The position numbers were made by a program, and so were the translations under genes. Source: an uncultured Mycoplasmatota bacterium (GTDB lineage: Bacteria > Bacillota_I > Bacilli_A > RF39 > UBA660). Taken from it: a DNA stretch of 64,000 nt. This document shows, piece after piece, positions 1 to 64,000 of the stretch. The notes beneath the pieces were generated by a model, which ran no database searches, was not told the origin of the DNA, and worked only from the letters and a program-made list of their open reading frames with translations. The stretch covers positions 854 through 64,853 of the forward strand of contig CANSRH010000007.1 of assembly GCA_947649365.1 (NCBI GenBank), read 5' to 3'. The first letter of the stretch is position 1, and each line of letters starts with the position of its first letter.

Positions 1-1336
1 CAAAAATTTCACTTTTCCAAATACTTCCAGGATCCACTTCATAATCTTTCATCAAATAATTAATTAACTCTTTACTTTGTAATTCACTACCAATAATCGG
101 TTCAAAAGTAGATTCCACATTTACTTTCATTAAATGAATACTAGAAGCAACCGCTTTTAATTTCACTCCATAGCGAGAGCCTTGTTTTATTATTTCTGGA
201 GTAGACAACGTCATATCCTTTAAGCTGGGATACACTATACCATAGCCAGTACTTTTTGCCATACGTAAAGCTTCTTTCATTCCATCTAACTCTTCTTTTC
301 CCTCTTTGTAACTTGCAAATATTTTAAGAAGTCCGGCTTTCGACATAACCATATCTCCCATTAAATCTTTTAAAACTTGGTTATAAAGCTCATCACTACT
401 CTCCAAAGTAATAGTTACATTTCCAGTAGAAGTATCTACTTCACTAATATAACTTTTGGAAATAATTTCACTATCAGCAAACGAACCCAAAATGGTATCC
501 ACATCACGAATTTTATTAACAGCAACAACACTTTCCTTTATTTTTTCTAAATAATACTTTTTGATATAGTGTTCCTGATCCAAAACATGTACCCACTTTG
601 GAATTTCCACTTGAATATTCAATACAGGAAACTCATACAAAGCTTCTTTTAACACATTTAAAATCTCTGGTTCTTCCATTTCTGTTGCATTCAAAGGTAC
701 AACAGGTACATCATAAGTGGAACGCAATTCATTGGCAAGTGTAATGGCACTGGAACTCTCTTTATTTTTTGTATTCAAAACAACAATAAAAGGTTTTCCA
801 AGCTCTTTTAGTTCACTAACAATTCGTTCTTCTGCTTCCACATAATTTTCTCTTGGAATCTCTCCAAATGTTCCATCGGTTGTCATAACAATACCGATGG
901 TCGCATGGTCTTTAATTACTTTTTCCGTTCCTATCTCAGCAGCTTCATAAAAAGGAACAGAATCTTCAAACCAAGGGGTTTTCACCATTCTAGGATTTCC
1001 ATCTTCATCCACATGCCCATTAGCACCCTTAATAACAAAACCAACACAATCCACTAATTTAATATTGGTAGAAAATTCTCCGACTTGAATATTCGCTCCA
1101 CTACTAGGAACAAATTTTGGTTCCGTTGTCATAATGGTTTTTCCCTCTGCACTTTGAGGAATTTCATCCAAACACTTTCTTTTTTCATATTCATCAGAAA
1201 TATTGGGAACCACCAAATTTTCAATAAAACGTTTTATAAAAGTAGATTTACCACAACGTACCGCTCCAACAACACCTAAATATATTTCTCCATTACCTCG
1301 AGTAGCAATGGATTGAATAATTTCACTTTTTTCCAT
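1..1336 (-). CDS. spoIVA: Stage IV sporulation protein A (N-terminal ~445 aa; C-terminus lies beyond the window start)
   Basis: Reverse-complement translation from the ATG at 1334-1336 gives MEKSEIIQSIATRGNGEIYLGVVGAVRCGKSTFIKRFIENLVVPN, which matches the SpoIVA N-terminus and its Walker A GxxxxGKST motif. The frame stays open to position 1. It is absent from the ORF track because it runs off the window edge. Confidence 0.85.
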   Translation of the reverse strand, partial: MEKSEIIQSIATRGNGEIYLGVVGAVRCGKSTFIKRFIENLVVPNISDEYEKRKCLDEIPQSAEGKTIMTTEPKFVPSSGANIQVGEFSTNIKLVDCVGFVIKGANGHVDEDGNPRMVKTPWFEDSVPFYEAAEIGTEKVIKDHATIGIVMTTDGTFGEIPRENYVEAEERIVSELKELGKPFIVVLNTKNKESSSAITLANELRSTYDVPVVPLNATEMEEPEILNVLKEALYEFPVLNIQVEIPKWVHVLDQEHYIKKYYLEKIKESVVAVNKIRDVDTILGSFADSEIISKSYISEVDTSTGNVTITLESSDELYNQVLKDLMGDMVMSKAGLLKIFASYKEGKEELDGMKEALRMAKSTGYGIVYPSLKDMTLSTPEIIKQGSRYGVKLKAVASSIHLMKVNVESTFEPIIGSELQSKELINYLMKDYEVDPGSIWKSEIF

Positions 1337-1406
1337 ATTACTAATCCTTTCATCTTTTCTAATTAACCCTATGAAAAAAGAAAGCCATTTAGAACTTTCT
1401 TCTTGT

Positions 1407-2246
1407 TTATTTTCCCCGACAACATTTATTAGTAGCATATAAATGCTTAACAATATCCTTCTTTAAACTTTGCGCTCCCAAAGGTAGAAAAACACCTAAA
1501 TCGCTCTCAATCTCTTTCGAACAAGTACAAGCACGCTCTAAATATTCATAAAATAATTCTACTTCCCATGTATCAGCACGTTTTAAAAATTTTTCAAGAG
1601 TAGTCTTTGGATGCTCTTTTGTATCATACGTAAAAAATCGTTTCAAAGTAAAATAATTTTCTCCACCTTTAAAATCATTATAATTAATATCTCTTCCACA
1701 GCTTCCGAAATCATACAAGAGCAAAAATTGACAAATTTCTTCATCAAAATCTAAATTTTTAGCATTTAAATCAGGATTAGCAAACAATATAGAAGAAATA
1801 AATTTAATAAGTAAATTTTGATATACCTTATCAAACACAAAAGATGTATTTTCTTTATATCTATTTTTTAAAAGACTCAAAAGAGTATCTATATTAAGCA
1901 TACGATAATAAAGTGTTTCTTTCTCACAATTTTTATAATTTACTAAATAGTCCATAAGAAGATTTTTAATAGAAAGAGGATTATTTTTCGTACATCTTTT
2001 TGTAATAACTCCTTTTTTTCCTTTATAAACTGCCAAATCATAACCAACATTGGGAATTTCTATTTTGGTTGCAAATCTAGAATAAACTAACTCCCGATAG
2101 CAAGAAAGAATTGTTCCATAATGTTTGAATAAAAATATATCTTTATCTTCTAACCAACAATTCGCATAAACTCCTCTAGAAATGCAATCATCATCAGGAA
2201 GTTTTTTATAATCATCAATAACTAAAAATCCATCTTTTCTTTCCAT
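1407..2246 (-). CDS. Hypothetical protein, possibly kinase-like (APH/CotS-like catalytic-loop pattern)
   Basis: The 279-aa ORF contains NPDLNAKNL followed by LLLYDFGSCGRD, which resembles the catalytic loop and DFG-type metal-binding motif of small-molecule/CotS-type kinases. The family assignment is tentative. Confidence 0.4.
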   Translation of the reverse strand: MERKDGFLVIDDYKKLPDDDCISRGVYANCWLEDKDIFLFKHYGTILSCYRELVYSRFATKIEIPNVGYDLAVYKGKKGVITKRCTKNNPLSIKNLLMDYLVNYKNCEKETLYYRMLNIDTLLSLLKNRYKENTSFVFDKVYQNLLIKFISSILFANPDLNAKNLDFDEEICQFLLLYDFGSCGRDINYNDFKGGENYFTLKRFFTYDTKEHPKTTLEKFLKRADTWEVELFYEYLERACTCSKEIESDLGVFLPLGAQSLKKDIVKHLYATNKCCRGK

Positions 2247-2311
2247 AAATTCCTCTTTTTCAAACTATTATACTTATTTTTTTTACTTTTACAATAAAAA
2301 AGATAGAATCT

Positions 2312-2881
2312 CTATCTCAAATAAGGAAGTAAAAATTCTGCTTCTTGATACCCGGACTCGCTATTCAAATGTCCTCCACTTGAAATCAAAATCTCTTTTG
2401 TTGCAATACATGTAGCAAACTCTTTTTCTACTTCCATCGTTACATAAGGATCATTATCCGTATAAAAACAAACAATATCATCACAATACTCTTTTATTTT
2501 TTCTAAATCATTTGTATACATCGAACCATTTACAATATCGTATTCTTCATTAATTCCAAGATAATTATTGAATCCACAAACAAACAGTAACTTTTTCACT
2601 TTCACTTGATGTTCAATTAAAAATTTACATACAAACACTGGAGCAATAGAATGTGCAACAAACGTTGTATTTTCATGAATAAGCCCTGCTTCCAAATAAA
2701 CACGCAATAACATCTCCCAGTTTTTATAATTTTGAAATTCAACTCCAATAGGAAAATCAGGAGTATAAACATTTTCTCTATTCTCTAATTTTTTCCGAAG
2801 CCAAGGAATCCAGTTTCCAAACGGACTTCCAAAACTACCATGAATTAAAAAATAATTATCTTTCATATAGTTATCTCTCAC
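2312..2881 (-). CDS. Alpha/beta serine hydrolase (YdeN/RBBP9-like)
   Basis: The 189-aa ORF has FLIHGSFGSPFGNW near the N-terminus, a nucleophile-elbow-like HSIAP and a C-terminal GGHLN, the usual layout of the Ser_hydrolase family. Confidence 0.55.
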   Translation of the reverse strand: MRDNYMKDNYFLIHGSFGSPFGNWIPWLRKKLENRENVYTPDFPIGVEFQNYKNWEMLLRVYLEAGLIHENTTFVAHSIAPVFVCKFLIEHQVKVKKLLFVCGFNNYLGINEEYDIVNGSMYTNDLEKIKEYCDDIVCFYTDNDPYVTMEVEKEFATCIATKEILISSGGHLNSESGYQEAEFLLPYLR

Positions 2882-2966
2882 TTTCTAAAACATTCATTTT
2901 CTCAAGTAATAAGTGCCTTCACTTTTAGAAAAAAAATATATGATAATAAAAGTATAACATAAAATA

Positions 2967-3164
2967 CTATTCAAAAAAAATATCGTCTGGTTTTAGGTTA
3001 AAAATAATAGCTATACGTTTTGCCATATCGTAATAAAGTCGTCTTTTTTTATGTTCAATTTGCCAATAAAAACATTTACTAATTCCTAACATTTCTGCCA
3101 TTTCTTCATAACTATATTTTTTTTCTTTTCGAATTTTAGTCAATTTTATATAACTACTTCCCAT
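2967..3164 (-). CDS. Small XRE-family HTH transcriptional regulator
   Basis: The 65-aa protein has an HTH core EEMAEMLGISKCFYWQIE. It is a close paralog of the 4017..4277 gene product. Confidence 0.6.
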   Translation of the reverse strand: MGSSYIKLTKIRKEKKYSYEEMAEMLGISKCFYWQIEHKKRRLYYDMAKRIAIIFNLKPDDIFFE

Positions 3165-3278
3165 ATTTCTACCTCACCTATTATTCTTTTATTTAAATTA
3201 TAACACACTTTATTACAATAACCCACACATTTCCGTATTTTAATTCTTTTTACGAGAAAATTAGAAATAGGTGATACT

Positions 3279-3713
3279 ATGTTTGAAAGACTAAAAGAAA
3301 TACGTAATTATGAAGGGTTAACACAAGAAGAAGTAGCAAAAAAATTACAAGTAAAACGTTCTACCTATGCAGGATGGGAAAGTGGAAAAGATATTATTCC
3401 TTTACGAAAATTAAATGAGTTTGCCAACATTTTTCATATTACCTTAGATTCCTTAGTGGGAACTTGTGACATAGAACACTCTTCATTAGAGAAAGCTTTA
3501 GATATCAACACTATCTCCAACAATTTAAAAGAATTTCGAAAACAAAAAAATCTTACTCAAGAAGAATTTGCCAATTTATTAAAAACGAGTCAAGCAAACA
3601 TTCATAAATATGAAAATGGAAAATCGCTCATTACGACTATCTATGCTCTAGAATTTTCAAAACAATGCAATTATTCCTTAGATAAATTAGTAGGAAAAAA
3701 GAAAAACAACTAA
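3279..3713 (+). CDS. XRE-family regulator with two tandem HTH domains
   Basis: Two HTH_3-like repeats are present (GLTQEEVAKKLQVKRSTYAGWESG and NLTQEEFANLLKTSQANIHKYENG). The gene is divergent from the 2967..3164 gene. Confidence 0.65.
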   Translation: MFERLKEIRNYEGLTQEEVAKKLQVKRSTYAGWESGKDIIPLRKLNEFANIFHITLDSLVGTCDIEHSSLEKALDINTISNNLKEFRKQKNLTQEEFANLLKTSQANIHKYENGKSLITTIYALEFSKQCNYSLDKLVGKKKNN

Positions 3714-3735
3714 ATAAGTATTTTAGCTGTTTTTT

Positions 3736-3978
3736 TTAAAACATTTTATCAATATTTTTAGGAACTTGATCTTTTACAATCGTATTGATAATTTTATCTT
3801 CTTTCTCCTTAGAAACCGATTTCCCAGTCATAGCACTCAAAGTAGATATAACTTCTCGTAACGTTGCTTCATCCTTCATGTTCCCAGCTTGTAACTTTTT
3901 AGCCAAACCAAGAATCGTATCTTTATCCACTTTCGTTCTCTTCTCTACTTTTTTAAAAAAATCGTCTTTAAATTCCAC
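3736..3978 (-). CDS. Stage VI sporulation protein F-like small protein
   Basis: The 80-aa ORF shows the pattern DFFKKVEKRTKV...LAKKLQ...DEATLREVISTLSAMTGKSVSKEKEDKIINTIVKDQVP, which matches the conserved layout of SpoVIF (YjcC family) proteins as recalled from memory. Confidence 0.5.
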   Translation of the reverse strand: MEFKDDFFKKVEKRTKVDKDTILGLAKKLQAGNMKDEATLREVISTLSAMTGKSVSKEKEDKIINTIVKDQVPKNIDKMF

Positions 3979-4016
3979 TCATACTCACCTAGTAGTAATA
4001 TATGAAACATGTCTAT

Positions 4017-4277
4017 TTAGTTGTCTTCTTTTTCTAGTTCTTCTGTTTCTTCATAAAAAATATCATCTGGTTTTAAATCAAAAATAGCTGCAATTTTCTT
4101 TGCCATATCATAATAAAGTCTTCGATTTTTATGTTCAATTTGCCAATAAAACGCTTTACTAATCCCTAATATTTCTGCCATATCCAAATAACTTAACCCT
4201 TTTTTTTCTCTAAGTTCTCTTAAATAATTCATACTTTTCTTTACCATAACTCTCTCTAAATGAGACTTATCATACAC
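4017..4277 (-). CDS. Small XRE-family HTH transcriptional regulator (paralog of 2967..3164)
   Basis: The 86-aa protein shares the core LGISKAFYWQIEHKNRRLYYDMAKKIAAIFDLKPDDIFYE, nearly identical to the 2967..3164 product, and adds an acidic C-terminal tail. Confidence 0.6.
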   Translation of the reverse strand: MYDKSHLERVMVKKSMNYLRELREKKGLSYLDMAEILGISKAFYWQIEHKNRRLYYDMAKKIAAIFDLKPDDIFYEETEELEKEDN

Positions 4278-4371
4278 GAATTTTAAGGTAATGTCAATTT
4301 TGTATAGTTATAGTATGGTGGACTTATGCTTTACGAATTCTTATATTTTATGTAGTAAAGGAGTACCAGTT

Positions 4372-4644
4372 ATGACTATACAAAAAATAGTTGGAAACAA
4401 TTTAAAATATTATCGTTTTCGATCAGGATTATCACAAGAAAAATATTACGAACAATTTGATCTAAACTACAAATACTTGGCAAGCGTAGAACGTGGGGAA
4501 GTCAATGTATCTATTGAATTTTTAGATAAATTGGCTAAATTATTAAAAATAGACATTCGTGAATTCTTTAATCCAGACGAAACGAGATATATTGCTAAGA
4601 AAAGAATTGATGAAAAGGGAAAAGAAGATTGGATACACAATTAA
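4372..4644 (+). CDS. XRE-family HTH transcriptional regulator
   Basis: An HTH motif is present (LSQEKYYEQFDLNYKYLASVERGEVNVSIEFLDKLAKLLK). The likely start is the internal ATG at 4372, preceded by AAAGGAG. The ORF track begins the ORF at 4291. Confidence 0.55.
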   Translation: MTIQKIVGNNLKYYRFRSGLSQEKYYEQFDLNYKYLASVERGEVNVSIEFLDKLAKLLKIDIREFFNPDETRYIAKKRIDEKGKEDWIHN

Positions 4645-5945
4645 TCTTCTTTTTTATTTTTAAACTTTAATAAAATAGGAGTACCTGTAAAATCAAAATT
4701 TTCTCGAATTTTATTTTCTAAATACCTCGCATAGCTGAAATGAACCAATCCTTTATTATTTACCTTAAACTCAAACTTAGGAGGTTCTTTATCAATCTGA
4801 CTGACAAAATAAATTTTTAAACGTTTTCCTTTATAAGAAGGAGGCTCATGCATAGAAACAGCATCAACAATAACACTATTTAAATCACTCGTTTTGATTT
4901 CTTTTCTATTGTTTTGATAAGATTCTATAATAGCAGGCATAAGCGTTGCCAATCTTTTTTTCGTTTTTGCAGAAACAAAAACAAACGAAGCATAACTTGC
5001 AAACATAAAATGAGAAGCTAAATTTTTCTTCCAATCCTTAATTGCCTGATCAGGATTTTCGATCGTATCCCATTTGTTAACACAAATAACAATACCTTTC
5101 CCAGCTTCAATCGCATACGACAAAATATGTTTGTCATGTTCCAATATTCCTTCTTCTGCATTCACAACCAAAACACAAACATGACTTCGTTCAATAGCTT
5201 TTAAACTACGAAGCAAACTATACTTTTCTATCGTTTCATAAATACGTCCTCTTTTACGCATTCCTGCCGTATCGATCATAACATATTCTTCTTTATTATA
5301 AAAAAAGGGAGTATCCGTCGCATCACGAGTTGTACCAGCAACCTCACTTACAATGACACGTTCTTCATTTAGTAAAGCATTAATTAAACTACTCTTTCCT
5401 ACGTTAGGTCGTCCAATAAAACAAAATTTCAAACGAGTATCTTCTTCTTGTTCATTATCAGAAAACTCTTTTGTAATTTCATCTAGCAATGCTTCAAATC
5501 CTAAATTATGCGAAGCACTAATAGGTAATACACAAGAAAATCCAAGTTCATAAAATTGATAAAGCATATCTCTTCGTTTTTCATTATCCACTTTATTAAC
5601 AGCAACAATTACCTTTTTATTTGTCTTCATTAACATATCGCGAATCCGTAAATCACTACTACTAATTTCTTCTTTGGCATCCACAACAAAAACAATCACA
5701 TCTGCTTCATCAATGGCAAGTGTCGCTTGCATTAAAATATCTTTATTCCAATTGTCTTTTCCTTCTTCTAACCCACCTGTATCAATCAGTAGAAACGATT
5801 TAGTACCATACGATACTTTTCCATAAATACGATCTCGAGTGACACCAGGAGTATCCAAAACAATGGATTTATCTTCTTTAATCAAATGATTAAATATCGT
5901 CGATTTTCCTACATTGGGTTTTCCAATTAAACACACCGTTGGCAT
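4641..5945 (-). CDS. der: Ribosome-biogenesis GTPase Der (EngA), two GTPase domains plus KH-like C-terminus
   Basis: The protein begins MPTVCLIGKPNVGKSTIFN and has a second G-domain with GRPNVGKSSLINALL, the characteristic double-GTPase architecture. Confidence 0.9.
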   Translation of the reverse strand: MPTVCLIGKPNVGKSTIFNHLIKEDKSIVLDTPGVTRDRIYGKVSYGTKSFLLIDTGGLEEGKDNWNKDILMQATLAIDEADVIVFVVDAKEEISSSDLRIRDMLMKTNKKVIVAVNKVDNEKRRDMLYQFYELGFSCVLPISASHNLGFEALLDEITKEFSDNEQEEDTRLKFCFIGRPNVGKSSLINALLNEERVIVSEVAGTTRDATDTPFFYNKEEYVMIDTAGMRKRGRIYETIEKYSLLRSLKAIERSHVCVLVVNAEEGILEHDKHILSYAIEAGKGIVICVNKWDTIENPDQAIKDWKKNLASHFMFASYASFVFVSAKTKKRLATLMPAIIESYQNNRKEIKTSDLNSVIVDAVSMHEPPSYKGKRLKIYFVSQIDKEPPKFEFKVNNKGLVHFSYARYLENKIRENFDFTGTPILLKFKNKKED

Positions 5946-5988
5946 AAAAATCCCCCATTTCTTTAAAGTGATATACTACCATGAAAGA

Positions 5989-6420
5989 CTACTTTCCACA
6001 AGTAGTTTTCACTTCCTCATTGAAAGACACATACACACGGTTGTATTTTACATAAATAGTAAAAGACATATGATAAAGATCACTACTTTTTTTATTTCTA
6101 GGATCTACAATAAAAGGTTCTTCATTCTGATCTTTACGCAAATACCCAGATTCCACTAATGTTTTTACCTCTAAGGTTTTACTTTTAAACTGTTCTTCTC
6201 CTTGAACAAACCAATCTACAAAACTATCACGATGATCTTCTCCATAAAGTTGCGCCGCAGTCTCAATAGAATCAATTTTTGAACAAAACATTTTTTCCTT
6301 TAATCGATTCGATATACTAAATGTACTTGGAACAGCAACAGCAACCAAAAGTGCCATAATTACAATGACTCCAAGCAACTCTACCAATGTAAAACCTTTT
6401 TTATTTTTCATTATTTTCAC
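5989..6420 (-). CDS. Prepilin-type N-terminal cleavage/methylation domain protein (type IV pilin / pseudopilin-like)
   Basis: The N-terminus MKIMKNKKGFTLVELLGVIVIMALLVAV is a class III signal peptide with the G/FTLxE motif. No pilus assembly genes are adjacent. Confidence 0.6.
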   Translation of the reverse strand: MKIMKNKKGFTLVELLGVIVIMALLVAVAVPSTFSISNRLKEKMFCSKIDSIETAAQLYGEDHRDSFVDWFVQGEEQFKSKTLEVKTLVESGYLRKDQNEEPFIVDPRNKKSSDLYHMSFTIYVKYNRVYVSFNEEVKTTCGK

Positions 6421-6527
6421 CTTAGTAAAAGTCTATCATAAAAAAAGAAAGGAGTAAATTAATTACTAGCGATTTAACATTCTTTGACGAAATGTTCCCT
6501 TCCAATATTTTCCCAAAAAAAAGAACC

Positions 6528-6776
6528 TTAAAAAGATTCTATATTAATGTTAACACGTTTTTTATCATGCAAATAAGAATAAGCTTGCACAAGTGTTCGA
6601 ATAGCTTTGGCAGTATTACCAGATTTTCCAATAACTGCTCCCATGTCGTCTTCTTTCACTAAAACTTCCAAACGGATAGTATCTTCTGTACTACCTATCT
6701 CTTTTACACTCACCATGTCGGCATTTTTAGCAACACTTTTTACTAAAAAAAGAGTATAATCCACTACACTATCCAT
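6528..6776 (-). CDS. KH-domain RNA-binding protein (YlqC/UPF0109 family)
   Basis: The 82-aa protein has GAVIGKSGNTAKAIRTLV, a KH GxxG loop. It overlaps the rpsP stop by one nucleotide (TAATG), consistent with the conserved rpsP-ylqC arrangement. Confidence 0.7.
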   Translation of the reverse strand: MDSVVDYTLFLVKSVAKNADMVSVKEIGSTEDTIRLEVLVKEDDMGAVIGKSGNTAKAIRTLVQAYSYLHDKKRVNINIESF

Positions 6777-7051
6777 TATTTACCTGCTTTTTTAGATTCT
6801 GCAAATTTTTTCATAATACCTTCTTTTGAAAGAATAGTACGTACAGTTTCTGTAGGAATAGCTCCATTTTTTAACCAATACATTGCTTTTTCCTCATCAA
6901 TTTTTGTTTCTGCTGGACTTGTAATAGGATTGTAAGTTCCAACTATTTCTAAAAAACGTCCATCTCTAGGAAATCTAGAATCAGCAGCAACAATACGATA
7001 AAAAGGTCTTTGTTTTGCCCCCATTCTCTTTAATCTTAACTTAACAGCCAT
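6776..7051 (-). CDS. rpsP: 30S ribosomal protein S16
   Basis: The sequence [42 protein letters not shown] is the canonical S16 N-terminus. The start was chosen at the internal ATG preceded by GGAGA; the ORF-track start at 7108 adds a spurious extension. Confidence 0.9.
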
Positions 7052-7121
7052 AATCTCTCCTCCTTTAATTTTTTCTACTATACCACAACGAGAAAATAGT
7101 GTCAACATAATTTGGTTGACA

Positions 7122-7658
7122 CTACTTCAAATATTCCTCATCAATTTGTTCAATTGCCTCTTCACTGGCATCACTTAAAATATCCTCATCACTAATTACT
7201 TCGTAATCATCTTCCTCTTCCTCAATAGAAACTTTAATTTTAGTATCTCCTACGACTTCTACCCCAAGTTCCTTTTCAACATTTAGCTGAACAATTCCAT
7301 CATTCACTGTTACATTCGTAACGGTTGGTTGTTTTAAACTTCGAACAATAATTTCTTCATTATTTGTTAAAGTAGCATTATCTTTTAAACGAACAGGCAT
7401 TTTATCTTGATAAGTAAACGTTTGTGTACTCACTGCTGTTCTAGTATCATTATCATAAGAATACCAAACATTGACATCAAAACTTCCATCAATATTTACA
7501 ATTCCACCATTATTAATCCCATTAAAATGATGATTAATCACCCAACATCCTAAAATAGTATCTGGTTTTAGTTCTGGTGTAATTGAAAATGCATTTACGC
7601 TTGTTTTCTTAGCTTTTCCAATAATTGCTTTTGTCACAATTTCTTTAAAACTAGCCAT
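7122..7658 (-). CDS. cotE: Outer spore coat morphogenetic protein CotE
   Basis: [18 protein letters not shown]...[11 protein letters not shown]...DVNVWYSY...acidic C-terminal tail aligns along its length with Bacillus subtilis CotE (MSEYREIITKAVVAKGRK...ILGGWIINHKY...DINVWYSY...acidic tail). Confidence 0.8.
7620..7645 (-). promoter_or_regulatory. Candidate sporulation-sigma (SigE/SigK-type) -10 element upstream of cotE
   Basis: The minus strand reads GGTGCATACATTAAAATAGAGGAGGG, then 9 nt, then the ATG. CATACATTA fits the CATACA-T / CATAnnnTA -10 consensus of mother-cell sigma factors; it lies inside the annotated cotE ORF (plus 7629-7637), so it fits only if translation starts at the internal Met at 7622. 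The -35 element was not convincingly identified. Confidence 0.3.
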
Positions 7659-7766
7659 TTGTAACCCTCCTCTATTTTAATGTATGCACCCCACCCAAAT
7701 TTGTGCACTAGAGTTTGTTTTTTATTAAAATCTATGTTAAGATATAATGCAAAAAAGGAGAATTTT

Positions 7767-8546
7767 ATGAAAAAAGAAAACACACTTAAATTGAAAGAAA
7801 GAAAGAAAGAAAGAAAGAAAGAAAATAAACCTTTAAAAACAAGAATAAAAATAACAATCGCTGGACTGAGTGCAATTGCTACACTGCTTTGCGGTTGTGG
7901 AAATAAAGATACACGTATTGATAACATCGATAAATACTATATACTTCGAGTTGCTGATGAGAGTGGTACAAAAAATAATATCGTTTACACCATTGATAAT
8001 CGTATAGCTAATCATAACGACTGGTGGATAGATGGAAAAATTTACTCTTATAGTGAAAATTATTACGAAAAAGGTACTTACTCCTCACTTGAAAAATTTT
8101 CACCTATCCAATTTATTCCTTATACAGAAATTTTAGAAAAAGATACTTATTATAAACATAATGTGGCAAATAATACAGAAAACCAAGCATTTATGGCACA
8201 TGCCTTAGAAACATATGCTTTTCCAACACACATAATTTATACTTTTGGAGAAACAACTTATGAATATCAGAGCCACGTATATGAAATCGAAAATCAATTA
8301 ACAGAGGAAAAACGTTTCGTAATTGGCTATCCATTAATTCCAGAAGAAACAAACCCAACCCAAATCTATGATGCACTAACAGCAAGTTTTATTTATATAC
8401 AAACGAACGAATTAGCCACTACTATTCCTTCTGAATTGGAGAAAATGGAAACTTTCACGCTTGAAGAAGGACGTACAATACTAGATAATATTGTTGCATT
8501 TGAAAACAATGCTATTTCTAGAAATCAAAACCTTGAAAATAAGTAA
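7767..8546 (+). CDS. Putative lipoprotein of unknown function carrying a (GAAA)8 tract near its 5' end
   Basis: The ATG at 7767 is preceded by AAAAAGGAGA. The N-terminus MKKENTLKLKERKKERKKENKPLKTRIKITIAGLSAIATLLCGCGN has a long basic n-region, an h-region and a Cys-containing lipobox-like LLCGC. The ORF track extends the ORF to 7680 without RBS support. Confidence 0.55.
   Translation: MKKENTLKLKERKKERKKENKPLKTRIKITIAGLSAIATLLCGCGNKDTRIDNIDKYYILRVADESGTKNNIVYTIDNRIANHNDWWIDGKIYSYSENYYEKGTYSSLEKFSPIQFIPYTEILEKDTYYKHNVANNTENQAFMAHALETYAFPTHIIYTFGETTYEYQSHVYEIENQLTEEKRFVIGYPLIPEETNPTQIYDALTASFIYIQTNELATTIPSELEKMETFTLEEGRTILDNIVAFENNAISRNQNLENK
7793..7824 (+). repeat. Perfect tetranucleotide repeat (GAAA)8 inside the lipoprotein CDS (codons 10-19)
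   Basis: Counted directly in the sequence: eight uninterrupted GAAA units that encode KERKKERKKE. Confidence 0.9.
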
Positions 8547-8598
8547 TAAACAAAATATATAATTTTTATGTTATCATCATTAATAGGAGATGAAAAAA

Positions 8599-8955
8599 AT
8601 GGATTGTTTATTTTGTAAAATTATAAAAGGAGAAATACCTGCCTATAAGATATATGAAGACGAAAAAGTCATTGCTTTTTTGGATATACATCCTAAGAAA
8701 AATGGGCATACATTAATTATTCCCAAAAAACATTTTGAAGACTTTACTAAAATCGATAGTGAAACTTTATTACATATTAATAAGATAAGCAAAAACATTG
8801 TTGCTCTACTAAAAGAAAAATTAAATGCGACTGGTTTTTGCATTAATACAAATTATCTAGATATGCAAGAAATCAAACACTATCATTTACACATTGTTCC
8901 AAACACAAAAGAAAAATTAAAAGAAGTAGAAGAAATTTATAACAAACTAAAATAG
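8599..8955 (+). CDS. HIT-family (histidine triad) nucleotide hydrolase
   Basis: The motifs DCLFCKIIKGEIP and IKHYHLHIVP (HxHxHxx) identify the family. The start at 8599 has AGGAG nine nucleotides upstream; the ATG at 8590 is an alternative start. Confidence 0.75.
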   Translation: MDCLFCKIIKGEIPAYKIYEDEKVIAFLDIHPKKNGHTLIIPKKHFEDFTKIDSETLLHINKISKNIVALLKEKLNATGFCINTNYLDMQEIKHYHLHIVPNTKEKLKEVEEIYNKLK

Positions 8956-8979
8956 TAACTTTTCGTTACTATTTTCTTT

Positions 8980-10770
8980 TTATTCATACCATGAAGATAC
9001 AATATTTACATTGCTACTTTGTGGCATAGGATCAGGTAGATGGAATCTAGTAAGCAAAGGAACTCGGAAAGCACTACCAAACACTAAAGCTGTTCCAGGA
9101 CGGAGCGTTTTCAATTTTTCGATATCTTGACTAGACAAATTACTAGAAATGGAAACAACAATTTTCAAATCTTCTGGATGAAAAATACGATAAATTAAAA
9201 AGTTAGAACACTGTGACAAACAAGTAGTAGATAACTCACTCGGTCTTTGCGTAACAAAGCCTAAAATCAAGCCATACTTCCTTCCCTCTTTCGTAATTCG
9301 ATCAAAAATATTGTAGCCGATAACATCAATATCATTATCATTTTGAACATAACGATGTGCTTCCTCAATAATAATATGAATTGGAAAACTTGCTCGTTCT
9401 TTTAAGGTAGTAGCAAACTCAAAATACAACTTCATATAAAGTTTTGTTAGTATCTTAGCAAAACGTTCATCGACATAATTAAAATTCATATTTAAAAGTT
9501 GAGCATACTCATTGGTACTCGTTAAAAACATACTTTTGACAAATTGTTCTTTACCAATATAGCCTTTATCATATTCAAAATACTTTCTTTGTTCACTATT
9601 CAAAATAGAATGCATTCTGACACGTAATTCATTTGCTTTCTCATACAAAGTAGCATTAGTAAGCATTCCCTCACTCATCAAAGCAAACTCCAAAGCATGA
9701 TACAAATCTTCTAACGAATACACAAGTTCACTACGGTCAATAGAAAAAGTCTCTAAAGTAATAAACCCATTTAAATATTCAATAACAAACTGTAATGCCC
9801 CCATTTTTCCATTTTGATCAATATTTAAACATTGCTTTAGCGTTCTTGTATAACCTGGTTGAACAATAGGACTCTCCAAATTTAAAACCGAAGTATGAAA
9901 CTTATTCAAAGTAGAAATAATTTGATCACTCAATTGGGTAGAAGACTTTCCACTTCCTATAATATCGAGCAAACTTTTAGCAATAATAGAATTTTTATAT
10001 TGAATTACTTTTTCGTTTTCTCCTTTAAAAATAGCCACATATTGTAATGTTTTTTCTAAAATAGGAAGCAAAGTAGAATCATTTACATTTAAAAGCAAGG
10101 CAAGATCATCGACTTCTAAAAAATAAGCTGGAATCGTAACTATTTCTGTCTCTGCCTCATCTACATCTGTACGAGTTGTATAATATTTCACATTAATATT
10201 GGGTAAAGTATTTATTTTAGACAAAGCCGTATGGTATTCTCCATACACATCAAAAATCACCATATGAGCATTCACAGGCATCTTCGTATTGTAATAAAAT
10301 AAATTTTGAATCAAACTAGCCACTCCGCAAGATTTACCACAACCAGAATTTCCTATAATGGCAAAATGATGTGTCAAAAAATCATTCATATTCGCTGTAA
10401 CTTGATAACCTTCATACAAAGAAGAAGAACCGATTAAAATCGTATCAGAAGAATTATAATCTTGAGAGCCAATAATAAGCTCCAATTCTTGCTTATAAAC
10501 AATACGACATACACTTGCAACACTTGGGTATTTAATAACCCCCGAAATAAATTCATTCCCACGGATTTCTCCAATCAACAAAATAGAAATTTCTGTTTCA
10601 TTCATTCCTATTATTTCACCAACAATTTTAAAAAAATTTCCTCCATTTTCTCCCGTTTCTTCAAAGATAACATGAAAATTAATTACATTGGCTTGAATCG
10701 TTTTTTTTAAATTTTCTACCTTAACAATTTTATCTTCTATTTTTAATAATTTTCCAAACATACTAGTCAC
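8980..10770 (-). CDS. HerA/FtsK-like DUF87 ATPase of unknown function
   Basis: The 596-aa protein has Walker A GNSGCGKS, a Walker B-like IIIEEAH, and the central-domain layout of HerA-type hexameric ATPases. No NurA, Sir2 or other partner gene is adjacent. Confidence 0.6.
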   Translation of the reverse strand: MTSMFGKLLKIEDKIVKVENLKKTIQANVINFHVIFEETGENGGNFFKIVGEIIGMNETEISILLIGEIRGNEFISGVIKYPSVASVCRIVYKQELELIIGSQDYNSSDTILIGSSSLYEGYQVTANMNDFLTHHFAIIGNSGCGKSCGVASLIQNLFYYNTKMPVNAHMVIFDVYGEYHTALSKINTLPNINVKYYTTRTDVDEAETEIVTIPAYFLEVDDLALLLNVNDSTLLPILEKTLQYVAIFKGENEKVIQYKNSIIAKSLLDIIGSGKSSTQLSDQIISTLNKFHTSVLNLESPIVQPGYTRTLKQCLNIDQNGKMGALQFVIEYLNGFITLETFSIDRSELVYSLEDLYHALEFALMSEGMLTNATLYEKANELRVRMHSILNSEQRKYFEYDKGYIGKEQFVKSMFLTSTNEYAQLLNMNFNYVDERFAKILTKLYMKLYFEFATTLKERASFPIHIIIEEAHRYVQNDNDIDVIGYNIFDRITKEGRKYGLILGFVTQRPSELSTTCLSQCSNFLIYRIFHPEDLKIVVSISSNLSSQDIEKLKTLRPGTALVFGSAFRVPLLTRFHLPDPMPQSSNVNIVSSWYE

Positions 10771-11053
10771 CCTATTCTTCTAATAGGATACCATAAAAAG
10801 CAAGCCTTTACAATTATTAAAAAAAGAGTGTTTAAACAACTTAAACAAATAATAAAGCATATGCCTTAAAAGACGAAAACCAATAAAATCAAAATGAACA
10901 TTTATAAAGACGAAACTTGTTATTATTTCTTAGAAAAAAAAATTGGTCTAAACAATTAGATAGACCGATTTAATTCGGTTATGTTTATTCTAAGTTGATT
11001 TGATAAAGATTTTTCTTTTTCAATCCAAAGAAAAAGAAGGTTGTTCCTCCCTT

Positions 11054-11179
11054 TTAATATACGCCACAGCCGTTGAATCCTGCAAAAATAATTGCTAGCA
11101 ATATAAATAGTACAATGATAATAAAAGCACTATTGTTGTTATTACAACATTTATCTTGCGTTTTTTTACAACAATTCAT
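11054..11179 (-). CDS. YjcZ-family tiny sporulation membrane peptide (41 aa)
   Basis: Hand translation gives MNCCKKTQDKCCNNNNSAFIIIVLFILLAIIFAGFNGCGVY. AGGAGG lies 8 nt upstream of the ATG. The VLFILL hydrophobic core plus Cys/Gly-rich ends is typical of the YjcZ family. It is below the ORF-track size cut-off. Confidence 0.55.
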   Translation of the reverse strand: MNCCKKTQDKCCNNNNSAFIIIVLFILLAIIFAGFNGCGVY

Positions 11180-11208
11180 TAAACGGACACCTCCTTAAAT
11201 ATGAAAGA

Positions 11209-11301
11209 CTAAATGAAAGCCCCTACAATGATGATTAATAAGATGAATAGCACAAGAATGATTGCTGGACCAAGTCCATTATTTCCACAACATTGACTCA
11301 T
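11209..11301 (-). CDS. YjcZ-family tiny sporulation membrane peptide (30 aa)
   Basis: Hand translation gives MSQCCGNNGLGPAIILVLFILLIIIVGAFI. AGGAGGAGAGA lies upstream. It is a second copy of the same family as the 11054..11179 peptide. Confidence 0.55.
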   Translation of the reverse strand: MSQCCGNNGLGPAIILVLFILLIIIVGAFI

Positions 11302-11425
11302 AATTTCTCTCCTCCTTTATTTGTCTTTTCACTAATATAGTATGTTTTGCTAAAAAGTTGGTGAGTGTTCTTCTTGTATTTTTTTTACAAATTGGATATA
11401 ATAAACATTGTTTAGGAGGATAAGA

Positions 11426-12436
11426 ATGAAGAAAAAAATAGTAATACTTGGTCTATGTACTTTAATGGTATGTAGTTGTGGAAAAACCATCCCAAAATTA
11501 GAAAATGGGAACGATGCCGTTGTAACGTTTGAAAACGGAGAAAAAATCAGTATAGAAGAATTATACAACGATTTAAAAAACAACTTTGCTTTGGAGTCTC
11601 TCATTAATTTAGTAGACAAAAAAATACTAGAAGAGAAATACAAAGACAATTTAAGTAGCGCCGAAGAATATGCAGCCTCTACAATAAAATCATTAGAAGA
11701 AAATTATGGAGAAAACTTACTTGCTGCCATTCAAACCTACACATCGTATACAACAGTAGAAGCATATAAAAATTATGTCTACATAAGCCAGTTACAAAAC
11801 CAAGCAAGAGAAGATTATGCAAAAAAACAAATCACAGAAAAAGAAATGAAAGACTACTATGAAAAAAATATTTATGGAGATGTTTTAGTAAATCATATCT
11901 TAGTGACACCAAATGTAAAAGAAGATGCTAGTGCAGAAGAAAAAACAAATGCTGAAAACGAAGCCAAAGAAAAAATAAATACCATCATTGCTAAATTAAA
12001 AGAAAGTGAAAACAAAAAAGAGGCTTTCAACAATTTAGCTAAAGAATATTCAGAAGATTCATCTACAAAAGAAGATGGTGGTTCTCTAGGGTATATCAAC
12101 GATGGAACACTATCAAGTAGTTATGATGAAATTATAAAAAATGCCTTCCAATTAAAAGATGGAGAATTTTCAACAGAAGTAATCACAACAGAACTTGGAT
12201 ACCACGTTATTTTCCGTGAAGCTTCAAAAGAAAAAGCAAGTTTTGAAGATGTAAAAGATACTATTCTTGAAAAACTAGCAAATGAATTGTTAAATAAAGA
12301 TGCCACACTAAGTATAAAAGCAATGCAAGAACTAAGAAAAGAATATGGAATGGACATTATTGATAGTGAAATTCAAAACCAATATGCAAAATACATTCAA
12401 AATTCTCTTGCACAAGCACAAAAAGAAACCAATTAA
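11426..12436 (+). CDS. prsA: Foldase lipoprotein PrsA (parvulin-type peptidyl-prolyl isomerase)
   Basis: The N-terminus MKKKIVILGLCTLMVCSCG is a lipoprotein signal. A SurA-like N-domain is followed by a PPIC rotamase segment GGSLGYINDGTLSSSYDEIIKNAFQLKDGEFSTEVITTELGYHVI. AGGAGGA precedes the ATG at 11426. Confidence 0.75.
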   Translation: MKKKIVILGLCTLMVCSCGKTIPKLENGNDAVVTFENGEKISIEELYNDLKNNFALESLINLVDKKILEEKYKDNLSSAEEYAASTIKSLEENYGENLLAAIQTYTSYTTVEAYKNYVYISQLQNQAREDYAKKQITEKEMKDYYEKNIYGDVLVNHILVTPNVKEDASAEEKTNAENEAKEKINTIIAKLKESENKKEAFNNLAKEYSEDSSTKEDGGSLGYINDGTLSSSYDEIIKNAFQLKDGEFSTEVITTELGYHVIFREASKEKASFEDVKDTILEKLANELLNKDATLSIKAMQELRKEYGMDIIDSEIQNQYAKYIQNSLAQAQKETN

Positions 12437-12458
12437 AAAGCACAAAAGTGCTTTTTTT
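12435..12458. terminator. Bidirectional rho-independent terminator between the convergent prsA and exonuclease genes
   Basis: The stem-loop AGCAC-aaaa-GTGCT is flanked by an A-run upstream and a T-run downstream. Confidence 0.6.
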
Positions 12459-13377
12459 ATATCTTCTCTTTTATTTGTTCATAAAAATGAGACGAAGTAA
12501 TGATTTCAATCCTACTCCCACTCTCCTGTAAACGTTCTGCCATCCGTAATTTTGTACTTTTATGATTTCCTTTTTGACTACCAACAATCAAAAAATCAGT
12601 ACGAATTGTTACAGCATCATCAAGAAAAGCTCCAAGATTTCGCAAAATTTGCCTAGCTTCTTTTCTTGTCATCTCAGAGATGGTTCCTGTAATAACAACA
12701 TGTTTTTGATAAAAAGGATGGGTAGAATCAAAAGTAGACTTAGTATTTACTATAGAACGAGATGGCAAAGACCCATAAGAATGTATCTTTAAAAAGGCAG
12801 AAAAACTTCCATATTGATTAAGAATTTCCTCTTGCAATTGATAAAAAATGGCCAAAGTCATCTCTACATCCTTTAAAGAACGATGGCTCCCTGTTGTATC
12901 CATACCATAATAATTAGCAATTTCTCCTAATTTATGACGATACAATTGTTTAAGCAATATTCTAGAAAGACGCAAAGTATCTACAAAATCATTTCCAAAA
13001 GGTTTCTGAAACAATTGGATAGAAGCATTATGAATAAAATTCACATCAAAAGGAACATTATGCCCAACCAAAACAAAATCATCAACAAAAGCCAAAAACA
13101 AAGGAAGAACTTCCTCGATAGGAGAAACATCCTTAACCATTTCATTCGTAATTCCCGTTAAATTTGTAATAAAAGAAGAAATAATAGACTTTGGTCGAAC
13201 AAGCATTGAAAAAGTATCCACCACATGATGATCTATTACTTTTACAGCTCCTATCTCTATAATCTCATCTGTAAATGGATTCAAACCCGTTGTTTCTAAA
13301 TCAAAAACGACAAAAGAAGCAGGAATATCCAAAATACTTCTTCCCTTATCCAATTTAGTTTCTCCTATTTTATACAA
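12457..13377 (-). CDS. DnaQ-like 3'-5' exonuclease (DNA Pol III epsilon family) with C-terminal BRCT domain
   Basis: The sequence FVVFDLETTGLNPFTDEIIEIGAV carries the Exo I motif, HNVPFDVNF the Exo II motif, and YGMDTTGSHRSLKDVEMT the Exo III motif. A BRCT-like C-terminal region follows (HVVITGTISEMTRKEARQILRNLG). Confidence 0.65.
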   Translation of the reverse strand: MYKIGETKLDKGRSILDIPASFVVFDLETTGLNPFTDEIIEIGAVKVIDHHVVDTFSMLVRPKSIISSFITNLTGITNEMVKDVSPIEEVLPLFLAFVDDFVLVGHNVPFDVNFIHNASIQLFQKPFGNDFVDTLRLSRILLKQLYRHKLGEIANYYGMDTTGSHRSLKDVEMTLAIFYQLQEEILNQYGSFSAFLKIHSYGSLPSRSIVNTKSTFDSTHPFYQKHVVITGTISEMTRKEARQILRNLGAFLDDAVTIRTDFLIVGSQKGNHKSTKLRMAERLQESGSRIEIITSSHFYEQIKEKI

Positions 13378-13393
13378 ATGAACCTCTCCCCTT

Positions 13394-14206
13394 CTAAGAA
13401 TTTTTTAACTCCTCTATAACAGACGCAATATCACTAGAAACAAACCCTTTTTGCAAAAGTTTTCTTTTCAATTGATAAAAAAGCTCTGTCCCTTGATAAT
13501 TTCTAGACAATTTTTTAAACATCTTATTTGCTTCCCTTTGCAAAAACTCTTGATCTTTAGAAAACTCCATTCCACTAAGTAATTCTATAATTTCTTCCTT
13601 CGAATAACCCTCTTGCATACAAGAAAAAACAATCTTTTCTTTTATTCTAAAAGAACTATCTTTATGATTGGCATTCAACTTTTTTGTAATCAAATGTTCT
13701 AATTTTTCTTTCCATACCAACGCGGGAATTGTATCCAAGCATTGTTCTAACCTTTCTTCTAAAAAACCTAACTCCACACCTTTTTGAATGATTTTTTTAG
13801 GTCCAAAAAGCTTTAATGCAACTTGGTCATGTACAAATGCTTCCAAACAAGCCTCCTCATCAATTATCTTTTTCTCTTCCAAAAGACGAATAGAAGTAAC
13901 AATATCCTCTTCTTTAAAATTTTCTTTCTTCAAATAAGCAGAAATCTCTTTTTTAGAACGATTTTTCTTACTTATATATTGCAAGGCTTTATAATAACAA
14001 GACATTTGAAAATTTTCTTTCATTATTTTTTGTAGCTCTTTCTCATCAATCTCTTTTTTAAGTAACAAATTATACTTTAAAATAATATCTGCAAACAAAA
14101 TAACATCCTCATGGTTAGAAGAAAAAGAAATCTGATAACAATTATTTTTTATTTTTTTATAACTTTTTATTTTCATATCTGCATTATAACACTCTTTTCT
14201 ATCCAA
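13394..14206 (-). CDS. recX: Regulatory protein RecX-like
   Basis: The 270-aa helical-repeat protein has RecX-like repeats (ALQYISKKNRSKKEISAYLKKENFKEEDIVTSIRLLEEKKIIDEEAC). An internal start at 14176 is possible. Confidence 0.6.
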   Translation of the reverse strand: MDRKECYNADMKIKSYKKIKNNCYQISFSSNHEDVILFADIILKYNLLLKKEIDEKELQKIMKENFQMSCYYKALQYISKKNRSKKEISAYLKKENFKEEDIVTSIRLLEEKKIIDEEACLEAFVHDQVALKLFGPKKIIQKGVELGFLEERLEQCLDTIPALVWKEKLEHLITKKLNANHKDSSFRIKEKIVFSCMQEGYSKEEIIELLSGMEFSKDQEFLQREANKMFKKLSRNYQGTELFYQLKRKLLQKGFVSSDIASVIEELKNS

Positions 14207-14225
14207 AAAGAAAAAATTAGTGATA

Positions 14226-15233
14226 TTACGCTAATTTTTCTTTGTTTATTTCCTTTTTCTTAACTTTAATTATACTAGAAATCTGCTCCATCTTATTGAC
14301 ATCATTGGTTTCCAAAGCTTGATTAATTATCCCAAGATAACAACGTAAATAAAACTTTTGTTCCAAATCAGTCGTTTGTTCACAGGTTCTTTCCAATCGT
14401 TCTTTTATCCATAACAAACGTTGTTTTAATTTAGCAAACTTGGTTTTGCTCGCAGAAAGAAAACTTTGATAATTTTTTACATAAGCTTCCAAACACAAAG
14501 TAGAGCAATAAATTTCTTTGATCCAAGAATCTTCATTATTCAATTGAATGGATTCGATAACAGAAGGTTTCTCATAATCATTTTTCTGTAAAGATTGTTT
14601 TAAAACTGAATAGCTTTCTTGCAATTGCGTAGAATCAAAATCATTGGCACCCATAGCTTGCAAGACTTCTGCTTGATGTAAAGAAATATTGGCATTTCTA
14701 AAAACAAAAGAATGAATAGAAGTTCTATTTTTTCCTAAAAATTCACGAACCACAGAAAAGTCTCTTGCAATAGAATCAAACATAGGATAATGCTTTCTAC
14801 CCACCATATCTCCTAACGATTTAAAAGTATAATAAGAACCTTTATTTTCTAATAAAATACTACCAATTCCTACTTTTTCTATGCTTCTATCTCCATTTTT
14901 ATAGTCGTCCATTGCATCTATTTTTTCTTTCCATACACTAGAATGATTTAAAAAATGAAGCATGGACTCTTGTTTTTTCTCTGTTAAAAAGTCATTCGTA
15001 TTTTCTCCTAAAAAGGACAATAAGCGAATATTTATTTTACAAAGTTGCGTAATAATAACATCGATTCCTTTTGGACCATAAGCTTTATTTTCCTTCAAAA
15101 AAAGAATTATTGGCAAAAGTTGATCCCAAGTAATATGATACGAATTATAATACAAATCCGCTAAAACACGTAATACTCGATCTTGCATTTGTTGGTCAGA
15201 AATTTGCGCTAGTTTCCCTTTCATAATCAACAC
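14226..15233 (-). CDS. Hypothetical protein
   Basis: A 335-aa ORF with consistent local codon usage. I recognise no family. Confidence 0.45.
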   Translation of the reverse strand: MLIMKGKLAQISDQQMQDRVLRVLADLYYNSYHITWDQLLPIILFLKENKAYGPKGIDVIITQLCKINIRLLSFLGENTNDFLTEKKQESMLHFLNHSSVWKEKIDAMDDYKNGDRSIEKVGIGSILLENKGSYYTFKSLGDMVGRKHYPMFDSIARDFSVVREFLGKNRTSIHSFVFRNANISLHQAEVLQAMGANDFDSTQLQESYSVLKQSLQKNDYEKPSVIESIQLNNEDSWIKEIYCSTLCLEAYVKNYQSFLSASKTKFAKLKQRLLWIKERLERTCEQTTDLEQKFYLRCYLGIINQALETNDVNKMEQISSIIKVKKKEINKEKLA

Positions 15234-15304
15234 CCCTTTTTGACATAAAAACTATTATAGCACAAAATTAAAAAAAGTCAAATATTCAAAGAAAAAAAGC
15301 CCAA

Positions 15305-16273
15305 CTAAGCGCTTTCCATTTCTTTATATTGTTTACAACACAAATCCAAATCTTTTAACAAAGAATCAATCTCTTCTTCACTAGAAGTACGTACACCACT
15401 AGCAAATTTATGTCCACCACCATGATACTTTTCTGCAATTTCGTTAATGACAGGACCACGACTTCGAATATTTACCTTATACAAATTATTTTTCTCATCA
15501 AAAGTCACAAATACCCAAACAAGTACATCTTTAATATAATTAAAATCATTAATCATATTCGAAGGCGTAGAAATATCTACATTGTACTCTTGAATCACTT
15601 GAGGAGTAATTTTAATATAAGCAAAGCCATTCTCTGTCACATTCAAATGATTTCCCAAATAACCATGAAATTGAATTTCATTTAGTGGTCGTTCGTACAA
15701 AATATCATACAAGGAGACAAAATCTAAATTTTGTTCTTCAACGAGACGGGAAACAATACGAAATGTTTTTGCAGTCGTATATGCAAGTAAAAAACGATCA
15801 CTATCGGAAACAATTCCTAAAAACAAAGTACTAGCAATGGTTTTATTCATTTTTAAAGGAGTATGAAAAAGAAGTTCAGCAATCAACTGACAAGCACTTG
15901 ATGCAGTATCATCTACAATTTCAATATCACAAATTTTCTCCTCATGTGGATGATGGTCTATTTTAATGACTTCTTTATAAGATAAATCTTCAATGCCATC
16001 GACACGTTCTATTGTGGGAACATCGGTAATAAGAAGCAAAGCATCTTTCATCTCATGAAAATCAGACTTATCTAACATACCATACTTCTTAAAACGGGAA
16101 ACGCCTGCTCCTACCGCTATCACTTTCTTATTAGGAAAAGTAAGTTTGATAGAATCTCGTAAAGCGATCTGACTCGCTATGGCGTCTGGGTCAGGCCCCA
16201 TATGTCTTGCCACGACGATAGAATCATATTGCTTTATTTTTTTATAAATTTTTTTGTGGACAAAACTCGCCAT
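15305..16273 (-). CDS. nrnA: DHH/DHHA1 phosphoesterase, NrnA-type bifunctional oligoribonuclease / pAp phosphatase
   Basis: The DHH motif KIDHHPH and a C-terminal DHHA1 segment GGGHKFASG are present. Confidence 0.75.
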   Translation of the reverse strand: MASFVHKKIYKKIKQYDSIVVARHMGPDPDAIASQIALRDSIKLTFPNKKVIAVGAGVSRFKKYGMLDKSDFHEMKDALLLITDVPTIERVDGIEDLSYKEVIKIDHHPHEEKICDIEIVDDTASSACQLIAELLFHTPLKMNKTIASTLFLGIVSDSDRFLLAYTTAKTFRIVSRLVEEQNLDFVSLYDILYERPLNEIQFHGYLGNHLNVTENGFAYIKITPQVIQEYNVDISTPSNMINDFNYIKDVLVWVFVTFDEKNNLYKVNIRSRGPVINEIAEKYHGGGHKFASGVRTSSEEEIDSLLKDLDLCCKQYKEMESA

Positions 16274-16284
16274 ATAAAAACCTT

Positions 16285-17481
16285 CTAACTAATAATATTG
16301 TATGTATCAAGAGCAATCATCAACTCTTCATTGGTTGGAACGACATAAACAGGAACTTTAGAATCCGAAGAAGAAATCATTCCCTCCTGAACATCCATAT
16401 AAGATGCATATTTCCTATTTTCTTCCTTATCAATAAGGATACCCAAAGAAGACAATTTCGATACGATTTCTTCTCTAAATTCACGAGCATTTTCTCCTAA
16501 ACCTGCTGTAAACACTAGAGCATCTACTTTCCCATCTAATTTGACAAAATACTTAGCAATATAACCTACAATACGTTCTACATACATATCATTTGCTAAA
16601 ATACATTGATGATCTCCTTCATTCATTCCCACTTCAATATCTCTATGATCGGCAAACTTTTCACTAATTCCAAGTAAACCACTTTGTTTATTTAAAATAG
16701 TATCTACTTCTGCTAATGTTTTACCACTTTTGTTCATATAAAATGGAATCACAGAATAATCAATATCTCCAGAACGAGTTCCCATCATAATTCCAGAATT
16801 GGGACTAAATCCCATCGTTGTATCAATACTTTTACTCTCTTTAATACAACAAATACTTCCACCACTACCAATATGGCAATTGATTAAATTTACACAATCC
16901 TTTTTTAGAAGTTCTTGCATTCTTTTTGTAATGTATTTATGACTTGTACCATGAAATCCATATTTACGAATCCCATATTCTTTGTACCAACTAAATGGCA
17001 CAGAATACAAATAAGACAATTCCTCCATGGTTTGATGGAAAGATGTATCAAACACACCTACCATAGGAGTAGTAGGCATAGCGCTTTGAAAAGCACGAAT
17101 ACATGCAAGCATAGCTGGGTTATGAAGTGGTGCCAAATCATTAAATTTTTCACATTCATGTAAAACTTCTTCTGTAATCAAAACAGAATCTTTAAATTGA
17201 TCTCCTCCATGCACTAAACGATGCCCTACCCCATCAATTTCATCCAAAGAAGAAACAATATGATTTGAAAATAATTCTTCTTGTAAATACGTAATAGCAT
17301 CCGAATGGTCTTTTAAATCCACTTCTCTTTTGGTTTTATTTCCATTCATTTTAATACTATAAAAGCTTCCATTCATTCCTATTTTCTCAAAATAACCACT
17401 AATAAGTTCATTTTCACTAGGAAGTTCAATACAATTAAATTTTAAAGACGAACTTCCTGCATTCACTGTTAAAATTTTCAA
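16285..17481 (-). CDS. ackA: Acetate kinase
   Basis: The N-terminus MKILTVNAGSSSLKF is diagnostic for the acetate/propionate kinase family. Length is 398 aa. Confidence 0.9.
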   Translation of the reverse strand: MKILTVNAGSSSLKFNCIELPSENELISGYFEKIGMNGSFYSIKMNGNKTKREVDLKDHSDAITYLQEELFSNHIVSSLDEIDGVGHRLVHGGDQFKDSVLITEEVLHECEKFNDLAPLHNPAMLACIRAFQSAMPTTPMVGVFDTSFHQTMEELSYLYSVPFSWYKEYGIRKYGFHGTSHKYITKRMQELLKKDCVNLINCHIGSGGSICCIKESKSIDTTMGFSPNSGIMMGTRSGDIDYSVIPFYMNKSGKTLAEVDTILNKQSGLLGISEKFADHRDIEVGMNEGDHQCILANDMYVERIVGYIAKYFVKLDGKVDALVFTAGLGENAREFREEIVSKLSSLGILIDKEENRKYASYMDVQEGMISSSDSKVPVYVVPTNEELMIALDTYNIIS

Positions 17482-17552
17482 AATAATTCACCTCTACTAA
17501 TCATTATACAAAAAAAAAGAAGTTTTTACTATGATTTATAGTAAAAACGTAA

Positions 17553-17753
17553 TTATTTTTTCTTATTTTCAGAAACTGTTTTTTGACAACGTTTATAATT
17601 TGTTTTACAAGCCATTTGTTCTTTATCCACTACTTTTCTTGGATTACCAGAAAAATTATAACCATACTCATTAAACCGTTCATTAATGATAGAATCAACA
17701 CCAACATCTTCCCTATCAAAACTTTTATAAAAATAATCAATATGTTTACGCAT
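17553..17753 (-). CDS. Hypothetical small basic protein
   Basis: A 66-aa ORF, divergent from the DUF1540-like peptide gene. No family recognised. Confidence 0.35.
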   Translation of the reverse strand: MRKHIDYFYKSFDREDVGVDSIINERFNEYGYNFSGNPRKVVDKEQMACKTNYKRCQKTVSENKKK

Positions 17754-17821
17754 AATAAATCACCTAGTTATAGTATGCATACAATAGGAATTCTTTATAC
17801 ATACTAGTACTAGGTGATAAA

Positions 17822-17971
17822 ATGGATGAAATATATTACAACCAATGTATTGCATGTACAGTAACGAATTGTAAATTTCACAACAAAGAAAACTATTGTA
17901 CACTTGGAAAAATAGTTGTCTCAAACGACAAAAATGGAACAAATTGTGCAAGCTATAAAAAAAATGATTAG
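17822..17971 (+). CDS. DUF1540-like small cysteine-rich protein (49 aa)
   Basis: Hand translation gives MDEIYYNQCIACTVTNCKFHNKENYCTLGKIVVSNDKNGTNCASYKKND. The C-x2-C-x4-C-x8-C spacing with conserved V/H resembles DUF1540 peptides that are common in spore formers. It is below the ORF-track cut-off. Confidence 0.45.
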   Translation: MDEIYYNQCIACTVTNCKFHNKENYCTLGKIVVSNDKNGTNCASYKKND

Positions 17972-19164
17972 AGTAAATCCTCATAATCATTTTTTTGTTG
18001 TCTATTTATTTTTATCACTTCATGATTTTTAACTGCCTCATGAATAAGTTCCTCGAAAGGAATAAGTGCTTCGTATTCACTACATAATTTTGAATCAGGA
18101 TTAATAACAGGATGTTCCGGAACAAAAATGGTACAACAATCTTCAAATGGCAATATACTCGTTTCATAAGTCCCAATTTGTTTAGCAACAGAGATAATCT
18201 CTAACTTATCGAAACAAGCAACAGGACGAATCACAGGAATACGTACGACCTCATTTATCGCTTTCATACTCGTTAGTGTCTGACTAGCTACTTGTCCAAT
18301 AGACTCTCCATTCACTAAAATCTTCGCATTACTCCGACTAGCAATAATAGCAGAAATACGATACATCATTCTTCTCATAATCGTAATTAAATACTCATGA
18401 GGAATATTTTTATAAATGGCTTCTTGAATTTCTGTAAAAGGAATCACATGCAATTTAAATTCCAAATTGTACTTACATAAAACCTTAGAAAGTGCTTTCA
18501 CTTTATTCTTTGCTTCAATGCTTGTGTGAGGTGGACTTTCAAAATAAATTCCTTCTAGTTTGACACCTCTTTTCATTGCCATATAACCTGCAACAGGACT
18601 ATCAATACCTCCACTAAGCATCAAAATCCCTTTTCCAAGAGTACCAACTGGATAGCCACCGATGCCTTTTTCCACATCAAAATAAACATAACTTTCTTTA
18701 CTTCGTAACTCCACATGAATAAGAAGTTCAGGAGTATGAACATCGACTTGTAAACCACTCTTATTTTTTAAAAGATAGCTTCCAATTTCCCTACTAATTT
18801 CTACACTGGTTTTAGGAACCAATTTATTACTTCTTTTTGTTTCAATTTTAAAAGTAGTAAACTCTTTTTCTTCGACTAACGTTAAAATAGATTTTTTAAT
18901 TTCTTCCAAATCAAGGGTAGCAAGTTCATAGCCAATAATAATTTCATGAATCCCAAAAATTTCTTTTAATTCCTGAACCACCTCTATAAAATGTTGATCC
19001 AAGACACGAATAAACATTCTCCCTTTATCATAAAAGATTTCTACTGGATAATTCTCTAATTTTTTTTGAACATTCAAATACAAAGTTTTTATAAAAAGTT
19101 GAATATTCTCTTTTTTAGTAGTTAATTCTCCGTATTTAATCATAATTAGTTGTTTCATAACCAA
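17968..19164 (-). CDS. thiI: tRNA 4-thiouridine(8) synthase ThiI
   Basis: A THUMP-like N-terminus is followed by the PP-loop SGGIDSPVAGYMAMKRG. Confidence 0.9.
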   Translation of the reverse strand: MVMKQLIMIKYGELTTKKENIQLFIKTLYLNVQKKLENYPVEIFYDKGRMFIRVLDQHFIEVVQELKEIFGIHEIIIGYELATLDLEEIKKSILTLVEEKEFTTFKIETKRSNKLVPKTSVEISREIGSYLLKNKSGLQVDVHTPELLIHVELRSKESYVYFDVEKGIGGYPVGTLGKGILMLSGGIDSPVAGYMAMKRGVKLEGIYFESPPHTSIEAKNKVKALSKVLCKYNLEFKLHVIPFTEIQEAIYKNIPHEYLITIMRRMMYRISAIIASRSNAKILVNGESIGQVASQTLTSMKAINEVVRIPVIRPVACFDKLEIISVAKQIGTYETSILPFEDCCTIFVPEHPVINPDSKLCSEYEALIPFEELIHEAVKNHEVIKINRQQKNDYEDLL

Positions 19165-19206
19165 ACCTCTTCTCTCACCACTTGCAAAATTGATCTAAAA
19201 AAGCTT

Positions 19207-20352
19207 CTAATTTTTTTGTTTACTTGCAAGAGCACCCAATCGTTTAAACACCAAATCAAAACAATGCAAAAAACGATTGATTTCATCCGTCGTTGTCAAG
19301 TAAGACAAACTAATTCGTATGGTAGAACTAGCTCTTTTTTTATCATCATAAATAGCAAGTACCCCATTAGAAATCTCTCCACTAGCACAAGCGGTATTGG
19401 TTCCTATATAAATCTCATAATCTTCCAAAGCATGAATAAACGTTTCTGGTTTTATATTTGGCAAACTAATATTTAAAATATGAGGAATAGAATACGAAGT
19501 TTGATTAATCAAAATTCCTTCATAATTGGAAACCTCTTTTACTATCTTTTCATTCAACTTCTCTACAAAAGTTTCTTTTCGCTCCAAATCCTGTAATGCA
19601 AGCCGCAAAGACTTAGAGGCAGAGGCAATTAAAGAAACAGCAGGAGTTCCTGGACGAAGACCATTTCCACTTCCATGTAACAATGGAACCAACTGAACTT
19701 TCTCACTCTTATACAAAAGACCTATTCCTTTCGGTCCATAAATTTTATGAAAAGAAAAACTAGCCAAATCTACATCCTTTGCATTCACAGGAATTTTACC
19801 TAAAGCTTGTGTCATATCACTATGAAAAATAGTAGTTGCATTTTCCTTCTTAATAATTTGACGAATCATTTTAAGTGGCTGACGAATTCCCATTTCACTA
19901 TTGACTCCAACAACACTTACCAAAATAGTCTCATCACGCATTTTTCGTTTTAAATCATCAAAATCAATCAATCCTTCTTGATCGCACTGAATCATTTCTA
20001 TCTCAAAACCCAATGTTTTTAAATAATCACAAATTCCATAAATAGAAGGATGTTCCAAAGAAGAAACCAAAATATGATTCCCACGATTTTTATAGGCAAA
20101 AGCAACCCCTAAAAAAGCCATATTATTTGATTCTGTTGCTCCACTCGTATAAACAATTTCACTCTCTTTTACCTTTAATAGTTCACTAATCTGTTTGGTT
20201 GCACTTTCCATAAGTTCTTTTGAATTGACCCCAAGCTTGTGAAAAGAATTAGGATTACCTATAAAATCTTTACTCACTTTCATCATAGTATCCATAGCTT
20301 CAATAGACATAGGAGTCGTAGCACTATAATCCAAATAAATCATATTTAACAC
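19207..20352 (-). CDS. Cysteine desulfurase (class V aminotransferase, NifS/NifZ-type), partner of ThiI
   Basis: The PLP-lysine region SFSFHKIYGPKGIGLL identifies the family. Adjacency to thiI matches the common nifZ-thiI pair of Firmicutes. Confidence 0.85.
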   Translation of the reverse strand: MLNMIYLDYSATTPMSIEAMDTMMKVSKDFIGNPNSFHKLGVNSKELMESATKQISELLKVKESEIVYTSGATESNNMAFLGVAFAYKNRGNHILVSSLEHPSIYGICDYLKTLGFEIEMIQCDQEGLIDFDDLKRKMRDETILVSVVGVNSEMGIRQPLKMIRQIIKKENATTIFHSDMTQALGKIPVNAKDVDLASFSFHKIYGPKGIGLLYKSEKVQLVPLLHGSGNGLRPGTPAVSLIASASKSLRLALQDLERKETFVEKLNEKIVKEVSNYEGILINQTSYSIPHILNISLPNIKPETFIHALEDYEIYIGTNTACASGEISNGVLAIYDDKKRASSTIRISLSYLTTTDEINRFLHCFDLVFKRLGALASKQKN

Positions 20353-20403
20353 ATCCTTTTAAGCATTTATTATACGAAAGAATTATTCTTTTGAAAAGAA
20401 AAA

Positions 20404-22116
20404 CTACCGATATTCTTCCATAAGTCTTTTATGAATACCAGGTTCAATAATATTAATTGCATTGATTGCACTTTCCAAAGAAGTTTTAAAATTCCCCTTA
20501 TAAAAAGCATTTTCTGCTTTCGAAAGACCCATATCCACCTCTTTATTCACCCGATATCGATTGCCATACATAATTGCCGTCTCAGCCATTTTAGCTGTTT
20601 TCACAATTTCTTTCGAAGTCGTATAGACCTTAAACACCAAATCTCTTGCCGTATCCACTCTTGTATTTAATACTCGAATAGAAATCGGGGTATGTTCAAG
20701 TTCTTTAATAATCTCGTCAATTGCTTCTGTTGCCTCAGACATTTCTATAAAATAGTTTTCAGGTATGATTGGTAAACGATAGCTTCGAATTTGTGCTTTG
20801 GACTTCATCAAAATATCTTTGATTTCATCAAGTTGTTCACGTGCCCGCAATTCATCTTCTTTTAAACTTCCAATGGTTCGTAATGCTCTTTCTAATTTTT
20901 CCTCCGTTTTTGTTAAACTTACATTTAAGTTTTCCATATCTTTTCCTAACTTAGCAAAATAAGACTTCTTACTACGATGCGATTCGATAATTTCATCGTA
21001 CCTATCTCGAATGTCCTTTAATTCAACAGCAATTTCTCCAATCACCGATACATCCTCATTCGTTAAATCATAACTGTACTTTATATCATCTAACTTCTGA
21101 TACAAATCATTATTGATTTTATTTAATTTGGTTACTTTAACCAAAATCGTACGAGAATAATCTTCAAAGATTTTTTTAGCAATTCGTTCTTTATCAAAAT
21201 CATTATCTGTAGATTCAAAATAATCCAAAATCGTTTTTAACTCAAAAATTGAATCTTCTAAATTTAAAACATTCAAACGAACAAAAATATCAGCAAGTTT
21301 TTTATTGGCTTCTGTAATGTTATAATCCAAATTCAAATACTCTAAATTGTATCCTTCACGCTCCATCTTCTCTTTCGTTTTAATAATAGAAGCAATCTTA
21401 TTAGGAATTAATTTTTTTCCCATAAGTAAAATACTAGGAGCTTCTTCAATCACAATTTTTAAATTTCCAATGGTATCATCAATAGCCTTTACAATTTTCC
21501 CTATTTCTTGATAAGCATTTTTATCCATCGCCGATTCAAAAGCCCCAAAAAGTTTATCTACATTTTCAAATTGCAATGTTATAGGTTTAGCAATTTGTGA
21601 AAACTCAGAAGGATTCATATGGTACTTATTTAAAATTTCCCGATAACTAGCTTTCAACTTCGTTATGGTATCTCTATTTCTTTCTTCACTTAAAGTAATC
21701 CCACGTATTTCTTCCAATAAAAAATTAGACTTTGTTTTCACATAACAAATATCTAGTTCCGCTTCTGTTATTTTCTTTTTTAATTCTTTATACAACTTCT
21801 CGTTAAACAAATCTTCTATTTCCAAAAGTGCATCGGTAATTCTAGGAACTTCTATATCTTTAATTTCTTTAAAACGTCTTTGCCACTCTGTAAAGATTTC
21901 TTTTGAATCGGTATTATTAATCAAAGGCTCTACTTTATTAAGTTCAGACAAAATACTAGCAGAAATAATCAAATTTTTATCACGCTCTAACTTTTGAATC
22001 TCTCTTGCATACCTCTGTCTTTCTTTTCTCCCCATCCAATTTAAAGCGACAACAAGAATAATGACTGTTGCAATATAATAGGTAATCCCCATCAATATAA
22101 AAGTAGTTTTAGACAT
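20404..22116 (-). CDS. ezrA: Septation ring formation regulator EzrA
   Basis: A single N-terminal TM segment (TFILMGITYYIATVIILVVALNW) is followed by a long coiled-coil body of about 570 aa. The start was set at the internal Met (MSKTTF); the ORF-track start at 22242 adds an unsupported extension. Confidence 0.75.
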   Translation of the reverse strand: MSKTTFILMGITYYIATVIILVVALNWMGRKERQRYAREIQKLERDKNLIISASILSELNKVEPLINNTDSKEIFTEWQRRFKEIKDIEVPRITDALLEIEDLFNEKLYKELKKKITEAELDICYVKTKSNFLLEEIRGITLSEERNRDTITKLKASYREILNKYHMNPSEFSQIAKPITLQFENVDKLFGAFESAMDKNAYQEIGKIVKAIDDTIGNLKIVIEEAPSILLMGKKLIPNKIASIIKTKEKMEREGYNLEYLNLDYNITEANKKLADIFVRLNVLNLEDSIFELKTILDYFESTDNDFDKERIAKKIFEDYSRTILVKVTKLNKINNDLYQKLDDIKYSYDLTNEDVSVIGEIAVELKDIRDRYDEIIESHRSKKSYFAKLGKDMENLNVSLTKTEEKLERALRTIGSLKEDELRAREQLDEIKDILMKSKAQIRSYRLPIIPENYFIEMSEATEAIDEIIKELEHTPISIRVLNTRVDTARDLVFKVYTTSKEIVKTAKMAETAIMYGNRYRVNKEVDMGLSKAENAFYKGNFKTSLESAINAINIIEPGIHKRLMEEYR

Positions 22117-22228
22117 ACGAACCACTATCCTATCATTATTATGATACCATAGATTAATAACATATTGTGAAAAAATACGACAAAAAAACACAAAATTAAC
22201 TTTGTGCGAAAAAAAGAAATACAGTTCA

Positions 22229-23485
22229 TTAAATAATAACAATTCGATAAGGATTCTCTATTGTTCCATCACCACTTTGGTATTGTACATCTGATTTTAA
22301 ATAGAACGTTGGACGAATATTATTTATATTAGAAGAATACATCACTCGATTTTGATTAGGATAACCATTAGGATATAATCCCCAAACAGCTTTTCCATAA
22401 GTGTTATCCACATAATTTTGTTCAGGTGAAATCGTCCATTCATAATATTTTTCTTCTAACAAATATAACCAAGCTTTATTTATATAGTCTTGTGCACTAT
22501 TGTAAATACTAGTAAACCAATAATTTTTTTCTATCGAAAAAGCATAATCAGAAGGATACATTAATCCAATATTAGATAGAAAATAAATATTTCCTCCACT
22601 CTTACCACTTATATTACTTCTCTCAACATTGTAAAATTGTTCAGCCGTATAAGTAGAATATTGATTATTAGCTGGTGCTCCTAAATACCATTTGGCTTGC
22701 CCTATAAATTGCTGATAATCTTTAATAGTATTCCAAAATACAGTATTTAAAACATCAGTATTTAAAGGACTTATCTCCCATATATTGCTACCATTGCTTT
22801 TATTCCAACGATACCCTTTCTTGCTTGGAGAATTTGTAGCATTTTCCAAAAAACCACTTTCCTCTTCAATATAAAAATCTGCTTTAATAAGTTTAACCCG
22901 ATTCTCATATTCTCCAGTTTCACTAGATTGAGTTGGTATCACTCCAATCACTCGATATAAATTATCATTCGTACAATTCTCACTACATCCAAAATAAATA
23001 TAATTATCTGGGTTAGATCCAACATATCGATAATCAGTTAAACTTGGTGTTTGTTCTGTTGATGCATGATCTATTTTTTCTATTCCTGCATTTGTACCAC
23101 TTAAACTAATTATATAATTATTCAACATGATTCCAGAAAAAAACTCTATTGTACATTTCACTTTTCCTTCATTGATATTTCGAATATTGGGTCCCCATTC
23201 TTCATAATCCCAATATCCTTCTGCTCCTTTATCACAAGTTATACTTACATCATACGCTCCCTTACTAGGTAACGTATTTATACTTTCTCCATCCATTGTA
23301 ATGGCAAGTTCCAAATCTCCACTAACAAACGATGGTACTCGTCCTCTTAGGACATTGAATGTCTTTTCTTCTTTATATAAAGCAAATGTTTTGTATAAGG
23401 TAATACTTCCTACTACAATTAGGATTCCCACTATACTAAATACTACTTGTTTCTTTCTTCTTTTGTTTTTACTAAACCTTTCCAA
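22229..23485 (-). CDS. Membrane-anchored secreted protein of unknown function, candidate phase-variable (paralog of 54530..55777)
   Basis: The 418-aa ORF has a signal anchor VVFSIVGILIVVGSITL and the C-terminal motif GDGTIENPYRIVII. In the ORF track it can only start at TTG without an RBS. An upstream ATG with a GGAGAG RBS is separated from the body by a G10 tract; see findings. Confidence 0.55.
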   Translation of the reverse strand: MERFSKNKRRKKQVVFSIVGILIVVGSITLYKTFALYKEEKTFNVLRGRVPSFVSGDLELAITMDGESINTLPSKGAYDVSITCDKGAEGYWDYEEWGPNIRNINEGKVKCTIEFFSGIMLNNYIISLSGTNAGIEKIDHASTEQTPSLTDYRYVGSNPDNYIYFGCSENCTNDNLYRVIGVIPTQSSETGEYENRVKLIKADFYIEEESGFLENATNSPSKKGYRWNKSNGSNIWEISPLNTDVLNTVFWNTIKDYQQFIGQAKWYLGAPANNQYSTYTAEQFYNVERSNISGKSGGNIYFLSNIGLMYPSDYAFSIEKNYWFTSIYNSAQDYINKAWLYLLEEKYYEWTISPEQNYVDNTYGKAVWGLYPNGYPNQNRVMYSSNINNIRPTFYLKSDVQYQSGDGTIENPYRIVII

Positions 23486-23507
23486 TCCTTCTGGTTTACT
23501 TAATGTA

Positions 23508-23517
23508 CCCCCCCCCC
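23508..23517 (-). repeat. Homopolymeric tract: C10 on plus strand (G10 on the coding minus strand) between an upstream ATG and the body of the 22229..23485 gene
   Basis: Counted directly in the sequence. Confidence 0.9.
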
Positions 23518-23642
23518 AGAAGTCTTGTTCTGGTTGGGAGATTGTTTTTTATCTTTTTCATTTCATCTCTCCTCTATTTTCTATTATTATTCTAACGTAA
23601 TCTTTATAGAAAAACAACTCAAAAAAAGAAAAACAGTAAGAA

Positions 23643-24929
23643 CTATTTTTCTTTCTTATTAGGACTAAGTATAGTAATCGATATATTTTTGGTATCTATT
23701 TTTTTTAACACTTGCATGACTTTCTCTAAAGTAATACTTTCTATATGTTCTTTTACATTATCTTGTACGGTACCAAATGCTAAAATATCCTCTTGAATTA
23801 AATTATTAACCCCCATAATATCATCATAATTGAGTACCAATGTAGCTACACTTGCATTCTTTTTTCTTTGTAAATTTTCCTCTGTCATTTCTAAGTGTTG
23901 GAGCTGTTCTTTAATCATTTTAATTGCTTCTTTTGGATATTTAGTATCAATAGTAATCGTTGCAATTACATAATCTTCGATAAAAGACCTGGAAGCACTC
24001 ATATAATTAATTAACTCATTTTCCATCAAATATTCTTTTAAATCACTAGTTGGACCAAAATTACTATGAAGAAGTAAAAAATAAATATAACGAAGTTCTA
24101 TAGGATCAATCCCTTTAAAAGCACTAATTGGTGTTTTCACAGAAATTTTCACTTTTGTATTCTCTACATTTCCAAAAAACTCACTAGATTCTTCCACAAC
24201 TCCAACTGGTTCTTTTAACTTCTTTAATTTTGGTAACTTGTAAGAAGAGAAATCTTTAGTACTCAAATTATCCTCTACAATTTTTACAATCTCATAAGGA
24301 TTCACATTTCCAGTAACTACTAAAAACATATTTTTAGGATGATAAAAAGTATCATAAACCAACTCAATATCTTCAATATTTGTATTTTGAACATCTTCTT
24401 TGGTTCCTACAATCGTCTCTTTGTATCGATATTCATGAAACAAATCTGCAAAATGATGAAAATAAAGTTTACTCTCTGGAACATCTTCATCCATAGCTAG
24501 CTCTTCCAAAATAATACTTCTTTCCTTATTAACCATTTTTTTAGTAAAAGAAGGCGTCAAAACAAAATCCAACAAATGATTCAAATTATCTTTGATATGA
24601 GAGGTAGAATACACATGATAACAAGTATAATCAAATGTAGTAAAAGCATTTACTTCACTTCCATATTGCGTATAAAAATCAGTAGCTGTCGAACCATCAG
24701 GTTCATAAAAATTAAGATGCTCTAAAAAATGAGCAATTCCACTTGGTACTTTTGTGTATTTACTATCTCCTTCTAATTTAAATTCTTGATGAATGGAACC
24801 ATAATGAACTCCTAAAGCACTAAACGTTCCTTTTACTTTATCATTTTTCCAAATATAAACAGGCAATTGTTTTAATACTTTTTCATAATAAATCGTTTCC
24901 TTAAGGCCTTTTAAGCTAATTTCTTTCAT
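23643..24929 (-). CDS. M16-family zinc peptidase (insulinase-like), catalytic subunit
   Basis: The inverted zinc-binding motif HFLEHL (HxxEH) lies near the N-terminus. Confidence 0.8.
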   Translation of the reverse strand: MKEISLKGLKETIYYEKVLKQLPVYIWKNDKVKGTFSALGVHYGSIHQEFKLEGDSKYTKVPSGIAHFLEHLNFYEPDGSTATDFYTQYGSEVNAFTTFDYTCYHVYSTSHIKDNLNHLLDFVLTPSFTKKMVNKERSIILEELAMDEDVPESKLYFHHFADLFHEYRYKETIVGTKEDVQNTNIEDIELVYDTFYHPKNMFLVVTGNVNPYEIVKIVEDNLSTKDFSSYKLPKLKKLKEPVGVVEESSEFFGNVENTKVKISVKTPISAFKGIDPIELRYIYFLLLHSNFGPTSDLKEYLMENELINYMSASRSFIEDYVIATITIDTKYPKEAIKMIKEQLQHLEMTEENLQRKKNASVATLVLNYDDIMGVNNLIQEDILAFGTVQDNVKEHIESITLEKVMQVLKKIDTKNISITILSPNKKEK

Positions 24930-26206
24930 TACGCCTCCCCCTCTCCTTGTAATTCATAAACAAAATTAATTTTTAATTTTTTTCCTAAATGTTTTAAATC
25001 TTTTTTAGTAATCGTTTGATAAGTATCTTTGATATCTTTAAAAAGAGGAGAACCTACGATTGTGTGAAACGTGTAGTTATTAATTAAACTATTTTGATTG
25101 TCCACCACTACTTCTAGAGAAGTAGAAAGTTGCTTTCTTGCCATATCCATTTCTTCATCCGTAATTTTTCCCTGGGCCATTTCTTTCACACATTTTTTAA
25201 TTAATTTGACAGCCAAAGAAACATTCTTCCCATCCAGACCAACATAAATATAATACATTCCATCGTATTTAGAAACAATAGAAGAAACACTATAACAAAG
25301 CTGATTGTCTTCACGAAGTGCTTTATAAATCTTAGACTTTAATCCTCCAGAACACAATATTTCATCGAAAAAAGCAAGGCCTCCAAATAATTCTTCTTTA
25401 CTTAATTTCTCCAAATTAAAACCTACAATCAAATTCGTTTGTCCAAAAGAAGAAGGTTCTTTCGTAATCAACTCTTTTTTACGTAGCTTGTTTTGAACAT
25501 AAGGAGTAACACTATGATTTTTTACACAATTGTTATGAAAAGCTCCTTGAATATACTTAACAACTTCTTCCATATCCAAATCCCCAATAATATAAATATT
25601 GCATAAACTATTTTCATAAAATTTTCGATAATACTGATAAAGAGATTCAGGAGTGATACGTTCAATTTCTTCTTTGATTCCTAAAACAGAAGCAGCAGTA
25701 ATCGATTCTTTATCCATAGTTTGTAAAGCTTGTTGAAACGCATAATTCATAGCATTTTCTTTAATAGACTCTATATCAGATAAAATACGCTTTTGAATAA
25801 TACGAAAAATTCGTTCATCAAACGCTTCTTCTTTCACATTCGGGTTTTCTATAATTTCAAAAGGAAATGACAACACTTTTTTTAAATAATTTGGATCATT
25901 TACATAAATAGGATTAATAAAATCATAAACAAAGCTGGACAAAATCATATTTCCAACTTTACTAGAAACACCATAGAAAAAAGATTGATAAAGTTCTTCC
26001 AATCGAATAACCAAATCTTTTCGTTTCGGATACTTTTTTGTAGAATGACAAAGCATATCCACTAGAAAATTTCGAAGACCAAGTTCTTCTTTTTTCGCAT
26101 TATCATAAAAAGTAATTTCCATATGACAATTTTTAAACTTATCTGTTTTAATCGTATAAATGGTAAATGTATCAAATTCAAACGCCTTATATTTCATGAG
26201 TAGCAC
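24929..26206 (-). CDS. M16-family peptidase, non-catalytic partner subunit
   Basis: A pitrilysin-like fold of similar length that lacks the HxxEH motif. Its stop overlaps the start of the downstream M16 gene, the typical paired arrangement. Confidence 0.7.
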   Translation of the reverse strand: MLLMKYKAFEFDTFTIYTIKTDKFKNCHMEITFYDNAKKEELGLRNFLVDMLCHSTKKYPKRKDLVIRLEELYQSFFYGVSSKVGNMILSSFVYDFINPIYVNDPNYLKKVLSFPFEIIENPNVKEEAFDERIFRIIQKRILSDIESIKENAMNYAFQQALQTMDKESITAASVLGIKEEIERITPESLYQYYRKFYENSLCNIYIIGDLDMEEVVKYIQGAFHNNCVKNHSVTPYVQNKLRKKELITKEPSSFGQTNLIVGFNLEKLSKEELFGGLAFFDEILCSGGLKSKIYKALREDNQLCYSVSSIVSKYDGMYYIYVGLDGKNVSLAVKLIKKCVKEMAQGKITDEEMDMARKQLSTSLEVVVDNQNSLINNYTFHTIVGSPLFKDIKDTYQTITKKDLKHLGKKLKINFVYELQGEGEA

Positions 26207-26282
26207 CTCTCTTTTTTAGTATACACAACATTTTTGGAATTATAATGTAGTTATTATATCATTTATTTTTCATTTTATGAGA

Positions 26283-26320
26283 AAAAAGCAAAAAATAGAG
26301 GTTACGCATGATCCTCTATT
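26283..26320 (-). terminator. Rho-independent terminator at the 3' end of rpoC
   Basis: On the minus strand, ATAGAGG-atcatgcgtaa-CCTCTAT is followed by TTTTTGCTTTTTT. The hairpin overlaps the last rpoC codons. Confidence 0.55.
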
Positions 26321-29300
26321 TCATTCATAATTTGATGTGTTGATAATTCTTCTGTGTCATCCATTAATTTTTCTTCAAAAAATTCACTGGCATCATCATC
26401 CATAAACTCTTTTTGAAGAAGAATTTCAATGTCACTATATTGTTTCGCACCTGTTCCAGCAGGAATCAGTTTACCAATAATAACATTTTCTTTTAAACCT
26501 CTCAAATGATCAATTTTACCACGAATAGCAGCATCAGTTAACACTCTAGTTGTTTCTTGGAATGATGCAGCAGACAAGAAAGAATCTGTTTCCAAAGCAC
26601 CCTTTGTAATACCCAACATAATTGGTCTACCCTTTGCAGGAACACCACCACGTAAGATAACAGGTTTATTTCCTTCTGTGAACTCTCTCATAGAGACAGT
26701 CAAACCTTCTACAAATTCAGTATCCCCTACATCGACAATTCGTACTTTATTAATCATACGAGAAACAATAATTTCAATATGCTTATCAGAAATATCTACA
26801 CCTTGTAATTTGTACACCATTTGAATTTCTTTTAAGATATATTCTTGTGCAGTAATTGGGTCAGTAACAGCAAGTAACTCCTTAGGACTTACAGCTCCTT
26901 CGGTTAATTTATCACCCGCACTTACGACATCCCCAACATTCACACGAACTTTCATATTGTAATTGGTAACATGGTCTCTTACTTCCACATCATTGGCAAT
27001 CACAATTTTGTGTTTACCATTTTGTTCTTCAATGGATTCCACTTTACCATTAATCTCAGCAATCGTAGCTTTTGCCTTTGGATTACGAGCTTCAAACAAC
27101 TCTTCCACTCTTGGAAGACCTTGTGTAATATCCGCATCTCCACCATGGGCAACACCACCTGAGTGGAAAGTACGCATTGTAAGCTGAGTACCTGGTTCAC
27201 CAATAGATTGTGCAGCCATAATACCAACAGCTTCTCCAGTCTCAACCAAATTTCCTGTTGCAAGATTTCGTCCATAACATTTTTGACATACACCATTATT
27301 GCATTTACATGTCAATATACTACGGATTTCTACACGTTTGACACCAGCTTTTTCAATCTTTGCTACGATATTTTCAGTAATCATTTCACCCTTATCCAAA
27401 ATAACGTCTTTCGTTTCAGGATGAATAATCTTTTGTGCAGCATAACGGCCCAAAATACGTTCTGATAATGGTTCAATTACAGAGCCATCTTTATCATTAA
27501 TTAAATCGTATACCATAACACCATTAATGCTTCCACAATCAAATTCACGTACAATAATGTCTTGAACAACGTCAACCAAACGTCTAGTTAAATATCCAGA
27601 ATCTGCAGTACGTAAAGCTGTATCTGCAGAACCTTTACGTGAACCATGGCTGGATAAGAAGAATTCGGATACCTTAAGTCCTTCAATAAAGTTAGAAGTA
27701 ATTGGGATTTCAACAGTAGAACCATCTGGTTTCGCCATCAATCCACGCATACCAGCAAGTTGTACGAAGTTAGAAATCGAACCACGAGCTCCAGAATTCA
27801 TCATCATAAATAATGGATTATTAAAATCTCCCTGAGCCATTGCTTGTAACTCAGCCTTAATCTTATCTTGTTGACTATTCCATGTATTAATAACATTATT
27901 ATAACGTTCTTCTTCGGTAATCAAACCACGTTTAAATTGTTTATTAATCTTATCAACAATTTGATTACCTTCCGCAATCACATCATGTTTCGTTTCACTA
28001 ATATGAATATCAGCAGCAGAAACAGTAATACCTGCAATCGTAGAATATTTAAAACCTAAATCTTTCAAACGATCAAGCATAATAGAAGTCTCTGTTGTTT
28101 TATATCTTTTAAACACTTGCGCAATAATGCTTTCCAAATTTTTCTTAATAAATGGTTTCACTAATTCACGACTTGCAATTTCTTCTTTAATATTTGTACC
28201 CATTTCCAAGAAATATTTACTTGGTGTAATTCCTTCAATATTTTCTTTGGTTGGTTCATTAATAAATGGATAAGAATCCGGTAAAATCTCATTAAAGATA
28301 ATCTTACCACAAGTAGTAACTAAATATTTATCCTTTTGTTCATCCACAAATATTTTATGTTTAAATGAACGCACAGGCAAAGCAATTCTTGTATGAAGCG
28401 TAATCTCTTTTCGTTCATAAGCCATCAACACTTCATTGCTATTCTTATACACTTTTCCTTCGTTTGGTTCTCCACTTTCTTCTTTTGTTAAATAACAATT
28501 CCCAAGAACCATATCCTGAGATGGAGTAACAATAGGTTTTCCATCTTTCGGATTCAAAATATTATTGGCACCAAGCATTAAAATTCTAGCTTCGGCTTTT
28601 GCTTCTTCACTTAAAGGTACGTGAACCGCCATTTGGTCTCCATCAAAGTCAGCGTTAAATGCTGCACACACAAGTGGGTGAAGACGAATAGCTTTTCCAC
28701 CTACAAGTTTCGGTTCAAAAGCTTGAATACCAAGTCTATGTAAAGTTGGGGCACGGTTTAACATAACAGGATGTTCTGTTATTACATCCTCAACGATATC
28801 CCAAACACTATCATCACGAGACTCAATTAATTTTTTTGCTCCCTTAATATTATGAGCAAGTCCACGTTCCACAAGACCATGAATCACATGTGGTTTAAAC
28901 AACTCCAAAGCCATTTCTTTTGGAATTCCACATTGATACATTTTAAGATTTGGTCCAACAACGATAACACTACGTCCTGAATAGTCAACACGTTTACCAA
29001 GCAAGTTTTGACGGAAACGTCCTTGTTTTCCTTTTAGCATACTTGCAAGAGATTTTAAAGGTCGATTTCCAGCAGCTGTTACACTACGCCCTCTACGTCC
29101 ATTATCAAATAAACTATCCACAGCTTCTTGAAGCATACGTTTTTCATTTTGAACAATAATGGTTGGAGCTCCAAGTTCAAGTAATTTTTTCAAACGATTG
29201 TTACGATTGATAATTCTTCTATACAAATCATTCAAATCACTTGTTGCAAAACGTCCACCATCGAGTTGTATCATCGGACGAAGATCTGGTGGAATGACAG

Positions 29301-29994
29301 GAAGAACATTGAGTACCATCCACTCTGGCTTGTTGTTTGACTCTTGGAACGCAACTAGACAATCCAAACGTTTTACCAAACGAATTCGTTTTTGCCCAGT
29401 AGCAGTTTCAAGTTCTACGCGAATTTCTTCTACTTCTTTATCAATATCCACTTCTTTTAATAAAGTTTGAATGGCTTCTGCACCCATTCCTACTTTAAAA
29501 GTAGAACCATATTTTTCATAATAAGCACGATATTCCTTATCAGATAAGGTTTGTTTTTTACCCAAAGGAGCATTTCCTGGGTCCAACACGACATAACTTA
29601 CAAAATAAAGAACTTCCTCCAAATCTCTCGGAGACATATCCAAAACAAGGCCCATTTTAGATGGTACACCTTTAAAAAACCAAATGTGTGAACATGGACT
29701 AGCAAGTTCAATATGTCCCATTCTCTCACGACGCACTTTTGATTTAGTAACCTCAACACCACAACGATCACACACAACATTTTTGTATCTTAATCGTTTG
29801 TATTTTCCACAACTACATTCGTAATCTTTAGAAGGTCCAAAGATTTTTTCGCAGAACAACCCATCTCTTTCTGGTTTTAACGTACGATAATTAATTGTTT
29901 CTGGTTTTTTTACCTCACCATGTGACCATCTTAAAATATCATCAGGAGAGGCGATTCCTATTTTAATTCCTTTAAAATTATTTACTTCTATCAT
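26302..29994 (-). CDS. rpoC: DNA-directed RNA polymerase subunit beta'
   Basis: At 1230 aa, it carries the NADFDGD catalytic motif and the zinc-binding N-terminus [20 protein letters not shown]. Confidence 0.97.
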
Positions 29995-32900
29995 AGGATA
30001 TCACCCCCTTCTAAATCTTCTTCATCCAAATCTTCTGGAAATTCCAAATCATCCAAATCATTACTTTCAAATTCGTCTTCTTCTACTACGTCACTATCTT
30101 CTTCTGGAAGAGGTGGTTCCAAAGACGTTTCTTCTTCCTCTTCTGTTGGATTCAAATCAATCTCATCAATACGAAGCATATCGTCTTTTTCTTCATCTTC
30201 TTCAATATCTTTTAAATCAAGTAGCTTATCTTGATGATCTAAAATTTGAATATTCAATCCCAAAGCTTGGAATTCTTTAATTAGTACTCTAAAACTTTCT
30301 GGTACACCCGCTTGATTTACAGTTTTTCCTTTTACCAAAGATTCATACACTTTTACACGTCCTACAACATCATCGGACTTAATAGTCAAGATTTCTTGTA
30401 AAACATGAGAAGCTCCGTAAGCATAAAGTGCCCAAACTTCCATTTCACCAAATCGTTGTCCACCAAATTGAGCTTTACCACCAAGAGGTTGTTGTGTAAC
30501 TAAACTATATGGTCCTGTTGCACGAGCATGTAACTTGTCATCCACCATGTGATGTAGTTTAACCATATACATAACACCAACATTGACACGGTTTTCAAAA
30601 GGTTCACCAGTACGTCCATTGATTAACTCAACTTTGCCATCCTCAGCCATACCAGCCTCACGCATTTCTTCGTGGATATCATCTAGGTTTGCTCCATCAA
30701 ATACTGGAGTTGCATACTTCACACCTAAACGTTTTCCAGCCATACCTAAATGTACTTCCAAAATTTGTCCAATGTTCATACGACTTGGCACACCAAGTGG
30801 ATTCAACATGATATCAACAGGAGTTCCATCAGGCAAATAAGGCATATCTTCTTGTGGAAGAACCAAACTGATAACACCTTTGTTTCCATGACGTCCACTC
30901 ATTTTGTCTCCCACTTGAATCTTACGTTTTTGAATAATGTACACACGAATAATTTTAAATACACCAGGTGGCATATCATCACTATTTTCTTTTGTATACA
31001 CTTTAACATCGTGAACAATACCATCTGCGCCATGTTCTACTTTTAAAGAAGTATCACGCACTTCACGTGTTTTTTCTCCAAAAATAGCATGCAATAATTT
31101 TTCTTCACTCGTTAATTCTTGTACTCCTTTTGGAGTCACTTTACCAACAAGGATATCTCCTTCTTTTACCTCTGTACCGATACGAACAATACCTTCCGCA
31201 TCTAAGTTACGACGAGCTTCTTCTCCTACATTTGGAATATCACGAGTAATTTCTTCTGGTCCAAGTTTCGTATCACGACACTCAATTTCATAACGTTCTA
31301 TATGTAGAGAAGTATATACATCGTCTTTTACTAAGTTTTCATTTAAAATAACAGCATCTTCATAGTTATAACCATTATAAGTCATGAAAGCAACCGTCAT
31401 ATTTTTACCAAGAGCAAGTTCTCCATTTTGAGTACTTGGTCCATCTGCAAGAACTTGTCCTGCATGAACTTGATCACCTTTTTTAACAAGAGGACGATGA
31501 TTCAAGCTACTTGATGCATTGGTTCTTTCAAAATTTGCTAAATAATACGTGTCTTTTCCTTTCGCAGTTTTTACAATTATTTTTAAAGCATCGGCATATT
31601 CAACCACACCATCCGCTTTAGAAACCACAGTACTTCCTGAATATTTTGCAGCTACGTGTTCTACTCCTGTACCAACGATTGGGGAATCACAAGTAAGAAG
31701 AGGAACCGCTTGACGTTGCATGTTTGCACCCATCAAAGTACGATTGGCATCGTCATAATCCAAGAAAGGAATACAACTTGTTGTAATGGCTACCAATTGA
31801 CTTGGTGCAACATCCACAAAATGCACTTGTTCTCTTTTACACATCACATTATCGCCGTTAATACGAACCAAAACTTCCTCATCCACAATACGTCCATCAT
31901 TATCAAGAGCAACTGTTGCTTGAGAAATATAATAATCCGCTTCTTCATCCGCTGTCATGTAGACAATATCATCCATTTGTACAACACCATCAATCACTCT
32001 ACGATAAGGAGTTGTAATAAATCCATATTCATTAATTCTTGCGTATCCTGCAAGACTAGTAATTAATCCAATGTTTTGACCTTCTGGAGATTCAATAGGA
32101 CATATTCTTCCATAGTGAGAAGCATTAACGTCACGTACATCCATACCAGCACGGTCACGAGAAAGTCCACCTGGACCTAGAGAACTCAAACGACGTTTAT
32201 CAGTTAATTCTGCGATAGGGTTAATTTGGTCCATGAATTTAGAAAGTTGAGAAGAACCAAAGAATTCTTTTAATACCGCTGTAACAGGGCGAATATTAAT
32301 CAAAGATTTTGGAGTAACTGCATCAATTTCTTGCGTAGTCATACGTTCACGAATAACTCTCTCCATACGAGACATACCTACTTTAAATTGATTTTGAATT
32401 AACTCTCCCACTTGACGAACACGTCTATTTCCTAAGTTATCAATTTCATCATCATTTCCAAACCCTTCATGCAAATTAAGATAATAAGAAATAGAAGCAT
32501 AAATATCTGGTATAGTAAGTCTTTTAATATCAACACTTTGATCATTACCAACAATTTTCACTGTTTTCTCTGGATTATTCTTATCCACAACCAAAATCTC
32601 TTGAATTTGGTCATAAGTATCTAATTCTTCATTAATAATTGTTTTTTTAACACCAAAACCATTTGCCAAAACAGGTTTAATTTTTTCTAAAACCTCTTTG
32701 GTAACCACTTCGCCCTTCTTAGCAACTATATCCTTGCCATCTTTAATATCTTCTGCAAGGGTTGCATTAAGAAGTCTATCTGCCACATTTAATTTTTTAT
32801 TAAATTTATAACGTCCCACTTTTGCGAGATCATAACGGAAATGATCAAAGAATCTTGTCACCAATTGGTTTTTAGCAGAATCCAAAGTAGCAGGTTCTCC

Positions 32901-33659
32901 TGGACGCAATTTTTCATAAATTTCAATAAGAGCTTCATCCGTATTCTTCGTACTATCTTTAAGTAAAGTATTTTCTAAATACGCATTTTCTCCAAATACA
33001 CTTACAATATCTTCATCATTAGAAAGACCAAGTGCTCGTAAGAAAGTGGTTACTGGTACCTTTCTAGTTCTATCAATACGAACATACATAATATCTCTTG
33101 CATCCAGTTCATACTCAAGCCAAGTTCCACGATTAGGGATAACTTCTCCACTAATAATACGACGTCCATTTTTATCAATTTCTCTTTTAAAATAAATACT
33201 AGGACTACGCACCAATTGCGAAACAATAACACGTTCTGCACCATTAATAATAAATGTTCCTGCATCAGTCATTAAAGGCATATCTCCAAGGAAAATCTCT
33301 TGTTCTTTCACCTCACCAGTTTCATGAATAAAAACTCGTGCTTGTACCTTTAAAGGTGCAGCATAGTTAACCATTCTTTCTTTCGATTCTTTTACAGAAT
33401 ATCTAGGCGTGTCAAAAGAATAGTCACCAAAATCTATGGTCACATTACCAGTAAAACTCTCTACTGGAAACAATTCCTCAAATGTCTCCTTAATACCCTC
33501 TTCTAAGAACCAATTGTATGATTTTTTTTGGATTTCCAACAAATCCGCAAGTTCCATTGTGTTTTTTGATTTTGAAAAGCTTCTTCTTTCAGAATAATCT
33601 CCGAATTTTTTTAATTTAAAAGCCACGATCTCACCCCATCTAACATTTTTTAAAAACAA
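29991..33659 (-). CDS. rpoB: DNA-directed RNA polymerase subunit beta
   Basis: At 1222 aa, it aligns with B. subtilis RpoB from the [15 protein letters not shown] region onward. It has a highly acidic C-terminal tail and a 4-nt overlap with rpoC. The true start may be an internal GTG near 33626, because the ATG at 33659 has no RBS. Confidence 0.95.
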
Positions 33660-33723
33660 ACTAATTTCACAAAAAAATTAACACGTCACCAATTTATAAT
33701 TCTAAACTCTTTTAATTTTTATG

Positions 33724-34404
33724 TCAACTCCTATTTGCTCTTATAATATAAAATCCTTTTTCTTTCTTCACAACTTCTAATTTGTACATAGATTCCAGTA
33801 GTTTCATTATACTTTTCGCCCCTTGATCTTTACGTATCACAAACCACAATCGCCCTCGAGGATTCAAAAATTGTTTTGCTTCCGATAAAATCTGTAAAAC
33901 AACTTTTTTACCAGCACGTATTGGAGGATTCGTAACAACCAAATCAAACGTTCCACTTACATTTTCATAAACATCACTAACAATCGCCTCTGCATCGACA
34001 CGCAATTCTTTGCAATTTCTATTTGCCAAATGCACCGCTCGTTTATTCACATCAATTAAAGTCCCCTGACAAGAAAAAAGTTTAGAAAGAACAATTCCCA
34101 TAAATCCATAGCCACAACCAACATCCAGAACAGTACCTACATCTCGTTCTTCTTCTAAAATAGTCTCTACCAACAAACGACTTCCAAAATCAATTTTATC
34201 TTTTGAGAAAACACCATTATCACTCATAAAAACAAAAGTATCCACCCCATATTGATACTTAATCGTTCTTAGTTCACTCTTCAATGTTTCATTGTTCGTA
34301 AAATAATGTTCCAAAAAATCACCATTCAATCTAAAAGAATAATTGTATTCAAAATTATAAAATAGAAAAAAAGAAAAGTCAATGACAAGTTCACGTAATT
34401 TCAT
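33724..34404 (-). CDS. Class I SAM-dependent methyltransferase, YbxB/RsmC-like (small-domain MTase with TNPP motif)
   Basis: DVGCGYGFMGI is motif I and VVTNPPI is the N-methyltransferase motif. The region DNGVFSKDKIDFGSRLL aligns with B. subtilis YbxB, and as in Bacillus the gene sits immediately upstream of rpoB. The start is uncertain. Confidence 0.7.
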   Translation of the reverse strand: MKLRELVIDFSFFLFYNFEYNYSFRLNGDFLEHYFTNNETLKSELRTIKYQYGVDTFVFMSDNGVFSKDKIDFGSRLLVETILEEERDVGTVLDVGCGYGFMGIVLSKLFSCQGTLIDVNKRAVHLANRNCKELRVDAEAIVSDVYENVSGTFDLVVTNPPIRAGKKVVLQILSEAKQFLNPRGRLWFVIRKDQGAKSIMKLLESMYKLEVVKKEKGFYIIRANRS

Positions 34405-34429
34405 TGACTTTTCCTAAAAAATATGTATT

Positions 34430-34624
34430 CTATCTTCTACTTGTACTTGTACTACAATCTTTTTCACTTTCCAAAATAGTAAAAATTTCTTCATAAGTTA
34501 TAGTTTTATTATATTCAATGTCTTCAAAACAAGGTTGAAAAGAAGCATCAACTGTAATATGATAACCAGAATAATTCTCAACTCTATAAGTTTCATAATT
34601 AAAAAACAAATCCATAAAACTCAT
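34430..34624 (-). CDS. Hypothetical small protein
   Basis: A 64-aa ORF with no recognised family. Confidence 0.3.
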   Translation of the reverse strand: MSFMDLFFNYETYRVENYSGYHITVDASFQPCFEDIEYNKTITYEEIFTILESEKDCSTSTSRR

Positions 34625-34706
34625 ACATCATCTATTTATTCTTTAAAAAAATTCATCATTTTTTTGATTACAATTTACTTTTTATTTATAAACAAAAAAA
34701 AGAAAA

Positions 34707-35477
34707 CTAATTGTGTGAACGTATTCTTGTACTAAATATAGTTTTCTTTTCTAAATTATATTCTAATTCTTTTAAACAATCCAAAATACAAAAACCATTT
34801 CCTTTTTCTAAATTTATTTTATCATATGGAACTCCATATCCATTTATTTTTCTTTTACGATAAAAAATAGAAGCTTGAAAAATCTGTGTATCTAAAAAAG
34901 AAAGAGATAAATTTTTTCCAGCAGTTAAATGCTCATTGATATAAGGAAAGTTTTGTAAGTCCAAATTACTTGCTTCAATTTCAGAAACAAAAACCGAACG
35001 ACCATCCTTATTGTCATAAACTATACCACATAGTCTATTTCCACCGAATACCTGTAAATACATATTTTGTTGCGAAGCTTGATAAACTATTTGCTCTAAA
35101 TTTACTTTTTTGAAATCACTTTCTATTCTTAAATAGTTTTCCAAATCTTCAAAAATAATTGAAAAATTTGCTCCATTTTTATAATATAGATTTTCATTTT
35201 TCTCTTTATTCTTTACAATTTTTTTTAAATTCAAAGAAGCATAAAATGCTCTTTTATCTATATCATATCCTAATTTCATAAATTGCATCTCAGAAAAAAA
35301 CTGCAAAAGATGTGGATAATTTTCTAAATTCAAATCCTTTCTATCAATAAACTCTTGTAATTCAAATTCTTCATCTTTATAATTGTGGATAATAAATTTG
35401 GCATTATGATTTGTAACTTTTAAATAAGACTCATCAAGTACAGATTTTGTATATACTCTTTCTTCCAATTTTCCCAT
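34707..35477 (-). CDS. Hypothetical protein
   Basis: The start is the Met of MGKLEER, preceded by AAAGGAGA. No recognised family. The ORF-track start at 35579 would overlap dgt. Confidence 0.5.
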   Translation of the reverse strand: MGKLEERVYTKSVLDESYLKVTNHNAKFIIHNYKDEEFELQEFIDRKDLNLENYPHLLQFFSEMQFMKLGYDIDKRAFYASLNLKKIVKNKEKNENLYYKNGANFSIIFEDLENYLRIESDFKKVNLEQIVYQASQQNMYLQVFGGNRLCGIVYDNKDGRSVFVSEIEASNLDLQNFPYINEHLTAGKNLSLSFLDTQIFQASIFYRKRKINGYGVPYDKINLEKGNGFCILDCLKELEYNLEKKTIFSTRIRSHN

Positions 35478-35557
35478 AACTATTTCTCCTTTCAAAACAT
35501 ACTTTTCTAGTATACAGCCATTCAATGGGAATTGCAAAAGAAAAGCAACTAATTTCT

Positions 35558-36637
35558 CTAGTTGCTCTCTAAATAACACTTTTTCATATAATCATCTGTC
35601 ATCCCTGATAAAAAATCAATCACCATTCGATTTACATTTGTGTTTACTAAATAGTCTTCACACATCGTATTCAAAAACACTTGATAAATTTCCGAAGACT
35701 TATTTTTCATTTCCACATCTTTTTTATACTTCATAAACAAATGACGAAACATGCTCTCATACATTTGCAAATTTTCTTTCGTATTGGCTTTACTATAAAT
35801 CATTTTGGTATTAAACTCCTTTAATTCAAGCAAAGCTTTATAAACAGAATCACTCATTTTAATGTAAGGCTTTCCTTTGCTATTTTCAATTACATCGGAA
35901 ACAAACGTATTAATAATTTCCCGATTGGATAAACCAAGAACTTCTGTAATAGAAGTAGGAATCTCTTCTTTTTTGATTACCCCCAAAATCAAAGCATCTT
36001 CAATATCTTTTCCAATATAAGCTAAAATATCACTAATACGTACCACACAACCCTCAAGAGTCATTGGACGAAGTTGTTTTACAAAATTTTCCTGTTGATA
36101 AGACAATGCATACTCCTGTAAAAAATCTTCTTTGTTTTTGATAACAGGATGATACTCATGCAAAGGAAGTTCCCCATTGTGACACATAATGGCATCCAAA
36201 ACTTGCAAACTAATATTTCTTCCCTTTCCATTTTGTTCTAAATGCATAAGTACACGAACACTTTCAATATTATGATGAAAATATCCTTCTCCATTTTCTA
36301 GGCTAATTTTATTTAAAATACGCTCCCCTTCATGTCCAAAAGGAACATGGCCCAAATCATGTCCAAGCGCTGCTGCTTCAATAAGATCCTCATTCAAACC
36401 CAAGTTTCTTCCAATGGTTCTAGCAATCTTAGAAACCAATTGCACATGAATCATTCGTTTGGTAATATGATCATTTTCATTAAACGTAAATACCTGTGTT
36501 TTATCCGCATACCTTACATAACTTAACGAATAAATAATGCGATCAATATCTCGAAAAAAGGGAGTACGATAAGAATCTTCTTTTTCAAAACAGAACCGAA
36601 CTGCGTCTTCATTGGAACATGCATATTTACTTAACAT
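35558..36637 (-). CDS. dgt: dGTP triphosphohydrolase-like HD-domain protein
   Basis: The HD motif AALGHDLGHVPFGHEGE and the overall dGTPase-like layout are present. Length is 359 aa. Confidence 0.8.
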   Translation of the reverse strand: MLSKYACSNEDAVRFCFEKEDSYRTPFFRDIDRIIYSLSYVRYADKTQVFTFNENDHITKRMIHVQLVSKIARTIGRNLGLNEDLIEAAALGHDLGHVPFGHEGERILNKISLENGEGYFHHNIESVRVLMHLEQNGKGRNISLQVLDAIMCHNGELPLHEYHPVIKNKEDFLQEYALSYQQENFVKQLRPMTLEGCVVRISDILAYIGKDIEDALILGVIKKEEIPTSITEVLGLSNREIINTFVSDVIENSKGKPYIKMSDSVYKALLELKEFNTKMIYSKANTKENLQMYESMFRHLFMKYKKDVEMKNKSSEIYQVFLNTMCEDYLVNTNVNRMVIDFLSGMTDDYMKKCYLESN

Positions 36638-36656
36638 AAGAAATCCTCCTAATAAT

Positions 36657-38879
36657 CTACTCTTCGCTCGTTTCTTCTTTTAATTTCACTAAGACCTCTC
36701 TAGGCTTACTTCCGTTTTGTGGTCCAATAATTCCACGTTCTTCTAACAAATCAATAATACGAGCAGCTCGGTTGTAACCAAGGCGGAATCTTCTTTGGAG
36801 TAAAGAAGCACTCACCTTTCCAGTATCAATAGCAAATTTTACAACTTCATCATAAATAGGATCATCACTATCATCATTTTCTCCCCCATGACCAACAGGA
36901 CTACTTCCTTCTATATTGGCATTCGAAAACGATTCATCATAACTAGCGGCTTGTTCATTCGAAACGTGCTTAATAATTCTACCAATTTCATCATCCGAAA
37001 TATAACATCCTTGAATACGTGTTGGATACGGATCTCCCATAGGTAAATAAAGCATATCTCCTTTACCAAGCAATTTTTCAGCTCCAGGAGCATCCAAAAT
37101 GGTTCTTGAATCAATATAACTTGCAACACTAAATGCAATACGAGAAGGAATATTGGTTTTAATTACTCCAGTAATTACATCGGTAGAAGGTCTTTGGGTA
37201 GCAACAATCAAATGAATTCCAGCTGCACGAGCAAGTTGTGTAATACGCATAATGCTATCCTCTACTTCTTTTTTCGCAACAATCATCAAATCTGCCATTT
37301 CATCGACAATAACCACCCAGTAGCTCATTTTATCTGTATGTTCTCTTTCTGCCTTTTTATTATAATCGGCGATATTTTTTACTCCTGCATCTGCTAAAAC
37401 ATGATATCTTTTGTCCATTTCCGTAACAACTTTTTGTAAAGCAACCGCAGCCTTTTTAGGGTCTGTAACAACAGGAACATGCAAATGAGGAATTCCATTA
37501 TAATTGGATAACTCCACTTGTTTGGGATCCACAAGAATAAGTTTCACCTCATCAGGACGATAATGCATCAGTAACGAAATAATAATACTATTAATACAAA
37601 CCGACTTACCACTTCCTGTCGAACCTGCAACCAATAAATGGGGCATTTTCGTTAAATCGGCGTTAATGGTACGTCCTGCAATATCTTTTCCCAAAGTAAC
37701 CAATAAACCTTTTTTTATTTTTTCTGGATTAGCGTCTCCGATGACTTCCTTAATTTGAACAGAAGCCACTTCTTTATTAGGAATCTCAACCCCAATAGTA
37801 CTTTTACCAGGAATCGGTGCTTCAATACGCACGTCTTTCGCAGCTAGAGCAAGAGCAATTTCTTTATTGATACTACTCACCCGACTTAACTTCGTACCAG
37901 TTGGAACCACGACTTCGTATTGCGTAACCGCAGGACCTACATGAATTTCTACCACTTTACCAGAAATTTGAAAATCATTTAAAACACGTTCTAAGCACTC
38001 TTTATTGCTTCTTATAAACTCTGTAGAATTTACCTTTTTTCCTCTTTTCGGCTCATCAAGTAAACTAAGCGGAGGCAACTTGTAAGAATGATTTACAACA
38101 CTATTGGAAGAAGAAGAGAATTCAGGACTATCCATTGTCTTAGGTTCTGATTGATTTTCCATTTGAGGAGCATGATTTTGCTTTAACTCTTCTACACTAG
38201 TAATAATTATTTTATCATCGTCATCATCTGCTCCTGTAATAGGAACCATTTCTTGACTCTCTTCTTTAGAAACAGAAGCTTTTTGCTTTTTCTCTCTTTT
38301 ATGAAACACTTTTCCAAGCAAATTACCTAAATTCAAATTAAATGTCATAACAAGTCCAAAAAGAAACAAGATAGAAAGAACAATATATGTTCCCGTTAAA
38401 CCAAACAAAACAGAAATTCCAAAAGAAAAAGCAGCTCCTAAAATTCCTCCCCCTATCACAATCGAAGTTTGACCCGTACTTGTCAAAATATCCGCTTTAT
38501 TAATAGAAGCCATACGATCCATATAATTATTAATTGTTTCTTGAAAAATATTCGTAGGATTTTCAACACTCTTCACAAAAGTCAAATGAGAAAGAACTAG
38601 AACAATAACAATAAAAATATAAACACCAAGTAACTTAGAGGTAAAAAAATTAGGAAGTTTTCGTTTCATTAACATATGAACACCCAACACAAGAACTAAA
38701 AATAAAACACAAAACCACCATTCGCCAAGCAAAAACATAGCAAATTGTTTTATTATCGCTCCAACAGGACCAAAACCAAATCCAATGAGTCCCACTAAAA
38801 TAAGAAACAAACCAGTAAGTTCTACACTATATTGAAAACTATTTCCACTATCTTCTTTTGACTTTTTCTTCTTTGCCAT
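36657..38879 (-). CDS. ftsK: DNA translocase FtsK/SpoIIIE
   Basis: N-terminal TM segments and a linker are followed by the motor domain with Walker A GSTGSGKS and a C-terminal gamma (winged-helix) domain LLQRRFRLGYNRAARIIDLLEERGIIG. Confidence 0.9.
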   Translation of the reverse strand: MAKKKKSKEDSGNSFQYSVELTGLFLILVGLIGFGFGPVGAIIKQFAMFLLGEWWFCVLFLVLVLGVHMLMKRKLPNFFTSKLLGVYIFIVIVLVLSHLTFVKSVENPTNIFQETINNYMDRMASINKADILTSTGQTSIVIGGGILGAAFSFGISVLFGLTGTYIVLSILFLFGLVMTFNLNLGNLLGKVFHKREKKQKASVSKEESQEMVPITGADDDDDKIIITSVEELKQNHAPQMENQSEPKTMDSPEFSSSSNSVVNHSYKLPPLSLLDEPKRGKKVNSTEFIRSNKECLERVLNDFQISGKVVEIHVGPAVTQYEVVVPTGTKLSRVSSINKEIALALAAKDVRIEAPIPGKSTIGVEIPNKEVASVQIKEVIGDANPEKIKKGLLVTLGKDIAGRTINADLTKMPHLLVAGSTGSGKSVCINSIIISLLMHYRPDEVKLILVDPKQVELSNYNGIPHLHVPVVTDPKKAAVALQKVVTEMDKRYHVLADAGVKNIADYNKKAEREHTDKMSYWVVIVDEMADLMIVAKKEVEDSIMRITQLARAAGIHLIVATQRPSTDVITGVIKTNIPSRIAFSVASYIDSRTILDAPGAEKLLGKGDMLYLPMGDPYPTRIQGCYISDDEIGRIIKHVSNEQAASYDESFSNANIEGSSPVGHGGENDDSDDPIYDEVVKFAIDTGKVSASLLQRRFRLGYNRAARIIDLLEERGIIGPQNGSKPREVLVKLKEETSEE

Positions 38880-38969
38880 CTATCTTCACCATAATAAGTA
38901 TAACAACTTACGACATTTTTTGCAAAAAAAAGGCATCGATTTGACAGGAAAGAAATCAAAAAATAGTTT

Positions 38970-40049
38970 TTATTTACTATAATTCATTTTACGATTGATT
39001 TTCACTCTACTGCTTTCTTCTTTTTCTAAAGAGTGTTTCTCTATCGTTTTCTTACGAAACTTACTAGACATCAGTAGAGGATGAAACAAAAAATCCATCG
39101 AATCTGCTTTATCCACCAAGGTAAGTATCCAACTTTCTTTGTATTTAGGAATACTTTTATTCAAAGGAAACATATGTGTTTTTATCATACTTCCAATTTT
39201 TTCATTCATGAATTCTGGAAAATACTTCAAAGAATTCACTCTAGCTTGTTCTGCATGAACAAAGCCATGCTTTTGAAACAAAGGTTTCTTCTCAAAATCA
39301 GACTGCCATGGCTTATCATAAAAATCATGCAAAAGTCCTGCAATAGCTAAAGCCTTATAATCCATATGAAATTTCTTTCCTATTTTATAACAATCATAAG
39401 AAACACGTAACACATGATCATAAACACTTTCATTGTAATGATGGGGATATTCTTTTCGTTTTAAAAATTCTTCATGTTCCAAAATTGGCTTCACTAAAGC
39501 TACATACTCTTTATTTTCAAGTTGAAGCCTTTTTTTTTCTCCTTTATTCGCATGGTAAGCATGGACATATTGTATCAAACTAGCAAGTTGGAAAAGCGCA
39601 GTAAGAACAACAAACAAATTGACAGGCAACTGGATATGGATAAATAACAAATCCAAAAAACCTAATAAAATCGTCATAAAAATAAACCAAGTTTTAATTT
39701 TACCAATCAACAAAGACTCTACAATCTTGGTCCTATAAAATACATAAATATTAAAAAGAGCAATAAAACATTCTAAAACAAAAACATAAAAAAACAGACG
39801 ATTATCAACAACAAGAATAATAAGAAGTGAAAAAGCAAGACACTTATCCCCAATGGTATCTAATTTAGCACCCAGTTCACTAGTTACATTCCAACGTCTA
39901 GCCAATTTCCCATCCAAAAAATCGGTGAATGCTACAAATGCCGCCAGTAGAACAAGAGGAATCATTTGTTTTTGCACTCCTAAATAAAGAACCAAAGGAA
40001 CCACCAACAAACGAGTGATAGTCAATAGATTAGGTATCATTTTTTTCAT
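38970..40049 (-). CDS. Fusion protein: CDP-alcohol phosphatidyltransferase (PgsA-like) N-terminal domain plus C-terminal HD phosphohydrolase domain
   Basis: The canonical DG-x2-AR-x8-G-x3-D-x3-D motif is present (DGKLARRWNVTSELGAKLDTIGDK), set in about six TM helices. An HD domain follows (HVLRV...LLHDFYD...HGFVHAEQA). Confidence 0.7.
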   Translation of the reverse strand: MKKMIPNLLTITRLLVVPLVLYLGVQKQMIPLVLLAAFVAFTDFLDGKLARRWNVTSELGAKLDTIGDKCLAFSLLIILVVDNRLFFYVFVLECFIALFNIYVFYRTKIVESLLIGKIKTWFIFMTILLGFLDLLFIHIQLPVNLFVVLTALFQLASLIQYVHAYHANKGEKKRLQLENKEYVALVKPILEHEEFLKRKEYPHHYNESVYDHVLRVSYDCYKIGKKFHMDYKALAIAGLLHDFYDKPWQSDFEKKPLFQKHGFVHAEQARVNSLKYFPEFMNEKIGSMIKTHMFPLNKSIPKYKESWILTLVDKADSMDFLFHPLLMSSKFRKKTIEKHSLEKEESSRVKINRKMNYSK

Positions 40050-40127
40050 ACGCTTTACTCTCCTAACTCATTATAAACGAGCAATTCATAAAATGGCAAT
40101 AAAAAAACACATATAAATGTATTTCTA

Positions 40128-40562
40128 TTATAAATATATTTTTAAACCATCGATATTATTCTCTAAAGTTTTTAACAATTTTTGTCCTAATTCCAAAGCA
40201 TCTTGATCCTCCTCATGATAAGTATGGATAGCTTCCTCAATTTTAGTAATCCCTTTGCTCGTTCCTTCCACCATCATTTTAGCAATAACTTTATCCTCTT
40301 TATTAACAATAAGTTTCATATCAGCCATAACTTTGCTATTTACTTTTACCATCTTCCCAAGTTCTTTTTCCTTTGCTCCATAAGAAGCTAAAATCTGTTC
40401 ACTTTCCTCTAATATAGAATTGTACTCTTTTTTCTGTTCCTCTAAAAATTCTCTAAATCCAGCTTTGGAAACCTTATCAAAAACATCATCAATTCCAATA
40501 ACACCCATCTCTGCAATTTGATAAATCGTATTTAAAAATGCAATATTTTTGTTTTCTTTCAT
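40128..40562 (-). CDS. Hypothetical helical protein
   Basis: A 144-aa ORF that is predicted mostly helical. No confident family. Confidence 0.4.
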   Translation of the reverse strand: MKENKNIAFLNTIYQIAEMGVIGIDDVFDKVSKAGFREFLEEQKKEYNSILEESEQILASYGAKEKELGKMVKVNSKVMADMKLIVNKEDKVIAKMMVEGTSKGITKIEEAIHTYHEEDQDALELGQKLLKTLENNIDGLKIYL

Positions 40563-40603
40563 AAAAAATCACCCATTTTTAGTATGCGTGATTTTCTTAA
40601 ACT

Positions 40604-42238
40604 TTATACTTCTTGTACAACCGCAATAATCATAGGTTTACATTCCGTCTCTTCATATAAAAATTTACTTAATTCCGTACGAATTTCTGTTTTTATTTTA
40701 TTAAAATCAACAAAATTATCGACAATATTTCTAGTAATAACATCTTCACTAATTCGTTTAATTTCATAAATAATTTCCTTAGAATCTTTGACATAAATAA
40801 AACCTCTTGTTGTCACCTCAGGACCAACAAGCAAAGTTTTACTCTTCTTACTAATCGTAGCACTAATAAGAACGATTCCATTTTCACTCAACATTTCTCG
40901 GTCCTTAATTACTAATTCTCCCACATCATCACTTGACTTACCATCAATCAAAATATCATTCACTTTTATATGTTCTGTCGATTCCTTTAACTCTCCATCC
41001 TCAAAACAAACGACATCTCCATTTTGTTTCAAAATAATAGATTCTTTTGGCATACCAAGACTACTTGCTAAATTTGCATTCCCTACCAAATAACGATACT
41101 CACCTTTCACTGGCATATAATACTTAGGATTAGTAAGTTTAAGCATCAACATCAAATCTTCACTGGACGCATGATGTAAAATATTTTTCTCCTTTGGTAT
41201 AGAAAGAATTCGACACCCAAACATAGAAAGTTCATTCTCTATTTTAACAAGTAACTTTTCATTACTATCGTAGCGAGGTTCAGAAAAAATCACTGTATCG
41301 CTTGGTTTTAACTTAATGTATCTATCGTAACCATTCATCACTTTACTAATTGCTGCATACGGATTCTCTTTATCCTCACAAAGCAATAAAATAGCATCTT
41401 TGTCATCAATATTAGACAAATCTCCTAACAAATCTTCTGGAAAACTCAAATACCCTTCTTTTTTAGCAAACGAAACAACATTTTGTAACTTCTTTCCCAT
41501 CAAAACAATCTTGCGATGTTTATTAATAGCACTAGTAAAAATATCTTGTATCGTATACAAATGAGTAGGTAAAACCAAATAAAGCAAACGTTCACTATAT
41601 TTATTTACAATATCTTTAAAATAATCCTCTAAACGATGACTAGGGCTCGTATGACCAGTATGTTCTGAAAAAGTAGATTCACTTAGTAAGCACAAAACAC
41701 CTTGTTTTCCAACATAAGCAATACGACCCAAATCCATGTCATAATGACCAGTCATTTTACTATCAATAATAAAATCTCCCGTATAACAAATAGCGCCATC
41801 CTTAGTATTAATCACATACATCACTGCATCTGGGCAACTATGAGAAACCGTAATTGGAAAAATACTTGTTCTTCCAAAATTCAACTTTTTGTGTGGGAAT
41901 ATTTCAAAAATATTCTTTTCAGGAACACCAGACTCTAATAAAACATACTTAGTAAACTTTGTAGCATAAAGTTTAACATCGGGAAGATACTTTACTAAAT
42001 CGCTCGCACCACCCATATTTTCATAATGTCCATGAGTTAAAAAAACACCTTTAATTCTTTTTTTATTTTTCACCAAATAATCAAAATCAGGAATAATATA
42101 ATCAATTCCAAACATATTTCCTGATGCATACTTTAAACCACAATCAAAAACAAATAGATCCTTATCTATCTCTACAACATAGGTGTTTTTTCCACTTTCA
42201 TCTAAACCACCTAAACTAAAAATTTTAATTTTGCTCAT
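40604..42238 (-). CDS. rnj: Ribonuclease J (metallo-beta-lactamase/beta-CASP RNase)
   Basis: It begins MSKIKIFSLGGLDESGKN like RNase J. The histidine motif is FLTHGHYENMGG. A beta-CASP region and C-terminal domain follow; length is 544 aa. Confidence 0.85.
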   Translation of the reverse strand: MSKIKIFSLGGLDESGKNTYVVEIDKDLFVFDCGLKYASGNMFGIDYIIPDFDYLVKNKKRIKGVFLTHGHYENMGGASDLVKYLPDVKLYATKFTKYVLLESGVPEKNIFEIFPHKKLNFGRTSIFPITVSHSCPDAVMYVINTKDGAICYTGDFIIDSKMTGHYDMDLGRIAYVGKQGVLCLLSESTFSEHTGHTSPSHRLEDYFKDIVNKYSERLLYLVLPTHLYTIQDIFTSAINKHRKIVLMGKKLQNVVSFAKKEGYLSFPEDLLGDLSNIDDKDAILLLCEDKENPYAAISKVMNGYDRYIKLKPSDTVIFSEPRYDSNEKLLVKIENELSMFGCRILSIPKEKNILHHASSEDLMLMLKLTNPKYYMPVKGEYRYLVGNANLASSLGMPKESIILKQNGDVVCFEDGELKESTEHIKVNDILIDGKSSDDVGELVIKDREMLSENGIVLISATISKKSKTLLVGPEVTTRGFIYVKDSKEIIYEIKRISEDVITRNIVDNFVDFNKIKTEIRTELSKFLYEETECKPMIIAVVQEV

Positions 42239-42344
42239 AATTCATCTCTTTTCTAAATTTAAATATTCATTTTTATTTTTTAAAGTTGTTTGCAGCAGAC
42301 TTATTATAGCAAAAATAAAATAGATTTTCAAACAATTTTATAAT

Positions 42345-42361
42345 TTCGACACAATTCGACA
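42345..42361. promoter_or_regulatory. Two tandem Spo0A-box matches (TTCGACA, the reverse complement of TGTCGAA) spaced 10 bp apart in the rnj / XRE-regulator intergenic region
   Basis: Seen directly: AATTTCGACACAATTCGACAGAATTG. The 0A-box consensus TGTCGAA is recalled from B. subtilis. Confidence 0.35.
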
Positions 42362-42530
42362 GAATTGCAAAGAAAAAAATCGTATATTAACTTTAAGTAA
42401 ACCATTTTCGTTATAGTGAACAACAATTAAAACTTAAAAATATCAATTTCGAATAGGAAATGTTAATTGTTATGAAATCAAACTATAATAGTGATAGAAA
42501 CTTTAAAGAAATTAAAGATGAGGTGAAAAA

Positions 42531-42773
42531 ATGAATAATTTAGTATATGTATTAGAAGACTTTGGAAAAATTGATATCAAATTAAAAGATCTTTTAGAAA
42601 AAAAAGGCATAAGTCGTAACAAACTATGCAATATGATGGGGAGCAATTATGATTTAATCACTAGATATTATAACAATAGAGTAACTAGAGTGGATTTAGA
42701 AATCATTGCTAAAATATGTTTTGTTTTGGATTGCAATATTACTGATGTTTTGGAATACAGCACACAAAAATAG
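42531..42773 (+). CDS. Small XRE/Cro-type HTH transcriptional regulator
   Basis: The 80-aa protein has GISRNKLCNMMGSNYDLITRYYNNRVTRVDLEIIAKICFVLDCNITDVL, a typical YozG-like HTH. GAGGTGA RBS. Confidence 0.6.
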   Translation: MNNLVYVLEDFGKIDIKLKDLLEKKGISRNKLCNMMGSNYDLITRYYNNRVTRVDLEIIAKICFVLDCNITDVLEYSTQK

Positions 42774-42781
42774 ACACAAGT

Positions 42782-43567
42782 CTATTTTTCTTTTTTTTCT
42801 GCAATCAATTCACTTAAAGAAACAACCTCTAACCCCTTAAATTGAACTTCTTTTTGAAACAATTTTATCGTTTCCACTGTAGCGGTTTTCTTAACAAAAA
42901 CAATAGCGCCATTGACAAGTTGTGATTTCGCTTCTACAAAATTAGCAGAACCAAGAGAAAATGTTTCTAGAACCAAATATTTTTGTTCTTTTTGACAAAA
43001 TTCTTTACTAAAACTTTTTACATAGCATATATTTTTATTTTGATTGTTTTTATTCAATAAACTTTCCACATTTCGAAACTTAGACGAATCATTATTGATT
43101 TGTTCAAAATACGAGTTGTTTTTGTAAGACTTTTCTGTAACTAGTAAACTTGCAGCAATTTGATTCCTTTCAAAATACGTTTCTATCTCTGGATTTCCAT
43201 CTTCTAGCAAATAAGCAATCGCTTTTTTAGAAGGATGACCACTTCGAATAATTTTATCTTTATGGTCTTCCAAAGACACTTCTGGCTTTACATCATCAAA
43301 AATCAAATAATATTCATTAAAAACACCAAAAGACTTCATATTCACAAAACTCTTTGTTTTATTCACCATTCGTCCCATAACTCCAGGAACAATGTATTCT
43401 CCAAGAATAGTAGCATTGGTAGCAACTTCCTTATAGCGCTCTTCAACTTCGTGAATATTTTGCATCAAAGGGCTTTTATTTTGCATAAGAATAGCTATTT
43501 TTTCCGTATAATAAAAACTAAAAAGCATAATGGCAAACAAACCAATGGACTTATAAAATTTTTTCAA
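42782..43567 (-). CDS. Hypothetical membrane-anchored protein
   Basis: An N-terminal TM segment (IGLFAIMLFSFYYT) is followed by an extracytoplasmic domain of unknown function. Confidence 0.5.
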   Translation of the reverse strand: MKKFYKSIGLFAIMLFSFYYTEKIAILMQNKSPLMQNIHEVEERYKEVATNATILGEYIVPGVMGRMVNKTKSFVNMKSFGVFNEYYLIFDDVKPEVSLEDHKDKIIRSGHPSKKAIAYLLEDGNPEIETYFERNQIAASLLVTEKSYKNNSYFEQINNDSSKFRNVESLLNKNNQNKNICYVKSFSKEFCQKEQKYLVLETFSLGSANFVEAKSQLVNGAIVFVKKTATVETIKLFQKEVQFKGLEVVSLSELIAEKKEK

Positions 43568-43592
43568 ACGAAATCACCTAATGAAGTATATG

Positions 43593-43934
43593 CTACTCTT
43601 TTAGTGAATTTTCCGAATTTTTTACAGAAGACAAAAAAGTAACTTTTTCAGCAATCACTTCCATAATAAACTTACGATTTTTAGTTTCATCTTCATAACT
43701 TCTGGTCTGTAGTCTTCCTTTGATACCAACAACATCTCCAGTATGACAATAAGAAAACGTATTCATAGCTACATTGTTCCACAAAATGCACCGAATAAAA
43801 TCGGTCTCATACACGCCATCAACATTTTTAAAAGAACGATTAACAGCAATTGTAATCACACTTCTCTTTTTTTCTTGATCGTTTGTCATCTCTGGCTCAG
43901 CACAAAGCCTTCCTACTAAAATAACTTGATTCAT
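43593..43934 (-). CDS. ssb: Single-stranded DNA-binding protein (short, no acidic tail)
   Basis: The sequence MNQVILVGRLCAEPEM...VITIAVNRSFKN...DFIRCILWNNVA...GDVVGIKGRLQTRSYEDE shows the OB-fold SSB signature. Confidence 0.75.
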   Translation of the reverse strand: MNQVILVGRLCAEPEMTNDQEKKRSVITIAVNRSFKNVDGVYETDFIRCILWNNVAMNTFSYCHTGDVVGIKGRLQTRSYEDETKNRKFIMEVIAEKVTFLSSVKNSENSLKE

Positions 43935-44133
43935 AAAACCCTCCTTTCAGAAATCATTATTTCATAGCATAAAAAGAAGAACAAATCTCCAATTTAGAAA
44001 ATTCGCAAACAAAACAAAAAAATAAGAGAACACATTTTAAAAATAAGTGAAAAAAATAGTTCATTTCAAAAGAGAAAAAGAAAAAAGAGACAATTTTTCT
44101 CTTTTGAAACTTTATGTAAAAAATATGTAAAAT

Positions 44134-45432
44134 TTACTCTTTTACCAAACGATTCAATTCAACAGCATATTCCATAGGTAGTTCTTTTTCAAAATCAGAA
44201 ATAAATCCCTTGATAATTAACTCTTTTGCTCTTTCCTCCGTTAAACCAAAACACATAAAATAAAAGAGTTGCTCCTCATCCATTTTAGAAACACTTGCTT
44301 CATGAGAAATAGAAGAAGAATTATTTTCAACAATATTAGTAGGATACGTATCACTTTTTGACTTACCATCCATTAAAATCGTATCACACTTTATCGTAGC
44401 GATACTTTCTAAAGCACCCTTTGTAATGCGAGTAGTTCCTCTGTAATTAGCAACACCACCATCACTAGCAATAGACTTTGATAAAATATTGCTCTTCGTA
44501 TATTTCCCAAGATGAATCATTTTCGCTCCCGCATCCAAACTTTGTCCCTGCTTAGCATAAGCAACACTAATCGAATTTCCCACTGCATAATCTCCCTTTA
44601 AAATACAAGAAGGATACTTCATAGTCACACAACTTCCGATATTTCCATCTATCCACTCCATTTTCCCATGAGATTCCACAAGGGCTCTTTTTGTTACCAA
44701 ATTATAAACATCCGTACTCCAATTTTGAATCGTAGAATAACGCATAGAAGCATTTTCTTTTACAAAGATTTCTACTACTCCAGCATGCAAAGAACTAGAA
44801 GAATAACTTCTTGCAGTACATCCTTCGATATACTCTAAACTAGCACCCTCATCAACAATAATAATCGTTCGCTCAAATTGTCCCAAACTCTCTGTATCAA
44901 TACGAAAATAACTTTGTAAAGGCCGGTCCAAAGTAGTATGTTTAGGAATATAAATAAAAGTTCCCCCACTCCAAACGGCTCCATTTAAAGCTGTATATTT
45001 ATTTTCATCGTACTTCACCAAATGGTTAAAATATTCACGGAATAAATCAGGATAACGTTGCAAAGCTTCATCTGTACTTAAAAAAATAATATCTTTATCC
45101 GTATGTTGCTTATGATAAACAACTTCACTCTCGTATTGATTTGTAACTCCGTCCAAATATTTCTTCTCTGCATCAATAACTCCCAAATGACAAAAAGTAT
45201 CTTTTACATTTTTATCCACTTCGTTCCAATCACTTTTACTTGTTTCATGCTCATTTTTGTAATACAAAAAATCATCAAACGAAAAAGGAAGTTCCGGACC
45301 AAAAGAAGGATTCTCTAACTCCAAAAACTTTTCATAACTCTGAAGACGAAACTCTCTCATCCAATCGGGTTCCTTCTTCTTTTTAGAAAGTTCTATAATA
45401 AATTCCTTAGAAAGATTTTTTTTCATAGTCAT
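44134..45432 (-). CDS. sufB: Fe-S cluster assembly protein SufB/SufD family, stand-alone
   Basis: The C-terminal SufB/SufD beta-helix region (GALESIATIKCDTILMDGKSKSDTYPTNIVENNSSSISHEASVSKMDEEQLFYFMCFGLTEERAKELI) identifies the family. No sufC, sufD or sufS genes are adjacent. Confidence 0.75.
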   Translation of the reverse strand: MTMKKNLSKEFIIELSKKKKEPDWMREFRLQSYEKFLELENPSFGPELPFSFDDFLYYKNEHETSKSDWNEVDKNVKDTFCHLGVIDAEKKYLDGVTNQYESEVVYHKQHTDKDIIFLSTDEALQRYPDLFREYFNHLVKYDENKYTALNGAVWSGGTFIYIPKHTTLDRPLQSYFRIDTESLGQFERTIIIVDEGASLEYIEGCTARSYSSSSLHAGVVEIFVKENASMRYSTIQNWSTDVYNLVTKRALVESHGKMEWIDGNIGSCVTMKYPSCILKGDYAVGNSISVAYAKQGQSLDAGAKMIHLGKYTKSNILSKSIASDGGVANYRGTTRITKGALESIATIKCDTILMDGKSKSDTYPTNIVENNSSSISHEASVSKMDEEQLFYFMCFGLTEERAKELIIKGFISDFEKELPMEYAVELNRLVKE

Positions 45433-45527
45433 CACTTCTAAAATTATACAGCAAAACGAACCATGAAACAATTGAAATATAAAAGAGTATTTGCTATAAT
45501 AAAAAAGTAATACTAAGGAGGAGCTTT

Positions 45528-45830
45528 ATGAGTGGCAACAAAAAAGAAGATATCAATGCTGCTTATATAGCATTTTGGAAAGAAAAAAACCCAAAACTAA
45601 AAGACATAGAAACGGATGGAAAAATCCTTTCCTATCATAATGAAAAAATAAATATTACAGACGTCTATATGCAAGATATATTAAGAAATCCTAACATTTT
45701 TTATAGTATAGATACTATGGAAAGTAGAACATTAGTAGATATTATAAAAGTACATATCTACGCTATTCTTTTAAAAGAAAAAGAATTAGAAGAAAAAGTA
45801 AGGAGATACCAAGAATATGATTCCAAATGA
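45528..45830 (+). CDS. Hypothetical protein
   Basis: A 100-aa ORF with a GGAGGAG RBS. It overlaps the next ORF by 14 nt, suggesting translational coupling. Confidence 0.45.
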   Translation: MSGNKKEDINAAYIAFWKEKNPKLKDIETDGKILSYHNEKINITDVYMQDILRNPNIFYSIDTMESRTLVDIIKVHIYAILLKEKELEEKVRRYQEYDSK

Positions 45831-46284
45831 AACAAAAACAGAAGCAATATTAGATATAAATACATATTTTGAAATCATTGCTAAACCAGAAGAGGAAGTA
45901 AAAGAATTTTTAAAAGATCCCAAAAACAATATTCTTTTTACAAACTTTGAATCTATAATAGAAGATGCAAAAGAATTAGAAAAAGGAGGAATTCTTCCTG
46001 AATCAGCAACTTTTATTTTTCCTAAATATTACGAATATGTTTCTGCATTAAAAGAAAAAGAAAACAGAACACCAAGAGAAGAAATAATAGTAACAAAATA
46101 TTACAATGAAATGAAAGAAAAAGAAGAAAAAGACAACAACATCGTCCCAATGAGAACAAGAACAAAAGAAAATAATTACTACAAACCAACAAGCAAAGCT
46201 GGTTACATTGATGCGGCAGTGATCCTAATTATGCTTTTAAACATCGGTTTCATTGTTGCCATGACTATATTAGGAAACCGCTAG
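45817..46284 (+). CDS. Hypothetical protein with C-terminal TM helix
   Basis: A 155-aa ORF with a C-terminal hydrophobic segment AAVILIMLLNIGFIVAMTIL. Confidence 0.45.
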   Translation: MIPNETKTEAILDINTYFEIIAKPEEEVKEFLKDPKNNILFTNFESIIEDAKELEKGGILPESATFIFPKYYEYVSALKEKENRTPREEIIVTKYYNEMKEKEEKDNNIVPMRTRTKENNYYKPTSKAGYIDAAVILIMLLNIGFIVAMTILGNR

Positions 46285-46448
46285 AAATAGCGTTTTTTTA
46301 AACACAAAAATAATGCATTTTTGTGAGCATCTTTTTATAGGTTCTTAAATAGCGTTATAACCTGTATTTGTAAGCATTTAAAGCATTTTTGTTTTTGAAC
46401 AATATTCTTATAAATTGTTATAATTTCTTATATTTTTGCTTTCAAAAG

Positions 46449-46467
46449 TAGTAAATTAGTAGTAAAA
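46449..46467 (+). repeat. 19-bp direct repeat copy 1 (TAGTAAATTAGTAGTAAAA) upstream of the methyltransferase cassette
   Basis: Identical to positions 47313-47331. Confidence 0.8.
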
Positions 46468-46691
46468 ATTTAGAAATCATTTAAAGTATTAATTTTAAAT
46501 ATTAAAAAATACTATGTCATTGCACAGTATAAGAGTATCTATTTATAAAAGTGAGACTTAGTGGTTACGCCACTAAAGTCTTCGCCATAATAAGAATAGT
46601 ATTACCCTTATTATGTAGCATGAAGCATGTAACGAATTTTTACTTATTATGGTACAATAAATAAAAGAAAATATTTAGAGGAGAAAAAATT

Positions 46692-47300
46692 ATGAATGAA
46701 GAATATGATACTTTAGAGTATTATAATAATAATGCAAAGGTATATTGTGAACAGACTTTGTTTGGTAACTTACAAGAAAATTATGATAAATTTTTAAGGC
46801 ACTTATTTCAAGGTGCTTATATTTTAGACTTTGGCTGTGGTTCAGGAAGAGATAGTAAGTATTTTATGGAAAAAGGTTATAAAGTTAAATCAATAGATGG
46901 TTCAAAAGAAATGTGTAAATTGGCTAGTAAATATATAAATCAAGAAGTAAATTGCATGAAATTTGAAGATTTAAATGATATAAATACTTATGATGGTATA
47001 TGGGCTTGTAGTTCAATATTACATATTGAAAAAGAAAATTTACCAAATACTCTTATTAAAATGATAGAGGCATTAAAAGGTAATGGAATAATTTATACCT
47101 CATTTAAAATAGGAACAGGTTATGAAATAAAAGAGGGTAAATATTATAATTACTTAACTAAAAATGAAATGGTAGAAATATTAAATAAAATAAGTAAAAA
47201 TGTCAAACTTATTGATTATTTTGAAACTCTTCCAAGTACAAAAAGAACTGCTCATAATACAGTTTGGGGGAATTTTATTATTAAAAAATTTGATAATTAA
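46692..47300 (+). CDS. Class I SAM-dependent methyltransferase (TehB/SmtA-like)
   Basis: ILDFGCGSGRD is motif I, and a Rossmann-like layout follows. A GAGGAG RBS is present. The gene is very AT-rich. Confidence 0.7.
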   Translation: MNEEYDTLEYYNNNAKVYCEQTLFGNLQENYDKFLRHLFQGAYILDFGCGSGRDSKYFMEKGYKVKSIDGSKEMCKLASKYINQEVNCMKFEDLNDINTYDGIWACSSILHIEKENLPNTLIKMIEALKGNGIIYTSFKIGTGYEIKEGKYYNYLTKNEMVEILNKISKNVKLIDYFETLPSTKRTAHNTVWGNFIIKKFDN

Positions 47301-47312
47301 TATAATCATAAA

Positions 47313-47331
47313 TAGTAAATTAGTAGTAAAA
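47313..47331 (+). repeat. 19-bp direct repeat copy 2 (TAGTAAATTAGTAGTAAAA) downstream of the methyltransferase gene
   Basis: Identical to positions 46449-46467. Confidence 0.8.
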
Positions 47332-47416
47332 TATCTTTTAAATTTTCTATACGCCCTTTAAAATAAAGGTTTTTTATCAGAAATTAACTTTTTTAATAAA
47401 AAAAGTCACTAGTTTT

Positions 47417-48076
47417 TTATCTAGCAACTCCTTGATATTTTTGATGCGCCTCATAAAAAGCATTCACATCATAAAGGAATACAGGAAAACCATATTCTTG
47501 AAAACAATCCAAAACATCTTCTCCATAATGTTGAATAACAAAATTTACTTTTTCTTCGTCCCATACAGGAAAAGAATTTGTATAACCCATTGGTTCAATA
47601 TCATTTTCTTCAATAAACGTTCCAAGAGGATTTAAAACAGTTCTCGTACTATTTGTCATAGACTCTTGTTCACAACTACTTTTAAAATAATTACTTTTAA
47701 ACTTTGGATCAATAAAACCTAGTTCCAACTCACCATTTTCATTTTCACAAACCTGATAAGATTTTGTTTTTACTTCATTAATTTCAAAATCATCGATTTG
47801 AATCGCTATAGTTTTATCATCCGTTTCATTGATAGCTTCTATTTTAGCTAAATCTTCCTCCGTCAAACGTTTTAAACTTCCCGCTTGCGCTAAATAAGAA
47901 TTATATGTTTCTAGAGTTTGCATCGTAAGAAGAGATTCTATTTTTATAGAGGAAGTAGTTTCTTTAATTGACAAATAATCCTTCCCAAATAAATAAAAAG
48001 CCCCCAAACCAATCATACTTGCAACACAAATCATTTTTTTAGAAACAGTACCTTTTCTATTACTTTTAATTGACAC
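47417..48076 (-). CDS. Hypothetical membrane-anchored protein
   Basis: An N-terminal TM segment (MICVASMIGLGAFYLF) is followed by an extracytoplasmic domain. Confidence 0.5.
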   Translation of the reverse strand: MSIKSNRKGTVSKKMICVASMIGLGAFYLFGKDYLSIKETTSSIKIESLLTMQTLETYNSYLAQAGSLKRLTEEDLAKIEAINETDDKTIAIQIDDFEINEVKTKSYQVCENENGELELGFIDPKFKSNYFKSSCEQESMTNSTRTVLNPLGTFIEENDIEPMGYTNSFPVWDEEKVNFVIQHYGEDVLDCFQEYGFPVFLYDVNAFYEAHQKYQGVAR

Positions 48077-48150
48077 AAAAATTCCCCCTTTGTTAAGGGC
48101 TTATTCTAACAGAAAAAAGAAAATTTGTCAAATTTACAAAAAAAAGAAGC

Positions 48151-48411
48151 CTACTTTGCTTCTACAATTAATTTAATAGCTGTTTTTTGTTCCCCATTAA
48201 TGACGATATCACTAAACGCAGGAATACAAACTAAATTTTCTCCACTTGGAGCAACAAATCCTCTTGCAATTGCAATAGCCTTGATCGCCTGATTTAAACT
48301 TCCAGCTCCAATAGTTTGTATTTCAACACTTTTACTTTCTCGATAAATATTGGCAATCGCTCCAGCCACCTTACTTGGATTTGATTTTGATGATACTTTT
48401 AATATTTCCAT
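48151..48411 (-). CDS. spoVS: Stage V sporulation protein S
   Basis: MEILKVSSKSNPSKVAGAIANIYRESKSVEIQTIGAGSLNQAIKAIAIARGFVAPSGENLVCIPAFSDIVINGEQKTAIKLIVEAK aligns almost residue-for-residue with B. subtilis SpoVS. GAAGGAGGAAATATG RBS. The 132-aa ORF-track version carries a spurious N-terminal extension. Confidence 0.85.
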   Translation of the reverse strand: MEILKVSSKSNPSKVAGAIANIYRESKSVEIQTIGAGSLNQAIKAIAIARGFVAPSGENLVCIPAFSDIVINGEQKTAIKLIVEAK

Positions 48412-48466
48412 ATTTCCTCCTTCAATTTTTTTATAATAAACTATATGAAAAAGAAAAAAAAAAAGA

Positions 48467-48976
48467 CTAAGATTCTTCAATAAAATTCTTACTCTTGTGT
48501 GGCTCATCGCATAATAAATCTCTATAATTTTGTTGCCGTAGAGCTTCATACACCATAATTGCTACGGCATTAGAAAGATTAAGGGCACGTACTTTATCGG
48601 TCATTGGCATACGCATACAGTGTTCGATGTAAGGCTTCAAAATTTTTGGTGGAATACCCGTACTTTCTTTACCAAAAATAAAATAAATATTTTCTTTTGT
48701 ATCACTATAATCAAAACTTGTATGAGGTTGATGACCATACCTCGTTAAAAAATAATACGTTCCTTGATTCTTACTAAAAAAATCTTCTATGTTTTCATAC
48801 ACAGTATAATCACAATATTCAATATAGTTTACTCCACTTCGTTTAATATACTTTTCATCCAAAGAAAAACCAAGTGGTTGAATTAAATGCAACTTCGTAT
48901 TCGTTGCCACACAAGTCCGCATGATATTACCAGTATTTCCTGGTATTTCTGGTTCAAATAAAACAACATGTAACAT
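48467..48976 (-). CDS. trmL: tRNA (cytidine/uridine-2'-O)-methyltransferase TrmL (SpoU/TrmH family)
   Basis: At 169 aa, with EPEIPGNTGNIMRTC and ALNLSNAVAIMVYEALRQ, the SPOUT knot motifs. Confidence 0.8.
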   Translation of the reverse strand: MLHVVLFEPEIPGNTGNIMRTCVATNTKLHLIQPLGFSLDEKYIKRSGVNYIEYCDYTVYENIEDFFSKNQGTYYFLTRYGHQPHTSFDYSDTKENIYFIFGKESTGIPPKILKPYIEHCMRMPMTDKVRALNLSNAVAIMVYEALRQQNYRDLLCDEPHKSKNFIEES

Positions 48977-48990
48977 ACTACTTCACATCC

Positions 48991-49281
48991 TTATAATAGT
49001 TCATAATAATCATTAAAATTTAAAATTTTATCCCAATCTCTTTTTAGTAACACTCCATCAATCGTTTCTGTATAATAAAGCGTATCCAAATCCTTAAAAT
49101 AGACTTCCCCACTTTGCTCTTCTAGTGTTTCTCCAAATCGTTGAAAACTTACTTTGTTCTTAAAACCTATGATCATATATTTTTTTCCATTTAACAAGAA
49201 AGGAATTTCTGGTTCATTCTCTTTATTTTCTTCAAACCATTCTTTAAATTCCTCATACGTCCACCTATTTTCTTTTATCAT
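48991..49281 (-). CDS. Hypothetical protein
   Basis: A 96-aa ORF with no recognised family. Confidence 0.4.
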   Translation of the reverse strand: MIKENRWTYEEFKEWFEENKENEPEIPFLLNGKKYMIIGFKNKVSFQRFGETLEEQSGEVYFKDLDTLYYTETIDGVLLKRDWDKILNFNDYYELL

Positions 49282-49291
49282 TAAATTCCTC

Positions 49292-49528
49292 CTAAATCAA
49301 TGAAATAATAATACCAAAATAATCTTGCAATAGTATTCCTAATAAAACAAACAAAGTTGGCAAATAATATCGCATAAAAATACGAAGTTTTTTGCGATCA
49401 TAATTCTTAATTCCTAACCATGCCAAACACCATTCATAAAAACTAGTATTTTTTTCTTTTTTATCTTGAAATTGATAATGAGATAAAAAACAACTATCAC
49501 ATGTTTCTAATAAACAGATAAGTAACAA
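49292..49528 (-). CDS. Small hydrophobic hypothetical protein (possibly a remnant of a disrupted gene)
   Basis: A 78-aa ORF. Short out-of-frame ORF fragments with signal-peptide-like sequence (MKKLCLFFFIFF) lie immediately upstream among homopolymer runs. Confidence 0.3.
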   Translation of the reverse strand: MLLICLLETCDSCFLSHYQFQDKKEKNTSFYEWCLAWLGIKNYDRKKLRIFMRYYLPTLFVLLGILLQDYFGIIISLI

Positions 49529-49750
49529 ACTAAAAAAAGCAATATATTTTCAAGAAAGCCACAAATAAGAAGTCCAAGCAAGCAATTCTAAAAAAAGATG
49601 AAAAAAAATAAGCAAAGCTTTTTCATAAGAAACCACTCCACACAAAATTATAACACGTATAACAGTTATGTGATACATCTTCTTCCATCAATTTTCTATC
49701 AAATGATTTTTTTAATCATCCAACATTTCTTTATTTAATAAATATTAAAA

Positions 49751-49790
49751 AGAACTGTAAAAATTAGTTATCTAATTTCATTACAGTTCT
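49751..49790 (-). terminator. Long hairpin, candidate terminator downstream of the lipoprotein gene
   Basis: AGAACTGTAAAAATTAG-ttat-CTAATTTcaTTACAGTTCT is a near-perfect extended stem, followed on the minus strand by a short T-run. Confidence 0.4.
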
Positions 49791-49848
49791 ATAAATAATT
49801 AAACGATTCAAATTTTTATATCTATTTTTTCATTTTTATTCCTTCTTT

Positions 49849-50295
49849 CTAACTATTGCAATATTTTATTAATTTTTTATCATTTCCTATATATATATTT
49901 TTATTTCCTCCATTATCCTCTAGACTATTACATTTTACAAGAACAAAATCTTGATTGGATAACTTTTTGTCATTATTTTTTGCAGTATATTCAAAAGCAA
50001 CAGATCCACCATCATTAAGAGCAGAAATAACTTCCATTTGCTCAAAAATTTCTTCTAAAGTTATTACCTTTTTTTCTAGTGCTTCTCCCAATGGAATTTT
50101 ATACTTTTTATCTACTTGATACTCAATTTCTGTAAACATAGAATAAACTTTTTCTTTTTCGCTATAAGCATAAATTTCTATTAAACTATTATTTAATACT
50201 TGTCCAGAAATATTTATTTTATATTTTGAATTTCCACATCCTGTTAACAATAAAGCTATAAGAGGAATCACGATGTATTTTCTTATAAATCCCAC
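49849..50295 (-). CDS. Lipoprotein of unknown function
   Basis: The N-terminus MGFIRKYIVIPLIALLLTGCGN has a canonical LLTGC lipobox. Confidence 0.55.
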   Translation of the reverse strand: MGFIRKYIVIPLIALLLTGCGNSKYKINISGQVLNNSLIEIYAYSEKEKVYSMFTEIEYQVDKKYKIPLGEALEKKVITLEEIFEQMEVISALNDGGSVAFEYTAKNNDKKLSNQDFVLVKCNSLEDNGGNKNIYIGNDKKLIKYCNS

Positions 50296-50690
50296 CTCCT
50301 TCCTTTCTAATAGTAATTTTTAACTGACTTTTATGCTAGCAATAAATAACTCAAACTACTATAAACAATTTAACATAACATTTTTGACAAAAAAATATTA
50401 TGTAGTTATTTGTCTTTTTTTTGTTCCAACTTTTCAAAATACGCTAATAGCAAACAAAGTATACTATTAGACTCGTATTATTCCATATCCAATAATAACT
50501 TTATATTTTTTATCTACATTAATAACTATAATCATCATCAAATTGATATATACATCCTTACATTCTCAACAAAAGCATAAAAAAAGCAAGATTAGACAAT
50601 GACTTATTTGGTTAGAATAGTCTCTTTTTTCTCGCTATCTTTATTTTACTACATTTTTGTCAAAAAAGAATTTGTCAACAATCTAAAAGC

Positions 50691-51248
50691 CTAATAGCCT
50701 CTTTTTTTATAATGTTTATACAATTCTTTAAAACGATTAAAATGGATAATTTCTCTTTGACGTAAGAATAAAAGTGGTCCAATGACATCTTCATCGGTTG
50801 CCAGTTCAATTAAATTTTCATACACGGCTCTTGCTTTTTGCTCCGCAGCCATATCCTCAGAAATATCAGCAATGGGATCTCCTGTTACAGCAAAATAAGC
50901 AGTTGTATAAGGAACTCCACTTGCATTGGATGGATACACACCTAAACCATGTTCAGAATACATATCTCCAAGTCCTGCTGCTTTCATTTCTTCTACACTT
51001 GCCCCTTCTGTAAGTTGTTTAATCATTGTAGCAATCATTTCAACATGACCTAGTTCCTCCGTTGCTATATCATTTAATAAGCTTTTCCCTTTTTCATCAG
51101 GCATAGAAAATTTTTGACTAAAATAACGTAAAGCCGCTGCAAGCTCAGAATTAGAACCTCCAAATTGGGTATGTAGATACTTTGCCATTTTCAAATCTCT
51201 TTTTTTAATATTCACTGGATAATTTAAAGTTTTCATATATTTAAACAT
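50691..51248 (-). CDS. cotJC: Spore coat protein CotJC (manganese-catalase-like ferritin fold)
   Basis: LNYPVNIKKRDLKMAKYL...GGSNSELAAALRYFSQKFSMPD...TEELGHVEMIATMI...GDPIADISEDMAAEQKARAVYENLIEL aligns throughout with B. subtilis CotJC. Confidence 0.85.
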   Translation of the reverse strand: MFKYMKTLNYPVNIKKRDLKMAKYLHTQFGGSNSELAAALRYFSQKFSMPDEKGKSLLNDIATEELGHVEMIATMIKQLTEGASVEEMKAAGLGDMYSEHGLGVYPSNASGVPYTTAYFAVTGDPIADISEDMAAEQKARAVYENLIELATDEDVIGPLLFLRQREIIHFNRFKELYKHYKKRGY

Positions 51249-51699
51249 ACATACTACCTCCTGATTTATCCCATGGCCATGGATTTTTCATCCATTCATA
51301 ACTTCCACCACTTGTTTGATCCAAAGAAAGTGGACCATATTGTTTTGCATATTGATCTTTTAATTCTATGCACTCTTTCGTATATTGTTTAAACTTTTCA
51401 TATATTTTTTGGTCCTCAGGATGTAAATCTAAATATAAGTTTAAATCATTCACAGCAAAATCTTTCTCCATAATTTGATAAAGCAATGCTTCTCGTTCAC
51501 AAGTTGGACGCAATGGCATATACGTCATTCCTTTATAAGGTTCGTACTCATTTTTCCACATATTTCCTCGTAAAAAACCTTCTTTAGAATTTACAAGTGC
51601 ATCGTCTTGAAAACCAAAATAATTTTGCTCAGGTTCTGAAAAAGAAAAGCCAGCCAATGAGAGAACATCAAAATCGTAATCATTATTTTCAAATAACAT
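51241..51699 (-). CDS. cotJB: CotJB-family spore coat protein with an N-terminal CotJA-like extension (apparent cotJA-cotJB fusion)
   Basis: The C-terminal half (IMEKDFAVNDLNLYLDLHPEDQKIYEKFKQYTKECIELKDQYAKQYGPL...NPWPWDKSG) matches CotJB. The N-terminal ~65 aa (FLRGNMWKNEYEPYKG, PTCEREAL) resembles the CotJA C-terminal motif. It overlaps cotJC by 8 nt. Confidence 0.6.
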   Translation of the reverse strand: MLFENNDYDFDVLSLAGFSFSEPEQNYFGFQDDALVNSKEGFLRGNMWKNEYEPYKGMTYMPLRPTCEREALLYQIMEKDFAVNDLNLYLDLHPEDQKIYEKFKQYTKECIELKDQYAKQYGPLSLDQTSGGSYEWMKNPWPWDKSGGSMYV

Positions 51700-51772
51700 T
51701 TTTACTTTCCTCCTGCTATTATCTTATGAAAAAAGAAAAAATTGGAAAAGGCAGAAACCCAATTCCAAAATT

Positions 51773-54388
51773 TTATACACTACATGCATAGTGTTTCTTT
51801 CGAATAAAGATTTTTCGTGTGATATCAATAGGAATTACACTAAAAGACAAAAGAAAAACTAGAAATAACTCTCCTATTGTTAATCCATACGTCCGAAACA
51901 AATCTCCACCATGATAAATTAAATAAAGTTGTACAATCACAATAAAAAGAATCGTAAACAGAAATACCTTATTGTATTTTAAATTAGAAAACAAATTTAT
52001 TCTTTCTGTACGAGCATTAAAAGCATTACAAACCCCAATAAAAATAAACAAGGCAAAATACGCAGTCATTAAATATTGATAAGCAGAACCTGTTCTTATC
52101 ATATGTTTAAACAAAGGTAATTTTAAAAATAAAATACACAAAAGAGCAGAATAACTTCCTGTAAAAATAATTTGACCATACATATACCCATTAATAATTG
52201 GTTCATCTTTTCGTTTAGGAGGTTCAAACATATATCGTTTTAAAGCTGGTTCAAAAGAAAATGCAAGTCCTGCAAACGTATCCATAATCATATTAATCCA
52301 TAACATTTGAATAATGGTAATGGGAGTATTGATTCCAATAAAAGGCCCCAAAATAGACACAAGTAAAGCACACATATTACACGTCAATTGATAAATAATA
52401 AACTTTCGTATACTCTTAAAAATAGTTCTTCCATACAAAATTGCTTTACTAATAGAAAGAATATTATCATCCAAAATAACGATATCACTGGCTTCCTTAC
52501 AAACTTCTGTTCCACTTCCCATTGCAAAACCAACATTCGCTTTTTTCAAAGCTGGAGCATCATTCACCCCATCCCCTGTCATGCCAACCACCAAATCCAT
52601 CTCTTCCAAAACCCGAACCAAACGACTTTTATCTGTAGGCAAAGCACGAGCAATCACCCGAATACGAGTAGCTATTCTTTTTAACTCTGCATCAGACATT
52701 GCATTCAAAGCATCACTTGTAAGTACAAGATCTCGTTCATCTTGTAAAAGTCCTGCTTCACGAGCAATAGTAGTAGCAGTATCCTGATGATCCCCAGTAA
52801 TCATAATCATTTGAATACCCGCACTTTGAATCAAACGTATTCCTTCCTCTGCTTCCTCTCTTAACTCATCACGAATAGCAAGCATTCCTAAAAACACCAA
52901 ATCCTGCATTTGCTCACCAACTGGTTTCGTAGTATAAGCCATAACAAGAACACGAGTTCCACTTTTTGTTAAAGTTGCAATTTTTTCTTCCAACGCCCTT
53001 TTATGAATTAAAGTTCTCTCCCGATTCTCCTCATCCAAATATTTAGAACACAACCCCAAAATACGCTCTGCTGCTCCCTTAACAAAAGTAGTCTGATCTG
53101 TATCATTAATTTGAACAAGAGAATACTTTGTTTGGCTAGAAAAAGGCGTTTTTTGAATTACTTGATAAGAAAACTGCTCATTAGAATGTTTCAAAAATTT
53201 CAAAAGAGCTCGATCTGTCGTATTTCCACTCACTACTTCTCCATTCAAAGTAAAACTACTCTCATTATTATAATAAAAAGAGGAATAAATTTTAGAATAG
53301 AATTTCTCACGTTCCAAAGATTCAATCGTTTTATACATTTTCAAATTTCCACTAATAAAAGAAGTAACCTCCAATTTTCCTTTCGTAAGTGTTCCTGTTT
53401 TATCTGTAAGCAAAACATTTAAACTTCCTGCCGTTTCAATACCCACTAACCTTCGAACTAAAACATTATTTTTAAGCATACGTTTCATATTACTAGAAAG
53501 AACCAACGTAATCATCATTGGTAACCCTTCTGGTACAGCCACAATAATAATCGTCACACTAAGAGTTAATGCATACATAAAATGATCAAACATTACTTCA
53601 AAATTAGTAATTGTCTCTAAAATAGCTTGTCCTTGGAAACCATTAGCGATAACAATCACTGAAAACAAATAAGAGAAGGTCACCAAAAAAGCACCAATAT
53701 AACCAATTTTACTAATTACACTAGCAAGTCCACGAAGCCGAAGTTTCAAAGGACTAGCGGGTTCGCTTTCTTGAAGTTCACTAGCAAGACGTCCATAAAG
53801 AGTTTGGCTTCCAACCTCTGTAACTTTCATAAGAGAATTTCCGTTATAAACAATCGTTCCACGGTATACTTTGTTCTTTTCTTCAATAGTACCCTTTACA
53901 AAAACTTTTTCGGTTTCCTTTGCTTCTCCATTAATAGAAGACTCATCCACATAAATGCTTCCCTGAACCAAATATCCATCTGCTGGAATTTTATCCCCTG
54001 TATTTAGAAGAACAATATCTTCTTTCACTACTTCATTAATTTCAATTTCCTGTATAGTATTCTCACGTCTTACCTTTACTTTTATCTTTGCTGCTTCTTC
54101 ACCAAGTCTTTCAAAGGCCGCTTCGCTTCCATACTCTGAAATAGAAGAAATAAACGAAGCTAAAAAAATAGCAATCAAAATTCCAATAGTTTCAAACCAA
54201 TCAAAATTCTTAAACAAAACTACGACTTTTACAGCCAAAGCAATCAAAAGAATTTTAATAATTGGATCTCCCAAAGATTCCAATAAAAGCCTTAAAAAAC
54301 TATTTTTCTTCTTTTTGACGAGTGCATTGTCTCCATATTTTTTACGATTTTCTACTACTTGTTCTTCTGTCAATCCTTGTATATTCAT
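51773..54388 (-). CDS. Calcium-transporting P-type ATPase (type IIA, YloB/PMCA-like)
   Basis: DKTGTLT is the phosphorylation motif and TGDGVNDAPALKKANVGFAMG the hinge motif. Ten TM helices; length 871 aa. Confidence 0.85.
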   Translation of the reverse strand: MNIQGLTEEQVVENRKKYGDNALVKKKKNSFLRLLLESLGDPIIKILLIALAVKVVVLFKNFDWFETIGILIAIFLASFISSISEYGSEAAFERLGEEAAKIKVKVRRENTIQEIEINEVVKEDIVLLNTGDKIPADGYLVQGSIYVDESSINGEAKETEKVFVKGTIEEKNKVYRGTIVYNGNSLMKVTEVGSQTLYGRLASELQESEPASPLKLRLRGLASVISKIGYIGAFLVTFSYLFSVIVIANGFQGQAILETITNFEVMFDHFMYALTLSVTIIIVAVPEGLPMMITLVLSSNMKRMLKNNVLVRRLVGIETAGSLNVLLTDKTGTLTKGKLEVTSFISGNLKMYKTIESLEREKFYSKIYSSFYYNNESSFTLNGEVVSGNTTDRALLKFLKHSNEQFSYQVIQKTPFSSQTKYSLVQINDTDQTTFVKGAAERILGLCSKYLDEENRERTLIHKRALEEKIATLTKSGTRVLVMAYTTKPVGEQMQDLVFLGMLAIRDELREEAEEGIRLIQSAGIQMIMITGDHQDTATTIAREAGLLQDERDLVLTSDALNAMSDAELKRIATRIRVIARALPTDKSRLVRVLEEMDLVVGMTGDGVNDAPALKKANVGFAMGSGTEVCKEASDIVILDDNILSISKAILYGRTIFKSIRKFIIYQLTCNMCALLVSILGPFIGINTPITIIQMLWINMIMDTFAGLAFSFEPALKRYMFEPPKRKDEPIINGYMYGQIIFTGSYSALLCILFLKLPLFKHMIRTGSAYQYLMTAYFALFIFIGVCNAFNARTERINLFSNLKYNKVFLFTILFIVIVQLYLIYHGGDLFRTYGLTIGELFLVFLLSFSVIPIDITRKIFIRKKHYACSV

Positions 54389-54529
54389 TGGTAACTTGTC
54401 CTCCTAAAAAACTATATGTGGACAACCTCTAAAAAAGACTATTTACTTATATAAAAAAAAGAATCAACTTACCAATATTAGTAAATTAATTCTCCAATAA
54501 AAAGATATATAGAATTCTTTTAATAGTTA

Positions 54530-55777
54530 CTACATGTCAATGCGATAAGGATTCTCTCTTGAACCATCACCACTTTTATATTTTATATTTGCTTTTAAAT
54601 AAAATACTGGTCGAACACCTTTCCCAACAGTAGAATGAGCCATAATCACTTCTCCTGTAGAAGAAATACTAACAACATAATACCCACCGTTTATACCCGA
54701 ACTCTCTTGAGTAATAACCCATTCATCGTATTTATTTTCTAAATTATAGAGCCAAGAACCAGATAAATAATTTCCAGTATAAGATTTTATAGACAAATCA
54801 AAATAATTGGTTCCAAGAGAATAGCCATAATCAGAAGGATACATAAGACCTATCTTTCCAAGAAATTGCAACATTCCTTTATTTACTCCTTTTGTAGAAG
54901 AACGTTCAATTTGATAAAACTGATTGGGAGAATAATTTTCATAACTACCATAAGTAATCGAACCCAAATACCATAAAGTATCTTCTACATAATTCTTGTA
55001 TTCCCCAAAACTATTCCAATAGACATCATTTAATACGTTTCTTTGTAACGTACTTTCTTCCCATTTAACCGTAGAATTATGATTCCAACTATATCCGACT
55101 CCATTCGTTGCAGAAGAAGAATTTTTTAAAAAACCACTACTCGTTTCTGTATAATTGCTTGCTTTAATTAACTTCACTCGATTCTCGTATTCTCCATCCA
55201 TACTTTTTTGAGTTGGTATCACTCCAATAATTCGATATAAATTGTCATCTGTACAATTCTCACTACATCCAAAATACACATAATTATTTACTTCTTCATT
55301 CGATCCAACATATCGATAATCTTCTAATGCTGGTGTCTGTTCTGTTGCTTCATGACTTACCTTGACTACATGATTACTCGTATCACTTAAATCCTTTATA
55401 TACTCACTAAAATATTTCCCTCGTTTAAATTGGATGGTACATTTTGTCTTTGTTTCTTTAATATTCTGAAGATAAGGTCCCCATCTTTCATAATCCCAAT
55501 ATCCTTTGGCCCCTTTATCACAAGTTATACTTACATCATACGCTCCCTTACTAGGTAATGTATTTATACTTTCTCCATCCATTGTAATGGCAAGTTCCAA
55601 ATCTCCACTAACAAACGATGGTACTCGTCCTCTTAGGACATTGAATGTCTTTTCTTCTTTATATAAAGCAAATGTTTTGTATAGTGTTATACTTCCTAGT
55701 ACTATCAGTATCCCTAATATAGAACCAAGTACTACTTTCTTGTTTCTTTTGTTTTTACTAAATTTTTCTAATTTCAA
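54530..55777 (-). CDS. Membrane-anchored secreted protein of unknown function, paralog of 22229..23485
   Basis: It shares a near-identical N-terminal ~95 aa (signal anchor through ITCDKGA) and scattered conserved blocks (YFGCSENCT.DNLYR.IGVIPTQ, ENRVKLIKA, IGLMYPSDY, GDGSRENPYRI). The start was set at the TTG 10 nt after AGGAGAG (MKLEKFSKNK); the ORF track extends it to 55876. Confidence 0.55.
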   Translation of the reverse strand: MKLEKFSKNKRNKKVVLGSILGILIVLGSITLYKTFALYKEEKTFNVLRGRVPSFVSGDLELAITMDGESINTLPSKGAYDVSITCDKGAKGYWDYERWGPYLQNIKETKTKCTIQFKRGKYFSEYIKDLSDTSNHVVKVSHEATEQTPALEDYRYVGSNEEVNNYVYFGCSENCTDDNLYRIIGVIPTQKSMDGEYENRVKLIKASNYTETSSGFLKNSSSATNGVGYSWNHNSTVKWEESTLQRNVLNDVYWNSFGEYKNYVEDTLWYLGSITYGSYENYSPNQFYQIERSSTKGVNKGMLQFLGKIGLMYPSDYGYSLGTNYFDLSIKSYTGNYLSGSWLYNLENKYDEWVITQESSGINGGYYVVSISSTGEVIMAHSTVGKGVRPVFYLKANIKYKSGDGSRENPYRIDM

Positions 55778-55909
55778 TTTCAACACTCTCCTAAAATATG
55801 AATTGCCATATTGTACAAAAAGAATAACAAAAGAAAACGAACAAAACCACGACATAACACTTCGTGGCAAATTCAAAAAATATATGACATAGTATATTCA
55901 AGTGATTCT

Positions 55910-56116
55910 ATGATAAAAAAATATAGAAAACAAGCAAAATTAACACAAGAAGAATTAGCAGAAAAATTAGAAATTAGCACTAGACAATTACAACGTTTAG
56001 AAAAGAAAACAGATCTTCCAAGCTTTTCTACTCTACAAAAAATGGTAATTATTCTAAATATTAATGATGCAGATTTAGGAAACTACGTAAGAAATTTAAA
56101 AAAAAGAATAAAATAA
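55910..56116 (+). CDS. Small XRE-family HTH transcriptional regulator
   Basis: AKLTQEELAEKLEISTRQLQRLEKKTDLPSFSTLQKMVIILNINDADL is the HTH region. The start was chosen at the internal ATG; the ORF track starts at 55811. Confidence 0.5.
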   Translation: MIKKYRKQAKLTQEELAEKLEISTRQLQRLEKKTDLPSFSTLQKMVIILNINDADLGNYVRNLKKRIK

Positions 56117-56157
56117 ATTAAAAAAATCTCCTTTTTCCTAGGAGACTTTTTATATTT

Positions 56158-56820
56158 TTAAATTTTATATAATTTTGTATTTTTACGCGAAATAGTAAAT
56201 ACACCAACCGCTAAAACAATTCCAGCAATGATAACAAGGTATGGCATAGAACTACCAGTTTGAGGATTAGTTACACATTCAGCATTGTAAACAGCCTCAG
56301 TAACTTCATTTCCATTTTTACCATAGTATTTTCCACCAATAACACGACAAGTATAACTTTCTTCTACTGTAATTTTGTTACCACAAGTAAAATTTCCATT
56401 TTCGTCATAACAAGGAATCAACTCAATTGCACATTTTTCCCCAGCCGTATTTACATCTAAAACAATTGTTGCAATTGTAAACTTCGCACTAGACACGGGA
56501 CTAGTTGTTGTAAAGATTAAATTTGTATTTGAAGTAGACTCATTTACCCAAGGACTACTTGCAGTAATAGATTTTACTGTCATATTTTGTAAAGCAAGTG
56601 TTGCAGTAAATCTTGATAAACTGCTTCCTCCAGTAGCTCTACCTATAATATAGCAAGTTTCTTCTGTTGCATTTCCTCTCTCATCATGTTTAGTAGCTTC
56701 ACAATAAAAACCATCTTTACTACTTCCTTTTACAGTTTCATTGAAAGCTAAGTCTGCATTTACGCTCATTGGTAATACTACCATCATTGCTAAAACGATT
56801 AAGCCTATAACTTTTTTCAT
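56158..56820 (-). CDS. Cys-rich secreted protein with C-terminal NPQTG sortase sorting signal (candidate sortase B substrate)
   Basis: The signal peptide MKKVIGLIVLAMMVVLPMSVNA opens a mature domain with about 9 Cys. It ends in NPQTG, a hydrophobic segment (LVIIAGIVLAVGVFTI) and a basic tail SRKNTKLYKI, a textbook cell-wall sorting signal of the NPxTG class. Confidence 0.6.
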   Translation of the reverse strand: MKKVIGLIVLAMMVVLPMSVNADLAFNETVKGSSKDGFYCEATKHDERGNATEETCYIIGRATGGSSLSRFTATLALQNMTVKSITASSPWVNESTSNTNLIFTTTSPVSSAKFTIATIVLDVNTAGEKCAIELIPCYDENGNFTCGNKITVEESYTCRVIGGKYYGKNGNEVTEAVYNAECVTNPQTGSSMPYLVIIAGIVLAVGVFTISRKNTKLYKI

Positions 56821-56962
56821 TTTATATACCTCTTTCTTCTACTATTATGTCTTAATTATAGCATAAAAATTCATAAAAGCTATCATTTTTTATAAAATAT
56901 ACAAAAAATCTGTAAATTTGTGGTATGATATAAAATGTAAGAATAAAAAAGGTGGTGGTTTC

Positions 56963-58516
56963 ATGCAAAAAATTTTGATGAGTATATCAAAAGAAACAAT
57001 ACGATTTACATACAAAGAAGAACCATCTTTTGCCATTAAATTAGATAAAGAACATACCACTACTTCCAATGAAATTTCATTTACAAAAGAATACATTACC
57101 ATTCATCAAAAAATAGTCACAGATTTTATTTTAGAGCTTTGTAAAGAGAAAAATATTCGTAGTGTTTCTTTTGAAACCTATGAACTTGCCCTATTTTTAT
57201 TGGAATTATTCAAAAAAAATCCAGAAATTCATGCGATTTGCATCCGTGAAGCTGCTCCTTTAACGTTTTCATTGTATGAAAAAATAATAGAAAACAAAAA
57301 CATTCATTATGTAGAAGCAGAAAGCATTCCAAAATACATGATTGAAATGCTAGACAAAAAAGGTATACGTTCTGAATCTCGGACAGAAATCTTCTATCCG
57401 AGTGAATTAATGCAAACCAACAACCTAGTGAGTTATTCCAAAATTTTTTATAAAACCAACATCCGCATTGGAACCATATTTACAGAAGAAGATCGCGACG
57501 ACTTTCTAGCGTTCTGTAACATCAACAATTACTTAAAAACCATTCATTTGGATATATTTAACAAACGAGATTTAGAATTTATTTTAGACAGCATTACAGA
57601 AAATCGAAGAAAAAATATTAACATCTTAATTCATGTCAACATAAAAGATTACAAAACCATTGAATACTTGAAAAAAACCAACAAAAGAATGAAAAAAAAC
57701 AAATTACACATTGATCTTGTCTATGACAAAGAATATTTAAAAAACAATTTATTTCCTCAAATTCTTATGAATATGTTAAAAATATGTGGTTTAATTTTAG
57801 TTATCTTTGTAGTAAGCATTATTAGTTACATCAGTATAAGCAATTACGTTGCCTTACAAGAAGTAACTCAAATACAAGAAAACCTAAAAGAAACCATTAA
57901 AGAAGGCAATACAGAAAATATAGAAATTGAAAACCCTATTGAAAAAGAAATCAAAAACGATTACATTGTATCCTTACTTCCAATTAACCCTGATGTCATT
58001 GGATGGTTAAAAGTAAACAACACCAATGTAGACTATCCAGTAGTCCAATCAAATGACAACGAATACTATTTAAAACACAATCTTTACAAAGAAACCGATA
58101 AAAATGGCTGGATATTTATGGATTATAGAAACTCTCACAACTTTTTAGATGCGAACACCATTATTTATGGCCACAACATGTACTATAGTGGAGTCATGTT
58201 TGGAACTCTTGTCAATGCTTACAAAAAAACCTGGTATACAAACCCTGAAAATCAAATCATTAGTTACGATACCATCTACGAAAGCAACAAATACCAAATC
58301 TTCTCTATTTATAAAGTACAAAAAACAAAAGATTATTTAAAAACTTATTTCGGTAGTGACGAAGAATTCAACAACTATGTTGATCTTGTAAAAGGAAGAA
58401 GCATTCATGACTTTGGAATAGAAGTCAACCCAGGAGACAAAATATTAACCCTTTCTACCTGCACAGGAGAAAATCAACGTCTCGTCATTCATGCCAAATT
58501 AATACCTGAGAGTTAA
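56963..58516 (+). CDS. srtB: Class B-like sortase with an unusual ~280-aa N-terminal cytoplasmic domain of unknown function
   Basis: The C-terminal ~230 aa carry sortase B hallmarks: YPVVQSNDNEYYLKHNLY, the catalytic His in IIYGHNM, the TLSTC catalytic Cys motif and RLVIHAKL. A TM helix sits at LILVIFVVSIISYISI. AGGTGGTGG precedes the ATG at 56963. Confidence 0.7.
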   Translation: MQKILMSISKETIRFTYKEEPSFAIKLDKEHTTTSNEISFTKEYITIHQKIVTDFILELCKEKNIRSVSFETYELALFLLELFKKNPEIHAICIREAAPLTFSLYEKIIENKNIHYVEAESIPKYMIEMLDKKGIRSESRTEIFYPSELMQTNNLVSYSKIFYKTNIRIGTIFTEEDRDDFLAFCNINNYLKTIHLDIFNKRDLEFILDSITENRRKNINILIHVNIKDYKTIEYLKKTNKRMKKNKLHIDLVYDKEYLKNNLFPQILMNMLKICGLILVIFVVSIISYISISNYVALQEVTQIQENLKETIKEGNTENIEIENPIEKEIKNDYIVSLLPINPDVIGWLKVNNTNVDYPVVQSNDNEYYLKHNLYKETDKNGWIFMDYRNSHNFLDANTIIYGHNMYYSGVMFGTLVNAYKKTWYTNPENQIISYDTIYESNKYQIFSIYKVQKTKDYLKTYFGSDEEFNNYVDLVKGRSIHDFGIEVNPGDKILTLSTCTGENQRLVIHAKLIPES

Positions 58517-59613
58517 TTCTCAGGCTTTTTTATACTTTCTTCCATCCAATGGAAATTATTTTTAATTCTCTCATCCATTGGGCTAAGTTCCAATGCTTTT
58601 TTTACATATAGAAAAGCTTCTTCCTTTTTTCCTAAAGAATAAGCAACTACACTAAACAAATCATAAAAATAAGAATTCCAACAAAAATCTTCATTAATAT
58701 ACGTCTTTGGTTTTTCTGTAATCTTACTAGCCTCTTTCAAATAATCATAAGCCTCTTTATCATTTCCTTCTTCATAACATAAAGTAGCAAGTTCCACATA
58801 AGCTTCCCGTAAATAAGGTGCTTCTGTAATCGCTTTAGAAAACCACATTTTCGCTTCAATAGGACGTTGCAATCCAATATAAGACCTAGCAATAAAACGC
58901 ATCGAAGCTGCCCTCTCATCTTTCCATGTACTACTTTTCAAACGTAAATGGCGAAGCAAAGTATCAATCGCCTCATTCCATTTTTTATAATACATATACT
59001 CACGACCCAAATAATGCATATTCCGATCATCCTCTGGATCTTCTTTCACAGACTCCTCTAAAAGTGGTAAATAAGAACTTCTTGGTTTAGTCAAATCCTG
59101 ATGGTGATTAAGTACCATTCCCTCAACTACAACACTCTTTTCCTTCTCACCTATGAACTTCAAAACCTCATGTACAGGATGTTCCCAAACATAAGAATCT
59201 TTTCTATGAATTTTAGACATATAAAAAGTGGTTGCAGGATTTCCATAAGAATCAAAACTCCAGTTGTATAAATAATCCACTCGAGTAGGTTGTTCTTTTA
59301 ACCAAACATCTTCTAGCTTTTCTCTCCATCCAGGTTCAAAAACCTCATCAAAATCAGTACAAATACAAATATCCGCATCATCAGGCACCATATCCAAAGA
59401 CTTATTTCTGGCAACATCAAAACGAAAAGGTTCTATTTTTTCTTCTCGAACAACCACTTTACTATGTCCTTTCAAAAGCTCTACAGTAGCATCAGTCGAT
59501 CCAGTATCTAAAACATAAATACCATCTGCTTCACTCATACTTTTTATATAACGATCTACAAACTTACTTTCATTTTTACTTATAGCATACACATAAACTT
59601 TTAGTTTTTTCAT
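58513..59613 (-). CDS. Family 2 glycosyltransferase (GT-A fold) with C-terminal TPR-like repeats
   Basis: The N-terminus VYVYAISKNESKFVDRYIKSMSEADGIYVLDTGSTDATVELLK and a D-x-D-like DFDEVF mark the GT-A fold. The C-terminal helical-repeat region is LGREYMYYKKWNEAIDTLL...AYVELATLCYEEGNDKEAYDYLKEA. The start is at the Met of MKKLKVY, with GAAGGAGGA upstream. Confidence 0.7.
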   Translation of the reverse strand: MKKLKVYVYAISKNESKFVDRYIKSMSEADGIYVLDTGSTDATVELLKGHSKVVVREEKIEPFRFDVARNKSLDMVPDDADICICTDFDEVFEPGWREKLEDVWLKEQPTRVDYLYNWSFDSYGNPATTFYMSKIHRKDSYVWEHPVHEVLKFIGEKEKSVVVEGMVLNHHQDLTKPRSSYLPLLEESVKEDPEDDRNMHYLGREYMYYKKWNEAIDTLLRHLRLKSSTWKDERAASMRFIARSYIGLQRPIEAKMWFSKAITEAPYLREAYVELATLCYEEGNDKEAYDYLKEASKITEKPKTYINEDFCWNSYFYDLFSVVAYSLGKKEEAFLYVKKALELSPMDERIKNNFHWMEESIKKPEN

Positions 59614-59697
59614 TATATCCTCCTTCTCTATAATGTATGTCACTAGAAAAAAGAAAAATAATGAAGACAAACAAAAAAAGAGGTTTTTTCCTCTTTA

Positions 59698-61395
59698 TTA
59701 ATTACAAGTATAACCAATTCCAGATAAATAAGCACGTAAGATACTAGCATTTTCTGGTAAATTTCCATTCACATCTTGATTCATATCTTTCAACGTTTTA
59801 TCCGTTTTAATAGCAATACTTTTTTCCGCATCACTTAGTATTTCCGTTCCAATGATTCCATGAATACCCAAAGAAGCATCATAATTACGAACGGCTTGAT
59901 TATAATCTTCTAACGTAGTATACGTAAATAGCGATGTTCTAACAGCTTGAAAGAAATTATCCTTAGCATCCACTCCAATACGATAAGAATGGACAAGCAT
60001 AGCAGGAATATCCTCTAATGTCTCTTCTTTAGACACACAAGTTATATATTTCACTGGAGCATTTTTAGCAACAGTCAACTTAGCACTAACTTTCGATTCA
60101 TTATTAAAATTATCACTAACTACAAGTTGAATTTCATACTCTCCTACTTTTTCTGTAATACCTGTATAATCTTCTGCAAACTTATAACTACAACTAGATG
60201 CATCACTACACTTTTCAATAAAATCTTCTGCATTCAAAGTAGCATTCGGAAGTAAAACTACATCTTGTGTAGTTACTTTTGGAGCAATAGAATCATCTAC
60301 AATAAGAGTTCCCTCTTCTGTAACTTTTCCACAAGTCACTTGATATTTATATGTACTTACTTTATTCACGTCTACACTAGATAAATCAATCGTACAATTT
60401 GCTTTATCATAACCGGTAATGGTAGCATAATCATCAATGGTAGAAGACATCGTATTTCCGAGTTCTAATTTTACATCTTTTAAAACAATAGATGCTTTAT
60501 TAGCACTTGCCTTTGCTATAGAAAGGAAATAATAAACGCCAAAACCAATCGCTGCCACTAAAATAATAAGTAACACAACAATCATTGTTTTTCTACTATC
60601 GCCTTTCTTTCTCTCCTTCTTTTCTTTTTTCTTCTTTCCGTCATCAAAAACGGGAGGAACAGGAACAGCTCCAAAATCATCTTGTGGAGTTGGAGTCATA
60701 GAAGAAATAGGTTCTACATTTGCTCCTTCACCAACAGGAAGTGTAGAAACATCAAGTGTCTCTACAGAACCATTTTCCATAATAGGAGAAGTAGATGGTG
60801 AAGAATTTAGGTTTGTATCTAAAGTAGGAGCTTTTACTCCATTGGGAAGTGAAGAAATAGAAGACTCTAACGTTTCTACTGGTGAAGACACTAAAACATT
60901 TGGATTTTCACCTAAACTTGGTTGTGGTGTAGGAATATTTACATTTTGAATTTCTGGAATGGACTCAATTTGAGAAACAGAAGGCGTCGCACCAAAAACT
61001 TCATTAGAAGAAGCACTTGTATCTACAACTGGAGTATCCAAAACAGGAGTTACAGAAGGAATAGGTTCCACCACTGGTTCTTCCATAATTGGTCTTGCTT
61101 CCATAGGCGTTGAGATACTACTCATTTCTGTTGTTCCCATACTAGTATTTTGTGGAGTCGTAGCTGGAGTTCCATTCAAAATAGAATCCAAAGTAGGTCT
61201 CACAGGTTCTACATTTTGTTTTGGAAGTTCTTGTGAAATAGTTTCTTTTGGTATATTAGTTGTCTCCAAACCTCCTATCGTCGAAGTCATTCCTTCATTT
61301 GTATTGATTGGTGTTGGATTGGGAACAGGAGTAATTGTTTCATTACTATTATTTGTATTTGTCCCACTTAATCCATTCGTATTTTGATTATCCAT
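59698..61395 (-). CDS. Bitopic membrane protein: ~260-aa Ser/Thr/Pro/Asn-rich low-complexity cytoplasmic N-terminal region, one TM helix, ~270-aa extracytoplasmic domain
   Basis: There is no signal peptide. A KKKKEKKERKKGDSRK cluster immediately precedes the TM segment MIVVLLIILVAAIGFGVYYFL, so the positive-inside rule places the N-terminus in the cytoplasm. The C-terminal domain carries several Cys. Confidence 0.55.
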   Translation of the reverse strand: MDNQNTNGLSGTNTNNSNETITPVPNPTPINTNEGMTSTIGGLETTNIPKETISQELPKQNVEPVRPTLDSILNGTPATTPQNTSMGTTEMSSISTPMEARPIMEEPVVEPIPSVTPVLDTPVVDTSASSNEVFGATPSVSQIESIPEIQNVNIPTPQPSLGENPNVLVSSPVETLESSISSLPNGVKAPTLDTNLNSSPSTSPIMENGSVETLDVSTLPVGEGANVEPISSMTPTPQDDFGAVPVPPVFDDGKKKKEKKERKKGDSRKTMIVVLLIILVAAIGFGVYYFLSIAKASANKASIVLKDVKLELGNTMSSTIDDYATITGYDKANCTIDLSSVDVNKVSTYKYQVTCGKVTEEGTLIVDDSIAPKVTTQDVVLLPNATLNAEDFIEKCSDASSCSYKFAEDYTGITEKVGEYEIQLVVSDNFNNESKVSAKLTVAKNAPVKYITCVSKEETLEDIPAMLVHSYRIGVDAKDNFFQAVRTSLFTYTTLEDYNQAVRNYDASLGIHGIIGTEILSDAEKSIAIKTDKTLKDMNQDVNGNLPENASILRAYLSGIGYTCN

Positions 61396-61534
61396 GGTAT
61401 CAATCCCCTCATATCTATCTTACTCACCATTATATAAAAAATGTCAAAAAAACGCAACCCATAAATAAAAACTAGACATTCACTAACTTTTTCTTTTCAT
61501 TTCTTTAACAATTACATTTTCATTCCATCACCAT

Positions 61535-61565
61535 ATAAAAAAAGAAGAATTACACAAATCTTCTT
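61535..61565 (-). terminator. Rho-independent terminator downstream of the glucosaminidase-domain gene
   Basis: On the minus strand, AAGAAGA-tttgtgtaat-TCTTCTT is followed by TTTTTTT. Confidence 0.55.
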
Positions 61566-61578
61566 TTCCATACAAATC

Positions 61579-62241
61579 TTAATTCGCTTTTATCTTTTCT
61601 ACATAGTATCGTATTCTAGATGCCCAGGTTTTACTTTCCGCATATTTTTTACCAATTTTTTCAATGGTATTGAGTCCCTTTTTGTAATAATTATCAGATA
61701 AATTTTTGAAGAAAGCTTCAATTCCAGCATTTAAAGTTTTAAAACTTCCATAACCAGAACTTCCGCAAGATCTGTTTCCGCGCATACCTCCAATATTATT
61801 ACACTTGCTCACCAAAGTACTACACCTTCCAGAATCACATCCGGTCTCATGTAAGACAATAGCTAACGCAACATAAGGGTCCACTTCATAGTTTAATGAA
61901 TACTCGGCAAAAATGGTACCATATCCTGATAACGTAGATTTAAGATTTCTATTTAATTTAGAAGCAAGTTCTTCTTTCGTCATTCCATCGTATACTTCTA
62001 CACGAGAAACTTCTTCTACTGCTTCCTTATCACTACTCACAAACGAAACATCTTCATTTGTATCATTTACTTCTTTTTGTAACGTACTACTACTTGCATT
62101 GCATGTAAAATTGTATTCGTTTTCTATAGTAGAACTTGTTTTTAAATCCTTATTCCCCTCTGTTTTATTTACAAACAGAAAAGATACAAGAACGAATACG
62201 ATTATGGCCAGTACGGCCTTAACCGACGGTAATTTTTTCAT
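61579..62241 (-). CDS. Exported glucosaminidase-domain (GH73-like, mannosyl-glycoprotein endo-beta-N-acetylglucosaminidase family) protein
   Basis: An N-terminal signal anchor is followed by PYVALAIVLHETGCDSGRCSTLVSKCNNIGGMRG, which matches the glucosaminidase-domain core. Confidence 0.55.
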   Translation of the reverse strand: MKKLPSVKAVLAIIVFVLVSFLFVNKTEGNKDLKTSSTIENEYNFTCNASSSTLQKEVNDTNEDVSFVSSDKEAVEEVSRVEVYDGMTKEELASKLNRNLKSTLSGYGTIFAEYSLNYEVDPYVALAIVLHETGCDSGRCSTLVSKCNNIGGMRGNRSCGSSGYGSFKTLNAGIEAFFKNLSDNYYKKGLNTIEKIGKKYAESKTWASRIRYYVEKIKAN

Positions 62242-62383
62242 TTTTAACTCTACCTCTTTTTTTGCGGAACGATACCTATGTTATCATATTACTCTCTACA
62301 AGTCAAATTGCAGGCTTCCACCTAACCCTACTTTTTCGTTTGAAATGCCCTTTTCACCTAAGAAAAAAACAGTAGTACCAAAT

Positions 62384-62905
62384 TTAGCCAAATAAGAAAG
62401 AAACAATCAAAAAACTAGCAACAATTCCTACGAAATCTGCAAATAAACCAGTCGACAATGCATGCCTTGTTTTATTAATTTTAATACTTCCAAAATAAAG
62501 AGCCAATACATAAATGGTTGTATCTGTACACCCTTGAATCACAGAAGCAAGCCGTCCAGCAAACGAATCAGGTCCAAGTTTTATAAAAATATCATTCATA
62601 ATAGCCAAAGAAGCCGTTCCTGAAATAGGACGTACAAATGCCATTGGCAAAATAGAAAGCGGAATCTGAAAAAAAGAAAGAACAGGAGACAAAATTTGAA
62701 AAAAAGTCTCCAAAATACCACTATTCAAAAAAACATTAATAGCAAACACCATAGCAATAATAGAAGGAAAAATATGAAAAGCCGTCACTAACCCCTCTTT
62801 AGCACCATCCAAAAACGTATCATAAATAAGAACTTTCTTTTTCATTCCATAAAAAACCACAAACAAAACAAATAATGGAATGATAATTTTAGAAATAGTA
62901 CTCAT
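62384..62905 (-). CDS. spmB: Spore maturation protein B
   Basis: A nucleoside-recognition-type membrane protein of 173 aa, immediately downstream of spmA and overlapping it by 4 nt, the conserved dacB-spmA-spmB order. Confidence 0.8.
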   Translation of the reverse strand: MSTISKIIIPLFVLFVVFYGMKKKVLIYDTFLDGAKEGLVTAFHIFPSIIAMVFAINVFLNSGILETFFQILSPVLSFFQIPLSILPMAFVRPISGTASLAIMNDIFIKLGPDSFAGRLASVIQGCTDTTIYVLALYFGSIKINKTRHALSTGLFADFVGIVASFLIVSFLFG

Positions 62906-63480
62906 TTTCTCTTTCGCCTCCTAAAATAATCAAGAGTAAGACCTGCAACACTTGAACAAAGAGTAGCTAAAATAGCTGGCAAAATAATTTCCTCTGGGTT
63001 CGCACTCCCATGCATCAAACGTAAAGCAATCACTGTAGTTGGAATAATGGTAACTCCACTCGTATTTAAAACCAAAAAAGTAATCATCCCATCACTAGCT
63101 ACTTTTTTATCCTGATTTTCCTTTTGCATCTCCTCCATCGCTTTTAAACCAAAAGGAGTAGCAGCAGACCCTAGACCTAAAGCATTAGCAACAATATTAG
63201 AAGTGATATAACCAAGCGCTTTACTATCCCGTTTTAAAGAAGGGAACAACTTGCCAAGCAAAGGTCGAAACACTTTAGAAATACTTTCCAAAACTCCACT
63301 TTTCTCTGCAATTTTCATAAGTCCCGACCATAAAACCAAAATAGGAAGCAACTCCAAAACCATTTTTACTCCCCCAGAAGCACTCGTTAAAATGGTATCA
63401 TTTAAATTGCTCACTTCCCCAAAAAGAAGAGTAAAAACAATACCAATTAAAATAAACAAACCCCAAATTTTATTAATCAT
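62902..63480 (-). CDS. spmA: Spore maturation protein A
   Basis: MINKIWGLFILIGIVFTLLFG...LELLPILVLWSGLMKIAEKSGV...ALGLGSAATPFGLKAMEE is typical SpmA. It sits between dacB and spmB. Confidence 0.8.
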   Translation of the reverse strand: MINKIWGLFILIGIVFTLLFGEVSNLNDTILTSASGGVKMVLELLPILVLWSGLMKIAEKSGVLESISKVFRPLLGKLFPSLKRDSKALGYITSNIVANALGLGSAATPFGLKAMEEMQKENQDKKVASDGMITFLVLNTSGVTIIPTTVIALRLMHGSANPEEIILPAILATLCSSVAGLTLDYFRRRKRK

Positions 63481-64000
63481 GACGGAACCATCCTAGCAAC
63501 TTTTGTAACCAAGTTTTCTTTTTCTCTTTTTCTTTCTCTAGCTTTACATACACATTTGCTTCTTTCAAAACCTCTTCCTTTAATTGAATTTGTACTTTCC
63601 CAACGACTTCTCCATCTTCGTAAGCATCTTTCTTTTGTAACTGAATATTCAAAGAAATATCTTCTTTTTCTCCCTCTTTTAATAAAACAAAAACATCTTC
63701 CTTTAAATAAAGTGTTTCATTTTTATAATAATTCTCTCCCTCAATTTTAAAATTATTTTTATCAACAATCTTTTCACTCTTATACTCTTGAAACAAAGCT
63801 TCATATATATTTTTATGATCCGCCCAGTCATCAGGATCATTTAAAGTAACGACCGTAATATTGGCAAGATTTTTAGAAGCAGTAGAAACAAGAGTTCTCC
63901 TTGCTTTCTCTGTAAACCCAGTCTTTCCTCCTGTTGTGAACTCATAACTAGTAAGTAGCTTATTTTTATTAGTCCAACTGTACGTTTTTTTATCACTTTT
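63473..64000 (-). CDS. dacB: D-alanyl-D-alanine carboxypeptidase DacB-like (C-terminal portion; 5' end beyond window)
   Basis: The minus-strand frame is open from 64000 and contains the TGGKTGFT (KTG motif) and TLNDPDDWADH segments before the ORF-track 107-aa fragment. The ORF track started it at an internal TTG. Gene order dacB-spmA-spmB matches B. subtilis. Confidence 0.7.
   Translation of the reverse strand, partial: KSDKKTYSWTNKNKLLTSYEFTTGGKTGFTEKARRTLVSTASKNLANITVVTLNDPDDWADHKNIYEALFQEYKSEKIVDKNNFKIEGENYYKNETLYLKEDVFVLLKEGEKEDISLNIQLQKKDAYEDGEVVGKVQIQLKEEVLKEANVYVKLEKEKEKKKTWLQKLLGWFRHD

Follow-up and report, generated by a model that had tools for sequence, protein, structure and literature searches.

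Slipped-strand contingency loci are textbook material for a few mucosal pathogens, namely Haemophilus, Neisseria, Campylobacter, Helicobacter and Mycoplasma, and in gut commensals phase variation has mostly been ascribed to DNA inversions. The examples from Haemophilus influenzae include the CAAT tract of lic1A, the CCAA tracts of hgp and the AGTC/AGCC tracts of mod. In the opa genes of Neisseria, pentanucleotide CTCTT repeats lie in the region coding for the signal peptide, and lengths that are out of frame abolish the mature surface protein. The lipoprotein switches of Mycoplasma, such as Vaa of M. hominis and P78 of M. fermentans, carry poly-A tracts in their 5' coding regions. The contingency loci of H. 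influenzae are described as tetranucleotide tracts with surface-related targets (PMC2651432; PMC11868660). Phase variation in Mycoplasma is also listed in PMC11868660, and a study on Staphylococcus aureus reports that reversible, length-dependent SSR frameshifts switch genes off and on (bioRxiv 10.1101/2025.07.08.663602).

We found no report linking the Erysipelotrichaceae, or the bacterial group to which our host belongs, with SSR phase variation; matches to GAAA in a gonococcal paper were PCR primers and were discarded. Here, we describe a perfect (GAAA)8 tract at the start of a lipoprotein gene, found within a stretch of 64,000 nucleotides of DNA, hereafter the window, whose host is an uncultured spore-former of low GC content within the Bacilli. 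From comparison with related alleles, we argue that the tract is probably a slippage-driven translational ON/OFF switch of the phase-variation, or contingency, type.

Results

A perfect tetranucleotide tract near the start of a lipoprotein gene

The features of the locus, in window coordinates, are the following.

7122 to 7658, minus strand: cotE, divergent from the lipoprotein gene (Pfam E = 1e-47)
7743 to 7748, plus strand: putative -10 hexamer TATAAT of the lipoprotein gene, a candidate read by eye with no good -35
7755 to 7760, plus strand: strong Shine-Dalgarno AAGGAG, 6 nt before the ATG, read from the sequence and kept in contigs L001-L004
7767 to 8546, plus strand: lipoprotein CDS of 259 codons and a stop, from an orphan family without Pfam domain or structural match
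7767 to 7769, plus strand: translation start ATG, upstream of the tract, the sole start codon with an RBS before it and the start of database protein P0001
7767 to 7895, plus strand: signal-peptide coding region, residues 1-43, with an n-region of about 27 aa, hydrophobic residues 27-41 and a lipobox L-C-G before Cys44
7793 to 7824, plus strand: (GAAA)8, the proposed slipped-strand switch, encoding KERKKERKKE in the signal-peptide n-region; orthologous tracts lie at the same alignment position
7896 to 7898, plus strand: codon of Cys44, the predicted lipidated +1 cysteine, an invariant alignment column

The array is perfect by Tandem Repeats Finder (period 4, 8.0 copies, 100% matches), in agreement with the raw sequence, and no other tetranucleotide tract in the 64 kb window (GC content 31%) reaches four units. 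Across 200 third-order Markov simulations of 64 kb each, the longest non-trivial tetranucleotide tract had a mean of 3.3 units and a maximum of 5.25, and the eight units observed are thus real and non-random. They also exceed the published cut-off for tetranucleotides in phasome prediction, set at five or more units (PMC6321876).

The onset of the repeat is 26 nt into the lipoprotein CDS, downstream of the ATG, and both this position and the encoded KERKKERKKE, as given in the original prediction, agree with the sequence and its translation. The same prediction would have failed had the true start been located downstream of the repeat; the start, however, lies upstream of it, and out-of-frame lengths of the window allele contain no start codon in the mature frame. 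The database protein P0001 is identical to the product of the window and starts at 7767, and in L005-L009, equivalent GGAG/GAGGAG sites precede the upstream ATG. Another ATG at 7680, taken as the start in the mechanical list of open reading frames, was rejected; it is without an RBS and falls within the conserved promoter or leader region upstream of cotE.

Further signals were sought around the gene. The block at 7700-7745 is identical in the L003 and L004 orthologues, and a consensus promoter scan reported no full two-hexamer sigma-70 promoter in the intergenic region of the lipoprotein gene. The motif CCTCCTCTANTTTAATGTATGCA at window 7672-7694 consists of the cotE RBS and, on the minus strand, GCATACAT, which we take to resemble a -10 element of the sigma-E/K type; the motif is kept upstream of cotE even in relatives whose CotE shares just 48% identity. 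Probably it represents the promoter or leader of cotE, situated within the 108-nt intergenic region common to cotE and the lipoprotein gene. When DNA was scanned for the conserved cotE-promoter pattern, 10 loci emerged, none of them with the lipoprotein gene. Rfam produced 0 matches on the whole window, with no rRNA and no tRNA.

The product and its family

By sequence rules, the product is classified as a lipoprotein, and the original assignment to this class is upheld by a basic n-region, a hydrophobic stretch and a lipobox with an invariant cysteine. The predicted N-terminus reads MKKENTLKLKERKKERKKENKPLKTRIKITIAGLSAIATLLCG|CGNKD..., with 13 K+R and 4 D+E among residues 1-27 and a hydropathy of 1.5-2.2 over residues 27-36 (11-residue window). 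Cys44 is invariant across the family, aligning with S-G-C, S-S-C and A-G-C in the orthologues and, in the distant member P0011, with a classical lipobox, LSG|C. A cysteine at the -2 position of the lipobox (L-C-G-C44) is unusual, though permitted by the PROSITE PS51257 pattern. The PROSITE rule also places the lipidated cysteine within about the first 35 residues, a heuristic rather than a mechanistic requirement, and the cysteine of the window product, at position 44, lies beyond this limit. Both its position and the overlong n-region result from the tract-encoded insert, which lengthens the n-region: in L007, from which the tract is deleted, the cysteine is at position 26, following a short signal peptide of canonical form, MKNKFLKTRIYLVGLSALSVMLLSS|C.

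The mature domain has no match in Pfam, and its AlphaFold2 model, of moderate quality (pLDDT 66), has no match in the PDB. The family is tiny. It forms five 90%-identity clusters among 5.8 billion proteins, with differing lengths within clusters, and a profile search run exhaustively over 1.84 billion representative proteins returned 6 matches, five of them credible relatives; scanning the metagenome collection with a protein pattern recovered no relatives. Within the collection of species-representative genomes, there is a single relative, L017, which is tract-less and comes from wild mice.

The gene lies in the order cotE, lipoprotein, HIT, HerA, with a HIT-family gene and then a HerA/DUF87 ATPase gene downstream; no terminator-like site was found between the lipoprotein and HIT genes. 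In the close relative L022, the lipoprotein gene is absent beside cotE and a kinase-like gene stands there instead; the lipoprotein gene is accessory. The kinase-like gene (MERLYTNEKQLEKLPLYY... / MKGIHLTQEEIEKYPLFY...) lies beside the lipoprotein gene or replaces it at L022:1-912 (reverse strand), L010:2116-2949 and L013:3779-4470, and is absent from the window. The copy in L013 is interrupted by some 35 nt of inserted sequence, which could be a scaffolding artefact. The presence of this gene in some of the relatives makes the interval between cotE and HIT a variable slot for accessory genes.

Repeat number and reading frame

The 4-nt unit, not being a multiple of three, lies inside the open reading frame and downstream of the RBS-preceded ATG. 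When the gene was rebuilt in silico with 3-13 units, the full protein was obtained only with 5, 8 or 11 of them, giving 255, 259 and 263 aa, and any other number led to a stop after 13-29 codons, within four codons of the tract. The expectation that one unit more or less truncates the protein with an early stop and that three-unit steps are neutral is thereby borne out at the level of the code. At 6, 7, 9 and 10 units, the mature frame of the window allele is free of ATG, GTG and TTG between the nearest upstream stop and the lipobox; lacking a rescue start, an out-of-frame tract in this allele is a true null. Programmed ribosomal frameshifting and transcriptional slippage were rejected since, on direct reading of the sequence, the tract contains no slippery XXXYYYZ heptamer and no homopolymer of nine or more.

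Natural alleles in and out of frame

We compared the DNA of 17 related contigs, all with the cotE, lipoprotein, HIT, HerA synteny, and scored each allele as ON or OFF from the register of the RBS-preceded ATG relative to the conserved mature frame in the aligned 5' ends. The alleles, together with those of the distant member of the family, are listed below.

Window, L001, L002: 8 units, in frame; 100% identical DNA from three samples
L004: (GAAA)4 + GAAG, in frame
L003: (GAAA)3 + GAAG, out of frame; 96.6% identical to L004 over 3.7 kb and from a different SRA study
L005, L006: (GAAA)5, out of frame; from two runs, and one unit fewer would bring the frame back
L008, L009: degenerate GGAAAGGAAAGAAAGAAAAAGG, out of frame
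L007: no tract, in frame; a 37-nt deletion (1 mod 3) took the tract out, and the contig is 99.9% identical to L008 downstream
L010-L017: no tract (A7 only), in frame in 8/8 contigs
L031-L035 (P0011): no tract, in frame in 5/5 contigs; distant member in a different genomic context

The original proposal to compare repeat numbers between related strains thus yields 8, 4, 3 and 5 units, a degenerate tract and a deleted one, with both ON and OFF states in genes that are intact. Four diverged lineages carry the tract at the same position of the syntenic locus, and all the frame-changing differences among the orthologues fall within the tract region. In every OFF allele, the mature frame is open back through the tract and the mature ORF of 212-216 codons is intact. 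The closest contrast is between L003 and L004, which at 96.6% identity represent the same species and differ by one unit; a further unit would bring L003 back into frame, and the gene caller has there chosen an ATG further downstream, at a codon that reads ATA in the window. In L007, the 37-nt deletion restored the frame exactly, indicating selection for expression. Identical OFF alleles were recovered from independent samples (L005 = L006, L008 = L009), which argues against assembly error. Within the lineage of the window itself, exactly eight units were found in 4/4 of the consensus contigs with this protein, two of which (L001 and L002) come from other samples.

Two further observations concern the relatives. 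L010:1326-2072 and L012:3001-3735 differ in the mature part by an in-frame tandem indel of 12 nt (KDKI/KDKT duplication), giving 248 versus 244 aa; this constitutes a second, in-frame length polymorphism of the lipoprotein family, seen in a tract-less orthologue. The contig L030, when aligned with L008, is a mix of segments of 96.8% and 100% identity, with some 390 nt of the mature region missing; the contig is possibly a chimera or a genuine pseudogene with an internal deletion. The protein P0012 called on it (L030:943-1305) was considered as a read-through allele and rejected, the gene call having read TGA as Trp (genetic code 4) in a lineage that uses code 11.

Selection on the mature protein

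The dN/dS of the mature region is 0.16-0.28 in all pairs, OFF alleles included, and the value of 0.18 for the pair L003/L004 is the same as that of the adjoining HIT gene; together with the intact mature ORFs, this speaks for purifying selection and not for gene decay. Three independent OFF events and one restoration are all located within at most 40 nt of a 780-nt gene. Counted by contig, tract-less alleles are in frame in 9/9 cases versus 4/9 for the tract-bearing ones (Fisher p = 0.029); counted by distinct allele, 3/5 of the tract-bearing and 0/3 of the tract-less are OFF, a difference that is not significant (p = 0.20), and the contrast between ON and OFF states is therefore only suggestive. 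The DNA periodicity is perfect despite dS >1 between lineages, which points to recent expansion, or continuing expansion and contraction, of the repeat by slippage at the level of DNA and not to selection on the peptide.

A second SSR locus in the window

The original prediction had also placed a homopolymer tract in a second surface-protein gene of the window, and such a tract does exist, out of frame. Its features are the following.

22229 to 23561, minus strand: gene of a predicted single-pass membrane protein, with an RBS-preceded ATG at 23561
23508 to 23517, minus strand: G10 tract, 40 nt after the ATG
54533 to 55777, minus strand: tract-less paralogue

With the observed G10, translation runs into a stop after 21 codons, and G9 or G12 would give a single-pass membrane protein of 443-444 aa. 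The gene has no domain in Pfam. Its family is large, with at least 433 matches, and many of the homologues begin with '...GGG...' at variously called starts or break off just downstream. Two homologues from human-gut metagenomes (L028:401-450 and L029:78-110) have G9, which is in frame, and G10 at the same position. Read from its sequence, the G10 gene is a second candidate contingency locus of the window, at present in the OFF register, and its poly-G tract is a family-wide feature that recurs at different lengths.

A run of A11 at window 48454-48464 (T11 on the minus strand) falls between genes and was for this reason discarded as a coding switch. The run follows directly on the stop codon of an ORF resembling a SpoU-type methyltransferase and precedes a SpoVS-like ORF by about 45 nt, both identities coming from reading the translations.

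A putative element interrupting cotE

The cotE gene, which is intact in the window at 7122-7658 on the minus strand, is interrupted at the same nucleotide, after approximately codon 43, in contigs of two lineages.

L008:1262-1435: interrupted cotE
L009:676-849: interrupted cotE
L015:573-746: interrupted cotE
L030:674-847: interrupted cotE

The ends of the foreign DNA are homologous (90.7% over 129 nt), one of them with an XRE-type repressor ORF, and in sister contigs that are 99.8-99.9% identical to the interrupted ones, cotE is intact. From this comparison, the insertion looks like a site-specific mobile or gene-intervening element targeting a mother-cell sporulation gene, and we liken it to skin in sigK and SPbeta in spsM; the gerE 'gin' paper contains 0 occurrences of cotE.

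Discussion

The relatives of the window differ in tract length, some being in and others out of frame, with the gene otherwise intact, and it is for this reason that we regard (GAAA)8 as a probable slippage-driven translational ON/OFF switch. The switch interpretation put forward in the original prediction thus gains support from the ON and OFF tract lengths seen in intact and constrained related genes, and the similar behaviour of the G10 locus is counted in its favour. Under this mechanism, the tract would misalign by whole units during replication through slipped-strand mispairing. With the 4-nt unit placed after the RBS-preceded ATG but ahead of the signal peptide's hydrophobic core, one or two units more or fewer would put the ATG out of register, a stop would follow at most four codons past the tract and no lipoprotein would be made (OFF); a further slip could bring the frame back (ON). 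Changes of three units would make the charged n-region four residues longer or shorter, which the signal peptide is expected to tolerate, the tract being within the n-region. The outcome would be a mixed population of cells with and without the surface lipoprotein, on which selection by the host or by phages may act.

We infer the slippage process, its high and reversible rate at eight units, the surface exposure of the product and the selective agent from this arrangement. Eight units are reportedly, from the work of De Bolle and colleagues on Haemophilus in 2000, at the low end of the tracts with measured high switching rates. In the OFF alleles observed, the tract is short (3 or 5 units) or degenerate and slow slippage is expected; these alleles may be persistent nulls instead of fast switches.

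Of the other ways to account for these data, the one that deserves most attention is that of a polymorphic microsatellite in a dispensable accessory gene, knocked out by ordinary loss or drift and not by an adaptive reversible switch. The family is indeed tiny and restricted to one clade (the five clusters and six profile matches above), the gene is missing from the locus in the close relative L022, and L030 may have an internal deletion; the OFF tracts, with 3 or 5 units or a degenerate sequence, are at or below the usual threshold, and the contigs of the window lineage show no variation in the tract. We nevertheless consider this unlikely, as the OFF alleles retain complete mature ORFs with dN/dS of 0.16-0.28, similar to the housekeeping neighbour, and the tract has been kept at one site in four lineages separated by dS >1, with the repeat of the window perfect at 32/32 positions. 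The clustering of the three OFF events and the restoration within so short a region of the gene, and the exact return of the frame through the 37-nt deletion of L007, likewise speak against this reading.

Two more explanations, both weak, concern the tract itself. The repeat could be kept for its peptide, so that the charged, KERK-rich n-region tunes secretion or lipidation and the potential for frameshifts is incidental; the tract does lie within the n-region, a part tolerant of insertions and here unusually basic with its 13 K+R in 27 residues, and (GAAA)n gives K/E/R-rich peptides in all three frames. The conserved tract-less orthologues (L007, L010-L017 and P0011), however, have short canonical n-regions, meaning that the insert is not needed, out-of-frame alleles occur in nature, and selection on the peptide would permit synonymous changes, yet the DNA repeat is perfect; we find this account improbable. 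Even less credible, to the point of being very improbable, is a stable tract with out-of-frame alleles created by sequencing or assembly. The differences come as whole 4-nt units or as a clean 37-nt deletion, and the same OFF alleles came out of separate assemblies of different runs (L005/L006 and L008/L009). In favour of an artefact, most of the related contigs are low-coverage metagenome assemblies (3-5x in some contig names) and repeats are classic sites of assembly errors. Tracts of 12-32 nt are, however, at or below the typical k-mer size of de Bruijn assemblers and should not collapse.

It is conceivable, though we propose this only tentatively, that this clade of uncultured spore-forming low-GC gut Bacilli has a multi-locus SSR phasome of the Haemophilus/Mycoplasma type, including the GAAA switch of the lipoprotein and 5' poly-G switches in a large paralogous family of single-pass membrane proteins, in rodent and human gut metagenomes. 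If true, SSR contingency loci would, besides invertible promoters, be a general strategy of surface variation among commensal gut Firmicutes. The natural ON, OFF and locked-ON alleles of the lipoprotein and the poly-G locus suggest that the logic of bet-hedging applies also in an under-studied part of the gut microbiota, and the ON/OFF state in metagenomes could report on selection that hosts or phages exert on one particular surface protein. There is a practical side as well: automated annotation mis-calls such genes, with truncated starts in P0003, P0005, P0002 and P0015 and a wrong genetic code in P0012. The novelty is modest but real and consists of a new host group, an orphan lipoprotein and natural ON, OFF and locked alleles; the mechanism is not new.

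Among the known systems, the contingency loci of H. influenzae share with ours a perfect tetranucleotide tract in the 5' coding region where a change of one unit truncates the product, tract lengths that differ between strains with ON and OFF states, and a surface-related target. The tracts of Haemophilus commonly have approximately 10-40 units of various kinds, whereas here the unit is GAAA and present eight times; the host, in contrast to H. influenzae, is an uncultured low-GC spore-forming Gram-positive gut bacterium, and the target is an orphan lipoprotein known from sequence alone. The opa genes of Neisseria resemble the locus in having the repeat in the coding sequence of the signal peptide and in tolerating in-frame changes of length, but they are a multigene family of Gram-negative outer-membrane beta-barrels with a pentamer, and ours is a single-copy gene of a lipoprotein with a tetramer. 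With Mycoplasma, the locus has in common a surface lipoprotein of the low-GC Bacilli/Mollicutes radiation and an A-rich SSR frameshift in the N-terminal coding region; there, however, the repeats are homopolymers in large variable lipoprotein families of wall-less pathogens, as opposed to a tetranucleotide in a single-copy gene of a walled spore-former. The study on S. aureus concerns a pathogen and draws on thousands of genomes and functional assays, whereas the (GAAA)8 locus is approached through comparative metagenomics only; what the two have in common are length-dependent SSR frameshifts in a Gram-positive host. Set against these systems, the (GAAA)8 locus shows, at the level of sequence, those hallmarks of SSR translational phase variation that concern tract length, reading frame, truncation and ON/OFF polymorphism between strains.

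What the first reader, a model, noticed from the sequence alone, without database searches (positions are those of the whole stretch)
22229..23580. G10 homopolymer uncouples an ATG start from a 418-aa surface protein: candidate slipped-strand phase-variation switch
On the minus strand a GGAGAG RBS and ATG (plus coordinates about 23559-23575) open the reading frame MKKIKNNLPTRTRLL, which runs straight into a G10 tract (plus 23508-23517). With 10 G the frame hits TAA after 22 codons. The large downstream ORF can then only initiate at TTG with no usable RBS. With 9 or 12 G the ATG-initiated frame reads through (...LLGGGTLSKPEGLERFSKNK...) into the full membrane-anchored secreted protein. A 10-nt G/C run is very unexpected in a genome this AT-rich, and the encoded product is a secreted/surface protein, the classic combination for contingency loci.
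Basis: seen in the sequence. Interest (0 to 1): 0.8.

Follow-up and report, generated by a model that had tools for sequence, protein, structure and literature searches.

The report
Poly-G on/off switch in surface-protein gene
A run of ten G's sits between the start codon and the body of a membrane-anchored, lectin-like surface protein gene in an uncultured gut bacterium, and relatives of this gene carry the same run at different lengths, so it is most likely an ordinary slipped-strand phase-variation switch found in a new lineage and protein family.

Summary
On the minus strand, GGAGAG (23567-23572) and ATG (23559-23561) open a leader that runs into G10 (23508-23517). At G10 the frame stops after 21 codons. 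At G9 or G12 it gives a 443/444-aa protein. This is the only G/C run of 6 or more in the 64 kb window.

The gene belongs to a large unnamed family in uncultured gut 'Tenericutes'/Bacilli MAGs. About a quarter of the copies examined carry a G8-G11 tract at the 5' end, often inside the same portable leader (SD-ATG-..NLPT..-CTG-Gn). Near-identical loci from different assemblies differ only in tract length: G9/G10/G10/G11 at one locus, and G8/G9/G10 for one LPT-type leader (the G9 copy is degenerate). Protein variants identical apart from the N-terminus exist in both ON and OFF forms.

This supports a slipped-strand contingency switch. It could not be shown for this exact locus, which occurs only once in the databases.

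One oddity remains. 24 of 25 evaluable tracts are OFF, usually G10 where G9 would be in frame, and the LPT-type leaders are predicted to form a hairpin pairing CCUCCC with the G run. Some expression from G10 by recoding is therefore not excluded.

The parts
23567..23574 (-). Shine-Dalgarno sequence GAGGAGAG, 5 nt upstream of the leader ATG.
   Evidence: Read directly. The same AGGAGG/GGAGGA plus ATG arrangement is found in homologous leaders.
23496..23561 (-). Leader reading frame as assembled (G10): MKKIKNNLPTRTRLLGGGYIK plus TAA. At G9 or G12 the same ATG reads into the gene body.
   Evidence: The leader type M-(K-rich)-NLPT-x4-6-L-GGG recurs in 16 loci of other MAGs.
23508..23517 (-). G10 homopolymer (C10 on the + strand): the proposed slippage-prone switch.
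   Evidence: It is the only G/C run of 6 or more in the window. Homologous tracts vary between G8 and G11 in near-identical loci.
23507..23542 (-). Predicted leader hairpin. The pyrimidine arm AUCUCCC (23536-23542) pairs with the last six G's plus U. The inner stem is CCAGAA/UUCUGG.
   Evidence: -20.8 kcal/mol, z = -3.98, 0 of 200 shuffles fold as well. The same architecture is predicted in other LPT-type leaders. Function is inferred only.
22229..23507 (-). Body of the gene, read in the frame that G9 or G12 would join to the ATG. The stop is at 22229-22231. The mechanical ORF starts at TTG 23485.
   Evidence: It keeps all 31 columns that are invariant in a 22-member family alignment.
23393..23449 (-). 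N-terminal membrane anchor: KNKRRKK followed by QVVFSIVGILIVVGSITLY (residues about 38-56 of the restored 443-aa protein).
   Evidence: Sequence. The structure model places it within a long helix at residues 33-64. The source annotation P0001 starts inside this helix.
23135..23314 (-). Small beta-sandwich domain, residues about 83-142.
   Evidence: Structure model, strands 83-142, pLDDT about 80-84.
22232..23128 (-). C-type-lectin-like domain, residues about 145-443, ending in the family motif SGDGTxxNPYRI.
54530..55777 (-). Paralogue in the same window (P0005, 415 aa, 58% identity). It has no tract and no leader, and starts at a TTG 8 nt after GGAGAG.

Best explanation
The locus is a simple-sequence contingency switch. 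A short leader cassette (SD, ATG, about 15 codons, then a poly-G run) has replaced the ordinary start codon of a gene for a membrane-anchored, lectin-like surface protein. Strand slippage during DNA replication changes the number of G's.

- With 9 or 12 G's the ATG is in frame and the 443/444-aa protein is made.
- With 8, 10, 11 or 13 G's translation ends at a TAA within about 20 codons. The body then has no start codon with a usable ribosome-binding site.
- The assembled state, G10, is OFF and is one deletion away from ON.
- The gene is one of many paralogues per genome. Independent switching of each would give cell-to-cell variation in the displayed surface proteins.

Shown: the anatomy, the frame arithmetic, the family-wide association of G tracts with 5' ends, and length differences between near-identical homologous loci. 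Inferred: that this particular tract varies in its own population, that switching is reversible and frequent, and that the protein is exposed and binds a ligand.
For: (1) Anatomy and frame arithmetic.

(2) The tract is far from chance. It is the only G/C run of 6 or more in 64 kb, with 0.004 expected.

(3) Family-wide pattern. In 86 related loci (454 kb) there are 37 runs of G7 or longer on the gene strand and none of C. Runs of G8 or longer number 33 against 0.3 expected. Nearly all sit at 5' ends of family genes. 16 of 61 evaluable gene copies carry one.

(4) Allelic length variation.
- Short-leader orthologue: L003 G9 (in frame), L006 G10, L004 G10, L005 G11, with near-identical flanks.
- LPT-type leader, as in the window: L002 G8, L207 G9, L021 G10.
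- Proteins P0123 (MGGGYLK.., the N-terminus seen with G10 in L006) and P0124 (MKFKNFVGGGYLK.., the in-frame form seen with G9 in L003) are otherwise identical.
- One 90%-identity cluster holds 566-, 560- and 540-aa start variants.

(5) No conserved alternative start. The window's TTG corresponds to TTA, CTA or other codons in other cassette-bearing copies. Paralogues without the cassette start at M-K-L-E-K-F with their own SD.

(6) The body is intact and keeps all 31 family-invariant residues.

(7) The product looks like a surface ligand-binding protein: a TM anchor plus a C-type-lectin-like fold (PMC12237041).

(8) Precedents. Poly-G tracts in AT-rich C. jejuni have a modal length set by mutational pattern (PMC3401435). 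Consensus-OFF surface genes with minor ON variants were found in a metagenomic Mollicutes population (PMC5476646).
Against: - No population or second-strain data exist for this exact locus. P0001 and P0005 are singletons, and the closest other relative is 55-58% identical.
- 24 of 25 evaluable tracts are OFF (P = 5e-4 if one third were expected ON). 24 of 37 tracts are exactly G10. For a freely drifting switch that is a narrow distribution.
- The LPT-type leaders are predicted to form a stable hairpin involving the G run. Simple DNA slippage does not need this.
- Tract lengths come from short-read metagenome assemblies and were not checked against reads.
Confidence: 0.7

Rival explanations
1. 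Programmed recoding. G10 is the designed, stable genomic length. The protein is made from it by loss of one nucleotide in the mRNA (RNA polymerase realignment on the G run, helped by the nascent CCUCCC:G hairpin), or by a +1 ribosomal shift on the slow GGG codons. DNA-level variation would then be secondary.
For: - G10 is the length in 24 of 37 tracts, from independent assemblies and species. The in-frame length is almost always G10 minus one.
- A hairpin that uses exactly ten G's (2 in CUGG, 2 opposite AA, 6 opposite CCUCCC) is predicted in LPT-type leaders. All changes in the pyrimidine arm are C-to-U, which still pair with G.
- Hairpin-stimulated transcriptional realignment has a precedent in Roseiflexus IS630. 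Internal SD-like G-rich stimulators of +1 shifting are known from prfB (PMC5009743).
Against: - Tract length does vary between near-identical loci (G8 to G11). G9 in-frame alleles are the assembled majority in some samples.
- The short-leader orthologue group has no pyrimidine arm, yet G10 is also its commonest allele. The hairpin is therefore not needed to explain the G10 mode.
- No compensatory covariation can be scored, because the G arm is invariant. The arm also encodes the conserved N-L-P-T.
- The review consulted describes efficient bacterial RNA-polymerase slippage for runs of nine A or T (PMC5009743). No G-run case was found.
Confidence: 0.12
2. Sequencing or assembly artefact. The true tract is G9 (or another in-frame length) and the gene is simply expressed.
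For: Homopolymers of 10 are error-prone, the source is a metagenome-assembled contig, and reads cannot be inspected here.
Against: - G10 is seen in contigs whose names point to different assemblers and studies (NODE_, k141_ and scaffold types), and G8, G9 and G11 are also reported. There is no length cap or uniform +1 bias.
- Even at G9 a run of this length in a 31% G+C genome would remain hypermutable, so the biological conclusion would change little.
Confidence: 0.06
3. Decaying pseudogene. A frameshift happened to fall in a G run and the gene is dead.
For: The assembled state is out of frame. One related copy (L207) carries a second frameshift and breaks off.
Against: - The 418-codon body is uninterrupted and keeps all 31 family-invariant positions.
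- The structure model is confident.
- The only defect lies exactly in a cassette that recurs in front of intact paralogues in many genomes.
Confidence: 0.05
4. The body is translated independently of the tract. Candidates are the TTG at 23485, the GTG chosen by the source annotation, or reinitiation after the leader's TAA 10 nt upstream of the TTG. The tract would then be irrelevant to expression.
For: - A TTG lies in frame 10 nt after the leader stop codon.
- The paralogue P0005 itself uses a TTG start.
- The deposited annotation calls a 400-aa product.
Against: - AGAAGGA abuts the TTG with no spacer, whereas the paralogue has GGAGAG 8 nt upstream.
- The TTG is not conserved in other cassette-bearing genes.
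- The annotated GTG start would delete the charged N-region and a third of the membrane helix.
Confidence: 0.05

Closest known systems
Poly-G/C contingency genes of Campylobacter jejuni (for example cj1139 and cj0031; PMC3401435)
   Same: AT-rich genome. G8-G11 tracts inside coding regions of surface-related genes. Frameshift ON/OFF. There is a modal tract length, with insertions from short tracts and deletions from long tracts.
   Different: Different phylum and an unrelated protein family. Here the tract sits in a dedicated leader placed upstream of the ancestral start. The modal length (G10) is nearly always out of frame. Switching rates are unmeasured.
Neisseria opa genes (CTCTT repeats in the signal-peptide coding region; from general knowledge, not tested here)
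   Same: A multi-copy family of surface adhesins. Each copy has its own repeat in the 5' coding region ahead of the mature protein, and most copies are OFF at any time.
   Different: The repeat is a pentanucleotide rather than a homopolymer. The organism is Gram-negative with an outer membrane and the fold is unrelated.
Simple-sequence-repeat switching of surface proteins in Mollicutes, for example the BspA-like genes of Candidatus Mycoplasma girerdii seen in metagenomic reads (PMC5476646)
   Same: A related reduced-genome lineage of Bacilli. The consensus allele is OFF with minor ON variants. The phenomenon was detected by genome-resolved metagenomics.
   Different: Those repeats are mostly dinucleotide and the proteins are unrelated.
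N-terminal domain of the Thomasclavelia ramosa IgA protease (PDB 9qa6; PMC12237041)
   Different: There is no M64 catalytic domain here. No sequence-level match was found with a family profile against PDB sequences or with Pfam. The function of that domain is itself unknown, and it is dispensable for IgA cleavage.
Recoding signals: prfB +1 frameshift with an internal SD-like stimulator, and Roseiflexus IS630 hairpin-dependent transcriptional realignment (PMC5009743)
   Same: A G-rich, SD-like element or a nascent hairpin next to a slippery run. The productive frame needs a one-nucleotide adjustment.
   Different: The run length is not fixed between alleles here. No slow codon or stop sits at the shift position, and there is no experimental evidence.

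Membership tests
Simple-sequence-repeat contingency locus (translational phase variation) | Homopolymer or short repeat long enough to be slippage-prone (about 7 or more) within or just after the start of a coding region. | tested here: met
   G10 at 23508-23517, 15 codons after the ATG.
Simple-sequence-repeat contingency locus (translational phase variation) | A change of repeat number moves the start codon in or out of frame with a long intact ORF. | tested here: met
   G9 or G12 gives 443/444 aa. G8, G10, G11 and G13 give 19-22 aa.
Simple-sequence-repeat contingency locus (translational phase variation) | Repeat number differs between closely related strains or populations at the same locus. 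| tested here: inconclusive
   Met for homologous loci: G9/G10/G10/G11 in L003/L006/L004/L005, G8/G9/G10 in L002/L207/L021, and P0123 versus P0124. Not testable for the window's own locus, which is a singleton in the collection.
Simple-sequence-repeat contingency locus (translational phase variation) | High-frequency, reversible switching within a clonal population. | not testable with these tools
   Needs reads or cultures.
Simple-sequence-repeat contingency locus (translational phase variation) | The product acts at the cell surface or in a host or phage interaction. | tested here: inconclusive
   An N-terminal charged segment plus a hydrophobic helix, a beta-sandwich and a C-type-lectin-like domain in a confident model. 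Topology and ligand are inferred.
Programmed frameshift or transcriptional slippage site | A slippery run of fixed length conserved across orthologues. | tested here: not met
   Lengths G8 to G11 occur at near-identical loci, although G10 accounts for 24 of 37 tracts.
Programmed frameshift or transcriptional slippage site | A conserved stimulatory element (hairpin or SD-like sequence) at a defined distance. | tested here: inconclusive
   A hairpin is predicted in LPT-type leaders. It is absent from the short-leader type, and no compensatory changes are possible.
Programmed frameshift or transcriptional slippage site | A trans-frame product or edited mRNA is observed. | not testable with these tools
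   Needs a transcriptome or proteome.
C-type-lectin-like fold, IgAse N-terminal-domain type | Significant structural superposition on a solved member. | tested here: met
C-type-lectin-like fold, IgAse N-terminal-domain type | Detectable sequence homology to a described family. | tested here: not met
   No Pfam family at E of 1 or better. Only a sub-threshold NCBIfam hit on the membrane segment. No PDB sequence at E of 1 or better with the family profile.
C-type-lectin-like fold, IgAse N-terminal-domain type | Structural zinc site (Asp/His/Cys) of the IgAse N-terminal domain. | not tested
   Residue-level superposition was not available.

The most novel reading that the evidence does not exclude
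The leader is a portable 'biased switch' cassette that combines two layers. The genomic tract rests at G10, one G too many. A nascent-RNA hairpin between the conserved CCUCCC and the G run promotes loss of one G in the transcript, or a +1 ribosomal shift on the GGG codons. 'OFF' alleles would then give a set low level of protein. In shorter alleles (G8), CCUCC is instead predicted to pair with the Shine-Dalgarno sequence and shut initiation. Tract length would thus select among several expression levels rather than simply on or off.
Probability: 0.12. Interest if true: 0.75.

Novelty: new member of a known kind. Interest (0 to 1): 0.45.

Why it matters
Homopolymer phase variation is textbook for Campylobacter, Helicobacter, Neisseria, Haemophilus and mycoplasmas. 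The paper searches run here found no description of it for the uncultured, reduced-genome gut 'Tenericutes'/Bacilli lineages that are common in animal and human guts.

If correct, these organisms carry a multi-copy, individually switchable repertoire of lectin-like surface proteins. The closest solved structural relative of that domain is part of a gut-bacterial IgA protease. This points to antigenic or adhesive variation under host (for example IgA) or phage pressure in commensals that cannot yet be grown.

There is also a practical consequence. Gene callers mis-start or truncate these genes, as in the 400-aa deposited product here. Consensus MAGs therefore under-report the family.

Tried and rejected
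(1) Metagenome scan with the DNA pattern CTCCCAACN{10,22}CTGGGGGG. It was too unspecific. Of 120 loci, almost all were from high-G+C environmental contigs and none was related to the family.

(2) Exact look-up of the deposited product P0001: not on record, so the source contig and its sample could not be reached. Cluster look-up gave singletons without accession numbers.

(3) Profile search with in-frame translations of the leaders (A3). Only 4 hits came back. One (P0155, locus L207) is an in-frame G9 leader, but its gene body is broken. The query is too short for this to count as evidence on how common ON alleles are.

(4) Pfam, NCBIfam and PDB-sequence searches gave no family name.

(5) The AlphaFold-database fold library was unavailable.

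(6) The consensus promoter and terminator scan found nothing convincing upstream of the leader. By eye there is TTGTTT, a 17-nt spacer and TAGAAT about 25 nt upstream of the SD. That is weak evidence, so co-transcription with the upstream M16 peptidase genes is equally possible.

(7) Covariation test of the leader hairpin is uninformative, because one arm is an invariant G run.

(8) Rejected: a sortase-type LPxTG meaning for the leader's 'LPT'. It is N-terminal and cytoplasmic, and it does not fit the motif.

Full report
**Observation**

On the minus strand the sequence reads ...tagaGGAGAGatgaaATGaaaaagataaaaaacaatctcccaaccagaacaagacttctGGGGGGGGGGtacattaagTAAaccagaaggaTTGgaaagg....
- GGAGAG lies at 23567-23572, the ATG at 23561-23559 and the G10 tract at 23508-23517.
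- As assembled, the ATG frame ends at TAA (23498-23496) after 21 codons.
- Replacing G10 by G9 or G12 gives one open frame of 443 or 444 codons to the stop at 22229-22231. G8, G11 and G13 all stop within 19-22 codons.
- The mechanical ORF list starts the body at TTG 23485 (418 aa). The deposited annotation (P0001, 400 aa) starts still further in, at a GTG inside the hydrophobic helix.
- The tract is the only G or C run of 6 or more in 64 kb of 31% G+C DNA. The expected number of such 10-mers is 0.004.

**What the gene encodes**

The restored protein has no Pfam match and only a sub-threshold NCBIfam hit on its membrane segment. It has 459 relatives at E of 1e-3 or better in the large protein collection, and none of the 120 listed carries a name.

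A genome scan with a family alignment returned 80 loci (211 matches).
- Most come from MAGs labelled uncultured Tenericutes or Bacilli. There are also Clostridium sp. CAG:609 and Candidatus Onthocola stercoravium, and a few bins labelled otherwise.
- The sample and record names point to gut or faecal sources.
- There are many paralogues per genome, with more than 15 loci from one bin.

An AlphaFold model built on 22 family members is confident (mean pLDDT 83.6, pTM 0.74). It shows:
- a disordered N-terminus;
- a long helix at residues 33-64 containing KNKRRKK and QVVFSIVGILIVVGSITLY;
- a small beta-sandwich at residues 83-142;
- a large alpha/beta domain at residues 145-443 with pLDDT mostly above 90.

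The product is therefore best described as a membrane-anchored surface protein with a lectin-like ligand-binding head. Topology and ligand are inferred.

The flanking genes are housekeeping: two M16 peptidases upstream, and EzrA, a class-V aminotransferase and ThiI downstream. A paralogue lies in the same window at 54530-55777 (58% identity). It has no tract and starts at a TTG 8 nt after GGAGAG.

**The tract is a family feature, not an accident of this gene**

Homologues in other genomes have the same 5' structure. Examples are L001 (aggagg..ATG AAT AGT TTC AAA AAG AAC CTC CCA ACC ...CTG-G10) and L002 (ggagga..ATG..ATC CTC CCA ACT...CTG-G8).

Across 86 loci (454 kb):
- There are 37 runs of G7 or longer on the gene strand and none of C.
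- Runs of G8 or longer number 33 against 0.3 expected.
- 16 of 61 evaluable gene copies carry a run of G8 or longer at the 5' end. All are among the closer relatives.

The tracts occur in several contexts:
- the 'LPT' leader, as in the window (M, K-rich, N-L-P-T, 4-6 residues, L, GGG), fused to two different kinds of gene body;
- a short leader, MKFKNF(I/V)GGG;
- tracts inside the codons of the membrane helix (..IILGGGILIYRSYALY);
- poly-G in the spacer between TTGACA and TATAAT upstream of a neighbouring gene.

In paralogues without the cassette the protein begins M-K-L-E-K-F-x-K-N-K. In cassette-bearing copies the corresponding codons read P-E-x-L-K/E-R/K-F and contain no conserved start. 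The window's TTG is TTA, CTA or another codon elsewhere. The cassette has therefore taken over translation initiation for these copies.

**Evidence that tract length changes**

The short-leader orthologue was recovered from four assemblies. Three have near-identical flanks. L004 matches only from about 18 nt before the tract, and its upstream sequence differs. The alleles are G9 (L003, in frame from the ATG), G10 (L006, L004) and G11 (L005).

At protein level, P0124 (MKFKNFVGGGYLK.., 566 aa) and P0123 (MGGGYLK.., 560 aa) are otherwise identical. The MGGGYLK call is the one seen with G10 in L006.

The variants whose N-termini were read represent these numbers of contigs:

| Variant | Reading | Contigs |
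|---|---|---|
| MKFKNF[IV]GGG, 566 aa | in frame (G9 in L003) | 9 |
| MGGGYLK, 560 aa | out of frame (G10 in L006) | 34 |
| truncated call, 540 aa | out of frame | 2 |

For the LPT-type leader, three very similar sequences carry G8 (L002), G9 (L207) and G10 (L021). L207 is otherwise a broken copy.

This is the comparative signature of a hypermutable tract. It could not be obtained for the window's own locus, whose product is a singleton.

**An unexplained regularity**

- Of 25 tracts with a recognisable SD-ATG upstream and a long ORF downstream, 24 are out of frame. This count includes the window and a few redundant loci.
- Usually the tract is G10 where G9 would be in frame. The probability of at most one ON in 25 is 5e-4 if one third were expected ON.
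- G10 is also the commonest allele in the well-sampled short-leader group. G9 (ON) is a substantial minority there and is the assembled allele in some samples.

The simplest reading has two parts. G10 is the mutational resting length: in C. jejuni there is a modal length, with insertions from G8 and deletions from G11 (PMC3401435). And the family is kept mostly OFF, one deletion from ON, as expected for a large repertoire of surface proteins. In a metagenomic Mollicutes population the consensus was likewise OFF with minor ON variants (PMC5476646).

An alternative or additional layer cannot be excluded. In the LPT-type leaders a pyrimidine arm (CCUCCC, in the window UCUCCC) is predicted to pair with the last six G's. 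AA lies opposite two G's, and CCAG pairs with CUGG.
- In the window this hairpin has -20.8 kcal/mol and z = -4.0, and no shuffle folds as well.
- The same design is seen in 14 leaders. All arm substitutions are C-to-U, and one pair is broken.
- In G8 alleles the minimum-energy fold instead pairs CCUCC with the Shine-Dalgarno GGAGG.

Hairpin-assisted transcriptional realignment and SD-like stimulators of +1 shifting are known elsewhere (PMC5009743). However, the short-leader type lacks the arm and still rests at G10, the arm also encodes the conserved N-L-P-T, and covariation cannot be scored against an invariant G arm. I give recoding 0.12.

**Other rivals**

- Assembly artefact (0.06). G10 recurs in contigs whose names point to different assemblers, and G8, G9 and G11 are also reported.
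- Dead pseudogene (0.05). The body is uninterrupted, keeps all 31 family-invariant residues and models confidently.
- Independent initiation at the TTG or GTG, or reinitiation after the leader stop (0.05). The purine-rich stretch abuts the TTG with no spacer, the TTG is not conserved, and the annotated GTG would remove the charged segment and part of the helix.

**Comparison with known systems**

In mechanism this is the classical homopolymer contingency locus, closest to C. jejuni poly-G genes. In organisation it resembles the Neisseria opa family, a multi-copy adhesin family with a repeat in the 5' coding region of each copy (general knowledge, not tested here).

What is new is the setting: an uncultured gut 'Tenericutes'/Bacilli lineage, an undescribed lectin-like surface family, a modular leader cassette that replaces the native start, and a strong OFF bias. 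My paper searches found no description of this family or of poly-G switching in these lineages. Absence from that library is not proof of novelty.

**Verdict**

- It is a new member of a known kind. Interest is 0.45.
- Confidence in the slipped-strand switch is 0.7.

Noticed in passing
L003:3315-3325 and L005:3246-3255: A poly-G run (G11 and G10) lies in the spacer between TTGACA and TATAAT upstream of the next gene (507 aa, no Pfam). It looks like a promoter-spacer type phase switch in the same lineage. At G10/G11 the spacer would be 20-21 nt.
   Followed up: partly
L046:710-719 and 2025-2034; L051:1321-1330; also L041:3-12 and L051:2-11: In some family members the G10 tract lies inside the codons of the membrane helix (..IILGGGILIYRSYALY) rather than in a leader. 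It is again one G longer than the in-frame length, and a CCCUCC motif lies upstream.
   Followed up: partly
L002:2995-3070, L032:2380-2450, L048:2340-2415: In one MAG lineage a second ATG overlaps the Shine-Dalgarno sequence (agATGgaggaagaaaATG) in a different frame. Read directly for L002 (P0053), the G8 allele is in frame with this upstream ATG. By the same 14-nt spacing the same should hold for L032 and L048. G9 would be in frame with the SD-served ATG. This may give three expression states, or it may be coincidence.
   Followed up: no
window 54530-55777 (-) and 56918-58516 (+): A paralogue of the gene (58% identity, no tract, TTG start with its own GGAGAG) lies close to, and divergent from, a 532-aa ORF with a C-terminal sortase domain.
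   Followed up: partly
window 23393-23432 (-): The deposited gene model (P0001, 400 aa) starts at a GTG inside the hydrophobic helix. Gene callers give several different false starts for family members depending on tract length (MGGGYLK, MLGGGYLK, MLIIGTS...).
   Followed up: yes
L207:1-640: An in-frame G9 copy of the LPT-type leader is followed by a second frameshift at an A-rich stretch, and the family sequence is lost after about 300 nt. It is a degenerate copy or a chimeric contig.
   Followed up: partly
window 1-64000: GC skew is strongly negative on the + strand throughout. 27 of the 30 ORFs of 250 aa or more are on the minus strand. All 37 poly-G runs in related loci are G on the sense strand and never C.
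   Followed up: no
window 48454-48464: There is an A11 run, and also A9 or T9 runs at 10934, 17510 and 39530. In a 69% A+T genome these may be chance. Their positions relative to genes were not examined.
   Followed up: no
window 23564-23566 (-): A first ATG, 5 nt upstream of the leader ATG, opens a two-codon ORF (ATG AAA TGA) overlapping the real start. It is probably irrelevant.
   Followed up: no

Follow-up and report, generated by a model that had tools for sequence, protein, structure and literature searches.

A near-identical internal tract points to recent gene conversion between two dispersed genes for predicted lectin-like membrane proteins of an uncultured Mycoplasmatota bacterium

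Two paralogous genes of an uncultured Mycoplasmatota bacterium, designated A and B, share an internal block of 172 nucleotides that differs at a single position, in a setting of otherwise diverged sequence. Both lie within a 64,000-nucleotide stretch of a metagenome-assembled contig, referred to throughout as the window. The explanation that best accounts for the evidence as a whole, and in which we place considerable confidence, is that A and B are dispersed lectin-like paralogues, that the block is a recent gene-conversion tract and that the two copies are under separate expression controls, with A behind a putative switch formed by a run of ten guanines (G10) and B beside an Xre-type regulator. 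The mechanism is of a known kind; the family of proteins is new.

Paralogue A occupies positions 22229..23485 of the minus strand and encodes 418 amino acids as entered in the list of open reading frames (ORFs), starting from a TTG at 23485. Paralogue B, at 54530..55777 and also on the minus strand, encodes 415 amino acids from a TTG at 55777, has the same order of domains and is nested in a longer listed ORF (54530..55876). The two proteins are 58% identical (243/418), or ~51% outside the block, so that the description of their bodies in the original prediction as roughly half identical was a fair one; the conserved islands that it had picked out (YFGCSENCT, IGLMYPSDY and GDG..ENPYRI) are all found in the protein alignment. 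In the AlphaFold2 model of A, a basic N-terminus and membrane helix (aa 8-37) lead into a disordered linker (aa 36-55), a small beta domain (aa 58-117) and a body of ~300 residues (aa 121-418). This layout suggests that A and B are single-pass membrane proteins anchored at the N-terminus, and topology and fold taken together make surface exposure likely. Neither protein has a lipobox cysteine, and a C-terminal LPXTG motif, hydrophobic stretch and basic tail are absent from the ends of both A (...GDGTIENPYRIVII) and B (...GDGSRENPYRIDM); an LPXTG-like anchor is carried instead by a neighbouring protein of 220 residues. A T-[FY]-A-x-[YF] motif after the membrane helix had raised the idea of a SipW/TasA-type signal peptide, which was dropped because the NCBIfam models do not support it: neither the N-terminus of A nor those of four relatives matched a SipW-type signal or Peptidase_M73 model, and the sole relative to match Peptidase_M73 (camelysin), P0109, did so below the cutoff (E 0.0024). 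A membrane-protein model from Mycoplasma agalactiae also bears a weak resemblance to the N-terminus (E 0.004, below cutoff). The host organism appears to be walled and spore-forming, as judged from the presence of a sortase and of CotJB/CotJC.

The conserved C-terminal region, for which structure prediction had been proposed, is predicted with high confidence (pLDDT 90.1 for the model of A) to adopt a DUF6273-like C-type-lectin-like fold. The sole significant match of this model in the PDB by Foldseek is 9qa6, an IgA peptidase of Thomasclavelia ramosa (E 4.6e-5 over 324 columns, read at the level of the entry rather than of the aligned residues). The N-terminal domain of this peptidase is an enlarged C-type-lectin-like domain (PMC12237041) and has been annotated as DUF6273 (PMC12402451). 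Models of phage DUF6273 proteins also match that of A (Foldseek E 1.8e-5 to 1e-3), and the similarity of fold extends in this way to solved as well as predicted DUF6273 domains. At the level of sequence, the Pfam family DUF6273 (PF19789) is matched weakly by 7 of 60 family members (best E 0.0014). A itself has no Pfam match at E <= 1, and B has a single irrelevant one (0.19), with DUF6273 not reached even at E <= 1; neither protein reaches a Pfam or NCBIfam threshold, and a profile search against the sequences of the PDB gave no match. In the predicted extracellular part, the small beta domain thus precedes an enlarged C-type-lectin-like (DUF6273-like) domain, and this ectodomain may serve as a ligand-binding, adhesin-like module.

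The near-identical block spans 23226..23397 in A and 55512..55683 in B (both minus strand), within 1-3 nt of the coordinates first proposed (23227-23400 and 55511-55685). It covers codons 30-87 and encodes LYKTFALYKEEKTFNVLRGRVPSFVSGDLELAITMDGESINTLPSKGAYDVSITCDKG; at an offset of 32,286 nt the one mismatch in its 172 nucleotides falls at position 23273 of A, and widening the span to 23201-23397 (197 nt) raises the count to four. Alignment of the two genes and a plot of identity along their length, the checks that had been suggested, revealed a discontinuity at the edges of the block and no uniform divergence: sliding nucleotide identity is 0.95-1.00 within it, 0.65-0.75 just upstream, 0.50-0.68 just downstream and 0.38-0.90 across the remainder of the gene. 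This identity extends to synonymous sites, with 55 of the 58 codons identical and all three differences synonymous, against a background from codon 99 onward of 106 identical codons among 153 identical residues (69%). By our own binomial estimate, the probability of such codon identity given that background is ~1e-6. The original prediction had taken the shared segment to be an anchor or secretion module. However, the block consists of the end of the membrane helix, the disordered linker and half of the small beta domain, and its start at codon 30 leaves out the basic N-terminus and most of the membrane helix, so that it is not such a module as such.

Comparison with P0005 and P0006, relatives from another lineage whose orthology is inferred by similarity only, shows a pattern of concerted evolution. 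Within the block, nucleotide identity between A and B is 0.97-0.98, whereas that of either copy to P0005/P0006 is 0.74-0.78; in the body this relationship is reversed, B being closer to P0005 (0.82-0.84) than to A (0.63-0.81). The tract is therefore internal to otherwise diverged paralogues, near-identical at synonymous sites too, and more alike between the paralogues than between either of them and its counterparts in the other lineage. Synonymous identity inside the block, coupled with its much lower identity to the other lineage, points to a recent gene-conversion tract rather than to selection at the nucleotide level. In such an event, one paralogue would have overwritten an internal piece of the other by non-reciprocal homologous recombination, leaving the 172-nt patch. 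The proposal of gene conversion or recombination acting on diverged bodies is supported by these observations; that recombination is 'maintaining' the segment is a further step, as nothing shows selection for its maintenance. Conversion of the block may be a plain by-product of frequent recombination among paralogues, and a selective benefit of conversion and switching in A and B can at most be surmised. For A and B there is a single genome assembly; the clusters P0001 and P0004 have one member each, and a scan of contigs for a second assembly or a sister strain returned distant relatives only.

Mosaicism is not confined to this pair but is found across the family. The most diverged part of the A/B comparison, 22316..22885 on the minus strand of A (aa 201-390; A-B nucleotide identity 0.38-0.68), is the equivalent of a hypervariable cassette in relatives, and is bounded by a constant tail at 22193..22317 (minus strand), comprising the conserved 3' end and a short downstream flank, which is 72.6% identical to 54483-54615 at B (blastn); over the last 60 nt of the genes, identity rises to 0.82. 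In 37 pairs of homologous proteins, sequences are at least 93% identical before the cassette region, 33-61% inside it and 88-100% in the tails, and between two strains the flanks are 97-100% and the cassettes 39-63% identical, with sharp boundaries. Two paralogues at locus L011 are 88% identical over 365 nt of 5' sequence, with no similarity beyond. P0060 looks like a chimera between the P0045 and P0056 types, which lie in tandem at one locus. Between P0005 and P0006, identity is 94-99% as far as the same point, which follows CDKGA, and drops to 58-74% from there on; since these two come from different samples and one kind of locus, they show allelic replacement of a cassette and not intragenomic conversion. 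A constant 5' part on variable bodies, in the manner of variable antigens, had been proposed for A and B, and the same pattern is thus present in their relatives. Segments would be exchanged at conserved sequence islands, in this pair as in the whole family, and the outcome would be a hypervariable cassette of ~600 nt set between constant 5' parts and 3' tails, together with outright chimeras.

Several other origins of these patterns can be envisaged. Identity of the block could have been kept, with no recombination, by nucleotide-level selection on an mRNA structure, an antisense transcript or ORF, or a binding site; in support of this, plus-strand ORFs (23301..23600 and 55506..55892) overlap the two blocks and the linker motif YALYKEEKTFNV is strongly conserved family-wide. 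However, antisense ORFs are an automatic consequence of sequence identity in an AT-rich genome, and the segment is only 74-78% identical between lineages, where 21 of the 40 differences to P0005/P0006 fall at third positions of the sense frame and 12-13 codon changes are synonymous, the mark of ordinary protein-level selection. Coupled with the lack of an Rfam match anywhere in the window, this comparison led us to discard a functional element at the nucleotide level, which is the least probable of the readings considered. An assembly artefact, in which a metagenome assembler collapsed or cross-threaded the reads of both paralogues, deserves mention given the metagenomic source of the contig (67,303 nt, NCBI/ENA), yet it is very improbable: both copies lie in a single contig, where unique, diverged flanks adjoin the block directly on either side; De Bruijn assembly does not even out sequences of 75% identity; the block retains one mismatch; and a similar pattern recurs in independent assemblies of other samples. 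Similarly remote is a dedicated diversification machine, either a diversity-generating retroelement or an invertase shufflon with silent cassettes. This would suit the sharp bounds of the variable cassettes, retroelements are known to target DUF6273 domains in the receptor-binding proteins of phages (PMC10743442), and a reverse-transcriptase gene lies ~9 kb from the locus of one relative (L013). Against it, L013 contains no template-repeat match to the family genes, and the variable regions differ by 40-60% with insertions and deletions rather than by adenine-specific substitutions. No reverse transcriptase or recombinase was detected among 31 window proteins (30 scanned against Pfam and the Xre-type protein against NCBIfam, a set that leaves aside ~20 smaller ORFs), tblastn found no third copy or silent cassette within the window, and the only repeats in a blastn self-comparison were the A/B pair and one unrelated pair of 160 nt. 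Neither the window proteins scanned nor L013 therefore offered a nearby reverse transcriptase together with a template repeat, and both forms of the machine were rejected. Homologous recombination between paralogues is the reading that we retain for the block.

Expression of the two copies appears to be controlled in different ways. The leader of A (23496..23574, minus strand), read directly from the sequence, has a good ribosome-binding site (RBS), GAGGAGAG, at 23574-23567 and an ATG at 23561, from which a 21-codon open frame runs through a G10 homopolymer (23508..23517, minus strand) to a TAA stop at 23498-23496. This homopolymer is the only G/C run of at least eight in the window (0.14 expected). 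As assembled, the frame of the ATG is one base out through G10; with one G fewer (G9) it would fuse to that of the body to give MKKIKNNLPTRTRLLGGGTLSKPEGLERFSKNKRRKK..... The run is thus a 5' coding homopolymer whose length sets the reading frame, as in contingency genes, and could act as a slipped-strand ON/OFF switch that is OFF as assembled: the well-positioned ATG would be out of frame, and loss of a single G would restore it. Among relatives, homologous leaders with G10 occur at L011 (twice) and L012, and in L002 the codons of the membrane helix contain a G11 run. Run length is polymorphic in one related lineage: at the equivalent 5' position, two samples differ at a single locus, one having G9 (L017), which is in frame, and the other G11 (L018), and a second locus with different flanks has G10 (L019). 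A itself is known from one assembly, and the three homologous leaders elsewhere are all G10. Alternatively, the run of A could be fixed, as a site where programmed frameshifting or transcriptional slippage takes place, or could belong to a regulatory leader hairpin, with constitutive low expression of A. All four leader-type runs (those of A, L011 and L012) are indeed exactly G10 with the same -1 correction, albeit in a small sample, and a hairpin is predicted (z = -3.0) in which a conserved CCUCCC..CCAGAA segment further upstream forms pairs with the run. However, two of these four runs, both at L011, are not independent because they belong to one genome and a common 5' region, and the hairpin pairs are almost invariant and so provide no support from covariation. 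The length variation in the related lineage and the in-frame leader forms among database proteins (P0058, P0064, P0026 and P0041) also argue against a fixed site, which is unlikely, if less so than the alternatives to conversion of the block. A slipped-strand switch remains our preferred reading of G10.

B, as originally noted, has no G-run and a normal RBS (AGGAGAG at 55792-55786, 8 nt upstream of the TTG start). Initiation would therefore occur directly behind this RBS, next to a candidate regulator of B, a divergently transcribed Xre-type helix-turn-helix (HTH) gene (55910..56116, plus strand, from an internal ATG of ORF 55811..56116; NCBIfam HTH matches, E 1e-9). P0005 and P0006 also lie beside a divergent small HTH gene, but since the HTH proteins beside B and P0005 have no BLASTP similarity, the arrangements are alike in type only. 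Scans for promoters and terminators around both genes gave counts at or below shuffle expectation. At the level of sequence, the G10 leader of A and the direct RBS of B bear out the suggestion that the copies are regulated differently.

The family to which A and B belong is large, comprising 7,494 clusters at 50% identity, and unnamed. Its hosts are low-GC gut Firmicutes, in the form of uncultured Bacilli-class genomes assembled from metagenomes. What is identified here is accordingly a large unannotated family with a predicted lectin-like ectodomain, strain-level hypervariable cassettes and demonstrable polymorphism of G-run length, whose genes are likely to shape interactions with host, phage or glycans and the individuality of strains. 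Gene conversion of surface proteins and homopolymer switches are textbook phenomena in Helicobacter, Neisseria, Campylobacter and Mycoplasma; to our knowledge, they are barely documented in the uncultured low-GC Bacilli common in human and animal guts. A bolder proposal, which we put forward tentatively and would not yet favour, is that uncultured gut Bacilli rely on the family as their main contingency system at the surface: a DUF6273-type lectin scaffold with a binding region that would be diversified by exchange of cassettes among paralogues and strains, individual copies being gated by poly-G runs in a conserved leader hairpin. If true, variation of this scaffold, which in gut phages is brought about by diversity-generating retroelements, would here proceed independently of retroelements. 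On the practical side, gene callers systematically mis-annotate the genes of this family, many database entries being truncated at a frameshifting G-run, and the hypervariable cassettes may add to contig breaks in metagenome assemblies.

Among known systems, the bab paralogues of Helicobacter pylori are likewise conserved at their ends and diverged in the middle. The babA, babB and babC loci recombine or undergo gene conversion with one another within the genome, and a 5' coding repeat switches one paralogue (PMC4552749, PMC3444412). In common with bab, the genes described here are dispersed paralogues for lectin-type adhesins, as predicted for A and B, with conserved ends, probable inter-locus conversion and a putative 5' repeat switch on one copy. 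Despite this, the two systems have no relationship in sequence or fold: Bab proteins are Gram-negative outer-membrane beta-barrel adhesins switched by a CT dinucleotide repeat, whereas A and B would be single-pass membrane proteins of a Firmicute with a C-type-lectin-like body and, in A, a G homopolymer. The opa genes of Neisseria are similarly dispersed, with a leader-peptide repeat that sets the frame and hypervariable segments swapped by recombination. However, their repeat is a CTCTT pentamer and their product an 8-stranded outer-membrane barrel, unrelated to A and B in sequence, fold and phylum. The Vsp, Vlp and Vsa systems of Mycoplasma are phase-variable multigene families in which a conserved 5' region or leader is set on variable bodies; unlike A and B, with their globular, lectin-like body, these are lipobox-cysteine lipoproteins with repeat-rich bodies and are often switched by an invertase. 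In the sortase-dependent pilus of Bifidobacterium breve, also a Gram-positive gut commensal, a 5' G-run in a surface-structure gene is an ON/OFF switch operated by replication slippage (PMC9187656). The pilus subunits are sortase-anchored and no conversion of paralogues has been described for them, whereas A and B lack LPXTG and have a predicted N-terminal membrane anchor. Finally, gut microbes and phages employ DUF6273 as a scaffold for variable binding (PMC12237041, PMC12402451, PMC10743442). A and B have a fold in common with DUF6273 (PF19789) domains by Foldseek, although they fall below the Pfam threshold; the phage scaffold is diversified by retroelements, none of which was found among the window proteins scanned, and the family described here by the exchange of segments.

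The two paralogues of the lectin-like family, A (22229..23485, minus strand, 418 aa) and B (54530..55777, minus strand, 415 aa when started at the TTG that follows the ribosome-binding site AGGAGAG; as called mechanically, the open reading frame extends to 55876), are identical at 243 of 418 residues (58%, E 4e-171). No third family copy was detected in the window by tblastn and the two loci are unrelated 5' of their start codons. Both genes contain a block of 172 nt (minus strand; A 23226-23397, B 55512-55683, offset 32,286 nt) whose sole mismatch is at 23273; when the comparison is widened to 23201-23397, four mismatches are found in 197 nt. Sliding nucleotide identity is 0.95-1.00 in the block, 0.65-0.75 immediately upstream and 0.50-0.68 immediately downstream; across the remaining gene it varies between 0.38 and 0.90. 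This plot bears out the original observation of a near-identical 5' stretch on diverged bodies, whose coordinates and description also proved accurate when the two sequences were aligned. The block begins at codon 30, within the membrane helix, spans the linker and ends after CDKG, midway through the small beta domain. As it leaves out the basic N-terminus and the greater part of the helix, it is not the 'anchor/secretion module' that had been proposed. Between codons 30 and 87, A and B share 55 of 58 codons, with synonymous changes at the other three; from codon 99 onward, the same codon is used at 106 of 153 identical residues (69%). Our own binomial estimate of such codon identity arising in the block by chance is p ~1e-6. 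Plus-strand open reading frames antisense to both blocks (23301-23600, 99 aa; 55506-55892, 128 aa) are probably spurious, being alike solely through the identity of the block.

Selection on the nucleotide sequence itself could, in principle, keep the block identical, but this explanation is essentially excluded by comparison with a second lineage, that of the closest full-length relatives, P0005 and P0006, whose DNA is in L009 and L010. In the block, A and B match each other at 0.97-0.98 identity, whereas either reaches no more than 0.74-0.78 against P0005/P0006; the 40 differences include 21 at third codon positions, and 12-13 codons have changed synonymously. The block therefore varies at synonymous sites across lineages and is under no cross-species nucleotide constraint; no Rfam family matched anywhere in the window. 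An assembly artefact is also unlikely, as the flanks are unique to each copy, one mismatch survives in the block and a like pattern occurs in independent assemblies. Outside the block the relationship is reversed, with B and P0005 0.82-0.84 identical over aligned body columns 121-210, compared with 0.63-0.81 for A and B. Paralogues that are closer to each other than to their counterparts in one internal tract only carry the signature of gene conversion and, because both flanks have diverged, the tract is an internal patch rather than a shared duplicated 5' end. Judged from sequence, the block is thus best read as a gene-conversion tract, and we regard the pattern of concerted evolution as established at that level. 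Homologous recombination of the RecA type between the 75%-identical flanks would have produced it. Recombination between the copies, as originally proposed, is therefore upheld by the synonymous-site identity in the block and the reversed relationship to P0005 beyond it. The proposal that conversion 'maintains' a module found no evidence in its favour, and the A/B conversion may be a neutral by-product of frequent recombination between paralogues. The near-identity of P0005 and P0006 ends after CDKGA, the same point as the end of the block. Their genes, from two different samples, occupy the same kind of locus with a divergent small HTH gene in front, and they illustrate allelic replacement in which the body changes while the 5' part stays constant.

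The A/B tract is a small instance of a segment exchange that, from the aligned sequences, appears family-wide and located at conserved islands, and which we count as established. The two paralogues of locus L011 share 88% identity over 365 nt, comprising promoter region, leader, G-run, helix and linker, and no similarity thereafter; in L003, 77% identity between two copies is confined to the first 500 nt; and in L001, two copies are 93% identical over the final 717 nt, with differing 5' ends. Among ~120 homologues, with regions numbered by equivalent A residues, 37 pairs are at least 93% identical at aa 121-200 yet only 33-61% identical at aa 201-390, with the last 25 residues 88-100% identical in most; the reverse pattern was absent from this set. 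In two strains of one species (L013 and L015), flanks of 97-100% identity surround tandem family genes, which sit downstream of a leucyl-tRNA synthetase-like gene. The first tandem gene contains a sharp-edged 600-nt cassette (L013 10530-11128) with 39-63% identity between the strains, and the second is a finer-grained mosaic. The relative P0060 reads as a chimera, its N-terminal part deriving from the first tandem gene type and its C-terminal part from the second, with the junction at a conserved NLYRIIGV.PTQ island. Diversification by a retroelement or an invertase shufflon is unsupported: neither a reverse transcriptase nor a recombinase was found in a scan of window proteins (30 of them by Pfam and the Xre regulator by NCBIfam, with ~20 smaller open reading frames left out), L013 has no template repeat matching the family genes, and the variable regions are set apart by indels and by substitutions at 40-60%. 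L013 does carry an RVT_1 reverse-transcriptase gene (20549-21215), ~9 kb away from its tandem family genes. The region around this gene contains nothing that matches the family genes, and it is probably unrelated to the family, e.g. a group II intron.

In an AlphaFold2 model of A for which 60 homologues were used (mean pLDDT 90.1), a basic N-terminus and long helix (aa 8-37) are followed by a low-confidence linker (aa 36-55), in which the family-wide motif YALYKEEKTFNVL.G lies, then by a small beta domain (aa 58-117) and a body of ~300 aa (aa 121-418). On this model, the helix is read as a putative membrane anchor with its basic end intracellular. LPXTG motifs and lipobox cysteines are absent from A and B, and SipW-type signal models gave no match. 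The sole significant Foldseek match in the PDB, known at entry level with the aligned residues not displayed, is the IgA peptidase of Thomasclavelia ramosa (9qa6; E 4.6e-5 over 324 columns). The N-terminal domain of this enzyme (residues 31-321) has been described as an enlarged C-type-lectin-like domain akin to the Legionella Lcl C-terminal domain (PMC12237041) and is annotated as DUF6273 (PMC12402451). Predicted phage proteins annotated as DUF6273 also match the model (E 1.8e-5 to 1e-3), and Pfam DUF6273 matches weakly in 7 of 60 family members (best E 0.0014), no other Pfam family recurring. Because A and B match nothing at Pfam or NCBIfam thresholds and a profile search of PDB sequences found no match, the modelled body is best described as remotely related to DUF6273 at fold level, without being a recognised member. 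The ectodomain would be surface-exposed and ligand-binding, with the hypervariable region forming a binding face under diversifying selection.

Among 1.84 billion representative proteins, the family profile matched 7,494 clusters with a cutoff of E <= 1e-3 and 1,395 with one of E <= 1e-30; the top 120 relatives carry neither names nor precomputed Pfam domains. Those placed in genomes were found in rabbit and Hadza samples, in assemblies of uncultured gut Bacilli, 'Tenericutes' or Clostridiales. Some members reach 2,446 aa with 7-8 profile-matched stretches, the giants including P0133 (2,446 aa), P0144 (2,274 aa) and P0161 (2,215 aa), and P0002 and P0003 have two tandem bodies straight after anchor and linker.

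Copy A is preceded by a leader region (23496-23574, minus strand) with its own strong ribosome-binding site (GAGGAGAG, 23574-23567) and, 5 nt later, an ATG at 23561. From this ATG, 14 codons lead into a G10 run (23508-23517) and the frame ends at TAA 23498-23496; the first start codon of the body frame is TTG 23485, without usable Shine-Dalgarno spacing. With a hypothetical G9, the ATG frame would continue into the body as MKKIKNNLPTRTRLLGGGTLSKPEGLERFSK..., G10 being one base out of frame. This is the sole G/C run of at least 8 in the window (expected 0.14). Homologous leaders (M..KKNLPT....L then G10) with the same one-base offset precede family genes in L011 (1090-1099, 7991-8000) and L012 (~9905-9914). 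In one relative lineage, the equivalent 5' site of the same locus in two samples carries G9, in frame (L017 1522-1530), and G11 (L018 1442-1452), with G10 at a paralogous locus with other flanks (L019 192-201); these runs are direct evidence for run-length polymorphism in the family, in this lineage. Database proteins include in-frame leader forms (P0026, P0041, P0058, P0064), and near-identical proteins are also present as N-terminally truncated gene calls. The position of the run varies by lineage, between leader and helix codons: in L002, G11 (3227-3237) lies out of frame within membrane-helix 'GGG' codons and not in a leader. A second tandem copy at the edge of L002 opens with a G-run (1-9).

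Some room is left for programmed slippage or frameshifting, rather than stochastic switching, at the A leader. In its favour, all four leader-type runs are G10, and a hairpin is predicted in which the run, as the 3' arm, pairs with conserved upstream CCUCCCAACCAGAA (CCUCCC..CCAGAA; MFE z = -3.0), the pairing being kept in 4/4 leaders (window 23505-23545, minus strand; L011 1062-1100 and 7963-8001; L012 9872-9915). The hairpin bases are nearly invariant in these leaders and so lend no covariation support. Under stochastic switching, most of the cells in the population sampled would have A in the OFF state, and loss of one G would turn it ON. B has no G-run and its AGGAGAG stands at normal spacing, as had been noted; the divergent Xre-type HTH gene beside it (55910-56116) would control its expression. 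A divergent HTH gene is likewise present at the P0005 and P0006 loci, although the HTH proteins are without detectable similarity. The further claim, of differing regulation for the two copies, has sequence-level support in the leader and G10 of A and in the ribosome-binding site and divergent Xre-type gene of B.

Both genes are embedded in the core chromosome, with no mobile-element genes flanking either. On one side of A are two M16 peptidase genes and on the other is ezrA; thiI, a cysteine-desulfurase-like gene, ackA and, probably, addAB (assigned by size) are nearby. B sits between an 871-aa putative P-type ATPase gene, identified by eye, and a small surface-protein cluster. This encodes a 220-aa LPXTG-like protein with a weak anchor signal and, on the opposite strand, a 532-aa protein whose C-terminal domain is a sortase (these two at 56158-58516), as well as a GT2-TPR protein. 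Beyond the ATPase-like gene are cotJB and manganese-catalase (cotJC-like) genes (50691-51699). Der, FtsK, RNase J and SufB are also encoded in the window, which has a GC content of 31%. The organism is probably a walled, spore-forming Firmicute and not a wall-less Mollicute. A relative's contig carries spoIIR (L012 8348-8854). A second repeat pair in the window (2970-3126 and 4050-4209, 80.6% over 160 nt), unrelated to A/B, appears by eye to encode two small paralogous HTH-like proteins on the reverse strand.

What is new here is an uncharacterised family, whilst its mechanisms of variation are already known; its lectin-like fold and the frame-setting G-run of varying length in relatives are regarded as established. 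The family lies outside the bab, opa and Bifidobacterium breve pilus families. It works in a similar way to the Helicobacter pylori bab paralogues, whose loci recombine within the genome and which also have a 5' repeat acting as a switch (PMC4552749, PMC3444412), and resembles the Neisseria opa genes without being a member. The B. breve pilus genes provide a Gram-positive gut precedent for a G-run switch (PMC9187656). Gut phages diversify the same DUF6273-type scaffold by retroelements (PMC10743442), whereas in the A/B family diversity appears to arise without one.

Follow-up and report, generated by a model that had tools for sequence, protein, structure and literature searches.

Class B sortases are proteins of approximately 220–260 amino acids (aa) with few cytoplasmic residues. 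The substrate motifs of this class include NPQTN (S. aureus SrtB/IsdC), NPKTG (B. anthracis SrtB), and (S/P)PxTG and NVQTG (C. difficile SrtB). Classical sorting signals end in tails of variable sequence that are merely basic. The usual view is that sortases read their clients via the extracellular pentapeptide only, with the cytoplasmic tail serving as a generic retention signal.

A cytoplasmic N-terminal extension of 100–200 aa has been described for the class E sortase SrtE1 of S. coelicolor (Kattke et al. 2016, PMC5148588). Parts of this extension were required for function in vivo, and the authors, who speculated on a role in protein binding, pointed out that hardly any other sortase has such a cytoplasmic segment (PMC5148588). 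When the literature on NPQTG motifs, sortase cytoplasmic domains and conserved tails was searched, the architecture of the long sortase presented here was not found, and SrtE1 was the nearest precedent.

A class B sortase with a predicted cytoplasmic N-terminal domain

The sortase gene and a divergently transcribed substrate gene are located in a 64-kb stretch of DNA, the whole of which was analysed (hereafter, the window). Both genes were present in the open reading frame (ORF) list at the positions claimed in the first-pass annotation. The features of the sortase gene were:

56963..58516, + strand: gene for the long class B sortase (517 aa and a stop codon), single ORF (ORF list, TIGR03064, PDB alignment)
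56963..57781, + strand: predicted cytoplasmic N-terminal domain, aa 1–273 (folded part aa 1–268), of an uncharacterised family (AF2 model)
57782..57856, + strand: single transmembrane (TM) helix, aa 274–298, predicted N-in/C-out (hydropathy and flanking charges; same position in ~60 family members)
57857..58513, + strand: extracellular linker and SrtB catalytic domain (TIGR03064 above cut-off; alignment to B. anthracis SrtB 2oqw)
58172–58174, + strand: His404, catalytic by alignment to 2oqw
58460–58462, + strand: Cys500, catalytic by alignment to 2oqw
58478–58480, + strand: Arg506, catalytic by alignment to 2oqw

The listed ORF begins at TTG 56918 (532 aa). This codon is probably not used and translation probably starts at ATG 56963, giving 517 aa, because the ATG lies 5 nt 3' of aaaGGTGGTGG and related proteins likewise begin with MQKI... 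or MKKI... The ORF was checked for a hidden stop codon or frameshift that would make the N-terminal part a separate gene, a possibility raised in the first-pass annotation, and was uninterrupted (no internal stops, no frameshifts). An identical 517-aa protein (P0169) was present in NCBI and ENA assemblies. Assemblies with the long-sortase gene include GCA_948479395.1, GCA_948652905.1, GCA_947588935.1 and GCA_900089715.1; publicly, the long-sortase proteins are annotated plainly as "sortase B".

The motifs IYGHNM, TLSTC and RLVIHAKL had been read as those of an SrtB-type catalytic domain, and both the profile score and the alignments to PDB sequences bore this out. The protein scored 175.6 bits against the class B sortase model TIGR03064 (cut-off 153.75; model positions 7–232 of 235), a cut-off also exceeded by the distant long sortases L012, L013 and L016. 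The best PDB sequence matches were the SrtB enzymes of B. anthracis, L. monocytogenes, C. difficile and S. aureus (E-values 3e-36 to 1e-31), and IYGHNM, TLSTC and QRLVIHAKL were in register with the motifs of B. anthracis SrtB (2oqw). A class E catalytic domain was not found, the NCBIfam sortase models matched being those of class B only. Judged by its sequence, the gene is that of a complete class B sortase, C60B in MEROPS.

The part preceding the catalytic domain had been described as approximately 280 aa of cytoplasmic sequence followed by a single TM helix. It was found in frame, at 273 aa, with the difference in length due to the choice of start codon. The sole hydrophobic segment of the protein, based on hydropathy, was aa 274–298 (ICGLILVIFVVSIISYISISNYVAL). 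Since an N-terminal signal peptide was looked for and was absent, and since the TM helix is preceded by a K-rich segment and followed by an acidic one, the prediction is that aa 1–273 lie in the cytoplasm and the catalytic domain outside the cell (N-in/C-out).

In an exhaustive profile search, the N-terminal domain family comprised 172 representative clusters at E ≤ 1e-3; this result and a profile-seeded search overturned the extreme rarity suggested by a word-indexed search with only three relatives. All of the approximately 60 full-length members combined the N-terminal domain with a TM helix at approximately residue 265–280 and an LSTC sortase, and the family originated mostly from low-G+C bacteria of gut metagenomes. 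A few proteins of 278–301 aa consisted of the domain and TM helix without a sortase. In one of these (P0103, locus L005), the coding sequence ended in a stop codon, with a terminator hairpin. The function of the domain therefore need not depend on a fused sortase.

The N-terminal domain of the window sortase had no match in Pfam or NCBIfam, and Pfam searches with 30 family members at E ≤ 1 returned no leucine-rich repeat (LRR) family among their matches. There were likewise no matches for the domain profile among PDB sequences at E ≤ 10, for the domain in tblastn searches of plasmid and phage records, or for a degenerate 137-nt DNA pattern of the family scanned against viral contigs.

Structure prediction and a remote homology search, proposed for the N-terminal part in the first-pass annotation, yielded a confidently modelled fold with weak LRR matches only. 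The AF2 model (93 sequences; pLDDT 93.7, pTM 0.86) consisted of an N-terminal beta-hairpin followed by approximately eight consecutive beta-alpha units of 25–30 residues. In the model, helix 256–268 abuts the TM helix; the domain would sit right below the membrane, because its last helix continues into the TM helix. The recurrent best Foldseek matches (two models against PDB, one against BFVD) were LRR proteins, namely SKP2, NLRPs, tropomodulin/leiomodin, CD14, ribonuclease inhibitor and giant-virus LRR/F-box proteins. These matches were weak, with TM-scores of 0.2–0.38 and E-values that were never below 1e-3 for PDB and just below it for three BFVD entries, and de novo TIM barrels and Rossmann-like proteins scored similarly. 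Comparison of sub-alignments of the domain against each other with hhalign detected no significant internal sequence repeats (probabilities <4%).

Strongly conserved polar positions were N153, N188, R140, E142, D177 and D180, and the two nearly invariant asparagines occur in hydrophobic x-x-N-x-x-L contexts. The conserved acidic residues E142, D177 and D180 could meet the basic tail of the substrate described below. A family-wide motif, LNNTN[VI]I (aa 27–33), is degenerate in the window protein. Family and predicted fold together mark the N-terminal domain as a folded module under selection, which forms an uncharacterised family of its own. From the model, we infer a protein-binding, LRR-like beta-alpha repeat module. 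As the fold looks more like such a repeat than like a sensor or an enzyme, a scaffold or recognition function is favoured.

A divergent putative substrate gene and its conserved signal

The features of the substrate gene and of the regions bordering both genes were:

56158..56820, − strand: putative dedicated substrate, 220 aa, secreted, 7 Cys, C-terminal sorting signal (TIGR01167; conserved divergent position)
56254..56268, − strand: NPQTG pentapeptide, aa 185–189 (sequence)
56161..56190, − strand: predicted cytoplasmic tail SRKNTKLYKI, aa 211–220, with Tyr at −3 invariant in all homologues seen (homologue alignment)
56821..56962, no strand: divergent intergenic region with two extended −10 sigma-A-like elements and two ribosome-binding sites (alignment with eight related loci, consensus-level)
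56855–56863, − strand: extended −10 element of the substrate gene, TGCTATAAT, conserved in relatives
56921–56929, + strand: extended −10 element of the sortase gene, TGgTATGAT, conserved in relatives
56121..56151, no strand: bidirectional terminator-like hairpin 3' of the substrate gene (sequence)
58504..58525, no strand: bidirectional terminator-like hairpin 3' of the sortase gene, common to a convergent GT2-TPR gene (sequence)

The substrate had been described as a secreted protein with NPQTG, a hydrophobic segment, a basic tail and approximately nine cysteines. All of these were recovered except the cysteine count, which was seven (positions 40, 56, 130, 137, 146, 158 and 182). The signal peptide was MKKVIGLIVLAMMVVLPMSVNA, and the sorting signal ran from NPQTG through a hydrophobic stretch of 21 residues to the tail SRKNTKLYKI. 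The protein exceeded the cut-off of the LPXTG-anchor model TIGR01167 (17.7 versus 15.9) and was under that of Pfam Gram_pos_anchor (14.6 versus 20). Its C-terminal sorting signal was the only one within the window.

The locus had been placed among sporulation genes. Such genes (cotJB/cotJC, spoVS, spmA/spmB-like Gate proteins, ftsK/spoIIIE) do occur 5–20 kb away, but they are mixed with housekeeping genes (sufB, RNase J, P-type ATPase, rpoB/C) and share no operon with the sortase/substrate pair. RpoB was closer to its counterparts in B. subtilis and S. aureus than to that of C. difficile. At the level of the consensus, both promoters of the pair appear to be of the vegetative sigma-A type with an extended −10 element. 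A role at the spore or mother-cell surface, suggested in the first-pass annotation, was rejected as unsupported, because the neighbourhood is synteny without co-transcription, terminator-like hairpins flank the pair and the −10 elements are of the sigma-A type.

The window shares its divergent arrangement with nine related contexts (twelve loci), including L001, L003, L010/L011, L012, L014, L015, L017/L018 (with two tandem substrates) and L019/L020. It persisted even though identity dropped to 37–39% for the N-terminal domain and to 21–37% for the substrate. At approximately 30% N-terminal domain identity, the distant long sortases L013 and L016 had no adjoining sorting-signal protein; their neighbours were mraZ-rsmH-divIC-PBP (L013) and yabP-yqfD and spoIIP (L016). 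The L013 genome contained a second, short non-B sortase adjoining its own VPATG-type protein. Co-occurrence of the two genes in relatives, which the first-pass annotation had wanted checked, was thus seen in nine contexts but not at L013 and L016. This recurrence agrees with the earlier proposal of a dedicated substrate, and the sequence comparisons support that the divergent NPQTG protein behaves as a dedicated, putative substrate of the long sortase.

The substrate family comprised 69 clusters, a tail-biased set since the word-indexed search was seeded with tail-containing queries; approximately seven substrates derived from adjacency to a sortase are free of this bias. In the tail-seeded set, Tyr at −3 was present in 69/69 clusters, Leu at −4 in 66/69 and Asn at −7 in 67/69, and TG lay exactly 33 residues from the C-terminus in 66/69. 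The tail consensus, [RK]K-x-x-K-[LMI]-Y-x-[IV], was retained even on unrelated ectodomains, and the sorting signal was carried by P0294 (384 aa), P0296 (407 aa) and a group of approximately 300 aa with ETPTG, TETG or NVPSG. Pentapeptides varied across homologues (NPQTG, NPTTG, NPDTG, ETPTG, NVPSG). In the sortase-derived loci, which were not selected for the tail, tails were KNTKLYKI, KNNKLYKI, KKNNKLYKI, KKNTKLYRV and RKKAKMYHV, and pentapeptides were NPQTG, NPTTG, NPDTG and ETPTG. Both tail-bearing proteins whose surroundings were looked up, P0294 (L017/L018) and P0293 (L019/L020), adjoined a long sortase.

Possible functions of the cytoplasmic domain

We propose, with a probability of roughly 0.4, that the locus encodes a dedicated SrtB/substrate pair in which the cytoplasmic protein-binding module docks the tail of the substrate. 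The small Cys-rich protein would be exported via Sec, and its hydrophobic C-terminal stretch would keep it in the membrane. Using Cys500, His404 and Arg506, the SrtB domain outside the cell would cut NPQTG, presumably between T and G as in analogous enzymes, and the cleaved protein would be transferred to a peptidoglycan precursor, as expected from the chemistry of the family. Most plausibly, the N-terminal domain would dock the fixed-length, invariant substrate tail S-R-K-N-T/N-K-L-Y-K-I-COOH. Client recognition would thereby take place on either face of the membrane, via the pentapeptide outside and the tail inside, and may make the enzyme specific or bring the substrate to it. A more elaborate version, in which the domain is a tail receptor for two-sided recognition (NPQTG outside, K-L-Y-K-I-COOH inside) and the stand-alone domain-TM proteins act in trans as adaptors for ordinary sortases, is put forward tentatively and seems rather unlikely.

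A possible though doubtful alternative is that the domain is a localisation or scaffold module that binds another partner, such as the divisome, the secretion machinery or the sporulation apparatus, and thereby places the sortase, with the tail serving for membrane retention or for another factor. The predicted fold class is protein-binding, domain-TM proteins exist without a sortase, and the substrate-less sortases L013 and L016 lie beside division/cell-wall and sporulation genes, respectively; SrtE1 provides a precedent for a functionally important cytoplasmic extension with a speculated role in protein binding (PMC5148588). Yet these neighbourhoods are ordinary synteny, no partner candidate is co-conserved, and such a module leaves unexplained why conservation of the tail matches that of the pentapeptide and why the tail accompanies long sortases.

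It is improbable that the enzyme is a general housekeeping sortase for many NPxTG proteins across the genome, with the adjacent gene as just one client. C. difficile is reported to have an SrtB as its single sortase (PMC4155245), L017 already has two substrates and at least three types of unrelated ectodomain carry the signal. Against this stand the single sorting signal in the 64-kb window, the strict divergent adjacency kept over deep divergence and the separate short non-B sortase that serves as neighbour to a VPATG-type protein in the L013 genome.

A regulatory sensor or auto-inhibitory module, switching the extracellular transpeptidase in response to an intracellular signal, is very unlikely. 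It would fit the architecture, a cytoplasmic domain that the model connects rigidly to the TM helix, and the strongly conserved polar positions listed above. However, searches of Pfam, NCBIfam and PDB showed no resemblance of the domain to known sensor, nucleotide-binding or enzymatic domains, one TM helix conveys conformational signals poorly unless the protein oligomerises, and the near-invariant asparagines suit a structural role, as in repeat proteins, no less than ligand binding.

Finally, although stand-alone domain-TM proteins of 278–301 aa occur and the low-coverage relative L003 has an in-frame stop close to its 5' end, a merger of an N-terminal protein and a normal SrtB by sequencing error or a wrong ORF call is practically ruled out by the unbroken ORF, the identical public protein and the same single-ORF architecture in approximately 60 diverged clusters from independent assemblies, and separate genes would require two membrane anchors in place of the one TM helix between the parts; nor is the long ORF a chance feature, because it spans 517 codons in DNA of 28% G+C and is one ORF in these clusters.

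If tail docking is correct, the basic tail of a sorting signal could serve as a specific address instead of a generic stop-transfer element. If it is wrong, the locus is still a dedicated SrtB/substrate pair, and its accessory domain lacks an explanation. New in either case are an uncharacterised domain family of 172 representative clusters without a Pfam or NCBIfam model and a compact sorting-signal variant suitable for a curated model.

Comparison with known systems

The modelled N-terminal domain is tentatively comparable to the alpha/beta solenoids of LRR proteins (RNI-like/F-box LRR) in its approximately eight beta-alpha units, its asparagine contexts and its top Foldseek matches. It differs from them in the low TM-scores (0.2–0.38) and in lacking both a Pfam LRR match and a detectable internal sequence repeat.

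SrtE1 differs from the window sortase in its class (E), its LAXTG substrates and its extension, described as variable in sequence with short acidic and basic patches, whereas the extension of the window sortase is well conserved and predicted with high confidence to be folded.

Specialised SrtB enzymes beside a client with a distinctive extended C-terminal signal are likewise found in the oral streptococcal SrtB-AbpA system (PMC4974636) and in those of NF040525 (SrtB_LPKTxSAVK) and NF033846 (Rumino_NPXTG). The window proteins scored under the cut-offs of the two models (81.8 versus 200 for NF040525, 17.7 versus 23.5 for NF033846), and a cytoplasmic sortase domain was absent from the descriptions consulted for the three systems.

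With the class B sortases of S. aureus, B. anthracis, L. monocytogenes and C. difficile, the window enzyme shares catalytic homology, the His-Cys-Arg residues, a predicted type II topology, an NPxTG-type signal and an adjoining substrate gene. It differs from them by a 273-residue cytoplasmic domain, folded according to the model, that precedes a complete SrtB, and its type of substrate differs by an almost invariant tail. With a complete SrtB, a predicted folded cytoplasmic domain and a conserved client tail in one system, the possibility that the inside of the cell specifies, gates or localises sorting becomes testable.

The divergent gene pair

Two divergently transcribed genes with an intergenic gap of 142 bp were located within positions 56158–58516.

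56158–56820, minus strand: substrate gene, 220-aa product, putative client of the sortase
From TTG 56918, plus strand: long sortase reading frame as listed, 532 aa

The true start of the sortase is likely ATG 56963, since this codon lies 5 nt downstream of aaaGGTGGTGG and relatives share an MQKI/MKKI N-terminus. From there the gene encoded 517 aa in one uninterrupted reading frame with zero internal stops, so that no overlooked stop or frameshift separates its N-terminal part. Based on hydropathy, the sortase had one membrane helix (aa 274–298) and no N-terminal signal peptide. Together with the Lys-rich residues before the helix and the acidic residues after it, this predicts a cytoplasmic location for aa 1–273 and an extracellular one for the remainder, in line with the large cytoplasmic part proposed in the first-pass annotation. 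A catalytic domain outside the cell is the usual sortase orientation. From the helix onward, the protein is a complete class B sortase (SrtB) as judged by its match to TIGR03064 (175.6 bits, cut-off 153.75, model positions 7–232 of 235). The closest solved structures by sequence were SrtB of B. anthracis, L. monocytogenes, C. difficile and S. aureus (E 3e-36 to 1e-31), and the catalytic motifs aligned in register with B. anthracis SrtB (His404, Cys500, Arg506). Every class B feature testable in sequence was thus present, and the sortase B-type reading was upheld.

The substrate consisted of a signal peptide, seven cysteines, NPQTG at aa 185–189, a 21-residue hydrophobic stretch and the tail SRKNTKLYKI. 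It scored above the threshold of the LPXTG-anchor model TIGR01167, which identifies its signal as a bona fide LPXTG-type signal of NPxTG flavour. The earlier description of a secreted protein with an NPQTG signal therefore held, but its count of about nine cysteines did not. This was the sole C-terminal sorting signal across the 64 kb window.

A location among sporulation genes had suggested a spore or mother-cell surface role. Such genes occurred within 5–20 kb of the pair:

50691–51699, minus strand: cotJC-like Mn catalase and cotJB
48151–48549, minus strand: spoVS
62384–63480, minus strand: two Gate-domain (SpmA/SpmB-like) proteins
36657–38879, minus strand: FtsK/SpoIIIE translocase

They were, however, interspersed with housekeeping genes (sufB, RNase J, a P-type ATPase, rpoB/rpoC), and the same gene order in relatives indicates that their proximity reflects chromosomal synteny. 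Bidirectional terminator-like hairpins bracketed both genes of the pair. Extended −10 elements of the sigma-A type, kept in relatives (TGCTATAAT for the substrate, TGgTATGAT for the sortase), point at the level of consensus to vegetative expression and not to a sporulation sigma factor. In view of synteny, hairpins and −10 elements, the spore-surface role is unsupported. The sporulation genes themselves show that the host forms endospores or had ancestors that did. It is probably a spore-forming member of the Bacillota, of low G+C content (28–33%), and its RpoB resembles those of B. subtilis and S. aureus more closely than that of C. difficile; relatives came largely from gut metagenomes.

The cytoplasmic N-terminal domain

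A word-indexed search with aa 1–271 returned only three relatives. An exhaustive profile search of the N-terminal domain (N-domain) against 1.84 billion representatives yielded 172 clusters at E ≤ 1e-3, of which 106 also passed E ≤ 1e-10. Approximately 60 full-length members (507–565 aa) shared a uniform layout of N-domain, one hydrophobic helix (around residue 255–283) and a sortase ending in LSTC...R-[LV]-V-[VI]-H-A. A profile-seeded search of a 5.8-billion-protein collection recovered the window sortase itself (P0169, 100% identity, in NCBI and ENA assemblies), dozens of relatives at 55–82% identity and a tier at 29–40%; where named, relatives were annotated just as "sortase B". Two mis-joined genes were excluded as an explanation, since the fused proteins have a single membrane helix between their halves and since numerous assemblies, independent of one another, show this architecture. 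In locus L003 (1510–1662), an in-frame stop split the first 43 sortase codons from the remainder on a metagenome contig of 2.8x coverage. The stop most likely stems from a sequencing error, and the corresponding protein P0001 (468 aa) looks N-terminally truncated as a result.

About 12 proteins of 278–301 aa comprised the N-domain and a C-terminal helix and nothing else (tail-anchored, without a sortase; among them P0041, P0050, P0059, P0061, P0078, P0091, P0098, P0103, P0117 and P0123). The gene of P0103 (L005 393–1262) closed with a genuine stop codon, behind which lay a terminator-like hairpin; the domain-and-anchor unit can thus exist on its own.

Neither the window N-domain nor those of 30 diverse members matched Pfam or NCBIfam, and the family profile had no match among PDB sequences. 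Its conservation marks it as a real domain, for which Pfam and NCBIfam have no model. Remote homology gave no family; structure prediction with a deep alignment gave a model of high confidence. AlphaFold2 was mediocre with four sequences (pLDDT 76) and reached pLDDT 93.7 and pTM 0.86 with a 93-sequence alignment. The model comprised an N-terminal beta-hairpin followed by approximately eight beta-alpha units of 25–30 residues. The loop at aa 24–33, where the family shares an LNNTN[VI]I motif (decayed in the window protein), was of low confidence. The final helix (aa 256–268) ran directly into the membrane helix, which would place the N-domain against the inner membrane face. Foldseek returned nothing below E 1e-3 against the PDB. 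The top recurrent matches (two models against the PDB, one against BFVD) were leucine-rich repeat (LRR) proteins (SKP2, NLRP2/3/7, NLRC4, tropomodulin/leiomodin, CD14, ribonuclease inhibitor and giant-virus LRR/F-box proteins), with probabilities of 0.9–0.99 and TM-scores of only 0.2–0.38; de novo TIM barrels and ATP-citrate lyase scored similarly. No internal sequence repeat was detectable. N153 and N188 were nearly invariant, and R140, E142, S147, D177, D180 and K192 were strongly conserved. With moderate confidence at best, the model suggests a divergent LRR-like beta-alpha repeat that serves as a scaffold for protein binding and not as an enzyme or a sensor of small molecules.

The pair and its neighbours in relatives

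Genomic contexts were inspected for diverse family members reached via the sortase N-domain, and hence not selected on the substrate; two further contexts (L017/L018 and L019/L020) were reached via tail-bearing substrates.

Genes next to the long sortase in relatives
L001, L003, L010/L011: NPQTG protein, divergent
L014: NPTTG protein, divergent
L015: NPDTG protein, divergent
L012: ETPTG protein, divergent
L017/L018: two tandem substrates
L019/L020: NVPSG protein
L013: mraZ-rsmH-divIC-PBP cluster
L016: yabP-yqfD on one side, spoIIP on the other

The co-occurrence expected of a dedicated pair was thus found in the first four rows, at N-domain identities as low as 37–39%. No sorting-signal protein was found beside the distant long sortases of L013 and L016 (approximately 30% N-domain identity). 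In L013, the stretch 7454–8822 (minus strand) also encoded a second, short sortase (221 aa), which was not class B (best matches to class C/D models, sub-threshold), and behind it a protein with a VPATG-type sorting signal at its C-terminus; genomes with a long SrtB can therefore have more than one sortase system.

Further genes in the neighbourhood of the pair were as follows.

58513–59613, minus strand: GT2 glycosyltransferase fused to TPR repeats, convergent with the sortase; strong RBS, ATG at 59613
59698–61395, minus strand: 565-aa membrane protein, with the co-directional GT2-TPR gene just downstream
61579–62241, minus strand: 220-aa secreted protein with a Cys-rich middle and a glucosaminidase domain at the Pfam threshold (30.1 vs 30.2 bits)
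54530–55876, minus strand: 448-aa N-terminally anchored protein without a family match
55811–56116, plus strand: small XRE-type HTH regulator

The last two lie between the P-type ATPase and substrate genes and look like a genome-specific insertion, since the ATPase and substrate genes are immediate neighbours in L010. The order ATPase – substrate – sortase – GT2-TPR – S/T-rich protein – glucosaminidase – spmB – spmA – D-Ala-D-Ala carboxypeptidase was kept in L010 and L017. The GT2-TPR gene adjoined the long sortase in L010/L011, L014 and L017, lay one gene further in L015, and did not adjoin it in L012 and L019. Its product best matched, among solved structures by sequence, two glycosyltransferases that act on proteins or peptides, GmaR (flagellin O-GlcNAc transferase, E 3.5e-5) and SunS (S-glycosyltransferase, E 1.3e-3), as well as the TPRs of OGT. 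The first approximately 260 residues of the 565-aa protein, on the cytoplasmic side, were exceptionally rich in S, T, P and N; this protein and GT2-TPR are on that account a candidate glycosyltransferase/target pair. TPRs commonly bind C-terminal peptides, and GT2-TPR may for this reason be linked to the sortase system. The Cys-rich region of the glucosaminidase-like protein had a weak, probably spurious match to a glycocin F RiPP model (E 0.004). In the 37–38% identity tier, a conserved protein of approximately 1390 aa was encoded directly downstream of the long sortase (L012 6642–10823, L015 3617–7780, L019 4044–8225); it matched neither Pfam nor NCBIfam and lacked an obvious signal peptide, and its gene was absent from the window.

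Proposed tail docking and alternatives

In the substrate alignment of the sortase-derived loci, the C-terminal signal was the best conserved part despite identities down to 21–37% (TG, then [SNTA]-[FS]-x-[PS]-Y, a hydrophobic segment and a terminal [RK]-K-[NK]-x-K-[LM]-Y-[KRH]-[IV]). A search with this alignment gave 69 clusters, a set biased toward the tail, as the index used preferentially picks up common words of 5 residues (KLYKI, for example). In this set, Tyr −3 (69/69), Leu −4 (66/69), Asn −7 (67/69) and Lys −8 (65/69) were conserved, and 66/69 had a spacing of exactly 33 residues from TG to the C-terminus. The pentapeptide varied (NKQTG, NPKTG, ETPTG, TETG-type, NVPSG), and the same signal occurred on unrelated ectodomains (P0294, 384 aa; P0296, 407 aa; a group of approximately 300 aa). 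Both tail-bearing proteins looked up separately (2/2; L017/L018 and L019/L020) adjoined a long sortase. The tails of LPXTG signals are usually treated as generic basic retention tails, of which conservation of this strength is not expected.

By analogy with the sortase family, the substrate would be exported, with its C-terminal helix retaining it for a time in the membrane, and the SrtB domain would cleave NPQTG and move the substrate onto a wall precursor; the cytoplasmic N-domain may meanwhile dock the invariant 10-residue tail. We tentatively prefer this chain as a whole, at a probability of roughly 0.4, because the tail would emerge at the same membrane face and depth as the N-domain, equals the cleavage motif in its degree of conservation and travels together with long sortases, and because the predicted fold class is protein-binding. 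Binding of another partner that localises or scaffolds the sortase is somewhat less likely; it would fit the stand-alone N-domain proteins and the distant long sortases without an adjacent substrate, and it parallels SrtE1, the only precedent found. A housekeeping sortase serving many clients is improbable. The least probable role is that of a sensor or regulatory module, which had no specific support.

The class E SrtE1 of S. coelicolor has a cytoplasmic extension of 100–200 residues that is required for function; binding of other proteins is a speculation of its authors, who state that such segments are missing from nearly all other sortases (PMC5148588). The long sortase differs from every described SrtB in its 273-residue cytoplasmic domain, which is predicted to be folded, and in the sequence-specific tail of its clients. 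Our literature search found neither of these two features described.
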